Source: Harriotta raleighana (Eukaryota). From it: a DNA stretch of 64,000 nucleotides. Location: contig JBNZDD010013718.1 of assembly GCA_050575255.1 (NCBI GenBank), positions 8,238,579 to 8,302,578 on the forward strand, written 5' to 3'. The notes under the pieces were generated by a model. The model did not search any database and was not told the DNA's origin. It saw only the letters and a list, made by a program, of their open reading frames with translations. Each line of letters opens with the position of its first letter. The stretch's first letter is position 1. The position numbers were made by a program, and so were the translations under genes. This document shows, piece after piece, positions 1 to 64,000 of the stretch.

Positions 1-3000
1 TTCAATCCTACTCCCACACACCTAATTTAACAATGTCACAGTTTGGGTAAATGTAATACATGTTTCAATCCGAACTGTTGTGTTTTCCGTAATTCCAAAC
101 AGATTTGCTTTCTAAACCCTGTTCTGTTTTGCTGCCATATGGTATTTAGAAGATAGTGTGCAAGTTCTTAAAAGCTTCTGGTAGCTCTATGTTCTATTTG
201 GTGCAAGTCGTGGCATAAAATGTAATAATGCTGAAGGCGGATCATACTTTTGTTATGCTCAGTTTGCTATATCCTGAGTACTTTACAAGGTAATGATAGT
301 GGATGCATTCTGTAAGTACTTCAACTTAAAATCTCATGAAAAATGCATGCATAGCCTCCAGAAAAGCAGCTAATCTGTCTTGTTGTGTATGCTGGACACA
401 GTTCCCAGTATGATTAAAGTCTAATTAACTCTAGGGGTTTTTCATTCTGTTTAAATTTTCCTCTAATGAACCCCAGCTTATTCCCAGAAAGTACCTTTCA
501 CAGTAGTTTGCTGCAGCTGTTGAGAATAGTTACCTATTAGGTTTGTCCAGCACCGAACCAATAGTAAATTCGATTTTTTAATGTGTATTTTTGGAGCAAA
601 TGTATTTTCAGGGCAGGGATTCTCTATACTCGGGTACAACATGATCTGAGTAGGATTTAGTTAATTCTCTTGGAATTTTTGTGTAATATAATCGCTACTG
701 ATAGTCCAGTAAATTGGGTGAAGCATGAGCTGTACAAAACAGGCGTTATTGTGGGAAAGCAATTTTTCACCTCCATTTTAGCCCTTCTATCTCAATACTT
801 CTATCTCTCATGCTCTCACTTGGCCTTTTTTTTCTCACTGATGCCCCTTTCTTACTTCCCTGTCTCTCCATTTCTCACATCTCAATTTCTTTTGAGACTT
901 TTAAGAACTTTTAAGAACAATTAAAAAAAAAAAAAAAATTCCATTTAGGGCTGGCTCAAACGCACCATTGTCACCTGTAGAGGCACCTGACATGCTCTTT
1001 CCAGGACTTTGCCATTCTTTCCCTTGAGCTGCCCACTTCATCTGCTTTCCTAAAACGCATTTATTTCAAAAAATCGGTGAAGCCTCCCAGATCCAACTAC
1101 TGTAGAAGAAACCACCATAGGGAGGGAATTTTACTATTTGCAAATGTGTCAACTAATCAATATTATGCCAATTGAACTGCTTCATCCTTTTATAATTGCA
1201 GTGACACCCATTACAGTGTAATACAGTATTTGAATAGGACTCTTTATATGAATCGAACTATCTTATAACTAAAATATTAAGTTTCTGGCTTTGAGAAAAA
1301 TGGAGCTCTTTAAAAAGCATTGAAAACCATTCCACCCTAACAGGTAGCTCTCTCCACTCCCGCGGGATGAGTACTGATGTACTTACAATAATACCTTCTG
1401 GCACCTTTCATGCAGGTTGAACATTTCCAAGTGCTCCATAACATGGAGGAAACACAGGAGTCTATTGACCAAAGGACAGTTGAAGCAAGAGGTTTTTAAA
1501 GGGAATTTTGAAGGCAGGGAGAGAAGATAAAAGAGTTCCAAAGCACAGGAGGAAATAGTGGTTGAAAGTTTGGGAACTTTGTCCCTCCAGTGTGCTTTGT
1601 TAAAATATATATCTAACAATTATTTTAAACCAATAAAATCCAATAAACCTGATCATTTCAATTAAGTTAAGGCAATCGCCATGGGGGTCTATTCTCTTAT
1701 TTTAGTAGATTCAATCATACAGGAAAATGCTTCCACTCACAAAAATAGTCAATTAGTAGATAATAGTTTGTTCCAAAACACAACTCCACATTACAGATCC
1801 CAAAGGCTTTTGTTAAAATGTGTTCAGAATTGATTTTGAAAAAGCCTACAATACTCATAGAATTTTAGTGACCTTTGCCAAAAAGGACTTTGTTAATATA
1901 ATGAGAGAGTAATCTAAACAGTTTTTATATTACTACATAAAAATCTTAACAGTTTCTATGTTACTATGTGGATAGGGGTAAATCATTGTTCTATAATTGA
2001 TATCACTCATCTGCCAATGAATCTAAGGTCACATCTAATGGGTGGGTTTCTAACTGTTTTAATCTGATGGCTAAACTCACTATTGCTATATTCCTATGAG
2101 TTGCCATTCAAGGGTTAAGGGAATTGTTTCTTAGATCACACGGCTCTGTTTGAAAATTCTTGTCTGATGGGCTTATTTCCTCAGGTGGCCAAATGCCATG
2201 AATGCCTTTGAGGCAGTTTTGAATGTCAGAAAGTCCTTACTTACTCTCTGCTTATTCAATATGATCAAATACTGACAAGGCTTTCCGGAAAGCTTCCCAG
2301 TGAAATTCTGCAAAGTAAAACAGAGAGTTGGTGGTGGTGTGGGGTGGAACTTTCTTCTTTGTACACTCTTCCCTTTGTATCTCTGACTGTCCGTTCAGTG
2401 TTTGCCCATATTGTGTTATAAATGTCCTACAGCTGCCAAGACATCCAGCCGTTGCTGCAGGAAATGATGGTTCCTTTCCATTATCATGGAAAGTGCACCA
2501 ATATTAACTGACATGGGATTTCTGGACTAAGCCATCTTATTAATGCAGTGTAAAAGTGTGACTCGTTTGATTTCAGAGACATTTGTCATTTTATTTGATA
2601 AAGATGCTGGGGATGTCACTGTTCTTCTACATTTTCCAGTACTTGTACTTAAATTACAAGTTAACAGCCTTGAGGACTGCCATTTATTCCTCATTTTACA
2701 CTTAAGATTGTGAAGATTTAGAAGCTGGTTCTTAAATATAACTTTTATAAAAAGCTTTGCTACACTGAATAAGAATTTTCTATCATTCTATGTAATCAGG
2801 AAAACATACATTTAATCTTATTCATATGGAATACATAGACACTATTTCTCCATTAAAACACCCATTTTCCCTCAGATGCATGGAGGCAAAATGGACAGTG
2901 GAGGATTTTTGTTGAAATAATCAGATTCAACTTTTAAGTGTTTCATCTTGGAAAAATGCCTGGGTCCTGATATACCTGAAAATAATTGCCTTTGACACTG

Positions 3001-4029
3001 CTATTTTGTTCTCGGGTTTAAAAAAAATCCAATCTGTGTTTGCGCTGAAGGCCCATGACCCAGCAATGATTCCCACAGATCTAAGCGCCACTTGTTATGT
3101 TATCACACCGTGCCTGGCTCTTCCTGTGGAAGGAAACTGGCTGTAGTGAGCAGGGAGATAACTGTGGAGGACAATGCAAAACTGTGGAGAGCCCTCTGAA
3201 GAAGAGACATCAGACATTCTCAGTTTCACAAGGTGGGGGGCAAGGTGGTGCCCCCAGTAAATTACAGAACTTAAATCTAAACCTATTTTAGATCTTTCTA
3301 AATGCTGCAGTAGAAGTATCTTTAAACTATTAAAAATACATATCAGGTTGATTATCTACAAGGAAATACATTTACTGACCTGGTGGTGTAATCGTCTTCA
3401 GTGTCTATCAAGTATTGTAGTCTTAACATTCAATACTTCTTAATGAAACATCCTTTAGAGTTCCCATTAAAACCCTGCTTCCGAAGTGGAGAGAGTTCCC
3501 AGGAATCGGTATGATTTATGTGGTCACTGGAAGGAGTCGTATTTATAGGATTATTTATCAAGGACTCCTGTTAAGATATGAAAAATTTGATAAGCAGACT
3601 CAGAAAAATTTTTTACCCAATGGAATTACAACAAAATTTGCTGAAGGCATTGAAATTGACCACAGTGTAAAAGGCAGTAACAAGCCACAACCTTTAAAAG
3701 CATGTTGTGATTGTCAGCATGGGGACAATGTGCCCAGCCACTTATCCTAGGAATAAATATTGATCTGTAAAATACAAAGTGGAGCAATGTTGCAGCAAAA
3801 CACCAGCAAGTGAGTTCAAGACTAATTCAATCTCTCAGATTCCGATATTGTTTGTGTCTCAGTTTGGCTGTTAGCACTCTTCCTTCTGGGTGAGTAGGCT
3901 GTCAGTTTATGTTGCAGATTGCAACATCAGCTCAGTGTAGGCTGGCACTCACTCCAGTGCAGTATTCTGGGGGGGTGTTTTTGGAGGTAAGAGAAAAAAA
4001 AAACCTAATTCATTTTCTAAACAAGGGTA

Positions 4030-4800
4030 TTTTTTCAAGGTGCCCCTGATTGTCACTTCATAATTATCATTCATAAAGTTGGCAGTAAAATCAATCTCAA
4101 CATTCAAGCAGAGCAAGACTATCAGATGTACTATAATCTGAGCGCAGGAGGTCACTGCTGTGCAGTAACATTGTTCTGCACATGATGCCAACTTTTTTAA
4201 AAAATGGAAATAAAACAAAGTCAGCTTCAGAGACACTGTTTTTATAACCTCCCATTTCTTTATCAGTCACCCCAGGAAACTGCCTCTGGAGCGCAAACTT
4301 CCCTACTCACAACAATCCCCTCCCTCCCTGTGCTGGTTACACAAAGCATCACAGCTTTAGCTTGGGTGTGTCCTCCAGGAAGCAGAGCCTGGTTTCTAAT
4401 GAATGAGCAGATGCACTAAGAGGTTTATTAATTTAGGAGAAAATAAAGACTTAATGGAATACAGAAGATTGCAATAACCTTAGGGATTTAGCTGTGATGT
4501 GCAATTTAAGAGACTGCAGTGCCACACAAAGCTTTCTCCTGCTGAGTTTAAACTGCTGGAAATGAAGCGACTTCGCCCCCATCAATGGAGCAGACAAGTT
4601 GATTAATACTCATTGCATTGAGCTGTGTTTTTTTTAAAAAAAACTAACACCCTTTGTCGTACGCTCAGCAGTAAAATCTAGTGGGGTTTTTTTATGCCTA
4701 AAAAATTAACGTCTCAATGTTTTAATAGTGGGTGAGAGCCGAAAGTGCTTATATGCGAGAGCAATGATTGAAGTCTGCTCTGCACTATTTATGTTTGACT
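4030..4800. promoter_or_regulatory. Candidate conserved non-coding element(s) in the last SHF intron
   Basis: Repeat-free, non-coding, rich in TAAT/ATTA and TAAAATCA-type homeodomain motifs; composition typical of vertebrate CNEs. No alignment available. Confidence 0.3.
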
Positions 4801-4872
4801 TGAAATGCATAGCATGTTCACAGCATTTATCCCTCATCAGCCTTTAACTGTATTTTAATTCTTTGTCCACAG

Positions 4873-5059
4873 GAGTAACCAAGGATTCATGCACATGAAG
4901 CTCTCAAGAACCAAAGAGAATAAATACATTCTGGGTCAAAACAGTCCACCGTTCAACAGTATCCCTGAGATAATCCAATACTACGGTAGCCGAAAACTAC
5001 CCATCAAAGGGGCTGAGCACATGTCCCTCCTGTTCCCAGTGGCAATCAGAACTCTATAG
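4873..5059 (+). CDS. SHF: Terminal coding exon of SH2 domain-containing adapter protein F (SHB/SHD/SHE/SHF family), C-terminal half of the SH2 domain
   Basis: Acceptor ttctttgtccacag|G, then SNQGFMHMKLSRTKENKYILGQNSPPFNSIPEIIQYYGSRKLPIKGAEHMSLLFPVAIRTL*(TAG 5057-5059). Matches recalled human SHF C-terminus (SRTKEHKY...HMSLLYPVAIRTL) better than SHB (AKTKEKY...HLSLLYPVAVRTL). The upstream exon was not found in 1-4872, so that stretch is intron. Confidence 0.9.
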
Positions 5060-6208
5060 CAGATCAGCGAGCCTGACCAAGACTAGAGATCTCACTTGTG
5101 TGTATGTAGAAACACTCACATGGCTTACAGACACAAAACGAGATAGGATTTCCAGAGTTGTCAGCTGAAACCCCAACCTCTCAGCGTCCTAACCCAGGGC
5201 GTCCTCCTGTACCTTAGACACTTTACTGCTGTTTCACAGCTAATTGAAGATGGCCTCTTATTTTGCTGACTGACAGCATGCAGCCAACAACAAAGTTGTT
5301 GAGACTTCAGGTGTCAGAGGGGCATTTATTCTTTTTTATTACAGTGTGTGCAGGGAGGGGGTGCAGGCCAGTCTGTATAAAATTGATGTTTATGTGTGTG
5401 TGTGTGTGGATCCATTTACATTTAAGGCTTCAGCAGTTTTATACCTCTGGCTCCAGATTTCATTGCTGGTATTGAAATAAGAGGCGAACTTTCAAGGTGT
5501 GAAGGAGTTGTGGTACAAGTGGCACTCAGAAGCACCTTATAACAAATGCCAGCAAATACAGAGCTAGCAAAATATTTCACAGCCACATCTTTGCAAAGAA
5601 CAAAGTGGACATTAACCCATTTCCTGTACAAGTATTTAAAACTCAAGTTTCAGCATTCCTTTTCTACGCTTGAGCTCTGGATAATTATTTATAATGGAAA
5701 CACAATTTGTTTGAATACAACTGAAGACATTGGATGCCATTGCTATATAACAGTTGAGCCAATGGCAGGACATATTGGTTGAAAATAATTGCCACACAAA
5801 CCACTTCCAAATCCTTCTGCAAACAAACAGCAGCAACCATGGACTGAACAGCACTCGGTCAGGCCCTAGAGCTACGGAAAAAAGACAGTCGCCACTTGAT
5901 GTGCATTTTGAGCATTTAAACCTCAAATTTAAACCTGAACTCAAATGAGAGCATCTAATGGAACAAGGGTAACAGAAGTCATAAGAAGCACGAGCAGGCC
6001 ATTTGGCGCCTCGGGCCTACACCGTAGTGGGACATTTATTGGGTCAGCTATTGTCAACGGGCAAGAGGCCGAACAGCTACAAGGAGAGAGAAGATGACTA
6101 GACAAGTACAGAAATGCACTAAATGTTCTAAGCTAGTGGATTCTGTGTCTTTGCTTACCTGGAGACATTTAAGGATCTTTGTTACAACCCGTTATTATTC
6201 AGCTGTTG

Positions 6209-6214
6209 AATAAA
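6209..6214 (+). promoter_or_regulatory. Candidate poly(A) signal for SHF
   Basis: AATAAA ~1.15 kb after the stop, followed by GT-rich sequence; an alternative AATAAA lies at 6526-6531. Confidence 0.35.
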
Positions 6215-9200
6215 TGTGTGCAGAGTGTAACGAGTGGTGTTTCTGAAGGCAGCAATCCTCCATAAGATGTTGGCCACGATCACAGGCTCCCATCAAATGT
6301 TCAGTGTGAAGATTCGTCAACTTCTTGTCTTAAACAGAAAATAGTCAGAAAGAAGCTTTGAGAATTCATGCTAACACTAACCAAGGCACATCACTAACAT
6401 CTGCTATACCAAGTGGCCCCAGCAACAAAGTGGCGAACAGTGTCTTAGGTCATCTGGTACATATTTATTAAAAATAGTAACTGAGCGGTCAAGAGTGTGA
6501 TTTCCAATATGATGTAAACTATCAGAATAAAAATTCTGAATGCTCGTTTAATAAGTTGTCTTTCTTACTGGATGTGAATAGCTAAAGAGGCTACGGTACC
6601 AGATTCGATGGCTGAGCGACACCCATCATAAGTAATAGAGCATAAAGTTCATCACTTAGGGTCAAAGGTGGATGAATCCTGCTTCTCTTAAAATATTTTA
6701 AAGATATTACAGCCCCCTTGAAAAGAGACATCTCAAAGGGGTTCTTAGAGAAGAACTAAAATGCATTCAAAACTGAGACAAAGCAATATTTTCAAGACCT
6801 GTGTGGTCTTACCCTGGAGGAGGGAGGGCATGGATTCAGGATTGTGAATTGAATATTTGACTAAAAACCCCTGGCTTCCATTGCCTGATTATCAGCCACT
6901 AATCCAGCATAGGCAGTGACTGGAACCACACTTTCTGCTCTGTACGGCTTTGATATCTACAGTACTTTTACTTTGATCTAACTTTTAGATGACTCAAAAT
7001 CATGCCTTCTCTAAGAATCTGAAAAACAATGAGAATTTATTATACCATACTAGGGGGAGTAGAGTAAAATCCAGTATTGTTCCTTCAAATACCTTGATTT
7101 TGCACAAAAATAATAACAAATTATATTTATATAGCATGGATCACATGGATATACTAAGATTTTTGACAGTTGAGAATTGGATTCAGGAGGGGTGAGGCCA
7201 AAAGGGGTGGGAAGATGAATAAAGGTGCAGTCAAAGAGGAAGTTCTTGAAACACGCACAGGGTGGGTGAGTAAGTTTCTAAATTTAAAAAAAATCTCTAT
7301 CCTCTTTGAGCACGGAAGACAAAAGGAAGATCTGGTTCAGTGTGATAGCAACAAAAGACTTGAGGGGCTACAAATAATTGAGCTTGGATTGATCACCTTA
7401 TCCTTCAGGTGATGTTTATGTCTACCCTGGGACAGTACATTACTGACTTTTTCAGTGTACTACCAAGTCTTAATTAAAATATTAAGTCAACATGCACATG
7501 TTTTATACAAGTGAAAAATGTCTTTTTTGTAGGAACAGATGGATACAGAAAAGAGATTACAACACGAGGAGTGCCCCCTACTGCACCAGGATGGCAGTTA
7601 CTATTTCCCACACCAGTTATCCTGTGGCCTCGTTGAGATGATTTTAGTGTCAAGTTAAGGGCAGTTTCCACTGTGGGCCCCAATACAAAACTCGCTGATC
7701 AAATTCACTTCACATTGCCAACAGACTCAAGAGATTTAACCCTTTATTCTGGCTAGATTTAACCCTTTATTCAGCACCTTGGGATGTCCTCCTGACTTGA
7801 AAGGAGCTCTATAAATGTAATTTTGTTTGTTGTTGATTCAATCTTAAATTCCAGAGGTGAAAGGCCAATGTTCCTAATCGACTACATCAGCCATCTCCCT
7901 GAAAAGATAAATCCACGCAGGCTCACCTTCCCAACACAAATTTCATTTTGAAAGTAGAGTTCAATAAAATGATACTTGTTCAAGACATCACTGTCAAATG
8001 TTTATTTCTTCAAGCAAGCACAAGACAATTCATTCCCAATTTATAGCCTGTGGGCTATATCTTAATTGGTTAATAATCTCTGCTATATTGCTTGGGCTCC
8101 TTCACTGACTGAACATGAATGTCCACTGAAGGTGTTGAATGGGCAGGGGGCCAAACTACAGCCTTACACACGGCAGCACCTCAACCAATCATGTTTAATA
8201 TTTGGTGCCAGGAGTATAATAAGATGCATATTTCAGAGGTGATTCTCACAAAAGGGCCAATTCTCAGAAACAAGGCTCCTAAAATTTAATTAGCTTTTTG
8301 AAAAAAAATTAGAGGTGAGATAAATCAAGTAGTGATTAGGTAACCACAAAACTGTGGACCAGGAAGAAATGCAGACTGAGTGGGACGATGGTGTGTGTGG
8401 GAGAAATAAATTGCAAGTTGGGAAGAACAAGACAGAAAGACCAGAGGAGCAGTATTTTTATTATTATTATACATGATCGTATTGCTAAAGACAAGAAAGC
8501 TTGCAATTGAGAGACGGAAGCCATAAGTGAGAGACACATGTACCACCCAGCTTTCTCTGGGTCCACATATGTAAGATTTACATTTAGTTCTAGCTTGCAT
8601 TTCAGCTGAGAATAAACACCATACTTCAAGAATTGAGAATTTGCTTTCCAATTGAGGTTATATTCAGTTTTTTTTAAATATTGTATAACTGCCAGTGCAA
8701 AGTAAAAACAAGATTTTGTCACTGGTGGTCTCATCCAAGGGGCCATTTTGTGAGTGTGAGTCCAGACTGAGTGAAGGGGTGGGAAGTTGGTGGTGGGAGG
8801 GGGGAGGGGGCGGAGAGGTTGAAAGGGACAAGATTGTCCCAATCCTATTCTCACCCAATGTCCACATGAACCTTCTAGCAGAGGAGTGGGTCTCTACAAC
8901 AAGACGGAACTCTTGAGTTTTGTTCTTCCTAACCCAGGGCGATTGAAGCCAATTATATCCCTGGCTGATGCCTCGGCTATTGGTTAACTCAGCTGAGCCT
9001 GAGGAGTCAACCTAATACAATGTACAGTATTCGGCTATGCAATAATCTTATTTTTTTTCACAGAAAAACTCACAGATGTTAGAAGTTCAGCAATTCCACT
9101 GCAAGCCAGGTCAAGTATAATTTTGGGAGCTCAAAGGAAAGCCACATCCAGTGATCTCACTAAAATTCACTAAGTGTTCCAAGTGTTCTTGATGCAAGAC

Positions 9201-12200
9201 TCTGGGCTAGTTAAGATTTGCGAGCACAGCTGTTCGTTGTGGAGCTGGCTTCAATGTTGAAGGCTAAAAAACACATGATCAGCATGTTCTGTCCCTTTAT
9301 TTGATTTACTGAACTCTGAATCAGATTGTTGCTATAGAGTTTTCAGTTTCAATCCATAATTAGATTTCAACCAGAACCGGTTGTTTTCACTGGGGATGGG
9401 GGGAGAAAATGGAGTTGAAAATAGGAAAAACTTGCTCTTTGATAATGTCTTATATGAATATGACTGAAAGTGCTAATTACTGATAAGTGTATGGAGTTTT
9501 TTTTTAAAAAAAGGGCAAATACCTTAAGAAAACAGAGTGGCACAAATGGGGACTTCTTCCTGTTCCCAATTACAGGAACCACGAGATCTGTTTTTGTGTG
9601 GTCACTTAGATTGGCTGAACAGCATTCCTCATTTGGAAAATCCTATTAGAAATCACTACGTAGAATTGTGTCCTGAAACGCTTTGGTCTAAAACATCTCA
9701 AGAAATTGTATTCCACACAGATGTTGGACATGCTTCTTCTTGTTGGATTACTATACAAAAGTATTAAAAAGCTTTTGGGATCACTATGAGCCAAGTTGAA
9801 AATGCGAATGGGCCATGGAACCCACCAATGTTTAGCCCCTGCTGCCACTCAAATTGTCTCATAAAGCAGAAGATTCTTTCTGAATGTCAGAGAATTTCAC
9901 GCTGAACTGCTTCCTATGTAAAAGCTTGCATGATGCAGACTTCTGTATCTCAGATTAAATATCTCATCCAAAGTGTGATACCATCGACTCCCTCGGTCCT
10001 GAAGCATCGGCTAGGAAGAGAAGCTGTTCCGTGTTTCTCTGGCATGTAAAACCATGCTACGTATGCTTTCATCCCTCCAGAAGAAATACAAGGGATATGT
10101 TTACTTCACATGGCTATGTAGTACATCTTGCTGAAAGAATTCTACCATTGTCCTTGGGCTGCAGTTCACTGGGCAGTGCTCTTTATAGGAGTATTATAGG
10201 AGGTCAACGTAGGAATTGGATATTACATTCCAACGTCACATAGCTAAAGCTATCGTCGGTGGCTGCCAGTATTATTTTGCCTCATCAGAAATTAATAGGG
10301 CCTTCGAGTTCAATAAACTCCACCCCAACTCTCAAGCATCACTGTTAATTACTCTCACTTTTACAAGGGTGCACGTTTGTGTGCTCCCTCGGCTGAGGCG
10401 ACACACAGCAACACTGACTCTTATTTCTCAGATTTCTGCTCTGGCCCCAGTAATCCTCGCACGTACAGAGCTCAGTACTTGCAATAACAGTTATTTCCCC
10501 AAGGCATTGCAGTAATAAACTTAGTCTTACAAAAAAAACAAGTTCTGTTATTGACTGCTTCAGTGACCCCAACACCATCAACACAAGGACAGGGGGGCAG
10601 CCATTTTGAATGATTTATTGGTGTGGGTTAGCCCTTTTGTTATTTAGCAACAGCACCAAGTGGTGCCAAGGTCACTGAGTAGTTAATGGTAGAAGTAGGA
10701 TGAAGCTTATTCTGTTCTGCTTTATTAAATAAAGAGCCGCAATCTAATCTAAGAATGTATTCCTATTGCACCAACATAAAACTTCCTTTACCCACTCCAA
10801 ATTTACACCAAAAGCAAATCAGTGCAGTGTAATCTCTTAAACCTGTACTCAGTCATTGGCAAATATTTTATTACATTTATCCATCAACAATAAGCAGTTC
10901 ATTTTAGATTACCACAAAATAATAATAATCCTTGCATTTCATATACTGTTGTACCTTATGTCTTCACATCTCATAATGCTTCACAGGACATACTTTATTT
11001 TAAGAATGTATAAAATTAAGGTAAGAATCATTTTATACATTTTTAAAATATGCAATAAATTTGCATATATAGTCAATTCTCTTTACAGTATATTCTGTGA
11101 AGTGCTCTGAGACATCTACAAGATGTGAAAAGCACTATGTCAAATGCAATATTATTACAGCACCCGTCAAGTGGGGTGGGAGGGACTTCAAAAGTGCTTC
11201 ACTTACTATGTGACATCCTGCCGACATGAAAGGTGCTCTTTAAGTATAATTTTGTTGTTGCTGTTGTTAAAGTGGCTATAGGTCTAATTTATCTGGTTTG
11301 ACTCTATTGGACCCCCTTTCTTAGGATGTTGTTGTCAAGTATAGTGACTGTTAATTTATAGGCAATTAGAGAAGTAAATAGATGTGTGCAAGTAATGTCC
11401 CACAAACATCTTATTTGTATGGAGGAATGTTGGATAGCACGAATAGTGTTGGATAGTGTTGTATGAAACTTCTCTTATTTGGATAAATAAAATCCAAATA
11501 TTTATTGGATCTTTAACTCCGCCATAACAGGCAAATGGGACTTTGATTTAATTCTTCATCTATAGAGGGGCACTTCTGACAATGCAGCACTCCCCCACTT
11601 CTGGGCTGGAGTATCAACCCAGACTGGGAACTCAAAAGTTCTGGCTTGGATCTTATTGAACAAATTAGACTGAAAGCAATACAGTATCTCATTGTTCTAA
11701 TCTTGAAACCCTGCATTAAACCACCGAGTCAGTCTTTTTAAAACTGCAGAAAGCATAGTGTCCCCATTGTTTCTACATTAACTCTCCTGCAGCGTTCATC
11801 AGCTTTTAATTTCAAGTCTTGGCTTCATTTCATGAGAAAGGCAAACAAATCAGCTGAAGATGGTTTAATATTTCAGGCAAACTTCATTGGTAAATGCTGA
11901 CTGCCAATCAACATTAAAAAAAATTATGGTTTTGAAAGCTTGCACTCTAAATGCATGTGAAACAAAAACCATTGTGTTGACAGCAAATTACTCTGCTTGA
12001 TATAGAAAGTACAGCTTGAAGACAGTTTAACTATTTAGTGAATCACTTTCTGAATTTGGCTTGAACATGAGAAGGACAACAGGGAATAATGAAATGGTTG
12101 GATATTTTTGCCTTGTAACTTTATTCTGGCCTCGTTGATACATGATTCTGGTTTAAGGAACTAACTGGAGCTAGTTCTTCAGAGGGAAAATTAAGTTTCT

Positions 12201-13519
12201 GGCCAGCAGTTTAATCTGAAATTGATAGATCCAGAACATTTCAACAGGGAATTGAGCACTGATTGGAACCTCCTTTAAGTTTGCTGGCTGATATATGAGG
12301 GAGGTTAGATTTTTTTTTCAAAATGTTACTCTCTCACACACACACACAATATTGGGATGTTGAAAATGTTACCATGACTGCTTATTGCAGCCAAAGTCAA
12401 TTAAGAAATTTAAACAGGAAGTAAATAATAGTTGATAGATGAAGACATAAAAAGCAGGAGAAAAGACCACGGAGATAGGATTAGAGTGGCTGACTCCAGT
12501 AGGGGATATGCACCAGTACAGGAATGACTCAGAGATCAAAGAATCACACTACTTGTTTCCAGGTCAAACGTCTAGAATCCTCCTCTCTGTTCTGATGTTT
12601 CAGGCAAGTGTGAAATATCCTGCTGTACAATTTCAAACACCACAGAATTTCTCCCCATTGCCCTGGTCAATACTGCTCCCTAATCTCTAAACCCTACCCA
12701 ACACCCATTTGATTTGATTGCTGTTTGTAGGATTGTGCTGGAATAAATTAGCTTCAGTGTGTCTACATAAGAATGTTCTCCACATATCAAAGTAATTCAT
12801 TCTGCGAAGTGATTTGAGACGTTACAATGCGGAATCATTAATTTTTACTACTGAACAATCAGTAATTAAGATTAAATCACAGCTGAAAAGGTAATGAAAT
12901 GATACATCCCAGCTCAACAAAGCAAATAAAATTCTCTGTCGCCTGCTGGCAATTCAGGCTTCAAGGGAACCATGACTAGAAATGCATTGACAAAACAGAG
13001 AAAGACAAGGAAAGGTTGTGATCTGAAGGAAGTTGAAGGCCAGATTTGAGAACAGAATCATCTGCAAGTGGACCAGGCTTTTGAATCATTGAAATTACAG
13101 CACATCATTAGGTATGGGCGCCCATCAAAATGGTGTCAGCAGTACCACTAATTCTCGACACCTGATTCCATGCTCCTCTCCTACATCTTTTTGTGTAGTT
13201 TCTCTTTCTGAGTCTTGTCGGACAGTGGGAGAAAGGTTTCCAAATTGTCTTTCCCTTATACTGCACTGATTTGCTTAGCCACAGTCTCTTCGTATGGTAG
13301 TTACTAACTGCAGACTCCCCTCACAGTGACTAAGGGTGATGATGCAACACAGGAAATTACAGCGGTCACCCCATAGGAATGAAAGTATTTCCAAGAAAAC
13401 CTGAAGTGACTGAGGGTATTTTCAATTTCTATAGAAAGCCAAATTTAAATCATATAAAAATTAATTTCCTGAAATGCCAGAGAAACATAAACTAGGTACA
13501 AGTGATGCACCTCTGCAGC

Positions 13520-13810
13520 ACTCAATAACACACCAACTTAAACACAAAAGACAAAATAAGATTTCTCTCAGTTTGGTCAATGCACCCCTCTCATTTTTCA
13601 TCAGTGGTTTGACAAGTGATACATTATTAAATGGATTTAGGGGCGATTTATTTTCTCGCAAATACATCACCCTTGTTTGGCTGACAAAGTGAAAGGGATA
13701 AAAGAGTACTTACATTGCAAACCTGCCGTGTGTTTTCTCTGCCTTTACTCTCTAAATACATAATGATTGACAGAGTAGTGTAACGCTAATATCATATTTC
13801 CTAATCTCCT
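13520..13810. promoter_or_regulatory. Candidate enhancer with PBX-PREP/MEIS decamer
   Basis: Exact TGATTGACAG at 13764-13773 plus further TGACA cores in a repeat-free block. Confidence 0.35.
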
Positions 13811-14059
13811 GTATCACATCCACAACAAAGACAGGCATTTTAATATAGCCATCAGAATTATATCCCTGTAAATTGAGTTTTTTTTAATATTAAAAATCTA
13901 TTCCTTCTGATAGTCTAGTGCACACAAATCTTGACCCATAAAACAGAGCTCTACACTTTTACAGTATATTCTGTGAAGCGCTTTGAGTCATTTCCAACAT
14001 GTGAAAGGCACTATACCACAAGTAGGAATTATTATTATTAAAAGGCCTTGCCTTAAAAC

Positions 14060-14230
14060 AGATGCCTGTTGAAACAGAGTCTGTAGCATTTAAAAGGAAT
14101 TGAACACTTGAAAAATAATATTAAGGATATGGGAAAAGAGAGGAATTGGATTAGAGTAGATAGCTCCAGTGGAGGCACTGGCACCAGCACAGACATGATG
14201 GGCTAAATAGCTTCCTCTGAGGTGTAAACT
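14060..14230 (+). mobile_element. Degraded CR1-like LINE 3' fragment
   Basis: ...gcatttaaaagg...ggatatgggaaaaga...agtagatagctcc...cagcacagacatgatgggctaaatagcttcctctg, a CR1-type 3' end; similar remnants near 12340-12600 and 14570-14780. Confidence 0.55.
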
Positions 14231-14269
14231 TTCTAGGGGTCTATGAATTTTCCACTTCTCCCTCTAAAT

Positions 14270-14470
14270 GTGATAAACACCAGCTGTCTGACAGTGGATT
14301 TAAATACATTACACAGATGGCTCATATGAAATGGCCTGAGCTTTGCTTTAATGAGTTGGGATATCACTTGAACAGATCCATCCGTCAATCAAATCAATCA
14401 ATGGCTTGTTTCACTGACAGGCAATGAATTTCCCCCATGCCATTCAGGGCTGTCTGTCACCAGGACTCGG
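14270..14470. promoter_or_regulatory. Candidate TALE-factor enhancer
   Basis: TGACAG at 14289-14294, 14415-14420 and (minus) 14454-14459; TGATTGAC (minus, 14384-14391) and TGATTGAT (minus, 14393-14400) adjacent. Confidence 0.4.
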
Positions 14471-17392
14471 GAGTGAAGTGATATTCATGCTGTGTGTAAA
14501 AGTAGGGAATTAGGAGAAGAGATTGAATGGGGAGTTTATTACCAGATTGGCAATACTGCTATATTTAGCACTTCACAAAATCTCTACAAAGAGGATTGTT
14601 GGAATGTGGAATTAGTCACCAAAAGTGGCTTTTGAGGTTGAATCAAAAGAATGGTTTCAAACCAAACTGGCCTCGTATCTGAGACATGAAATAAAATATG
14701 ATTTTTTTTGTGGGGTCAGGCGGGTGACTGACACATGCGGAAACTGATTACTATGCATAAGAGTATCCAAACCAAACAGAGTTCCGTGCATCTCACTTAC
14801 ACATGGAAATCCCAGGGATATTTATTGGAATGGAATGAGCACTCCCTCCCTGGAGGGACGCAACCTGCTTGCCTAATTTGGAAAGTATTAGGCACAGGTT
14901 GGCAAGAACTGAGGCTTGGGGACCCCAGAGTGTGCGTTGGGTCACTGCTAGAGTCTAAAAGGCTAAAACAACATAACTTGCTTGCCATTGAGGAAACTAC
15001 CAGGAAAGCTTTCATGCTGCTTGTCCAGCTAGCAAATAATTCATCCTTAAAAGCAATCAATACTAAACACTGTTCCTTCGAGGACTTCGCTCCAATGCCA
15101 TTTTGCTCGAATGTTTACTGTTCGCAATGACAAGGAGATTTGAACAGTAGCTATGTTCACACATTGCCAGACTCCCTAATCCTGCGGTAATGCCATTTGG
15201 ATACAATCATAGGATATTACAGTCAGAAAAATGCCCCGGTGCTATTCTTTTTCCGAGTTGGGACGCCTTCCCGATGTGAAAGGCACTATACAAATGTAAT
15301 TTTGTTGTTGTTGTCATTTCCTAATCTAGTTACAATCTCCTGCTCACTCTCAGATTTCTTTATCAAGCATTTTCAAAATCCAGGCTGAATCACTCCATTA
15401 ACCATCTCTTCTGAAAAAAACACAATAGGTGAGAAGTGATGGGAGTGATGCCAAGCTTGTGCTGTATAAGCTTATAGATAGCAGTGATCACAAGAGAGGT
15501 TCAGGTGAAGAAAGTACTTCAGCTCATTTGATCTCATCCTAGCACCAACCCCGCCAACCTCCTGTTAAAACATTATTCAGCTTTTTATATGGGTCCAGAT
15601 GTCTGGCTTCAGCCACCCCTGCCTCGAATACTCATCAATGCCATAAATCCTCCAGGTAAACTGGCCATCCACTTCATGCCTGGTTATAAACTGATTGCTG
15701 CATTTGACTACAAATACTGTACACAGTCACTACTATACTTAACAAGTATAGTATAATTAACTGCCAAGGATTTGGAGAGGTTACAAGACTAAAAAGTGCT
15801 ACAATCAATTGTATGGATTACGGACGGCTGCGATCTCAGCTGCCGAGGACTGGCAATGGCAGCCATGCCCTTGAGCAACAGCTGCACAGAGCAAGCTGAC
15901 ACTCCATATTGTGTGACCTGCTATCTCTCTTGCCGGGATGCTTCCCATTTGGATTGATTTATCCACTGGATAAATTGCCTCAGCTGTACAGTCTAATCCC
16001 GAGACTCAGGGAACATCATCTTCTGCCTTTTCAATTCTCCGCCTTTTCAATCAAGATTGCACAGAGCTCAGCAAAGCGAGGTGGGAGCGTGCACCCAGTC
16101 GCGTGCATTCTTGTGCACACACAGACACACCACACACACACACCAGCATCACTCAACCTTTAATCAATATTTCATTTAGTTGAAAAAGACAGTGCCCGAG
16201 TGACGATTCTAAAATTGTAAAACAGTTCACTCAATATAGTAGTAAACCTTCAGAGACTTTCTCAATGTTAATTTTTCCATTAGACATTTGTCTCATTGCA
16301 TATCAACCTAACCCCCCACCCCCAACCTCCCAGTCTATTCATAGACTTTAATTGAATCTATATTTTATTTATTGTGTCATTTATTACTGATTAACAAGTC
16401 TGTTAATACTATATAAATGGGGATTACTTGCAGCCCCTCCTGCACTGAAGAAGCAGGATGTGCGATATTTAATACTCTCATAACTCATGTTAATGCAATG
16501 ACATTGCATGTTTTTTCTGTAAGATTTCTGTGGTCTCCTGAGCTTCAGTGTATTTCCAGGTCTCTTACCATATCTCCACTATAACCAGCACTGCTGTTGA
16601 AAGTATACTGGCACACATCCTCTGCTATAAGTGGTCCTGGAAAATGTCACCGAGACGCAACTGAAATCAATTCTCTGAGTTACGAACTGTTTAAACTTAT
16701 GAAAATATTGAATAAGGTGGACATAAATAGGCTGTTTCCATTTGTTGGGAAGTTATAAAGGAATAAAAGCATACAATACAACATTACATTTGTTTGGCAC
16801 CTTTCAGGTCTGGAGTACGTCCTGCAAGTAAATGGTTTCTCTCAGATCCGAAAGGGAGTTTAGGAGGGGCTTTTTTTTAATGACTGGGGTGACAACAAAA
16901 TCATTTTTGGGTGAGGGAAAGTGAGAGGAAACCTACAATATCTCAACCCTCAGATTCCTTCAACCACAAATCAAACTGCTATTACTTGGATGGATGGATA
17001 TTGGAAGCACAGGCCAGAATCTGAGGCCAGATTACACCAAACTTTGAGTGGTTTCCAAGTCAATTAAGTCATAATATTGAGGATGAGCAACGTAATCATG
17101 ACTTCTTTGCACTTTAAACACAATTCCAATTCCGGATATATTAATAAAACCTGTGTTTAACCTCGTCTCCTGAAAAAATAATAAATGTCAAAGTGATAAT
17201 GACGTTTTTCATCTCGGAAAAGCATAATTTTCACAGAAGCCTTTTGTTTATAAATGGTAAAATCTGTTCCTTTCCGTTTCCTATTAAAACCTATCATAAG
17301 TGAATTCACTTCCATTGCAGAGTGAATTCACTTTCACTTCCAGTCGTATATTTACTTTATAAACAAATCATCTCCTAAATCGTAACTCCACT

Positions 17393-17614
17393 GTTCTCTA
17401 ACCACTGAACTACTGGTGTGGGGTAAGAACAGGGTTGGGTTCAGTTGCTTCCCCACCCCCATCTTCATTCACCAAGTGGAATCCCTTGCAGACACTCAAA
17501 GTAAAGGCTCATACAGTAACAATCCTTGTATTTGATACAGTGCCTTATCAAATCGTCAGGACGTCTCAAGCACTTTGAAGACTATATTGGAAAGTGGAGT
17601 GACTGTGTATTTGT
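17393..17614 (-). repeat. Left arm of ~220-bp inverted duplication (partner 20274-20483)
   Basis: The reverse complement of 20274-20483 aligns along its whole length with scattered substitutions and one small indel, including non-SINE spacer. Confidence 0.85.
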
Positions 17615-18180
17615 CACTTCGTGGCATTCAATCATGAGAAATTCCATTTAATAATCTAACATGTGGTCGGATTTCAGTTAGTAAAGCAAGAGTCACGTTA
17701 CCAAAATAAAATTCAAACCCTCCTGCAGAACATTTATTTGGATAATCTATTGTAGGATTAGAACTATAATCTAAGTGAATAAACGCTGTTAGCACTATAA
17801 ACACTGCGAATAACCCAGTGTGAAAAGAGCAAGTTCAATTATTGCTGGGGACAGGATCTCACCTCATAAATCCATGAGCAGACGACTAGATGGGGATGGA
17901 TAAAACAATATTTCATCCTTTAATGAGTAAATTCTCTGGCCTTCATTTCATCGGGACAAGAGGGAGAGATTGAGTGCTCTGATTCCTGGCTGAGATTCAG
18001 AAGCAGCAGTGGAAGAGATGGCCCTGATACAAATGTAATCTCTTGTACTGGATATTATTTTTATTGGTAGATCTTGTAGTTATTAGCATTCACACATGGG
18101 ATTAATGTTAAGCATAATGACAATTATCCCTTTTCCAATAGAACCATGGGATTGCTAACGCCTACTTGGAAAGCCAGATA

Positions 18181-18545
18181 GAGTAAAACCTCTTTCATCT
18201 GTGACCCAATCAACCGGATTGCTCGACCCCCATTCCAGAATCGCGAGTTTGCTCACTTTGCGCATGCATGCAATGTGTGCGCATGCGCACTTAGTAAACT
18301 TCCGAACTTCGGTTTTTTAACCGATCGGTAAAAAATGCTGTTTTACTGAGTTTTTCCCAACTTTACTAGAATGCTTTATTGGTAAATATCCATACAATAT
18401 TCTGTTACTATGTAGTGTATTATTAATTATGTTTTAAAATAAGTTAATTTTTTCTGTCGGGTTTTCGGCAACTTGTCCCCCATTTATCCGGTACAGTCAA
18501 TTAGTCGACCCCCACCGAGCGGGCCAGATAAACAAGGTTTTAGTG
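18181..18545. mobile_element. Non-autonomous Tc1/mariner (Tigger/pogo-like) DNA transposon, MITE
   Basis: TA|GAGTAAAACCTCTTTCATCTG ... CAGATAAACAAGGTTTTAGTG|TA: ~21-bp imperfect TIRs resembling CAGTAAAACCTC, TA on both sides, CpG-rich interior, no ORF. Confidence 0.8.
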
Positions 18546-19379
18546 TATTACCTCAAGCCACTGCCTTACCAGAACAACTCCACTTCTAACAAAGCTATAG
18601 CTTTTCCCCAATATTGCACTGCAGTATCAATTTAGACTGAACTCCGTACATGGGGTTTGAACTTGCAACCTTTCAATCCAGAGCCCAGAGGTATTGTCAA
18701 CTAAGATAAACCAACAATCCCACCCCTACCCCCCATCTTGTAACATAAAATCTGTGTACACAAAATGCGTCTCCGACACTTAGTCAACTAACTGGAAAGA
18801 CTTAAAAAGAGATACCCTGTCACAAACTCCCTTTCAATATCCCTCATGCCAAACTCAAAAGAAAAATACTTTGAAGGGCATCTTCACTACAGTCATTGAA
18901 AGCTAAAATGCTGGTTGCACTTAAAAATGTCTAAGGAGTTGGATCCAGCCTGGAAAGGAGTCCAGACTACTGTACAGAATAGCGTGGATTTTTCACAGGG
19001 TTTCATCCAGCCTAGATTTGAGTTTCCAGCCGAGCTTGGATTCAGCACAATAGGAACACTGCCAGAGTGTAGCTGCAGACACTGGGCTTCCATCCTGCTC
19101 TTTATGAAGCCTGAACAAATGTTGCCTGAAGCCACTCATGACGATGGAACAGGAGAGATCATTTTTCATCCACCCACCCACACACACATGAATGTATGAA
19201 ATAAAATTCATGGGAATTTATTTTATTATATTCAGAGACACAATGATAACCTCAACTGATCTAAACGCTTGTTTATCATCTTTCTGGTGATAAAGTAGGA
19301 GTGACTCCAACAATGTGTGCACAGCCCAGCAGCTGTAGCTAACTGCAGAATGGAGGATAAACCAAACTCTCATCTTCCA

Positions 19380-19762
19380 ATGGCTCAGGTGGACATTAAA
19401 GATCCCAAAGTGCTATTTGATAAATGGAGTTTTTCCTAGCATCCTGAGCAATGTTCCTCCCTCAGTTGAATTCGTGATCCTTGTCTGTTTGTGGGACACT
19501 GCTGTGCGTGATTTGGCTGCACCCACAAATATACAGTCAATTTTCCTACTCCTTCCCATTATCACGACCCCTCCCCCCCTGCTCTGGTTCCTACCCTTTC
19601 CCCCCTTTCTTCCCCCTTTTTTCTCCCTACCCCAACCCCTCTCCCCCTCCCACCCCCCGCTCTGGTCCCTACTTTGAGACGCTGTCGTATTCTGTAAAGC
19701 GCTTTGGGACGTCGATAAGATGTGGAAAGAGCTATATAAATTAAAGTATTATTATTATTATT
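19380..19762 (+). mobile_element. Deu-domain SINE fragment with C-rich insert and (TTA)n tail
   Basis: gtttgtgggacactgctgtgcgtgatttggctgc core; tail gtaaagcgctttgggacg...gctatataaat...attattattatta. Confidence 0.7.
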
Positions 19763-20273
19763 GTCCTCACATTCCCCAGTGGTCTCTCTTCATATGTGAT
19801 GCAAGCCGTAGTGAGATGGTATTTAAACATGAACAAGCTCCTTTAGGAAAGGTGGAACGACCACCAGAAGGAACTAAAGGTTTCCTGACGTGAGGATTTT
19901 CAAGCCCTTTTGTTTTTCTACTGACTCACAAGGTGGTAAACACAGCCAAAAATGAATATTTTACGAACTTATCATGATTCCTACTGTTTCCAAAATTTAA
20001 TTTATTTTACTGGATTGTGAATGTTGCTTTATCACCAGCCCTGCAAACAGACACACCACCGTGCTTCAGTTCCTTCCTGATTAGCTATTGTTAAAAAGAT
20101 TTCTATTGACGGAGCCAATGAGTCATAGATACAGATATGTGCATTGGTGGAAAACATGCCTTGGTATGTCCAGAACTGGGAAGTTCCGATGGCACCCTCT
20201 GATACTTCACATGAGTTTGTGATTGTTTGTGGGACACTCACTGCTGTATGCAACTAGCTGCTGCATTTAACCC

Positions 20274-20483
20274 ACAAATACACAGTCACTCCACTTTACA
20301 ATATAGTCTTCAAAGTGCTTTGAGATGTCTCAACGACTTGATAAGCGCTGTATCAAATGCAAGGATTTTTACTGTTTGAGCCTTTACTTTGAGTGTCTAC
20401 AAGGTGAATGAAGATGGGGGTGGGGTAGTAACTGAACCCAACCCTGCCCTTATCTCACACCAGCAGCTCAGTGGTTAGAGAAC
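20274..20483 (+). repeat. Right arm of ~220-bp inverted duplication (partner 17393-17614)
   Basis: SINE tail + unique spacer (gagcctttactttgagtgtct...gaagatgggggtgggg...gaacccaaccctg) + start of the next SINE head. Confidence 0.85.
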
Positions 20484-20741
20484 TCACTTTACAAGTGAGA
20501 GACTTCGGTTCAATTCCAGGCAGAGCGAAACCTTGGGCAAATTTCCTTACTTCTTGCGCCTAATAATAAAGCATCAAACAAATAATAAATTGGTCACTTC
20601 AATCCACAACGGTTTGCGGGACATTGCTGTGTGCAATTGACTGCAGTGTTTCGCCCACGTATACTTTGCAGTATATTCTGTGAAGCGCTTTTAGACGTCT
20701 AGAAGATGTGAAAAGCTCTGTATCAAATGCAAGGATTATTA
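20464..20741 (+). mobile_element. tRNA-derived DeuSINE copy (duplicated in part at 21635-21881)
   Basis: Head gctcagtggttagag...ggttcaattcc (A/B boxes), Deu core, tail tgtgaagcgctt...tatcaaatgcaaggattatt. Confidence 0.85.
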
Positions 20742-22773
20742 CCTACATTCCTCCTGGGATCGTCAGGCTGTACACTGAGGAATCAATAACTGAATCTGAT
20801 TACTAGGAAGCGTGGATACAGCTTTGACAATGGAATTAATTTATGAAACACGTGAAAGGCTCTACACATGCAATTTGTTGTTGTTAGATGCTGCAATGGG
20901 GAATATTGCAGCGAAGCTATTCTGGAAGAATGAGATGAATTGTCTTCATCTAAACCTTCACGACCATTGCCACAACTACTACAAGAACAAATTCATTTAT
21001 ATAACATGCTTCCTGTGGAGTAACCTTTCAGGGAACTGACAGAGTCTAGCGTTTGAGGGGAACCATTAGAACTATCATTCCCCTGACAAGAAGGTTAAAT
21101 AACAGAGAGATGCCCAAAGAACTGAATTCACATTCAGTAGCACAGTCACAGTCTCCCTGGACTACAAGGTTAAGAGCTGTAAACATTGTTTATTTTAAAC
21201 AATCAAAAGCCCAATCATTCAAGACCTATCATTCAATTCCATCAATGAAATGTTGATGCATTTTTACCCTTCAAACTATAACCTACCAATGAGTAAAGGC
21301 TATTGACAATGGGAGTAAGTGGGTGGGGAGAAAGGGGGTGGGGAAAGAAGCTATTAATATAATAATAATTCTTGCGTTTGATCTAGTTTTTTCATGTCTT
21401 CTTCCATCTCAAAAGCGCTTCACAGATTATACTGTAAAGTGAATTGGCTGTGGGTGAAACTCGGCAGCCAATTGTGCACAGCAGTGTCCCACAAATAATC
21501 GTGGAGTGAAAATTACCAATTTTTTAATTGTTTATTCTTGAGGGATTATTATTAGGTGTGTGAGGTAAGGAAAGTTGCCCAAGGTTTCACCCTGCCTAGA
21601 ATCAAACCCTGGTCTCTCACTTGTAAGGCGAGTNGTGAGAGACTTCGGTTCAATTCCAGGCAGAGCGAAACCTTGGGCAAATTTCCTTACTTCTTGCGCC
21701 TAATAATAAAGCATCAAACAAATAATAAATTGGTCACTTCAATCCACAACGGTTTGCGGGACATTGCTGTGTGCAATTGACTGCAGTGTTTCGCCCACGT
21801 ATACTTTGCAGTATATTCTGTGAAGCGCTTTTAGACGTCTAGAAGATGTGAAAAGCTCTGTATCAAATGCAAGGATTATTACCTACATTCCTCCTGGGAT
21901 CGTCAGGCTGTACACTGAGGAATCAATAACTGAATCTGATTACTAGGAAGCGTGGATACAGCTTTGACAATGGAATTAATTTATGAAACACGTGAAAGGC
22001 TCTACACATGCAATTTGTTGTTGTTAGATGCTGCAATGGGGAATATTGCAGCGAAGCTATTCTGGAAGAATGAGATGAATTGTCTTCATCTAAACCTTCA
22101 CGACCATTGCCACAACTACTACAAGAACAAATTCATTTATATAACATGCTTCCTGTGGAGTAACCTTTCAGGGAACTGACAGAGTCTAGCGTTTGAGGGG
22201 AACCATTAGAACTATCATTCCCCTGACAAGAAGGTTAAATAACAGAGAGATGCCCAAAGAACTGAATTCACATTCAGTAGCACAGTCACAGTCTCCCTGG
22301 ACTACAAGGTTAAGAGCTGTAAACATTGTTTATTTTAAACAATCAAAAGCCCAATCATTCAAGACCTATCATTCAATTCCATCAATGAAATGTTGATGCA
22401 TTTTTACCCTTCAAACTATAACCTACCAATGAGTAAAGGCTATTGACAATGGGAGTAAGTGGGTGGGGAGAAAGGGGGTGGGGAAAGAAGCTATTAATAT
22501 AATAATAATTCTTGCGTTTGATCTAGTTTTTTCATGTCTTCTTCCATCTCAAAAGCGCTTCACAGATTATACTGTAAAGTGAATTGGCTGTGGGTGAAAC
22601 TCGGCAGCCAATTGTGCACAGCAGTGTCCCACAAATAATCGTGGAGTGAAAATTACCAATTTTTTAATTGTTTATTCTTGAGGGATTATTATTAGGTGTG
22701 TGAGGTAAGGAAAGTTGCCCAAGGTTTCACCCTGCCTAGAATCAAACCCTGGTCTCTCACTTGTAAGGCGAGT
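20495..22773. repeat. 1139-bp direct duplication (20495-21633 = 21635-22773) joined by a single N; probable assembly artefact
   Basis: Offset exactly 1140; no differences seen; identical ORFs at 20812/21952 and 21053/22193; N at 21634. Confidence 0.9.
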
Positions 22774-22798
22774 GCTTTAACCACTGAGCTACAGGATT
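22495..22798 (-). mobile_element. Full-length DeuSINE copy (truncated duplicate at 21355-21633)
   Basis: Minus strand reads tcctgtagctcagtggttaaagcactcgccttacaagtgagagacc...Deu core...tgtgaagcgctttt...caaacgcaagaattattatt. Confidence 0.85.
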
Positions 22799-25700
22799 CA
22801 ATGTCAAGAAAGTTTGAAAGGGGACTGAGAACAGTGAGAAACTGGGTAAAAAAAATTGAAGGCCCTGAAGAGGAAAGTAATGAAGCATTCAACATTGAGA
22901 TAAATGGAACAACGTGCAGTTTTGAAAGATAATTAGAGACCCAGCAGAGAAAATAATTAACAGTTCTAAATTATTTGTGTTTCTCTCACTCAAGACTAAG
23001 CACTGATCAACTGTGACTCAAATCACATAAACAAGAACAAATTGCAAAGGTTATTCCTACCTTCCACAAGGATGAATCGTGCTATGTGGTATTCTAGTCG
23101 AATGAATTTTCAAACAGGTCAATTATTCCATGTTCCTAAAACAGTAAAGATCATAACAAGTGAGTCACTCAGTTTAAAAAAACGTTTTTTTTTTAAGTTT
23201 GGTTGATAAAAGTCACTGCTCCAACATAGCACTGAGTCTCACCCAGTCAGTTACAGGTTAAATCCGGTATCAATTAGATGTCTAAACCACCTGGGATAGT
23301 GGGGGGAAGAAGTGGTCATTGGATAATGATTAGAGCCTTCGGCTGAATTATCCCTTCCATAGCCTAAAGGCATTGAAGCCAACTGCAGCACCAGCTGAAA
23401 ATAGTTAAGAGGATAGTTAGGCTAGAGATTGAAGGCAGGCCATTCTGGTCTGTATGGCTCTGTCCTGCACCAGATTGGTCCATCAGGGATATGCAACATA
23501 GATTTGTTTTAATATTTTATTTTTCCTTTCACAACAGGATCTATGACACAGTGATCGCTGAAACTAGCAACCATTTTGTTATTTCAACAGCATTTTCTCA
23601 TTATCAATAAGAAACTAATAGATTGCTAATTTTTATAATTGTTGAAGGATGGATCTCTTGGGTCAGATATAGTATCAATAGGCACCCACTCCTTTGCCAG
23701 ACGAACACTGCTTTAAAATGTTTAGCAGGAAGTGAAGGTAGATAATATTCTACATAAACTAAAACAGATTAGATTTCCTCTTCTCCACCTCCTCCCCCAA
23801 TCCCCATTTTACTACCCAAAAAGTCCCCAAGGCACTGACAATAGATCTGAGTAAATGTATTAGGAGAAAGGAGATGGATACTCAGATGTATTGAACCTGA
23901 TAGGAATATAGAACAGCTGCCTGCCTCTGGTGTCAGGTCACGGCTGCATTCACCTCAGATGAGAAGATAAAAAGGATCAGCAGGAGAGTAACCTTTAATA
24001 GTGTAACGTCTTGTTCTCTTACCTCAAATGGGATTGATCGACTTTGAAAGACAACATACAGCCGGTCAACACACATTCACCGAATGCTATCTATGTAGAG
24101 CCTCAGTCACTATGCCCCATCCTGTGAACCCACTCCCAAATTTTGTTGCCTTATTAATGCATTCTTGCCTTCCTTTCAAAATGCTTTTAAAATGTCAAAT
24201 GTAGGGTGAAAGGAGTTCAAAATCCAGGGAGGACAAAATAGTTGATACGAGGAATTTGGGGAATTTGGATTGGAATCTGACATATAAATTGTGAGACTGC
24301 TTCACAAAGTCTGATCTTCTTGGACATGAGGGCCAGGTGCAATACAGAAGCATTTTTTGGTGAAGTTTGTTCTTTGAAGTTTCTCTTGTTTCAAGAGAAG
24401 TGGGATATGCATGTGTTTCAATCCAGCTCTCCCAGTCAGGTTACAGCATAGCTAAGATATACAAAGCTAAGCAAAGTTTCCTCTACATGGCCCCACCAAT
24501 ATGCTTCAAGTGCAATCTTAGATGAACACATCCATGATGTTCCAATATTTCACACACCATTCACTCTGTATAATTGACAATTTAGTATCAAACATGGGTA
24601 CTGTAAACACATGGCTCGCTGAGCTCATTTCACAGAAGATCGTTACAACAAACAGAGGTATCTTTCACGGAATTAGTCTCCTTTGGATTTTAATTAAGGT
24701 TCCAGGCAGTATTTCTTCTTTAAACGGTAATAAAATAAGTTTTGTACAATTTCACCCACACTAAGAATATTGAAAACGAACTTCCATCATTTGTTCTTTT
24801 GAAATAGATGCAAAACCAAGTCCAGGATCCCTAAATTGCCCAATTCAAGGGAGTTTATTCAGAATTCAAGTCGAACTCAAGGAAATCATTTATCTGCTTG
24901 ATGAGACAAGAAGCTGCCATCAATAGACAGGATGAGGATGTGAAGATACTGGAGCCCAGACAGCTAATAGTGGTCCCTCAGTTTCTGTTCAAGAGATAGG
25001 AATTCCACCCAATGTCAGTCTTCAGACCCAGTGCTAAAGCCATTTCCCCATTAGTTACACTGTCTGGAAGGAGATAAATATTTCTGGAAACTGTGTGCAA
25101 GATGTGCAATAGCTCAGAAACAACAATGCTCAGAATCATTCAATAGGTGAAGCTCAGTCTCTCCTGCATCCAATTTAATTCCAATATTCTCTGGGGTTTT
25201 CACAATAAATTGTCCACATTAAAATATTTTTCATAGTTTTCTGTTCTATTTTTATATCTGCTTTGTATCTGACCATCGGCTCCCTCATTCCTTCCCTATT
25301 GGAAACGCCTGGGTTTCAATAGCATCAAAAAACAGTGAGAAATGAATTTTGAAATGGGTTTTAAGATGAGGAAAAGAAGGCTCATGGAAAAGAGGTTATG
25401 GTAGGTGGTTCCAGAGAGTGAGAGCAAAGAGTTTAAGACCTAGCCATTAATTGTGGGTGGAGTGGTATGCCAGAGAGGGAACAGAGGTGGGCCCAGTTTA
25501 GGAGAATAATGCTAGAGGAGATTGTAAAGATAGAGAGAGGCACAATGGTGAAGATATTTTAAAGGAACGCTAAGAAAGGAAAGAAAGAGTCAAGACAGGA
25601 ACTTGTTCTTGATCACTTTCCAATAACAATCATCTCTCTGGCAATACCACACACCAGAGGCCACTGCATTGCCCGACTGTGTATCAAACAGCCTAAAAGC

Positions 25701-26263
25701 TTTCCTCAATTTTGTTAATTTATCCCAAGGGTACAATAGATGACACATGCTGCAATTGAGGACTGGAGTGGTGAATGTCTCCCCGAGGTGGGCTTTCTGT
25801 TAATACAACACTCTGTCATTCTGTAACAAGCAGAGCAATATTTTATCAGAGGAGCTCCCTAGTGTGAGGATTACCATACATATTTTAGTCTGGTCTCAAA
25901 CATTGACATTGCTGCAATCAGTGGTACTAGATATGGATGGGGTGGGGGGGAGGGAGATGAACATCTGTAGGTTCAACACAAAATATGTTTAGGTCCAGTA
26001 CCATGTCTGTGCAAATATTACATTGATCGTGTTTTATTAACCCCTGCACTGTAAGTTCACAGTTGTCATTGTGCCCACTTACAAATAATAGATCAATGAA
26101 CACAGTGACTGTGTGGATGAGTAACTGACAAATTTTAAAAGATCATTAAAAACAATGTTATATTTAACTTACCCGCTAAATTATTCCCTCCTATTTTTCA
26201 TGTGCTAAACTGATGCCGCTCTCAATTACCCCGCTCCGGGGTGTTTGTGTGTGTGTGTACTGT

Positions 26264-26546
26264 GGAGTCCTGAAGCTCAGTGGTTAGAGCACTGACCTTG
26301 CAAGTACGAGACCGGGTTCAATTCCAGGTAGGGTGAAATCTTGCTCAAGTTTCCTTACTCCACACGCCTAATAATAATCTATCAAAAAAACAATAATCCT
26401 CAATTGTTTGTGAGGCACTGCTGTGCGCAATTGGCTACCAAGTTTCGCCCACATATATACTGTCACTTCACTTTACAGTATATTTTGTGAAGCACTTTGA
26501 GACATTTAGAATATGTGATAGGTGCTATATCACATGCAAGGATTAT
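26264..26546 (+). mobile_element. Full-length tRNA-derived DeuSINE
   Basis: ggagtcctgaagctcagtggttagagc...gggttcaattcc head, ctgctgtgcgcaattggct core, gtgaagcactttgagac...gctatatcacatgcaaggattat tail. Confidence 0.9.
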
Positions 26547-27839
26547 GAATATTGTTACTATTGTTGGGGTAGGCTGGGGGGATGGGGGAGAGGCAGAGGA
26601 GAATATCTAGCGACAATTGAGCACAGGTTCAGACTCAGCTCTACTGCTTTCCATTTCCCCCCCACACACCCACCATCATTATCTCAGTCACACATGAAGA
26701 ACAGCATCTTGGATGAACTGGAGCTCGGCATGTTAGCAGAGGGAGGGAGATAATTGGAAGGGAATAAAATCAATGGCAAGTAGGGCCTGAAAATACAGCA
26801 TTTAAAAACCAAATGTAGCTGGGCTAATCTCTTTGTAAACAAAGAGGTTTTCCAATGTAATTTGCTGACTAAAAATATGAGAAAAGTATTTTTTAGGAAG
26901 GCCAGTGATGGCAGTCTTGTGACGGTTATTTTACTTTCTGACCTTCTGTCAGACTTGAAACAAAAAGTCAGTTGCAATCGCAAATTCCTGTTTTGCAAAT
27001 ATTGCATTTACAATCCCGTAAACAAATACAAATACAATGCTGGCTGCGGAGACTGTGTTCTCACTATCGCGAAAGTAAACAGAATACAAGGACTATACTT
27101 CCCTCTATTGGTTTGCTCTACAATAGCACTGTACAGATTTGCTTCAAGTACAGAGCTGTGCCTATGCTACAAGTCTCTCTGTTCATTTTAATTCACAGCT
27201 ACATCCCCACATTTGGAGAAACACAAGCTACGTTTTGGAAAGAAAGGAGTCAATATCAACTTGAGCGGACAGAAAATTTAATACATTTCCATTGCACTTT
27301 TATGTTGAAATGTAGCAAGGTTCTTCACAATTACAGTACTGTTAAGTCTAGCGTTTCTTTTTCGTTTATATAACAAAATAACAAAAATTCCACAACAACA
27401 ATGAGGTGAATGAGCAATTTTTCTGAAAGAGTATTGCCCTGAAAACCAAAATAAAATCCTTTCTTTTCTCAGATAGTATTATGCAAATGTTTAATCCTTA
27501 CCCAAAAGTGCAGAGCGTTATAACGTCTCATCTGGAGGACAGCATCTCTCATACTGTACCCCCAGTGCTGCGCTGGAGTGTCAAACTAGACTGTGAGCTA
27601 CAGTAAATTAATAATAATCCTTGCTTTTGATATAGCGCTTTTCACATCTTATCAACGTCCCAAAGTGCTTCACAGAATATACTGTAAAGTGAATTGACTG
27701 TATATTTGTGGGCGGAACGCATGGAACCAAGAGCCTAATGGTCCAGAAGTGAGTGCTGCTGATTGAGTCAAGCTAATCACTCAGTCTAAAAATCATTGTT
27801 TGAAAGTGTAGCCGAGTGTGTGCAGCTCTGATGCTCTCT

Positions 27840-28052
27840 GTCACTGAACTCCCTTCCTCACTCCCTTCGCCTCATCCCGTCTCTTCCTAGTTTCAGGTCT
27901 CAGCTGAAGACCTTTCTTTTCGACCGCGCCTTCGGTCACCTTTCTCACCCCGCCCCCCCCCCACCCCAGCTCAGGCCCGGGATCCGTTAGTGTGAAGTGC
28001 TCTGAGACACCATCCGGCGTGGAGGGCACTATAAAAATTGAAGTTGTTGTTG
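27840..28052 (+). mobile_element. L2 LINE 3' end / L2-tailed element
   Basis: Pyrimidine-rich body then gtgtgaagtgctctgagacac...ggagggcactataaaaattgaagttgttgttg; a similar copy lies at 54280-54578. Confidence 0.7.
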
Positions 28053-28612
28053 AATGCTTTACAAATCTGGCTTCAGATCCCATGGATCTGTAGGACATGA
28101 TGAAAGGATTTTAATTCTACAGCAATGAGACTTGCCAATGACTTATCTTGCATTTGCTACAGCACCAAATCACATTGGAAGGACAGGTCAAAGCACTTCA
28201 CAGGAATTACTGTGAAATGGAGTGACTGTATTGGTAGGCAAATGCATAAACACAATTGCACACCTCAATAACAGTTGTAGAGCGAGTGACTCGTTTTATT
28301 TTATGAGGGATTGTTGGCTAGGATACTGTGAGAAACTCCCTTCTCTTTTCGAATAGTGCCATGGCATCTTTAACATCCACCTGAACAGTCAGACAGGATT
28401 TTAGTTCAAAATTTCATCCAAAAACTGGCACCTCCAGCAGAACAGCACCCACCTCCCCCATTACCCCTGATGATTTGAACCAAGACTCAAGAGGTGAGAA
28501 TGCTACCCCTCCTTTTTCTGAGAGGTTTAATATGGTTCCTTCCTCAGTTCTACAATCCTCTCCCTTAACGAGTTCAGAGGAAAAGCGGGTATTGAAATAA
28601 TTCAGAACTTAC

Positions 28613-28741
28613 CAACAGGGGAATTTTGGCCCATCTGGATTGTTAATCACACATTTGCTCGTTGACCGGGATACCCTGGGATTTCCACTTCCCACAGACG
28701 ATCCTGTTCATTGTGGTGTGACTGTAGATACTTGTGACAAA
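28613..28741 (-). pseudogene. FAM169B: FAM169B-like exon relic 6 (129 bp, in-frame stop)
   Basis: tacag|VCHKYLQSHHNEQDRLWEVEIPGYPGQRANV*LTIQMGQNSPV|gtaagt vs ACKQYFEKYPGDHELLWEVEGVGHWYQR. TGA at 28647-28649. Confidence 0.88.
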
Positions 28742-29090
28742 CTGTAAGAGAAAGGTCCGCCCACCATCATGACTTTGAAGCATCACTTCAGGGCGAATCG
28801 CTCTCAAATACAGTGATTATGAATAAATAATTAATACCATTGCTACCAAATGAGCCACACCAGTCAATAGGCACAGCATTTGACTTGTGTTCTTTACCAA
28901 AAGCAATGACTCAGGCTGGGTGGTTCACACACTTTAACACACGTGGTCATTCTTGACATGCGAACCTAGAGAATGATTTATGAAAAGACCAATTGCAGCT
29001 CCCAACTGCTCCTCTAACTAGAATTCCTAACTCACCACAAACCAGGGGCAATTTTACCACTATGCAACGCACTAGCTAAACATTCCGTAC

Positions 29091-29273
29091 CTTTGTACAT
29101 GACTGGGGAGATAGGCTGACTGATGCCCAGTTCGTGGTCCTGAGGAAAGGTGCAAAAGAAATCGTGCAGGATTTACAACCCAAAGCCGAGTCGCTGGCAT
29201 TTCCATCTCAAAAACACTGTGTCCAACACAGACAACTGGTAACATTGGCTGGTGCAGTCATAGCACGGACTAC
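29091..29273 (-). pseudogene. FAM169B: FAM169B-like exon relic 5 (dead acceptor, in-frame stop)
   Basis: The in-phase acceptor reads cccAA| not AG; GSPCYDCTSQCYQLSVLDTVFLRWKCQRLGFGL*ILHDFFCTFPQDHELGISQPISPVMYK|gtacgg vs GSICASFLTQSYQLPVLDTMFLRKKYRGKDFGLHMLEDF...LGLRYPLSSLMY. TAA at 29173-29175. Confidence 0.9.
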
Positions 29274-29822
29274 TTGGGACACAAAGCAAAAACAGATCTT
29301 CCTAGCACATGGTTTCAGTGAAGCGCTTTGAGACGACTGGAAGACGTGAAAAACGCTACATCAAAAGGCAAGGATTATTATTTATTATTATGGTCCTTTT
29401 CATTAATATTTTCATCTTAAATGCAAGCTCTAGACATCACTTTCCTGAAATGCTCACTGATGCTAGAAATAGATTCTCCAGAACTGGTTTCCTTCCACTA
29501 AGTCGATACTATTTACCTGCTATTAAATACCGCAGAAACACTATGTTCAGTACAGTTTTTGTTTCATGCAGCAGGCCTGCCTTTCAATTTGCGTTCTTTC
29601 ATTTTGTTTGCAAACTAAATGATCTGCTTCTCCTATCCACATTATTAAACACAAGTGGGAATTTGGGCTAAGAGTAGATAGCTCCATTGGATGAGGTAGC
29701 AACATTGTGGGCTCATTGTGCCAAACTGCCTTCTCCTCTTTTGTTATTTCTATTAATCAATGATTGGTGCTCTAGTTTAGACAAGATAGTTCATATGACC
29801 CACAAAGTGACCGACCAATTAC

Positions 29823-29985
29823 CTTTCAATTTCACTATATAAAAACTAGCTGCTCCCAGAATACCTTAGCAAGTTCACTAGCAGGGTGAACAAGGAAAAG
29901 AGCATCACTAGGTGATATCTCCTGGAGCTTGTAGATTATCTGGTTTAAAATGTAAAGCATTATCCACTCCCCCAATGGATTGAAC
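29823..29985 (-). pseudogene. FAM169B: FAM169B-like exon relic 4 (two frameshifts)
   Basis: ttcag|VQSIG[+1 G]EWIMLYILNQIIYKLQEISPSDALFLVHPASELAKVFW[deletion]AASFYIVKLK|gtaatt vs VSTLGERVVLYVLNRIIYRKQE...AKILWKKGEAIGFYSVK. Confidence 0.88.
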
Positions 29986-30485
29986 CTGAAAAAAGAAAGT
30001 CCAAAACACACTCACTGAAACTGTTTTTCTCTCCACCAGCTTTCTTCTCCCCTGAACAAAACATGACTCCTTTTTCTTCCTAACGTGGTGTTTGTTTCAA
30101 GGGAAGCTGGACAAAAAGGCATTTGCAATGCATTTGGTCATACTAGCATCTCAATGAAACCTCTGGATAGTGATCAGGAGGGGGCTTACACCACAACACT
30201 GGAAATCACTGCCTCAACCTCTACTTGTCCATCTTCACATCACACGCAAAGATCTTCCTTGTCAACTGTGCTTATTGTCATCTGCCCTCTTTCCCTGGCT
30301 CAGAGTCAACTTCTACCATTGTTAAGCGCTCTGAGACACTACCCGGCATTAAAGTTGGTATATAAATGCAAGTTGTTCTTGTAATATATTCACTCTCTAA
30401 ACCAGGGCATCAAACCCCAAGTTCAATTTACTCAAGAGATTAAATTAGTTGATATTAACCCGTTTTCCCTCGGAGTGACTGTTAC

Positions 30486-30571
30486 CTGTACCAGGTTCTG
30501 TCTCGAGGGGTTGGATATTTTCGAAACATCTTCCACTGATCACCATCTTCCATTTAGGTGTAGAGCTAATA
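30486..30571 (-). pseudogene. FAM169B: FAM169B-like exon relic 3 (86 bp, in-frame stop)
   Basis: tacag|VLALHLNGRW*SVEDVSKISNPSRQNLVQ|gtaac vs AVALYLADQWWAIDDIVKTSVPSREGLKQ; TGA at 30540-30542 replaces the second W. Confidence 0.85.
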
Positions 30572-30614
30572 CTGTAGGAGAATAGTGAACGTGAATTGAG
30601 GCACAGAAACGGAA

Positions 30615-30995
30615 AGAAAGAACTTGCATTTCTAACACTTTATTGTCCCAAAACATCACCTAATGTAGTGTTGTGACTGCTATTTTAGGCAAAACAAGGT
30701 TCCACAAGCAGCTATGTGCTGAATGATTAATTAATCTGGAGGGTTATTAGCTGGGACATTAGGGCAAATGCCCTTTTCTTTTTCAATAATATTATTGGAA
30801 TTTTAATATACAACTGAACAGGCAAATGGACCTCAGTTTAATATCCTATCTGAAGACCAGGACCATCGACAATGCAGTGCTATCCCACACACACACATTG
30901 TAGTGTCAGCTCATACTCAAGTCTCAGCATCAGGTTCAAACCTACAACTTTGTTACTTAGAGGCGAGAATGCTACAAACTGAACCAAACTGACAA
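30615..30995 (-). mobile_element. Old, diverged Deu-domain SINE in a pseudogene intron
   Basis: aacttgcatt...cctcagtttaatatcctatctgaagac...gacaatgcagtgct...gtgtcagc...ttcaaacctacaac...ttagaggcgagaatgctac; related relics near 28140-28505, 34010-34410 and 41800-42170. Confidence 0.6.
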
Positions 30996-31378
30996 CCTAA
31001 ATAAGGGTCTGGAACAGTATCGAACAAACATTGAGGCAGAGGCTCGAATATAAAAACTGCACACTTCAGTCAGTGGTTGTGTGCACTGATAAATGGTTAA
31101 AACAGGAGGTGATATATAGCTCTCCTTCACCCTCTATTGGTAGATAACTGGTACTGGTACTGAGTTTAAGAATTTTTAAAAATCACTGTAGTTCTATGGC
31201 TGAAAAATCAGCTGAAGAAACTTCAGGAAAATCTTATTCAGTGCATTTTGGAAATCAATTTATTTGTTGGGAGGTTGTTCTACATGACTACTACACCATG
31301 AGGGAAAAGGTTCACTAATTCAAGTACAACTTCCAGCCATTTTGTTCTAAACCTTGTGTTATTAAACGCTGTCTGAGC

Positions 31379-31412
31379 GGTGTCCAGAGCTCATAGGTGT
31401 CCAGAGCTCATA
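31379..31412. repeat. 17-bp tandem duplication ggtgtccagagctcata x2
   Basis: Direct inspection. Confidence 0.85.
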
Positions 31413-31438
31413 GTTAGCAAAGAGTCTGCCTTACTGAC

Positions 31439-31537
31439 CTGTTTGTTCTTCTTTTGGTTGGAAGAGAATCAGCACTGCATGTTCAGAATCCTCTCTGCAC
31501 ACAGATAGAAGGATAATTATGAATTTCTGATAGGAAC
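31439..31537 (-). pseudogene. FAM169B: FAM169B-like exon relic 2 (99 bp, 1-nt deletion)
   Basis: ttccag|VPIRNS[fs]IILLSVCREDSEHAVLILFQPKEEQT|gtcagt vs IPISLSNVGFVPLYGGDQTQKILALFAPEDSLT. Confidence 0.75.
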
Positions 31538-31917
31538 CTGGAAGAACAGACACACTTCAATCACTCTGTGTTCTCTCTTCAGGTGTACTTACTACACCAT
31601 GACCCAGGAAAATCCTAAGAGCATTGGAGATCAACTAAACAGGGGTCAGTTTTGTGTTATTTCTTAAAAGGATTTCTTAATAAGAAATCCCCTAGTCTAT
31701 GATAGTTTACTCATGGGAACCCTGTTCCAACTCAATCTACTTTCGGAACAGGAAGGATTGCCTTGAGTTCTGGAAGTAAAATTGTCCCCAAATAGTCTTT
31801 AACAAGCAGACAAATTGTCATTCAAATCCATTGCTGTTTTTGGAACCTTGCCATGCTCAAATTGGATGCTGTTATATATATATATATATGTGTATATATC
31901 ACACACATACAAACTAT

Positions 31918-32286
31918 AGTCCTGTTGCATATCGGTTAGAGCACTCAGAAGCGAGAGGACCCGAATTCGATTCCCAGGCAAACTTAACCAAGTTTCCTTT
32001 ATCCACACCCATTGTTTACCTGGCAATAATAAGTAATTATTACCCCCGGAAAAACGATTCATCAATCAACTAACAACCCGGTTGTTAGTTGATTGATGGA
32101 TCGCTTTTCCGGGGGTAATAATCCCTTCCCCAAAAATAAATTTGGTTACTCAATCCACGATTGTTTGTGGGACACTGCGGTGTGCAATTGACTGCTTTGT
32201 TTTGCCCACAAAAAATATGTGGTACGCTTTGAAATGTCTCAACCATGCGATAAGGTGCTACATTAAATGCAAAGGATTACTATTAT
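31918..32286 (+). mobile_element. DeuSINE (second subfamily, gaagcgagaggac head) carrying an internal palindrome
   Basis: Same head and body as the copy at 61355-61716; Deu core at ~32160-32200; tail to ~32286. Confidence 0.85.
32036..32122. repeat. Near-perfect palindrome, 43-bp arms, 1-nt spacer, 2 mismatches
   Basis: attattacccccggaaaaacgattcatcaatcaactaacaacc-c-ggttgttagttgattgatggatcgcttttccgggggtaataat. Confidence 0.95.
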
Positions 32287-32713
32287 CATGATTAATACAG
32301 TCACTGCGCTTGACAGCAATTTCCTGGGAAGTGCTTTGAGTAATTTTAATGTTTGATAGGTGCTAATTCAAATGCAAAAATGGTGACTAATTATTAATGG
32401 CATTATTATAAAGGACTTTCAGAGAAATGTAGGGTCCAGTATAGCGGTAGAGGTAGAAACATTACACTTGCAATTCCACACACACTCTCCAGAGAGCACT
32501 ACAACACTGGGAATATTTTCTATCTGTACAGTAGCCGACACAGTAAGGTTGTGAATTCTGCAAGTTTTAAAAAAAAATTATTGGATAACTATTCCCATGG
32601 CTTTAACAAGCTTTTATTTTCAACAAATAGCAAAGCCCTACATCCCAAGAAGGTCCCAGTTCCAATTCCTGGCCTTTGCTCAGCACAATGAAAATTATAG
32701 TGTAATTAGATAC

Positions 32714-32843
32714 CTTTTCTCCTGTGGGCAAACTTAAGTATTCAGCCTCAGGACAGTCTGTGCTGCGAAGTTTGGATATATACTCCAGTGTCTCAACATA
32801 TCCTAGCTCCAGCTTGTTAAAGTATCCACTGGATAGCATGGCC
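32714..32843 (-). pseudogene. FAM169B: FAM169B-like exon relic 1
   Basis: tttag|...PCYPVDTLTSWS*DMLRH [frameshift] EYISKLRSTDCPEAEYLSLPTGEK|gtatct vs recalled FAM169A FPVDMLENCSHEELENSAEDYMSDLRCGDPENPECFSL. TAG at 32803-32805. Confidence 0.75.
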
Positions 32844-35230
32844 CTAAAAGGAATGATGAGAAAAACTAAAATAGGCAGTTACAAACCGTATAAAGAGTCA
32901 CCATTCTCTGATTAGTCTTATTAAAACAATTGCTTGGGAGTCGTATCACACTGTAATGAATAACCCGCAATAGTTTAATCATATTTCTGATATGTGCCTC
33001 GGTAAAGTGAAGAATCCCCATCTAAGAGTGTTGGCAGAGAACAACAACTTGTACATGTATAGCATATTTTAAATTTCAGATGCACGTCTAAAAATGCCTC
33101 ACAATAACGATGGGAGCAGAGAGGAGTTGGGGTGGATTTGTTGGGGGAATTTGAGGACACTAGCCTTTGGTCAAGTTTGTTTTGGAGAACAAAAAGTCAC
33201 AAAGTCAAAGAATTTTGTGAGCAAGTTCCACTGAGCATTGGCATGGTGAGTTCCCCATGTGAAGCAGTTCTGAGTTATAGTGGAAGCAGAGGGCAGTAGG
33301 GTCACCGAGTGGATCTACAGGAGAGCAATTTCTATCTGAGCCAGATGATCAAAGATGAGGGGAAATAAAACATTTCAGGAAAGGCATTTAAATCTTGAAA
33401 ACTTTTTCTTTTAAATGTGTTTTAAACTAAGGGAGTGAATGTTACGCTGAGCTTTCTCTCTCTGAGGCTTTTTTTCCCTTGTAAGGAGACTGAGGGTTCA
33501 ATAGGGAACTATAAACATTGGCCGTTATATCAGTGTTACAGTAACTAAGTTTGATGCCTAGTGGGGAAGCCTAGTGGTATACAAGATCTGGCATACATCT
33601 GCAAAATATATAACATATAGTATACATCACTAAGTACTTCAATGAGCAAAACAGAAGCCAAGGCCGGAATGCTTTCATACGTGTTCCTGTGTAAATTTCA
33701 TTCATGGCCAGGTTAGAATTACAGCTGAGGAAGGCAAACAAATGGGGATACTGTCTCTTCAAAATTATACCTGGGAGGCCAAGGGATTCTTGACATTCCC
33801 ACAGTAACATTCCTCAGATGCTGAGAGGCAGCCATCTTAAAACAGTCTTTTGTCCTAAGCATCATAACACCAGGGCTTACTTATTCGCAAGTGGTTGCAT
33901 TGGGAAATACGATCAAGGTAAAGTTTCTTCAAAAAAAATCCTCAAATTGTCAATCAGGTTGGGCTCTCTATCCTGAGCTGTCAATCGCAGCGCTGGGCTA
34001 CAGCAATATTAAAATGCAAGTTAATTGTCAAATTTGATGTAGCACATTATCACATTGACAAAACATCTCAAAGTGCTTCACAGGATATAGGGTAAAATGG
34101 TGACTTTACTTTGTAGGCAAACACTGCAGCTAATTTGCATATAGGGATATCCAACAAACATTAATTAAGTGTTTAGATGTTATTTAGAGATTGTTGGCCA
34201 GGATATGCAAGAAACTCATCTTCAATTGTGCACATGGGATCATTAACATCCCCCTGAACAGGCAGACATGACTCCAGTTTAACATTTCATCTGAAGGACA
34301 GCATCTCTGACAATGTAGTAGTGTTGCATTAGTGACAGCCTTGACTATCAATTAAAAAATCCCAATTTGTGATTTGAACTGACAAACGTTTGACTTGAGA
34401 TGCAAAAATGATATTTGAAGATGTTTATTTTGCGAGAAAGGAACTGCACTGTGAACTCGCAACTGGTCCTACTATGCACCTATTACCAGGGATCGAGCCT
34501 GCTGTGGCTCCAAACCGTAATGTTTAGAAAGATCGATGGTGGGGAGATAATGTTTGATTGCTGGTGATTGGGTGCAGATGCATCCAGTAATTGCCAATCA
34601 AGTGGTACAACTTGCACTTATATAGCACCCTCCACGCAGGGTTAGCAGTAGTTAACAATGGCCTGACTCTGAGCCAGGGTGGGAAGAGGTGGGCGTACAC
34701 ACGGTCGATGAGGAAGGGACTTCAGGCAGTAGATTTACAGTAGTGCAATAATGGGCATGTAATCAAGTTTTCTTGGCATTAGTGAAGGTGCTGATATATG
34801 TGTCTGCTCTCTGGCAGCTTACAGCAGGAGGGAAGTATCTGTGTTCCACGGCAGCCCAGCGCTGAATACACACTCCTGTTGTCTCTGCCAGTGTAATGAA
34901 GGACAGGCTCCCTGTTGGGGAAGCTCAAGTTCTTGTCAGCATTTTTAGGCATTGAGCCATAAGAATGCCTGATTTGAGGATTGCAAGGCTGAAAATCATG
35001 AGTTAAAATAAGCTCCTTTCCTGCAACCTCTTTCGATCCAATACCATCATGAGAGTTGTGCCCATCATCATGCTGTGTGTGAACAGGGTTTGTGAATTGG
35101 AAAGCTTCCTTAATGGCTCAGGTGGAATTGTTGTAAGTTCAATCCATGGTCTGTATGGCGTTAGCCTGAACCCAGCTGAGGTAGGAGTTGGCCCAGTGCC
35201 TCTGTGAGAGGGGGAAGCATTTTGCAGTGA

Positions 35231-35454
35231 TCTTTCCTTTGGATCATTATCCATTGACTTGCTGTGGATGTGTGTGGGTGGGTGTGGGTGAATTCACTGG
35301 TGTGATGGGTAAAGAACAGGATCAAGCTCAGCTGGGAACCTCCTTTGNTCTTTCCTTTGGATCATTATCCATTGACTTGCTGTGGATGTGTGTGGGTGAA
35401 TTCACTGGTGTGATGGGTAAAGAACAGGATCAAGCTAGCTGGGAACCTCCTTTT
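35231..35454. repeat. ~110-bp near-duplicate (35231-35347 vs 35349-35454) bounded by single Ns; probable assembly/haplotype artefact
   Basis: Ns at 35348 and 35455; the copies differ mainly by a 10-bp indel (ggtgtgggtg) and a 1-bp indel. Confidence 0.8.
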
Positions 35455-38104
35455 NCCAATTGCTGGCACTTACTGTTGAGCCTAACTAACACTTGGGAGA
35501 AGGTTGGGTAGAGTAGCAGACAGCAGCTGTCAGCGGGAAATATTACCCCAGAACATGCCAACGCTTTTTAAGAAACAAGGGTAAAAACTGGAGGAAAGGG
35601 GTTGAGGGAATCTTAGCAGTGATGAAGTTTCAAAGTTGAAAGTAAAAAATGTACTTTTTTAAATTTAAAAACATGTCTGTTCTAATGTCTAAAGCTTAGT
35701 GTGCAACAAAGAATGTGAAAAAAACCTCTCGTATCAATTTAAACACTCACTCATCATAAATATAAATCAAAACTAATTGAGACAAGTTACACTGCTGAAA
35801 GCAGCAAACCCAACAATATATTCTCGGGTAACTTCACACTCTCGAGCAGTTACTACTTGCGGGAGTCGTAAAATTCTGTAAGTTTTCGTTTTGTGATACT
35901 CACGTTTTACAAGACAGACCATCAGGAGAGTGACATCTAAGGTGTTGGGAGGGGGGCGGGGGGTGGTGGGGAGGGCGGAGAGACAGGGAGCACTGAGGTT
36001 ACAATAGTGAATAGCTCAGAGCAAATTCAACTGTTTTTCAGGTGTCACACACAAACTGCTGGTGGGGGAAGAATTTTCTTTCTCAATGTGTACTTGTTAT
36101 TCTAATCTTCTCTCCAATCTAGCAGCACACGGTTTCAATTCCCCCAGATTTGGGTTACCAGATACCCGGTGTGTCACTGTATGTGAACCAACATCAAACC
36201 TGCTTAGAAATGTCTCTTTAATCCCTTACCTTGCTCACACTGCTCTCTGCTACCTTCCATCTTGTGTTCTCATTTCCTCTTGTTGCTCCTCCTCCTCCTT
36301 ACATTGCCCTTAAGCTGGCCAGCTACCCAATATTTAAGTGTAGACAGAACTTCTAAACATCGCATTGTAATTAAGTATCAAAGCATGAAATACAACAAAA
36401 TAATCCCAAAATCAATCACCTTAAAATCCATTATTAGAATAGTTAAAATATTTTTAATAATATTAAAATGTTTTGTTGTTTAGACACTCTTCTTCGACAG
36501 TGTCTTTGTTCACCCTTTTAGGGATACTACTTTCCCTGTCCTCCATCTCTCCTGATTTCAATCACTAGCCCGGGTGTGGATTCTTCGCTGTCCAGCGCCT
36601 TGGGATGCCTCCTGACATGAAAGTCACTATACAAATGTCATTTGTTGTTGTTTTTACACTTTTACCTGGTTGTGATGGCGAGGCTGTTGGAGGGGGTGCT
36701 TTCCCTACCCTAATTGTTTCACCAACTTTCCTCAATTCCACAGGCGGTGACCCACCCCTTCTCTCACTCAAACCCCTCAACTGATTTCTCATAAACGGCT
36801 TTCTGGGACAGTGAAGCCCAGATTCCTCTCAACTCTGTGGGAAGAAATTCTCACTCATTTCAGTCCTGACCTATGGCCTAATTTAAAGGTTGTATCTTCA
36901 TCACCGATTGAACTAGCACCAGCAAGCAGTCAGTGCTCGCTGTTTATTTTGTCCATACCTCTTCATGATCTAAATGAGATCTACTTGTATGGATCCAATT
37001 TTCATTACATTTTGATTTCTTTTAAGATTTTCACACACCATAGTACGGTGTGGTTTGTTAAGACAACGCTTTTGTCTGTTTTCCTGTTTTTAAAGGGAGT
37101 TTTTTCTCTTCCCTCATGTTGATTTTTGCTACTGAAGAGATAGCGTTGCAGCTGGAGACAAGGGTTTGAGCTTCAGTAGAAAGCCCGCCCTGTTCTCTTC
37201 GGAAGCTGTTTACTCTCTCAAACACCACCCCAGGCATTGTTTTGTCTTTCTGGTCAACCACCTGATAGAACAGGTCTACTTTGAGGTTCCTGCTGCCAAA
37301 CAGGATTGAAAGAACATAGCTGAGATTTAGCTTGAGGGCATGTCCTTTAAATATTGAATTGGCTTCAACAAAAACAATTATTTGATGCACTTAACTCTTT
37401 TTGACCTAATCGTTTTCCAATAGATTTTTGTTGAAAATTTCAACACCTACTCTCCAATTATTATCTGTGTCTGTCAAATACATAACTTACATCTTTAATC
37501 TTTGTATCAGTAAAAGATTATTAGCAATTTACAAACCCCCATGGCTTCTTTTTAACCTGTTTCTTCCTTCCTCTGTTGGAAGTGCCAACTCACCCTGGGG
37601 TACAAGTTCCAGGGATACTGGGAGCCGATTGGTTCCTTGCCAAACTAGATATTCTTCCCCTGTCTAGCCAGTAACTGTCAACAAGGTATGTGATCATGGA
37701 GATTGATGGGAGGAGGCATCTGGATTAATTCTGGGTTTGTCTTTATTCTATATGTGAAATTGCCATGTTTCCCATTATCGTTGACTGGAGATCTACTTAT
37801 TTTAAGGTACAACATTTAGGAAATAATTTGGGCACCCACACTGATCTCTTATAAATGTCTGCAGACAAGAAGTAAACCAAAAGTTAAAACTATTGGGATT
37901 TTTACATCTATTGTGTTTTTTAGTCTCCCCAGTGCTTGGCCTCCTGAAGGTGTTTTGGCTTCTTTTTTTCCTTTCACTGCAACAATTACTTGCATTTATA
38001 TAGCACTTTTAAGCTAGACGGTAGTGTCTCGGAATGCTTAACAGTGGCTTAACACTATCCCTGGAATTTATATCCCAGGGCAAGTTGGCACTTCCAAAAG
38101 AAGA

Positions 38105-38630
38105 AAACAACAACAAATTGTATTTATATAGAGCCCTTCATGTCAGGACAACATCCCATGGGCTGGATATTCAAGCATTTGCAACCAAGCTGGGGGATGA
38201 ATTCAAGAGATGAGGGTAATTTGCCAATGTGTGATGGAGATGCTGAGTTTGTATGGGAATACCAGCAGCAGTTTTGAATCGGTAGGATTTTAATGGTTGG
38301 TGGAGCTGGGAAGACCAGCAAGAGGGAAATGGAAAAAATGGTGACGATTCAATGAATAAGGATTTCAGCTGCATTGGGTGTTAGGCATGGTCAGAGACGG
38401 GCAATGTGGAGAGGATAACGGTCCTGGTCGGGGACCAGATGTGCCCAGGTTGCATACAGGTTCAATGAATTTGAGGGATAGGCTGGAAAGACTAAGGAAG
38501 TCAAAGTCACAGGTGAGAAGCTGTTGACGGGAGCCGAGGAGGATGGTTTTCCTCTTGTCAACACTGGGATATAGTTCTGCAGGTTGCCCACTGGCTCCTT
38601 GCCCAAGTGGCCGTTATTTACGTGCAAGCT
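38105..38630 (-). mobile_element. Degraded L2-clade LINE 3' fragment
   Basis: Minus strand ends ...gacatgaagggctctatataaatacaatttgttgttg, preceded by decayed RT C-terminal-like sequence. Confidence 0.55.
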
Positions 38631-40059
38631 TTACAGTGCTGACAGCAGCTGGTGCATAGTTTCCTATCATTTATATACTTAACTCAAAGCAGCATTTGCT
38701 GGGCAAAACATTTCTGCTATTCATTAACCCAAAGCAGAAAAATAACTCTCAGGTATAGGTACTCTGCACGACACTGTTACATCATAGTTGTAGAGCTATC
38801 TAGCAGTCATAGTGCAAAGAAGCAGTAAGTGAACAAGGCATCCACATAACTATGTTTAGATACGGCAAAGGCATCTTGTCAGACTTCCCGTTGGGGCTCC
38901 AAACATTAGACACTGGACATTCCTGGCTTATCTTATTGGAATGATCAGAAGTGAATACAAAACAATTACATGTCGATAGCCGCAAAGCACACTATTCTGA
39001 ACATACATCTGTGAAATTATTTTGGGATACATTTCCTTAGTTACCTTTGTACCTTTGTAATTCTATGTCCCTTATCTATCAAGAGCACAGTGGCAAGATG
39101 TAATAGAAAACCGGTGTCATTGACAAACCTTGTTGAGTATTACGCTTACAGTGGAAAGAATAGCAAGCAATTATACAGCAGAGGATGGAACTGGAGGCAG
39201 TAACGGTCTCTCTGCTCCAAACCCGCTGTGGAGTGGAGTCTTTATATGCATTTGGTTTTATAATAATAACAAGGTGAAGTTTATTGGAAGAGAAAGAGCT
39301 CATTGAGACAAAGTATATTAGAGCTAAGAATGGAACTGCAGCTTTAGCAGATATTGAATATGCCTTTAAAATAAAACAAAGCATCCAATAGGAAGCTAAT
39401 CAGAATCTTATTAACAAGCAAAAGTTCATTCGGTCCTTTTCTAAGGATTACATTTATCGTTTTTTTTGTAGTGTAAACAGCATAACTGCGGAGAAATCGA
39501 CCCAGACTTCTCTTAATTCATTATTTACACAGCAACCCCAGGCCCTTCAGCAGTGACTGGTGTCAAAGATTGACTGAACTGCTGCAAAAACAGTGTTGGA
39601 CACCCAGCAACATACATACAATCCCAGTGTTGGAAAAATCCCATGGTGATAAATAATAATACTATTACATACGGTACATTTCATACAGTGCCTTTTATAT
39701 CAGGAGGACATTGCTAAGAATTTCAAAGGAAACAGTGTAAAGCGGAGTGCATATGTAGTTTGTGGGTGAACATGGCAGCCAATTTACACACAGCAATGTC
39801 CCACAAATCGTTGTGAAGTGAATGACCAATTTGACTGAGGGAGGTTTGGCCAGGACACTTGTGAGACTCCCGTTTCTTTTCAAATAATGCCATAAGTCTT
39901 TAACAGCTTTTCAGAGGGTCAAAGATAATTCCATCATAGGGAAACCATATAGTTAAACAGGTTTAATATAACTTGAGGGAGACACCGGACAGAACACTAA
40001 CTTGCAATATAGCATATTTTTTGTAATAATGAGCAGAGGGGGCGGGCAGGTTGGTGGGC

Positions 40060-40810
40060 GTTAGGTCGCAGAGGTAGGGTAGGACAAGACCATGGAGTTT
40101 AAATGTGAGGACCAGGTTCTTGAATTGAATTCTTTGAGTGATGGAGAGCCAATGGAGTTGGGCGAGATGGGGTCACGAAGCTTGGAGCGGTAGAGGATAT
40201 GGGCTGCAGAATTCTGTATTATCTGCAGCCTATGGAGGGAGGAATTGGGAAGGCTTTTGCAAAGTGAGTCTGGGTGTGATGAAGGCATGAATGAGGGTTT
40301 CTGTGACCCGAGAGGTGAGGTAGTTGTGGAGCCGGGCAATATTGCAGAGGTGAGCGAAGGTAGAGTGAGTCACGGCTGAGATGTGAAGGAGGAAAGACAG
40401 TTAAGGATTGAACAAGACACCTAGGTTCTTGATTGTTGAGGTTGGGTGTGCAATCATGAGATTGATGCTGCCAGTGCCTGAGGTGTGAAGGCGCTGGCAA
40501 GAGCCAATCAGGAGGGCCTCGGTCTTGTTGACATTCAACTGTAGAAAGCTAGCTCTCATCCAGGACTTGATGTCTGACAAGCAATCTAACAGGACAGCAG
40601 CAGTCCTGGAGTCAAGGGTAGAGACAGAAAGATACGAGTTGGATGTCATCCGCATACATATGAAAGTCGACCCCATGTCTGCGGGTGATGTCGCCAAGGA
40701 TGTAGATATTAAAATGTAGGGGGCCACGAAGAGAGCCCTGGGGGACGTAACAGGTGACAGTGTAGGGGCTGGAAAAGAAGCCATTGATGGCGACAAAGTG
40801 GAGACTTACT
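40060..40810 (-). mobile_element. L2-clade LINE reverse-transcriptase fragment (frameshifted)
   Basis: Overlapping ORFs give VPQGSLRGPLHFNIY, FHMYADDIQL, CLSDIKSWMRASFLQLNVNKTEALLIG, KNLGVLF, LHRLQIIQNSAAHIL. Confidence 0.92.
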
Positions 40811-42612
40811 ACCTCCAGCAGTAAGTACCATATTCTTACCTTATTCTCTGTGGGGAAAAAAAAAATCCGCATAATCACCAATATTTCAAATTGGAAAGAG
40901 TTGAATTTCCATGGCAGGACTGCTTCAGCGAAGATTGAAATATTCAAACATGTGGATCTTAATGCACTGTTTAAAAAAACATTCTAACTTATTTTTTTTA
41001 GAAAAAGCATTAGATGGATGATCTCATTGTACTGATTTATGGGTTACTGACGGTCTGCCAAGGGCTACAATCCCAAGTGGGTTCTTGCTCAAAGACTGTG
41101 CATTTACACTCAAAACTCATATCATTCCCAGTGGGTAATGAACAAGAATAACATGGGTACCTTTAGTTGAGTTTGATGGCATCATTCCACTTGTTGTACA
41201 GATACCAAAACAAAGCTACCTCTGATAGCATTCTCTGATTGCTTTATAAACCTCATTGGCCAGCATAATAGGAGAATAGTGTTGAATCTCATCTCTAGCA
41301 ACTTCCACATCCTAAAAATAAGGGCCCAGAAACATACGAAGATGCAAGAATGCTGATAGCCAAGTGAGGATCACAGAAATCACCATTTTGCTTGAGGCAC
41401 ACTGTTAAATACTATGTTTATCTTCAATGAATAGATATTACCCTAAATAAAAATATATAAAAAGTCGTAGAAAACACTCCAATCACTTGAGTTTTGATAA
41501 TTTAGTAAAAAATCTCTCCATTTTCTGAGAAGAGTTTAACCTAAGTGGCTTTCTGAGGAAAACTAAACCATTGATTCAGGCACAAGTGTCAAATTCTACA
41601 TTTAAATCTGAATCCTGTACTAAATTCCTGATATATTAATTCAGAATAAGATCATATCTGTATAGTTTTACCAATTCAGAAGCCAGGCTTAAGACTAGGG
41701 CTACAGATGCAATTACTGAAACTCAATCCATTCTCTCTGCCATTTATAACATTATAGACACCTTGAAATTAAGTTCAATTCTACATTTTATGAAAGGAAC
41801 TTTTAGATTTTTATAGTGCCTTATCATGCCACAACATCTCATGTACATTTTAGTTTTTTTATATAGTCTAATGTTTCCTAATTATTGTCAAGTGTTTTGT
41901 GAATACATGTGGAAGCCACTTTGTACACTACAAAATTCCAGTCATGAGTAATTTTATCTGAAGGATCATTGGCCAGCATAGGAGGTAAATCACCCTTCCG
42001 TTTTCAGGTAATATCGTGGGATAGTTTACATCCGTCAGAACAGGAAGAATATCTCATGCAAACAATGGTATTTCTGACAATCCAATACTGCCTCAGTACT
42101 ATACTGGAGATTCAACATAAACGGAACTTAAATCCAGATTTGGGTCTTGAACCCTTAGCAACACATTTAAGATTTTAATGCAACTATATTTTTCTTTGAT
42201 TTGCATCTACTCTACAATATAGTCTAAGCATCCTAAACTGAGCTCCATTGATAACCATTGGTAACGTACATTCCATCAGCTTTCAAGAGTCAATCTACTT
42301 TTGAATCCAGCAGGTAAGGACAATCCTAGAAAAACAGAAATATTGCAGTTAATATGCCACGTTTTCATTGGAACTATTGAGGTGTTATCTGCTCAAAGTT
42401 CCCAAACTTTGATCATTGATCGAAAACCATAGAGAGAAAATTTTCCCTCAGTACATAAATCAACAGTAAAGTGAAAATTTGGCTCTGGTTCAAAGTCCTG
42501 GCCAGAAAAGTCAGAATCCTGACATGTTTATTTATCTCTCCTCTGCAACACTCTGAAGCCAAGGCCCAAAAAAGAGACAAACACATCAGATCAGGGTTTT
42601 TTGCATACAGAT

Positions 42613-42618
42613 TTTATT
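42613..42618 (-). promoter_or_regulatory. IGF1R: IGF1R distal poly(A) signal
   Basis: Minus strand TTTAAGTTAAATAAAATCTGTATGCA. The block 42602-42900 closely resembles the recalled end of human IGF1R mRNA (GTATATTCTGTTGTAAGAATTTATTCCTGTTATT; GGCTGAAGCTAAGGCAAC; TTTTTTCTAGTA). Confidence 0.85.
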
Positions 42619-44793
42619 TAACTTAAATCTTGTACTGTAACTACTAGAAAAAAGCCGAGTAAGAAGAAACTAAAGTTGCCTTAGCTTCAGCCGATCAAAA
42701 TAGACAAGTTTTTTTTTTATTTTTTTCTCCTTTTTTTCTCTAATGGAAAGAATCCATAATATATCGAAATAACAGGAATAAATTCTTACAACAGAATATA
42801 CAAAACATTTGAAGTTTTTTTTCTCTTTACTACTGAATCAAATTTCCATATAAACACAGGAATTGTATGAATAATTTACACACAGCAAGTCTTTTTTTGT
42901 ACCTAACAAATTGTCCATCTTTACTGCTTAATCTTTTTTATTTCATAGATAAGATGACTGGGGGTGAAAACAAAACAAAAAAAACATACCTGTGATACGT
43001 TCTAAAGCTTTTATTTTGCCCTCCCAGAGTTAGCAGCAATCTCCGGCCAGTTTCTCTCTCATTAATTTTGTGTCTGTCGTGTGCTGTACAATAGTGTTTT
43101 GAACAATCATACAAAGAAACTAACCAGGCAGGTCCAACAATGCGAGGGCTGGTGCAAATACAGAGCTTGTAATGCAATCTCCTGCTGAATGTACCAGTTT
43201 TGTGAGGTGCATCCAATTTATAGAAAAACTACCGCTCTCCCACCCCATCTCCCCCCCCCCACCCCAACCCCAAAGAATACATTTATACTCACTTCCAAGC
43301 AATTTCCATTTAGCATTCCGATAATATTCCAGTACATTCTCGAAACAATTCTTCTACATAATTAAGGGCCTTTACTTAGAACTCTCAGTTCTCCTCTAAA
43401 CTGAGTGAACTGCTCAGCTAGCTCTGTTTCTGAACCGGTTCCATACTGGAATATATACTTCTTGTATCCCTACACTTCCATCAGGCATTCCCAAATGGTT
43501 CTGGAAAACCAATCTGTCCATCTACTTCTGAAAACTAAGGCTGTTTATATCAAAGAACCAAATGTCCAACATCCAATGCTGTGTTATTCCAGCTGCACTC
43601 AACAGTCACTGATAATAGTTACACAGATATGCCATCACTTTTGAGTCCTCACCATGTCTTCTGTCTCTTTTGACTTGTGATCATTTATTCCCAAATTTGG
43701 ATTGAATTCATCAGACCTCTAAATTTTCAAATGAATGAAGCTCCAATGAGGCACTAGATCTGAAAAATTTCATTTGCATTTTCACCTGTGTCCATTATTT
43801 CACCTATCCTCAATCCAAAGTTCATGTGGATCCCACATTCTCTTGCAGCCAATCTGAATGGTTGTATTTCTGCTGGAACTGTCCACAACTAGCCAATGTC
43901 AACAACCCAATCTGATTTCAAAACTTAACAGAATGTGTGCAATGATATCCTCAGTGTTGTTAGGACTTGGAGATTGGGTTCCAGATCTTGCTGGAATAAG
44001 TGGAACATGTGACCTGTAGATTACTTGAACAGTTGCTACACATGGCACTCAATAATTGTGTGAGTGAAATTTAACAAAAGTATTCCCTATTTCCAAGTTT
44101 AAGTAATTGAGTGGACTTGGAGGGCAGTGGGCTTTGGGCAACTCATCTCACCAGCTCCATATCATTTGATGCCGAATACTGAGTTGCACGGATGGCACTT
44201 ATGATGACATCTGCGGGACAGTCCATAATGGCTGACATTTTCAGTGTTAGAGAAGCTGAGAAGACAGAAAGTGAGGGCCAGGGCACAACATTTTTTGGTA
44301 CAATGAATTCCAGTCAAATATCTGGAATTAATTACACACAAGAATAGCACAGCAACCAATTAACTGAAAACATTTCCTCCACCACTTGATAGTTCCAATT
44401 TGTTCTGGTTTTGACACATATTTTATCTCCTCAAATCCTGTGGCAGTTCTATTATTAACGTCAAACAGACTAACAGCATATATGGTATTCTTAAACAATG
44501 CAGCTTACGAATGGATTGGTTTTCTTAACCATGCTAGAAGTTACCTAAATCCATACCTTTTGTCGGCCTAAAACAATTTGCCTTTTTAAAAATTCCTTGC
44601 TACAAAAAAAAAGAACAATCCTATCTTCTAAGCAACATTCTCCAGGGTTTTTTCATCACACATTTGGTGTTTTCCTAGAATCCCAATATTAATTCTCAAA
44701 TGCAATTTTGTAACAAATTAATTGTAAAATGGGTGGGGAGGAAGAAAGAGAGTAGTGGTCATTTGCTAAGCTGTTCATGTCACCAACTAGTTA

Positions 44794-44838
44794 AAGGTCA
44801 TGTCCCACTGGAAGGTCATGTCCCACTGGAAGCTCATG
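44794..44838. repeat. 18-bp tandem repeat aaggtcatgtcccactgg x2.5
   Basis: Direct inspection. Confidence 0.8.
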
Positions 44839-47800
44839 GGCAGGATGATCTACCTAGGGAAACCATTGTACTGTAGATTCATTTGTAAAATTCCATTTTG
44901 TGGGAACCTTACTTCTACTAACTCTAGAAAATTGGCTCAATGTGAGATTGAATCTAAACATGATTGCTATGGCCTCGGGATCTGGAATAATTGTGCCCCA
45001 CATATTGGAAAACCAATTGTTTGTCTCAAGTGCACAAACTAATTTCAAGACAGGACTAGCTGAGGCCTCAATGTCACTTGCATCTGTCTACAACATTAGT
45101 GTTGTTTGTGAGAATTGTGGCAGGATCACAAGTCAGATGATGCAGCTCCAACATAAATGCCCAAAGGTAACGGGGAGATAATCTATAGCCTATGTGTATT
45201 TCTGAGTCTCAGATTTCTTCACGGAATAGTACTTCCACCTAAATGTCAGACTCATTAAAGTATGGAATGCAGTAGATATTAAAGGAAAGCATATTTAAAT
45301 GCACAGATTAAACCCGAGTTCCAACAAGAGCTGCTATCTATGGAGCAGCTAAATTGTGAGGTTAACCCTATGTAGACAATGATATCTTTGTGTCACAGCT
45401 AAGAACAGCAGCTCTCACTTCCTCAGACGTTTATTGAAATCAGTGCCATGGTCCATGTAATTCTGTAGTTTTTCTTTGTTGCATTAAGTGATGCTGATGT
45501 GTTAAAGAACACAATATTAGAAATTAAAAAGGAAAGTGACTTTAGGAAGATAGTCTGAAGTCTTTAAACCAATTGAATGATCCACTGAATTCAATGCTAT
45601 GTTAATTAATTTGTACAAATCCAGATGTTATTTTTTCAGTGAAGTTATCCACTCTAACTTCAGTCTCTGCTTGCGGTGTGGCAGAGGGGTCTGGGGAGGT
45701 GGGTTCATGTGAATATGTGTGACAGGGACAAGCTAGCAGTTACACTGACAGCTACCCTCAAAGGGTGAAACAGCAAATCTTTCCTTTCGGCTAAAATCTC
45801 AAACCAATTTAGATCTTTGGAGATAATTTTTTAAAAACCTAATTGAAATATTTGCTCATCATTTAACCAGCTTCCACGACATAGCCAACAACAAATGAAT
45901 CCACCACAGACTTGAAAGAGATTCAACCCAAAACGTTGGACCACAAGCCATTGTGTTTCCCCCTTAAGATTATTTTCTACAAGGAAAAATGCTCAAAATA
46001 ATGGGCGGCACAGCACGTCAGCTCATGACAAATACGTCAGTTTTGGTTAACGCTGGATGGATTCATGCAGACAGATGAGCGAGATCAGAGACAGAATTCA
46101 CCACTTTCTCAACAAGCACGCATACAAAAGCTAGCGCGAGCCTCCACAAGCAAAATGCATCCTTAGCTATCAATAGAGAATGTCCCCTTGCAAAATTGTC
46201 ACTGAGGAACTCAAATGATGATATTATCAAAAACAAATATGATATTAACAGCTTAGCAACAGACTGGCAGTAGACCAGCTTGCCTGCGTGCTACTTATTT
46301 GAACCTGACAGCAGCTTTTGAGAATGCCCGGGTTTATACAAGGAAGTGATGCATACGATTGATGCTGAATAGACAATGCACATAAGAGAACAGCCAACCT
46401 TATAATTAATTGAGGCAATCTTAAACATGCCACATGGGCCTGCCCGAGACCTGCATTTCTAGAACACAAGCAGCTTCTGAAAATACTGGATTGTGCATGT
46501 CTGCTGCAAGGACCCACGTTAGATTTTAGATTGGGTTTGTTCATGGCTTGCTTGTCCCTCCCCAATACACACTATGTACAAATAAAGTCAGCCAACAAAT
46601 GGGACACGGTCCCTTTAAACCATTACCAACAAGCCCAATACCCTTCTCAAAGTCAGTTGTAGGACAGCATTCGAGTGAAATGCATTTCAATGATCTGTAC
46701 AGACGCTAAGATGGTCACAATATTGTTAAGTTTTTTTTCCCGTTTTTTGTATTTTTTTTCCTTTTTTTAAAATACAGATTCCATCTATTGACGATACTGT
46801 AATCTGGACAGTTTAGCAAACATTCGTAGACAGCTTGTGTGATCTGAGCAGCTCTGGTTGTAGAAATGAATATGTGCGATTCAGAGGAAGGGATTGCTAG
46901 TTCAGGAGGTCACCATTGATTTAAAAACAGCAAAATAAATCAGACCCAGAAAAGACCTGTGTTTTGCGGTCAGCTATGATGCAACAACTTTGGCAACCAA
47001 TTTGGAGACTCAATACATAAGCAATGATCAAATGTGATAGAAACAGCCCAGATATCATATCTATACCCCTCTGATCTTTGGCTCTTAATGGGCTAATCCT
47101 AACCTTATTTTTTTACTCCGTATGTCAAAAGCAATCGTGATAAAAAAAATTAACATTAAAAAGAGCCTGATTGAGCACTGTGTCAAAGGCAGCAGTGGTA
47201 AGACAGCAAAGACCCCCAGAGCTATTTAGCTTACTCAACTGGGTGATTAATGCACATGGAGCAATGAGCTACTCGGCTTGAAATTTAGTTTCCAACTAAT
47301 CAAAAACTTTGGCTTTGTTTCTACTTCTGGGATGTCTAACAGAGAGGGTGAATTCCCAGGAAGGAACCCTTGCACTAGCTAGGTGACACTGACCAACACA
47401 GTTGACATCGTTGCGTGTTGTTGCTGTTTCACTTTGCAAGATTTTCAGGCCAAACACCAACAAATTACCCTCCCATTTGTCTAACAGATGTTTAGGAAGT
47501 GCTTATTGGGAGCCAACACCAAATTTCTCCATTGGAAGAGGGAGGGAGTTTTACTTGCTTTGGAATGCTTTTTACAACAAACGCGTTTGCATCTCGTCAA
47601 CCTTGAGGGGTAGAAAATTAAGCTCCTCAATTAGTTATTCTGCAGCTTTTTCAAATATTGTATGGTTTTAGGCTTCACCCTCATTAAACCGCAATAGCCA
47701 AAACTATTCACCAAGTAAACTTAATATACCTGCAGCCTAGCTGTACATATGACCCATCAAGTAGCTCTTAAGCTCTTTATTAGTTCATCAAGTCTTGGAA

Positions 47801-48929
47801 TTGGCTATCCAAACTATATGTGAATTACGGAAGTTTTTAGTTGTAATGCTTGATGGAATTTCTCAGGTGGGGGGGGCTGGGATCTGCTGATGCTCTCACA
47901 CAGGAACAACGAGATTTCAATTGTCAAAAGACAATTAGGCATCTTCTAGAAACTGAAAGAAAAGGTGAAGTTTGCCTGTACTTTCCTTAAATTTATAACC
48001 GTAGATCTTAATAATACAAAGCACAAGGTTTCATAGCATAAGAATCACCCAGTTGCAAAGGCTTCAGCTCTCAGGGATAGGGATGGGGCTAGACTTCTAA
48101 ACCTTACTATTGAATCAATCCGGCTGGTCAACCATCAACAATCATTTGGTTGAGTATTTGCCTGGCAAGATCAACTCCAGGAACAGACTGTTTTACCTTT
48201 TCCAAAGAGTAAAGTGCTGTACTTCACTGACATGATTGAGCCTATCCATCAGTGCTTTTCTGTAGATATTTCTGCACATTACTTTAAATTGATTTATTTA
48301 GTCATTTACCTGGTCCTTGATGGATATGCATAGGAGGCAGTTACCATTGACATCATTGAAAAGCCAGTGGAGTATCCACTGTACCCTGTGGGTTAGAGGG
48401 TGAATAAGCACACATGACTATCAAATACAAATGGAGGTGCCATTAGCTGTTCTGGGGTGTTTTGACACAATCTTGGAAAATTATTGGTTTCTTTCCATTC
48501 TTGTAAGTTAGGAGGGATATTTTTTCAAAACTACAATAAACTGGCATTGAATTCCCTACTAGTACTCCTGCCCCCACCACCTCTAGCAAAATCAAACCAG
48601 CAATGATATTTGTAAGTCCACTATTTCAATTAGTTGATATGGAAACTGTGGCTCACTTTCTCCACCATCCGCTCATTGAGCAGCCCCATTCATAAAAGTC
48701 TCCAGTGATTAATCTGGGCAATTTAGTCTCTAAGCACCAAACGTTTGTTTGGGGGTGATCTTGTATTTTCAGCTGGTGAACCTGGGTGGAATGAGCAACC
48801 TTTCCCTCTGCGAGGACATTGTGTTGTGGTTCTGTGAATTGTGGAGGTTTCCAGGATACTGTACTGTCTCTCAGACTGTTGAATGTGAGATGTATTTTAT
48901 ATATAATATATATAAAAAAATTAAAAGAG

Positions 48930-48937
48930 TGAGGTAG
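48930..48937 (-). promoter_or_regulatory. let-7 8mer target site (CTACCTCA)
   Basis: Plus strand tgaggtag; context GCATTTATCTACCTCACTC on the mRNA strand. Confidence 0.75.
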
Positions 48938-51584
48938 ATAAATGCTTGAAAACATCAACAAAAAAAAGTTGCCCTGTCAGGTAACATTAAACAAACCCTT
49001 CTCTCAGTACTGGATACAATTTGGGGCATTTACAGTGATTTTAACTGATATGGACAAAATAAATTAAAAAGAAATCCTACATAGAATACCTTCTCAGTTA
49101 TCAAACAAAGGAAAATACTATGGGGGCAGTGGCCCGAAACAAAAAAAGGGGAAAGAACTGAACTATTCTATATATATATATATTATATAAAAAAGCAAAA
49201 AATAAAGCACTACAATCTGTTACCTCCAGTCACAATATCAGTTTTTATAATCATTTTCTCCTCTTGTACTGACGTTAACATCCTTCCAGTCCAGGAAGAA
49301 TGGAAACTATTCCTTGAATAACAACTCTTTCCTTCCCCTCCCCCCTGAAAAAAAATTCATCTTCTCAGCTGTTCAACGCCTGAGAATACTAGAAGCACAC
49401 CGACCCAAGTAATCCTAAAGCATCAATGTTTCCAAAATGTGATGAGACACTGGGTGTTCAGTTGGATTTTGCCGGAACAAGGCTGTCTTGGGGAGAAGTA
49501 CCCTTGGGAAAATAAAATAAAATGCAACAAGTTGAAATCAAGAGAACAGCGATTGTGTTCTTGTGCACATCAACGAGCTTCCACTGTGCTCCCACGAGCA
49601 TCTCGACATTTCTGAAGTGAGCAAAGTCAGCGCTATTCTCAAAGTGGAAATTTGGATACTACCCTGACTTCCCTGCCATGCCTCGCAGAGCCCTGTCTGT
49701 CAGATAGCTAACTCCCCATGGGAAGATGAATGCTATCACCAAACCATTAGCTTTCCTGTCCCCGAGCATCACTGGGAACCACTGCCTCTTAATATGCAAC
49801 TCAAAGACATCTCTCACGGCAAGAATTGGGCGTCAATCCTACCGGCTCACTCACGTTTTGGCAAACTTTTTTTAAGATTGAATACATTTCCACTGGTAAG
49901 CAATGTAAGAGAAGTTTTAAAGATCACTCTCGACTGCCAGACAAGATTTGTTTCCACAGAGCTCCAGTTGGTTAAAACAATAAGTGGCATTGCACAGGGC
50001 ATTGCAGTCTGTATTACCAGCTCCTCAAACTGTTCATTTTCTTAACGTTTTTGAAAAAGGTCTGGCCAAGAGGGAAGTTTAGAAAAAATAATATGCAAAT
50101 AAGGAAAAAAAAATTACAAATAAGTGGAATTTGAAGCCAAGCTGGTCACAAAACTAATTCAACCCAAGAAAATAGAAAAATATTGATTACACAAATGAAT
50201 GAATTGTTTTTTTTTAAAAAAAAAGGCAGAAGGAGGGAGAGGGGAAAAATAAGAGAGAAAACAATGTTTACAACATGACAAAATGAATATGAACACTGAG
50301 CAAGACATGTACTAGTATTAAACTGATTTGACCTGAGTATATTTCACGCCCTGTACTCAATCGGATGCGAGCCCACGAGATTCCCCTCACTGAGCCCTGA
50401 TCATCGAGAACGCTTCAAAGTTGTGTGTAAAGCCAACCGACACGAGAAAACGTATCCCATTTTTTTTTTAAAAAAGGCAGCAGTTCATGGTGAACAAGCA
50501 CAAGCGTTAACCACCATTAGGGAGGGGAATAATTCTTAAAAAATAATTTTACACTATAGTACAAAGCATTAGAAACTGTCTTGAAGAACAAACAAAAAGC
50601 AAAGTAGGGGGGGGTAAACAGACCTGAAAGAAATGTAGAATTCATCCCCAGAGTTAAGAAAAAAATATATAGCAGCTTCTCTGTATAGACAGATGGATAG
50701 GTGAACCATAAAAAAAGTTACAAAAGTGAGACTAACAAGGGGTGTATGCAAAGGATTGATGGTCAAACATAGAACTGTAAGACCGTTCTACACTAGAATA
50801 AGAGTAATCGCTGAACACTCTGGAGAACACAGCACTTAACTGCTTGTGGTTTCTTTCTGACGTTCCTTTGCACCTAAATAGGCGCCTCAATTCCTCCATG
50901 TGTTCTCCTCTTGAACTGTCAGTGTGTGCACGGGGATGGCGACTTACTCATACCATTCCCCAAGATGTTGCTGAAATTCGACGATAATGAGCAGTTTGGG
51001 AGGGAAGGGGGAAGAGAATAAGTAAGATTATGTAGATCCCAGTGTCGATTGATGTAACTGGTTGGTCGATGAGATTTTCTTTCCCCCTCCCCCAATGAAA
51101 CACTTGCTTGATTTTCTTGCTTTTCTAGGAATCAAAGTAGATAGAGAGAAAAACAAACTTTTCTTTCTAAAATTTGGCAAAATTTGGCAGCGGTGTGAAT
51201 GAGAGAGAGAGAGAAAGAGAGAGAGAGGACGAACTCCAGACAAGAAATGCACTGCAAGTTCCAGAACAATCAGTCAAGGATCAGATCTGTAAAAAATATA
51301 TATATATAAAGACCTGTAGTGATAAGCCAAGGCTCAACAGTAAGGAGCCTGGCTGGCGTTCCAATGAACAGTGCTTCTCCATTCAACTCAATGGCAGATA
51401 TGCTTAGACTATAAAGCAGCAAGATGCCAAAATTTGAGTGATCAGTTGAGCCCTGGGTTTGGCTCATGCTCTCTGGCATTATCAGCTTTTTTGGGGGAAA
51501 AAAACTGTTTGCATATGAAAAATAATTTGTGTGGTGATTAAACAAAGCCTCTCCACTGTGCAGCAATGGCAGTTTGTGATCCAC

Positions 51585-51591
51585 TGAGGTA
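51585..51591 (-). promoter_or_regulatory. let-7 7mer-A1 target site (TACCTCA)
   Basis: ~45 nt after the stop codon, within CTGTACCTCAGTGGATC. Confidence 0.7.
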
Positions 51592-51634
51592 CAGTAGGTT
51601 TTGTATTGTATTACTTTCGCCTTTTTCTGGAGGA

Positions 51635-51995
51635 TCAGCAGACCGTTGACTGGGGCAAAGGCAACGCTCTCTCGTTCTTCCTCCCCCCGTTCATATGAGC
51701 GTACGGCTGCCTCTCTTCGAAGCTGGAACGGAGGACAACACCTGGTCCATTTTCCAATTTGTGTCCTGAATGCTTGTCAGAGTTTTGGATTGTAGATGAG
51801 GGGTCTAGAGGAATGCTTTCCATGTTTTCGGCCTCAATCTCAAAATCGCTTTCATGGGGTTTATAATCTTCGCTGTAGAAGAATGAGACCTCCTTGAAAG
51901 AGGCGTCCAGGTCATCTTTAATGCTCTCAATGATTTCCGTGAAGGAAGGACGCATCTTGGGATTATATTGCCAGCACAGCCGCATGAGATCAAAC
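51635..51995 (-). CDS. IGF1R: IGF1R terminal coding exon (human exon 21 equivalent)
   Basis: cttag|[19 protein letters not shown]...[26 protein letters not shown]; the C-tail is diagnostic of IGF1R rather than INSR. Confidence 0.98.
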
Positions 51996-54900
51996 CTAAG
52001 AACAGAAAAATAGGGTTGTAATGTTTACCTATTGATAGTCTGTAGTGAATCTTACACCTGTCAAATGAACAACTGTGTCTCTGTGAAACGACCAACATCA
52101 GATCATTTTAGAACAGTTAATGCTGCACAATTCTCCCCATCCTTCAATCATTGCGGGACACAAATCCATGAATTTTCTGGATTTGCCTGGCCTCTTCCTG
52201 CTCTCACCCAGGTAAGGGAGAATAAATGGGGTGGGGGAGTGAGGTGAGACAGGAAAGGATCCTCATCCTAGAATCTCTAGTGTCCAATTCACATACATTT
52301 AAACAAATCAAACATCTCTAATATATCCTTACAGTTTGAAATGTTACTAAACGCTCAGGAAAGATGAACAAGGTTTAGCAGTGGGAGCCCATGAATATAT
52401 TTTAAGCACCTTACACTTGTGGTCCCTACAGTGATGTATATTTGATGTTCCTACACTCTCTCCTCCAAAATTCTCCCTTCAACCAAAGTTGCCCTGCCAA
52501 AACATATAACGCTGTACCTACAAATGGATGATTTTAATTGTAGGCTGTTACAAGATCAATATAACTATTTAGATAATAACAAAATAAATGTAGCATTTTT
52601 CAAAACCGGAAACAAAATACTGAATTGAAATGGATTGAGATAAAGGTATTTCAAAAGCCATTTCTCTTTCTGAGCCGATGCCTTCTTAACTTATCAGCAG
52701 CCCATCTGTCTCTGAATAGATACAACAGCTGTTACTACATTACATGACCCCCCACCACCTCCCATCCTTTCCTTCCATGGGGACTCTGTTCAGTGGGCTA
52801 AGGAAGAGACTGAAGCACATCACCCTACCAGAGTGACTGCCTGACTGTGTGACATCAGGGTGAAAAACAGCATGTGACAATCCCCACACTCCTCTGTCCA
52901 TCAGCCGGGAGACATCTATTTGGGAAAACTGCTGTTGCAGGCCATACCAGGACATTCACTATTCTTAAGAGTTGGATAAATACATTGGGAACAGGCATCT
53001 TTATATTTATTTATAACATATCAATAACCAGGAGAAACCCTATTTAGCTTCAACCAGTTTATAAAGCAGTAGGAAAAACAAATTATTTGAAAATAAAGCT
53101 ATTTGAGAGTGCAGGAATATAGTGGCATTTCAATGCACTAAATAGCTTTAGCAAAAACAATCTGCCGAATGTTACTTCCCATGTAGCCACAGTCCTTTTC
53201 TTTTTGCTGGCAAACGGGCTGAAAGGCAATCATCACTCTCTAGTTTCTCACGCAAGTGGCCGCTGCTTATCCATCTACCTCCACATTAAACAATGGCCAT
53301 ACTGGGATGGTGGCTTTCACCAACCCAATCAGCAACATCCATAAAAGCACCTTTCAGCTAGTGCTGGGTCTGTGTGCATGTGTTTGCGGAGGAGGAAGAG
53401 TGTCCAGAGAGGGACCAAATGTGTGTACCTAAATATTTCCTTCCTCCCACCCCCACCCTCAGAGCACAGAGTTGCTGAGCTCAATAGTTGCTGTGACGTC
53501 CGCTGTGACCGAGATGAACTGACTCAGCACAAACCAGAGATTAAATCTGCAAACCAAAAGATAAACAAGACCGCATGATCTCAGCCAGGACAGCAGGTAA
53601 GGTAATTACAATGAGGCTCCTGGTTATAGATATGTTCTAAATAAATATAAAAACTGGGTGGTCAGTTTCACTGGTTGGTGGAGGAAGAGGTGGAACCCTG
53701 GTAGAGGAAAGAAGATAAACTTTCCTGAAAGGCAATGAAATTCACACCCAGTTATAGCCCCAGACTCATGGGACAAAAAACACCAAGGACTTTAAGCCGA
53801 TGGAAATCAGCAGTGCGAGTTGAACTTGAGTAGAACTTTGGTTTTGCCACTGTCATTGTGCCAAGTAGCACAAACCTGGAGTGAGAGGAGCTGCTCTACG
53901 TGAAGCAAAGAAATGTTCTTTAACAGTTTCCTCCTAACCCCACACCCAAGCAACATGGCACTTTCTCATGTGACCTCTGCCACGCCATTTTAGATGCCTC
54001 CTCCTGCAATTCGCAAAGCTCTGAAATTAATCTCCACACCACTCAATGCTAATGTCAACAGGAACCCCAGCAGACTCATTAAGGGAAGGTATGCAAGACA
54101 GCAAATCACATGTCAAGTGGACACTGAGGACAAGCCAATAAAACACGCTGTTTGTTATTTGAGACTAACGCTCTCACTGACCTGGAAATTGCTTTTAAAG
54201 GCAAACTTAAACTGACAAACCTTATTCTCTTATATATTTCACCCTGCTTTTGTTACGTTCCTCTTGACGATTCATAGAGCCGCCTAGGCTGAATTGGTAG
54301 CGTTCTCTCTGCCCCCACACTATGGAACTCCATCCCGCAGTCCCTCCGCTTTGCTTCCTCCCTTTTCTCCTTCAAGGCCGGTCTCAATACCTTCCTCTTC
54401 GACCGCACCTTCTGCTCTCCCCTCTAACTCTTCCCCCTCTCTTTTCTCCCTGCTCCTACCCCCGACCACCCCCCCCACATCACCCTTCTCGGGTCCCGAA
54501 CTGACTGTTCAGCGCTTTGGGTCGTCCTCCCGCCGTGAAAGGCGCTATACAAGTGTAATTTTGTTGTTGTTATTGTTGGATCAGAAGATTGTGGGTTCAA
54601 AACCAATGTTTGGACTTTGAGCCCAGTTTAGTCTAACACAGGAGAAGTGATGCATTGGCAGAAATGTGGTCATTCAGATGAAACATTAAACCGAGGTCCT
54701 ACTCTGCTTGTTACACAGATAAATAATAAGAATGCTTGCATTTGATTGTAGCGCCTTTTCATGTCTTCAAGACCCTTCAAAGCACTTCACAGTTTATACT
54801 GTAAAGTGTCATGGTTGTATTTTGTGGCAAAACGCAGCTGCCAATTAATGATGTCATGATGGCCATTAAAAATGTCACTGAAGTGATCAGCAAAGAAAAT

Positions 54901-55683
54901 AGGTCTGATTTGTGGTGGGGGGGTTATACCTTCAAGAACCTCAGCTGCCCTCTACTATCTCCCTCGATTGAGCATTCACCTGTGCAAACCTACACCGAAT
55001 GGTCAAAGTAATCAACGGCTGGAAGTAACTACAGTTAACAGTGGCCATTTTTATTCAGTGTATCAGTTGCTGTCAAGTTGCCAACATGATCCAATTAAAT
55101 TACACACTACGATTGCTCAGTGCAACGTACCTCGCGTGCAGTAGTACTGTGCTAGTGGGCACTGGTATTTATATCCTGTCACACTACACAGATTTCGGAT
55201 GCAAACTGCTGACCTGAATGAGTCCCTTGTGCCTGGGACTGTGAAAGACTAACAGCTGTCAATAAAACAGCAATCTGGGCAGGTCTGACAGCAGAAGGCC
55301 AGGGCAAGAGAGAGAGAGAAAGGTACACATCAATTTTTTACCAATTACCAATTTACAATCCCTAAACCCAGCAGGTTGCAAAATACAATTTTAGTAGTAA
55401 AATGTAAAGATAACCAAAGAGCAATTTTTGGTTCTTTCTTCCCCAACCTTTCTTCTTTCTTTTCTAGAGGCACCGACTCGTGCTGAGGAATTCCCTGGAT
55501 GCCTACTGATAAACCGTGTGAGCCCAGACACTTAACATCATTTTTTTTCCCTCCAATGGTATATGCTTGTATGCTCCTCTTATTAAGCGCAGATCCTTGG
55601 GCACAGGTTCACCTCTAGCAGATTGCTCAAGGGCCCATTATCCATGTATGAGCTTTGACAGTAAGTTCTGGCAAAACTTACCT

Positions 55684-55742
55684 GTCTCTCTCGCTCTCTC
55701 TCACACATATATATACATACACACACACCACACACACACACA
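55684..55742. repeat. (CT)/(AT)/(CA) compound microsatellite
   Basis: Direct inspection; a longer CA-rich tract lies at ~62940-63120. Confidence 0.8.
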
Positions 55743-55904
55743 AAATCAGTAGAAAGTGGAAGATGTGATAAGGCGCTATACCAAACGCAAGGATTATTAA
55801 TATTACTCGAGACCAGCAAACGCAGCAAGGATCAAAGTTCAATCCACTTGCTCACCGGCCGAAGTTAGAACAACATTTTGGAAATAAATATCCGAGCAAC
55901 TTAC

Positions 55905-56039
55905 AGGCTGTCAGGGCAATTGTCTGGTCGCTCCAGTAACCCCCCCTCCATCACAAAACGCAGGACCTGCTCGTTTGACATGCCCTGGTATGGCTGCTCC
56001 ACCAAAGTGGCAATCTCCCACAGCACCACTCCGAACGAC
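55905..56039 (-). CDS. IGF1R: IGF1R exon 20 equivalent (135 bp)
   Basis: ttcag|[45 protein letters not shown]|gtaagt. Confidence 0.97.
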
Positions 56040-56624
56040 CTGAAACACAAAGGTAAGATCATAGGTTCACCAATTCAGATCATTTCATTGTAGCCAGAAT
56101 CCCGTGTTGCAAAGAGATTCTCTTGATTATCAATGCCCTGCCGCAGGGAAAAGTATTGCCAACGCATTTGTCAGGTACGGGCAAAATTAAACAAGGAAGA
56201 ATGAGAATCAGCACAAGTAAAGAGTTAAAAAAAACTTTAGATTTTCTCCCCTTTTCCTTTCTAGAAGATGCTGACTTGCAGGAGAACATTTCCACACACA
56301 TTAACAAGGCTTCTGGGGAACTCTTGGGTACTTAACACACAAGCACTCTAATTAAACTGAGGCTAAGAGGTATGCTGATCCCTCCCCTCTTCAAGACCTG
56401 GATTATAGTGAACTGGAATCATGGTGGTGCAGAGGAATCAAAGAGGAGAAATAGCCCGTTAAACGTCTGACCAAGTTTCTGAACATTCTAATGTCATTAT
56501 TGGATTAGATGTCCTCCTGTGTGGAGCGACCCTTTGTCCTAACAGTGACACAGAGCGGGAGACACACACTAGACATACTGCATCCAAATGTTGTATCGCA
56601 GGGCTGGCCAACGTGTAGATAATA

Positions 56625-56946
56625 TAATAATATAATAATAATCCTTGCTTTTGATATAGCGCTTTCACATCTTATCAACATCCCAAAGCGCTTCACAGAA
56701 TATACTGTAAAGTGAATTGACTGTATATTTGTGGGCGGAATGCGGCAGCCAATTGCGCACAGCAGTGTCCCACAAACAGTCATAGATTGAAATGACCAAT
56801 TTTATTATTGTGGGTTTTTTGGAGGGATTATTATTAGGCATGTGGAAGGAAACTTGCCCAAGGTTTCGCCCTGATCTGCCTGGATTTGAACACAGGTCTC
56901 ATGCTTGCAAGGCGAGTGCTCTAACCACTAAACCACAGGAGCTCCA
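56625..56946 (-). mobile_element. Full-length young DeuSINE in IGF1R intron 19
   Basis: Head ggagctcctgtggtttagtggttagagcactcgcc, CpG-intact Deu core, (TTA)n tail. Confidence 0.92.
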
Positions 56947-57079
56947 TTTGCGGAAAATAGTCACTACGGCTGCAAATTGGTCAACCCCTGCTTTAATAGA
57001 AGCAACTACATCTCTTTGGTTCCACACAACACTGTTCCTAATCCGTCCTCAATGCAGTCCTAATCCATCATTATCCTCA

Positions 57080-57344
57080 TTATAGCGCCTTATCACATCT
57101 TCTACATGTCTCAAAGCGCTTCACAGAATATACTGTACTGTAAAGTGAATTGACTGTACATTTGTGAGTGAAGTACAGCAGCGTCCCACAAACAATCACC
57201 GTTTGAAATAACCAATTTTTTATTTTGAGAGATTATTATCAGGTATGTGGAGTAAGGAAACTTGCGCAAAGTTTCACCTGCAAAATCAAACCCAAGTCTT
57301 TAGGTTGTAAGGCAAGTGCTCTAACCACTGAACTACAGGACTCC
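57080..57344 (-). mobile_element. DeuSINE copy, tandem to the previous one
   Basis: Head ggagtcctgtagttcagtggttagagc; tail tgtgaagcgctttgagac...gataaggcgctata. Confidence 0.88.
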
Positions 57345-58033
57345 TGGTTGGAGTTGGGGATTTATGTGCCCAGCTCTAACCTGCATCAACAATTCTAATC
57401 CATTTCCCCAGATCTATTCTATGTCCTTATCCAAAATCCACATCCCCAGTTTGAACAAAAGTCCCATAACGCTAACCCCTATCACTAGCCCTAACCATTC
57501 TGACACACAATAGCTTACTGGACTGCCTATAAACTGCACTGCTGGAACCACTCCCTCCCTCCATAAACAAACGACTCCTCTGGCAATTGACACATGTAAT
57601 TACAGCAACTTCAAACGTCTCAGGCCAGCAGGACGTGGTCAGGTGGTGCTCTCACACCGAGGGACAGCTAGTTCTATAGCAGCCCCAGAAGCAGCAGGGT
57701 GATTCAGAACAGATTTGCAGTCTAGTGTTTCTGACGTCTGATTAGCAGGGCTTCCTTGCAATTTCAAACGAAGAAAACAATTTAGCTTTTACTGCCTAGA
57801 ATGCAAACGTTGCAACGCTGGAAGGAAGAATTCAGACGACCTCATTAAACTTTATCCATTAACCGTTCAGAGGCGTCCCAACATTTGTAAGGTTCCTAGC
57901 CTGCTGTCTTTTTAAACTAATCCGGGTGTTACAGGTACATTCAACATGAAGGCAGTAAAGACAAAGGTGGGAAAGCATCCCCTCCCAAAATAAAATCCAG
58001 GAAGGATGTATCACTTCATAAATGATCAATTAC

Positions 58034-58163
58034 CAGACATCAGAGTGTGTTGTGAAGACCCCATCCTTCAGCGACTCTGGTGACATCCATCGAACAGGCA
58101 GTAGTCCTTTCCCCCCTTTCCGGTAATAATCAGTTTCATAGATATCTCTCGTCATCCCAAAAT
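58034..58163 (-). CDS. IGF1R: IGF1R exon 19 equivalent (130 bp), activation loop
   Basis: ggcag|[44 protein letters not shown]|gtaatt. Confidence 0.98.
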
Positions 58164-58568
58164 CTGCCACAAAAAGAGGCACATATTTGGCAATAAGGTT
58201 TTATTAGTTAAAACGGTGCAACGGATCTGGAAGTGACATCACATTGCCATTCAATATCTCAAAATATGCAGATGGTTCAAATCAATTCAGGTTCTTATAA
58301 TCCAATTTATTATAAGTGTAATGACATTGGGGTAAACGGCAAGATAAAGGGAGAGAGACGGAAAGATCTAATGAACCACAAATATAAAAAGGTAGGTGAG
58401 AAAAAAAACACACATGGAAAGAGGTAAAAAGAGAAAACACTGAAAGAATTGAAGTGAGAGACAATAAATTATCACAAGTGCAAAAGAGAGAATAAGCAAA
58501 AGAACAGAACAAAAAAAAAGCCAGTAGTAATTTGAGCATCAAAGTGAAAGAGAAGGAGCAACACTCAC

Positions 58569-58728
58569 CCCCAATCTTTACAGTGTAGTCTTCTGTCACC
58601 ATACAGTTTCGAGCCGCTAAATCTCTGTGAACAAATTTGTTAGCGTTGAGGTAAGACATTCCATCAGCGATCTCTCCCGCCATCTGAATCATTTTCTTCA
58701 AGGTTGGTGGAGGCTGGCCTGGGTTATT
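58569..58728 (-). CDS. IGF1R: IGF1R exon 18 equivalent (160 bp), catalytic loop
   Basis: aatag|[53 protein letters not shown]|gtgagt. Confidence 0.98.
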
Positions 58729-58851
58729 CTATTGAATACACAGATTATAATGTTTAATGCTTCTAAACGTAATGTTGTAAACCACCATCTTGTTAAACAA
58801 TCACAATGACACTTGATTTTGACATTGATGGTGCAGAGCAAGCAAGGTTTA

Positions 58852-59172
<321 letters not shown>

Positions 59173-59749
59173 TCAGAAAGTGGGAAAGCACATAAAAGAC
59201 ACGATCTAATTATAAGAACAAACTAAACAGGAAAAATGAACTCGCACCAGAGATAATCTTCTAACTTTTTTTCATTTCTTGCGGCTCTTTGCATCATTTT
59301 CGACCTAATCAAAGGTGAACTGAACAGGTAGGACAAGTTTTCCAATGCATAGCTCCAACCTTGCAATGCATTTGCCAATGTTCATGGACTTTGAGAATAG
59401 CAAAACTATTTTTTAAAATTTCTCTCCTTTTAACAACAAACCACTGTATTTTCTTCTGCACAACACAATTACAATATCCGCCGGGTGCATCTGACTTTCA
59501 AATCTGCACAATGTGTCAAAACCAGAATCAGAAATAAAAGAACAGAAGGAGGCAAATCAGTCCACCGAGCCTAAACCAGATGCTACTGGAGCCATCTTCT
59601 CTAATTCAAATTCCCTGCTCCTTCTTGACATCCTATTATTCTACTTTCTCTTCAAATGTTTATCCAATTCCTCTTAAATGTCATTTAGGGTCTTATCCTC
59701 CATATGCGCTTGTGGCAAAGCAATCCACGATTCTAATACCCCTTCACGT

Positions 59750-60400
59750 TTAATAATAATCCTTGCATTTGATATAGCACTTTTCATGTCTTCTAGACAT
59801 CTCAAAATGGGGGACATGGAGTAGACGGAGACCGTTCTGGATGATCTACAGCTTGTGAAGGGAAGAGTCGGGAATGCCGATGAGGAGGAAGTTTCCATAG
59901 TCGAGCCTTGATATGACGAATGCATGGACAAGGGTTTTGGCAGTCTGAGGGGTGAGACAGTGGCGGAGTCTGGCAACGTTACGGAGGTGGTGGAAGGTAG
60001 TGCTGGTCATGGAGCAAATGTGGGGGAAGGAAGGGTCAGAAAAGACACCTAGGATCCTGACTGGCTTCAAGAGATGGAAAGTGCAGCCTTGGACCAAGGA
60101 CAGAGCCCTGAGGAACGCAGCACGAGATGATGTGGGGCCTGGAAGAAAAGCCGTTGGTGGACACAAAGTTGAGATGGTGTGAAAGATAGGACCAGAACAA
60201 GTCAAGGACAGAACCTTGAAGGTTGAGGTGGGAGTTGAGGCGATGGAGGAGGATTGTGTGATCCACTGTATTGAAGGCAGCGGATAGGTTGAGGAGGATG
60301 AGAAGGCAGAGGGAGCCCTGGTCACAAAAGGTCAGGATATCATTTGTTACCTTGACCAGAATACTTTCCGTACCGTGAGCAACACAGCTTCCCGACATAA
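59750..60400 (-). mobile_element. Internally deleted L2-clade LINE fragment in IGF1R intron 16
   Basis: HGTESILVKVTNDIL, LILLNLSAAFNTVDHTILLHRL, VPQGSVLGP, AKTLVHAFVISRLDYGN; ends in the same gctatatcaaatgcaaggattattatt tail as the SINEs. Confidence 0.92.
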
Positions 60401-61354
60401 AAGGAGCGATATAAATATAATTTTGTATTATGTCCTATGGATGGATAGCCAGACTAACAAGCTGACTTCCTTTGCTAAAAAAAACATGCCCAATTTCCAG
60501 GCAGTAAGTTTCACTGCTGATGTCTCTTCCTAAGCACTGCACGCAATGATAATAAGTACCACTGACACTTCCTGTGCACTGAATAAACAGGAAGCTCCAC
60601 TGACACTCCTTCATGAAGGAATTCACATCAGCAGCAATTTTGCCATTGGACAAAGGTTATGGCGTAAGAAGCACCTAAGAAATCAGCCTATTTTTAACAT
60701 GGTTTCCTCTGAGGTACTGGACTCAGAGCCTCAGTAAAATTAAAGTCGTGCTATACTTGGGTTCAGGAACAAAGGTGTTAATGGATATAGAGAAAGGCAG
60801 AGAAATTAGATTACAATGTTTCTCATTATCTAATAAAGTGGTGTCATGAGTTAAATGACCTAATCCTGTTCCTAAATTCCAATAACACGCTCTACATGGC
60901 GCCTACAAACTAGGTTGTCTTTGTACAAAGGAGCAGGGAGTTTAAGGTACCGTGTAATCAGTTAGTGGTCTGGGTGCAATTTTCTTAGCAGTTTGAAAAT
61001 AGGGCTGCAGGGCAATGCACAATCAACAAACAATGTGACCTAAAATGTCCTGCCATCAGTGCAGTCCCAAAAATGCAGGTTTTCTGGCTGCATCTGAAGA
61101 ACGGATCTATAATAATGCAATTGATGTGATTTTGAAAAGCTCTGAAAGCAATATTTTGGAATTTGAACAAGTCTTTCTTGTGCTATGTTGCGATTGCTAA
61201 CTGTATCGCAACATGAATGAAGGTCTCCAGAGTTTGGAAAATATTAGTTTGGGAAATGGAACCAATCTTTGGAATAGAAATGGTCTGCGATTGCAATCCA
61301 GAATGCAAAGGTGATTTATTTCACTTCTAGAATTCCCCAAAATGATCTTATAAT

Positions 61355-61716
61355 TTAATAATAATCCTTGCATTTGATATAACGCCTTGTTACATTGTTG
61401 AGGTGTCTCAAAGCGCTTCATCGGATACATTGAAAAGTGAATTGACTGTGTATGTTTTGGGTAAAACGCAGCAGCCAATTGCACACAGCAGCGTCCCACA
61501 AACAGTCACAATGACCAAATTATTGTTATGTTTTGGGAGACATTATTACTCCCACAAAGCAATCCACCAATCGACCAACAACCAGGCTACAATTTACTGA
61601 TAGATAAACAGAGGCGTGGGGAGTAAGCAAACTTGCCCAATGTTTCGCCCTGCCCAGGAATCCAACCCATGTCCTCTCGCTTCCGAGTGCTTTAACCAAT
61701 AAGATGCTGGGACTCC
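61355..61716 (-). mobile_element. Full-length DeuSINE (second subfamily)
   Basis: Head ggagtcccagcatcttattggttaaagcactcggaagcgagaggac, Deu core, (TTA)n tail. Confidence 0.9.
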
Positions 61717-61769
61717 ACACATTATCAAGGTGTAAAATACTATGAGAAGCATAGTATTGTGCTTGACTA

Positions 61770-62114
<345 letters not shown>

Positions 62115-62651
62115 TTAGGTTACTCACTCCTAATCCACAAGGGATTATTGCGATTTTCATTTGCAGCAATGGAGCGAAAGATATTTTTTTTTTATTGGAA
62201 TAAGCTTCCAGTAGTCATAAAAGTAATTATAACTGGACCAGCATTAATATTAGCTGGTTGCACTGCATCTTGGCTACAGATATTTTGAAACAAGTCTTTT
62301 GGATTCACCAAAGCAAAATTTTACTTCATCTTTCAATATAGAATCTCAGACTAAAGAAAAGTGATTAATGGGAAGAACAAAGCGGATTGAAACATGGGTT
62401 TGCTAGATTCACAAGATTAAAAGCATTTAGGCAAGAGTACGTTTTATTATAGGCAAAAGGTGACTTACCTGTTTTAAGAGAATACCCTTTCACAAAGAGT
62501 CTAACATAGAGACTACAACACATTTGTTCCACCTTTTAGATAATTATAAGCAGGTTAACCTCAAAGATTGACTGAAGTGCAACTCCAAGATGTACTGGGG
62601 ACATGTACTCCCAGGGAGCAGTACAGTTTGGATTTTAGAAGATAAACTTAC

Positions 62652-62722
62652 TATCTCCAGCGCTGAAATATTCCGGATTCACAGATGCGTACAGCACTCC
62701 ATTTGGAAGCCTGTCATTATTT
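62652..62722 (-). CDS. IGF1R: IGF1R exon 15 equivalent (71 bp), juxtamembrane NPEY motif
   Basis: tgcag|[25 protein letters not shown]|gtaagt; not in the ORF track. Confidence 0.96.
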
Positions 62723-63669
62723 CTGCACAGCACACAAAAACAAATGTTAGAGCTAATCACCCAACTAGCATTGAAACATCAATGGAGTCTAGTAGCATAC
62801 AAAATGTATTGCACTGCCACAGTAGGCTTCCACAACTCATTCAGTCTCCACTATGTACAGCCTAAAATAATAACTTACTGTAGTGCAGATACTAAAAATG
62901 GGTTGCTTGATTTTGTGACAGAGGTGGCCTTATGTTTATACACATACATAAACCCGGACACACAGGTACACAAACACACACAATCAGGCTGGCACCTACA
63001 CATATAGACACACAGTAATTAATATATACATACATACACACACACACAGGCTCACACACATGCATAAATATACACCCATACATATGTTTTAATCATTCAG
63101 ACACATGACTCAACACACAGATCTCAATGTTCCCTCTGATTTATTTATTTACAAATGCATCTCATGACTCTCATGTCATCCACAAGAAGGAAGAATGTGA
63201 ATTCCTTCATTGTTATGCAACTAGCCAAGAAATCTTAAAAAGTCAACAGTTGAAACTTGCTGGAGGACATAACGCAGCAGTTTGTTTGAACACCTGCCTA
63301 CATTTTTTCCAGCAATGGCATAAAACAGATTAGCCAAATAATTGATTGCTTTTTTTTTGCTTTAAGGTTTCACATTGAATCTCTAACCTTATCCAATGTA
63401 AAGTGTTACAGCCACATTCTCCCATGGCATAGCTAAATAGAGAGACACAGCCAGTCTTGTGTAACGCTATATTAGACAGCTCCTTGGTGGTTGCCAGGAG
63501 CAATTTTTCACTAGCCATCTACCACAAAGACACCGAGAACATCTTTATAGCGTGGAAAGCAACAATTTTCCAAAGATGTATTGTTCTGAGTTTTCGTAAA
63601 ACATTTGTAAACGTTTTAACAACAATACAAACCAAACCTTAGAATGAGCCAGAGGGCTGAAATTCCACA

Positions 63670-63785
63670 TAGGGCTAAAATTCTGTCCAGCAACATTAAT
63701 GATGATTACTTCCAATGGAATTTCCCCCATTACACCAGGATTTGTTTAAAGTCGCTAGGAGAACTTGACTGTAATTTTAGCCCTA
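63670..63785. mobile_element. Small MITE-like element with 13-bp perfect terminal inverted repeats
   Basis: tagggctaaaatt (63670-63682) ... aattttagcccta (63773-63785); GGGC-starting TIRs suggest PIF/Harbinger derivation. Confidence 0.55.
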
Positions 63786-64000
63786 CAGTTTAGGTGCAGG
63801 TTTTCATTTTGTGTAATTTATTTTCTCCCAATTTTGAGATAAAATGTATAGCTCTTACAGGCATCACATTCGCACAGTACAGCCAGTTTATATTCAGGCA
63901 TTGTACTAAATTAAGGTGCCAAAATCAAAAAAATGAAGATTTTTTAAAAAATGGTTCAACGGGTATGTTGAAATGAGGTCTGCTCAGTAACAACAGCTTG

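Follow-up and report, generated by a model that had tools for sequence, protein, structure and literature searches.

Is the FAM169B-like sequence on the minus strand of this Harriotta raleighana DNA the remains of a gene that died in place, or can its damage be explained in some other way? A sequence-only reading of the window (the whole 64-kb stretch analysed) had described a six-exon fossil with every exon dead. Our results favour a unitary, non-processed FAM169B pseudogene, inactivated in place in a holocephalan that is not Callorhinchus milii, a reading to which we give a probability of about 0.85.

Seven minus-strand exons, running from 36260 to 28613, could be aligned to C. milii FAM169B (XP_007906546.1, 353 aa; P0355), with which the fossil is collinear throughout, and 211 of 265 sense codons were identical in a frameshift-aware alignment. 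The matches are far above chance. Searches by tblastn with C. milii FAM169B queries (P0002 or P0003) gave E-values of 5e-28 to 3e-6 for the fossil exons, and the frameshift-aware scores were 158 for exon 2, where shuffled sequences reached at most 54, and 109 for exon 3, where they reached at most 48. The tblastn search and the exon alignment agreed on the six segments already proposed, in the same order and place. Pfam matched none of six single fossil exon pieces.

Six of the seven exons are hit, by ten lesions in all: five stops, four frameshifts and one broken acceptor. The exception is exon 1 (36230..36260), a 31-nt ATG exon with a GT donor, in which 8 of 10 residues are identical to C. 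milii (alignment score 44; shuffled mean 27, maximum 31). It had been overlooked, so that 'every exon is dead' holds for the six exons originally listed and not for this one. Exon 2 (32714..32843) carries a TAG stop at 32805-32803, where C. milii has Trp, and a 7-nt deletion near 32790-32786. Exon 3 (31439..31537) has a 1-nt deletion near 31510 and a TAA stop at 31519-31517 (Ser in C. milii); this stop, the fifth, comes from the best alignment, and its frame hangs on where the neighbouring deletion is placed. Exon 4 (30486..30571) is stopped by TGA at 30542-30540 (Trp), and exon 5 (29823..29985) is shifted twice, by a surplus G in a run of Gs near 29976-29972 and by a 10-nt deletion near 29856-29852. 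In exon 6 (29091..29273) a TAA stop replaces Gln at 29175-29173 and the acceptor reads AA at 29275-29274; since an AG lies one base downstream, a 1-nt deletion is as good a reading of this acceptor as the AG>AA change first put forward. Exon 7 (28613..28741) ends in a GT donor and has a TGA stop at 28649-28647 (Trp).

Thus the four stops reported earlier, at 32803, 30540, 29173 and 28647, were located as claimed, and the four frameshifts (one each in exons 2 and 3, two in exon 5) bear out the earlier estimate of at least four. The mostly intact GT-AG ends were likewise found, with GT in all seven donors and AG in five of the six internal acceptors, and six introns are present. When the exons were joined and translated, the spliced frame ended at codon 24 and the longest remaining ATG frame was 72 residues. 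The annotated C. milii protein is open and has a 74-residue tail, whereas a frameshift-aware search of the 64-kb window did not find this last coding exon; its best score, 48, fell at 54321 inside the IGF1R-type gene (shuffled mean 40, sd 4, maximum 50).

Trees holding both FAM169A and FAM169B, as the sequence-only reading had suggested, set the fossil apart from FAM169A. In a tree of 26 rows, including Narcine FAM169A and invertebrate outgroups, the fossil grouped with C. milii FAM169B with support of 100/100, inside chondrichthyan FAM169B (95/90) and FAM169B as a whole (92/93), while FAM169A formed its own clade (95/93). The fossil was sister to C. milii FAM169B in all three trees built. Among 338 family proteins fetched, the nearest was again C. 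milii FAM169B (75% identity, counting X), followed by that of Heterodontus (52%); identity to FAM169A was 34-42%. One search for FAM169A gave at least 120 proteins, those with species names all being birds; chondrichthyan FAM169A was taken from separate searches. Judged by its sequence, the fossil is an orthologue of FAM169B, not of FAM169A. It had also been concluded that FAM169B predates the split between cartilaginous and bony fishes. This is true but not new: intact FAM169B is annotated in C. milii, Heterodontus, Scyliorhinus, Hemiscyllium, Mobula, Leucoraja and Pristis, and these shark, ray and elephant-shark proteins already show the early origin, so that the fossil is not needed to date it.

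Are the lesions real? The assembly looks like a draft (it has three single Ns, one of which separates two identical 1139-base copies), and one lesion is an additional G within a G run, so sequencing or assembly errors in an intact FAM169B had to be considered. We compared the window with contigs from three public DNA sequencing runs of low depth, X1-X3, using sequences at least 90% alike; the runs belong to one study, and one of them is possibly the window's own source. Five of the ten lesions were reproduced, three were spanned without gaps by contigs with unplaced differences, and two were unbridged. Both exon 2 lesions are in X2 record 16, which differs only at 32766, and in X1 record 8, which has no differences. 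Both exon 5 frameshifts are in X3 record 21 (no differences, no gaps), and the deletion is also in X1 record 2; the exon 7 stop is in X2 record 9 and X3 record 17, again with no differences. The exon 4 stop is spanned gap-free by X1 record 4 (two unplaced differences) and X3 record 23 (one), and the exon 6 acceptor and stop by X3 record 19 (one), while the exon 3 lesions are bridged by none of the contigs listed. The 24 pieces listed, out of 17,383, show 20 differences from the window in 6,035 letters, and no lesion was reverted in any contig row listed, a listing that leaves out 43 further difference rows. A raw-read run, X5, covered the fossil exons at a depth of 0-2x.

As the repeated lesions include the extra G and both multi-base deletions, and three more are spanned gap-free, we conclude that the damage is not an assembly error. 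The IGF1R-type exons of the same window are, moreover, open. The error reading is therefore largely refuted already, and we regard it as extremely improbable. The G>A changes at three Trp stops and at the acceptor suggested rescue by A-to-I editing; as this would leave four frameshifts and two TAA stops in place, we rejected it.

The surroundings of the fossil bear on whether the gene died where it stood. A gene of the insulin-receptor family has its 3' kinase exons on the minus strand at 51635..62114 (Pfam PK_Tyr_Ser-Thr in all four pieces given); we take this gene to be IGF1R rather than INSR, partly from synteny. It is upstream of the fossil and on the same strand, its kinase exons being about 15 kb from exon 1, which agrees with the arrangement predicted from mouse, where Fam169b lies downstream of Igf1r. 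FAM169B is linked to IGF1R in pig gene order as well. In the human order (ARRDC4, FAM169B, IGF1R, PGPEP1L, SYNM), by contrast, FAM169B lies upstream of IGF1R. With its introns retained, and adjoining an IGF1R-type gene, the fossil is non-processed and at the ancestral locus.

The wider surroundings appear to differ from the tetrapod neighbourhood of PGPEP1L and ARRDC4. On the far side of the fossil we found a terminal exon with an open frame, belonging to an SH2 adaptor gene, presumably SHF/SHB-like, on the plus strand at 4873..5059 (Pfam SH2, E 0.0032), tail to tail with the fossil. No peptidase (PGPEP1L) or arrestin (ARRDC4) Pfam match appeared in 18 read-through frames of plus-strand 33000-51700 or in 123 non-kinase ORFs, searches that short exons can escape. 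An SH2-adaptor neighbour in place of the ARRDC4 of tetrapod gene lists means that the region may have been rearranged and, like the missing last exon, would fit a duplication in which the IGF1R-side copy died and an intact copy functions elsewhere, so that the gene was relocated and not lost. Such a relocation is improbable, since it is the dead copy that occupies the IGF1R-linked site. Two further observations argue weakly against it: in contigs at least 90% alike, depth in exon bins did not exceed that in intron bins, although such depth does not give copy number, and intact codons were seen in none of the contigs listed.

Inactivation in place would imply that FAM169B ceased to be under selection once this lineage had parted from Callorhinchus, the exons then drifting neutrally. 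The fossil has the longer branch in the tree (0.20, against 0.085 for C. milii). Selection was compared at the protein level only: stops not counted, 25 changes fell on the fossil and 15 on C. milii, with 14 unresolved (p 0.15, not significant), and in conserved columns the counts were 9 and 2 (p 0.065). CpG observed/expected was 0.32 in the fossil exons and 0.33 in the window, against 0.57-0.72 in three approximate IGF1R stretches. Of the proposed examples of CpG decay, the EWI and LRW cases, both R>W, were polarised to the fossil; NQI is not decay, as it also occurs in intact C. milii FAM169B. Estimates of decay were 0.03-0.045 from excess changes and 0.11 from stops (interval 0.035-0.26), a roughly threefold disagreement. 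We infer from these sequence comparisons that neutral decay of the exons amounts to about 0.03-0.1 substitutions per site, and that the fossil has probably been dead, on a rough estimate, for tens of millions of years.

A lesion-free exon 1 and nearly complete splice sites could also mean that only the coding role was lost, with the locus still yielding a spliced transcript that acts as a non-coding RNA or IGF1R regulator; in mouse a lincRNA sits between Igf1r and Fam169b. Yet exon 1 has merely 31 coding bases in which to be hit, the fossil's CpG content is at background, and the single change among 26 invariant splice bases falls within the one to three or so that neutral decay of 0.03-0.1 would predict. 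We consider a retained RNA role very unlikely.

What was lost? The product would have been a protein of about 350 residues, folded as a GNAT acetyltransferase and carrying a disordered tail. A structure model of intact FAM169B (pLDDT 76.6) matched HAT1 (E 5.5e-5) and alpha-tubulin acetyltransferase (E 3.2e-4) in Foldseek; in VIA-align, model residues 106-272 gave a best Z of 10.9 (rmsd 3.1 over 123 residues), with Z of at least 8 for 150 of 48,161 chains. Pfam placed GNAT below threshold in intact proteins (E 0.14 and 0.22), and a family-profile sequence search of solved structures gave three matches at E 0.1, none credible. Intact FAM169B has an Arg-x-x-Gly-x-Gly stretch, with the Arg and first Gly conserved in at least 90% of 60 rows, which resembles GNAT motif A and would have a putative role in binding acetyl-CoA. 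The fossil's exon 6 substitutions V197L, R199W, Y201C and R202Q all lie within it; the predicted domain begins in exon 5. A GNAT fold is thus predicted for intact FAM169B, although a fold shows no function, and to our knowledge none is established for this little-studied protein. Its paralogue FAM169A/SLAP, which forms a separate clade and has a much longer tail, belongs to the same family and may have rendered FAM169B dispensable. FAM169A/SLAP75 is described as a lamin-associated protein of the nuclear envelope (PMC10958201; PMC3308701) and is noted to have, at residues 120-230, an acetyltransferase domain related to GCN5 (PMC10958201), in agreement with the fold predicted here for FAM169B.

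Since FAM169B is intact in elephant shark, sharks and rays, its loss in this chimaera looks like an ordinary lineage-specific one. Comparable cases are Opn5m, TMT1 and TMT2, pseudogenes in Chimaera phantasma (PMC12952989), and TLR15, a pseudogene in Harriotta raleighana and Hydrolagus affinis (PMC9808068). Like FAM169B, these genes are whole in C. milii, whereas stops or frameshifts have disrupted them in another chimaera; unlike it, they serve a known function, sensory or immune. FAM169 is not mentioned in the main text of PMC12952989. Searches for FAM169B with gene loss, and for FAM169BP, were empty, and among the literature matches listed none had FAM169B in its title or abstract and none was by title on a FAM169 pseudogene. 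We found no publication on loss of FAM169B in chimaeras, which is apparently unreported.

FAM169B proteins are recorded for lemur and New World monkeys. If the human gene is indeed a pseudogene, it would be a second in-place loss; passages on it in PMC5714351, PMC6201857 and PMC4847873 do not describe it as one. One can speculate, although this is less likely than not, that FAM169B is an old acetyltransferase paralogue with a GNAT fold which jawed vertebrates have generally kept, but which was lost independently at least twice, in human and, tens of millions of years ago, in the chimaera, the chimaera's first blow perhaps being a rearrangement or deletion that took the last exon and left the fossil facing the SH2-adaptor gene.

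With no known function to link FAM169B to a trait, the fossil opens no long-standing question. It is one more probable gene loss in holocephalan evolution, of a kind that annotation pipelines would miss, and indicates that C. milii is not representative of all chimaeras. The ten lesions offer a cheap clade marker. Were the human loss confirmed, FAM169B would be repeatedly dispensable, which would constrain hypotheses about its role and its redundancy with FAM169A/SLAP; and if the double loss is true, shared lesions would mark a chimaera clade that is a natural knockout of a putative enzyme.

A tblastn search of the window with Callorhinchus milii FAM169B recovered all six minus-strand segments proposed by the sequence-only reading and added a seventh, the ATG exon. 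On the minus strand the exons lie at 36260-36230 (E1, with the ATG), 32843-32714 (E2), 31537-31439 (E3), 30571-30486 (E4), 29985-29823 (E5), 29273-29091 (E6) and 28741-28613 (E7). They have GT at 7/7 donors and AG at 5/6 internal acceptors. The spliced frame terminates at codon 24, and the longest remaining ATG frame is 72 residues. A 57-residue piece of the fossil (X at the stop) matched two of two candidate proteins, both C. milii FAM169B, with 81% identity.

In a frameshift-aware alignment with C. milii FAM169B isoform X1 (reference P0355, residues 1-279), 211 of 265 sense codons were identical. The fossil contains five stops (32805, 31519, 30542, 29175 and 28649), of which the E3 stop at 31519 hinges on the placement of an adjacent 1-nt deletion. 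Thus all four in-frame stops claimed earlier were found, and the E3 stop brings the total to five. Four frameshifts (a 7-nt deletion in E2, a 1-nt deletion in E3, and a +1 and a 10-nt deletion in E5) agree with the earlier claim of at least four. The E6 acceptor is AA or, in an alternative reading, has lost one base.

The lesions were checked in three of the four contig sets that contain the stretch, all from one study, and in one of three raw-read runs, whose coverage was too thin over the fossil exons; no RNA data set was listed for the stretch. Five of the ten lesions (in E2 the stop and the deletion, in E5 the two frameshifts, and in E7 the stop) were confirmed by contigs with zero differences from the window, or with a single difference placed away from the lesion. 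Three more (the stops of E4 and E6 and the acceptor of E6) were spanned gap-free by contigs with one or two unplaced differences, and the two in E3 were bridged by none of the contigs listed. Across 24 of the 17,383 pieces, 20 of 6,035 letters differed from the window (0.33%), with 43 difference rows beyond these; contig depth was 2-6 in unique DNA, and one run may be the window's own source. One contig of run X2 has T for C (plus strand) at 32766, a CpG site in E2 where the change distinguishes Arg from His. Short, very-high-copy repeats within fossil introns (29314-29380 and 32075-32290) reached contig depths of up to ~200,000, and one of them begins ~40 bases short of the disrupted acceptor of E6. 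Intron 1 has single Ns at 35348 and 35455, both inside a short near-exact duplication (35230-35500), which is probably an assembly artefact.

The exon encoding the final 74 residues was not located in the window, where its best score was 48 (shuffled maxima 40 ± 4); in the same test, control exons reached 158, 109 and 44, with shuffled maxima of 54, 48 and 31, respectively. It may have been deleted, have diverged or be concealed at a single N at 21634. This N is flanked by two identical 1139-base copies (20495-22773), probably an unmerged scaffold overlap, where sequence could be hidden.

Among 338 family proteins, C. milii FAM169B was closest to the fossil, followed by Heterodontus (52%). In a 26-row tree, which included FAM169A of Narcine, coelacanth, bichir, ostrich and teleosts, as well as lamprey, hagfish, amphioxus and acorn worm rows, the fossil and C. 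milii FAM169B formed a pair with support of 100/100. This pair nested in chondrichthyan FAM169B (95/90), within FAM169B as a whole (92/93, not starred), and was also recovered in trees of 31 and 138 rows. This placement makes the animal a holocephalan other than C. milii; with 15 differences polarising to the C. milii branch, it is probably not a close congener either. FAM169A formed a clade (95/93). The cyclostome (lamprey and hagfish) rows grouped with FAM169A, at 98/95, which hints, uncertainly given their long branches, that the FAM169A/B split is older than the cyclostome split. That FAM169B predates the cartilaginous/bony split, as the sequence-only reading held, is true yet not new, because annotated FAM169B is already recorded in seven cartilaginous-fish genera.

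At 51635-62114, the minus strand carries 3' exons for the kinase domain of a gene of the insulin-receptor family (Pfam kinase match in 4/4 pieces); given the synteny, we take this gene to be IGF1R. The fossil lies downstream of it, matching the order in mouse, where Fam169b is presumably co-directional with Igf1r. Gene orders described elsewhere are Igf1r upstream, a lincRNA, then Fam169b in mouse (PMC4263710); FAM169B, PGPEP1L, IGF1R, SYNM in pig (PMC12265383); ARRDC4, FAM169B, IGF1R, SYNM in chicken, in an account terming FAM169B function unclear (PMC12937304); and ARRDC4, FAM169B, IGF1R, PGPEP1L in human (PMC6238305, PMC6201857). Whereas PGPEP1L lies between FAM169B and IGF1R in pig, no PGPEP1L-type Pfam or motif match was found at 36300-51600, the interval separating the fossil from the IGF1R-type gene; PGPEP1L may be absent or likewise lost here. 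On the fossil's other side, where tetrapod gene lists have ARRDC4, the next gene is an SH2-domain adaptor, represented by an open terminal exon (4873-5059, plus strand; Pfam SH2 E 0.0032; atlas SH2 clusters 0.91-0.96), tail to tail with the fossil. This exon is presumably SHF/SHB-like; scanning 1-6000 for motifs revealed no exon upstream of it. A reverse-transcriptase fragment at 40615-40983 (minus strand, RVT_1 E 8.5e-6) and a stretch resembling it by eye at 59674-60434 are decayed LINE-type copies.

What kind of protein was lost? Modelled with AlphaFold2 from 60 aligned sequences (pLDDT 76.6), intact C. milii FAM169B was folded up to ~residue 265 and disordered beyond 270. Its residues 106-272 match GNAT acetyltransferases, with HAT1 and alpha-tubulin acetyltransferase as top Foldseek matches; a wide structure search returned generic GNATs up to Z 10.9, among which no subfamily stood out. 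A GCN5-related domain was previously noted, as a prediction, for the paralogue FAM169A/SLAP (PMC10958201). The fossil alters V197 (invariant in 60/60 aligned rows) and R202 (conserved in at least 90%), both in a motif-A-like stretch immediately ahead of the E6 stop. The lost product may have had enzyme activity, and FAM169A may be redundant with it.

Using 15 outgroups, the 54 amino-acid differences between the fossil and C. milii were divided into 25 on the fossil branch, 15 on that of C. milii and 14 unresolved (p 0.15). At 98 conserved columns, stops excluded, the fossil had 9 changes vs 2 for C. milii (p 0.065). This excess, by itself non-significant, would fit relaxed selection; it is the lesions, not rate trends, that bear the pseudogene case. 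Branch lengths in the 26-row tree were 0.20 (fossil) and 0.085 (C. milii). As 5.5-5.7% of neutral changes in the fossil codons would be stops, the five observed correspond to ~0.11 substitutions per site (0.035-0.26); the amino-acid excess gives ~0.03-0.045, for an assumed dN/dS of 0.2-0.3 while functional. Both estimates are at least 10 times the run-versus-window difference. If the ~187-million-year split of Chimaera phantasma and C. milii (PMC12952989) applies, as it would for a chimaerid or rhinochimaerid, FAM169B may, as a rough estimate at the assumed dN/dS, have been lost ~35-110 million years ago. CpG observed/expected was 0.32 in the fossil exons, 0.33 in the window background and 0.57-0.72 in three approximate IGF1R stretches. 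As for the CpG decay proposed earlier, R125W, R199W and R202Q fit, and NQI does not.

Human FAM169B is probably a pseudogene, as the sequence-only reading had it, and lemurs and New World monkeys have FAM169B proteins on record. The literature searched contained no report of FAM169B loss, and supplementary gene-loss tables or subscription journals could list one. We consider the FAM169B pseudogene of Harriotta real and probably unitary, with a probability of roughly 0.85. Three opsin genes are described as broken in Chimaera phantasma (PMC12952989), as is TLR15 in Harriotta and Hydrolagus affinis (PMC9808068), and like FAM169B all are intact in C. milii. The fossil thus follows a known pattern, in which genes intact in C. 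milii are dead in other chimaeras.
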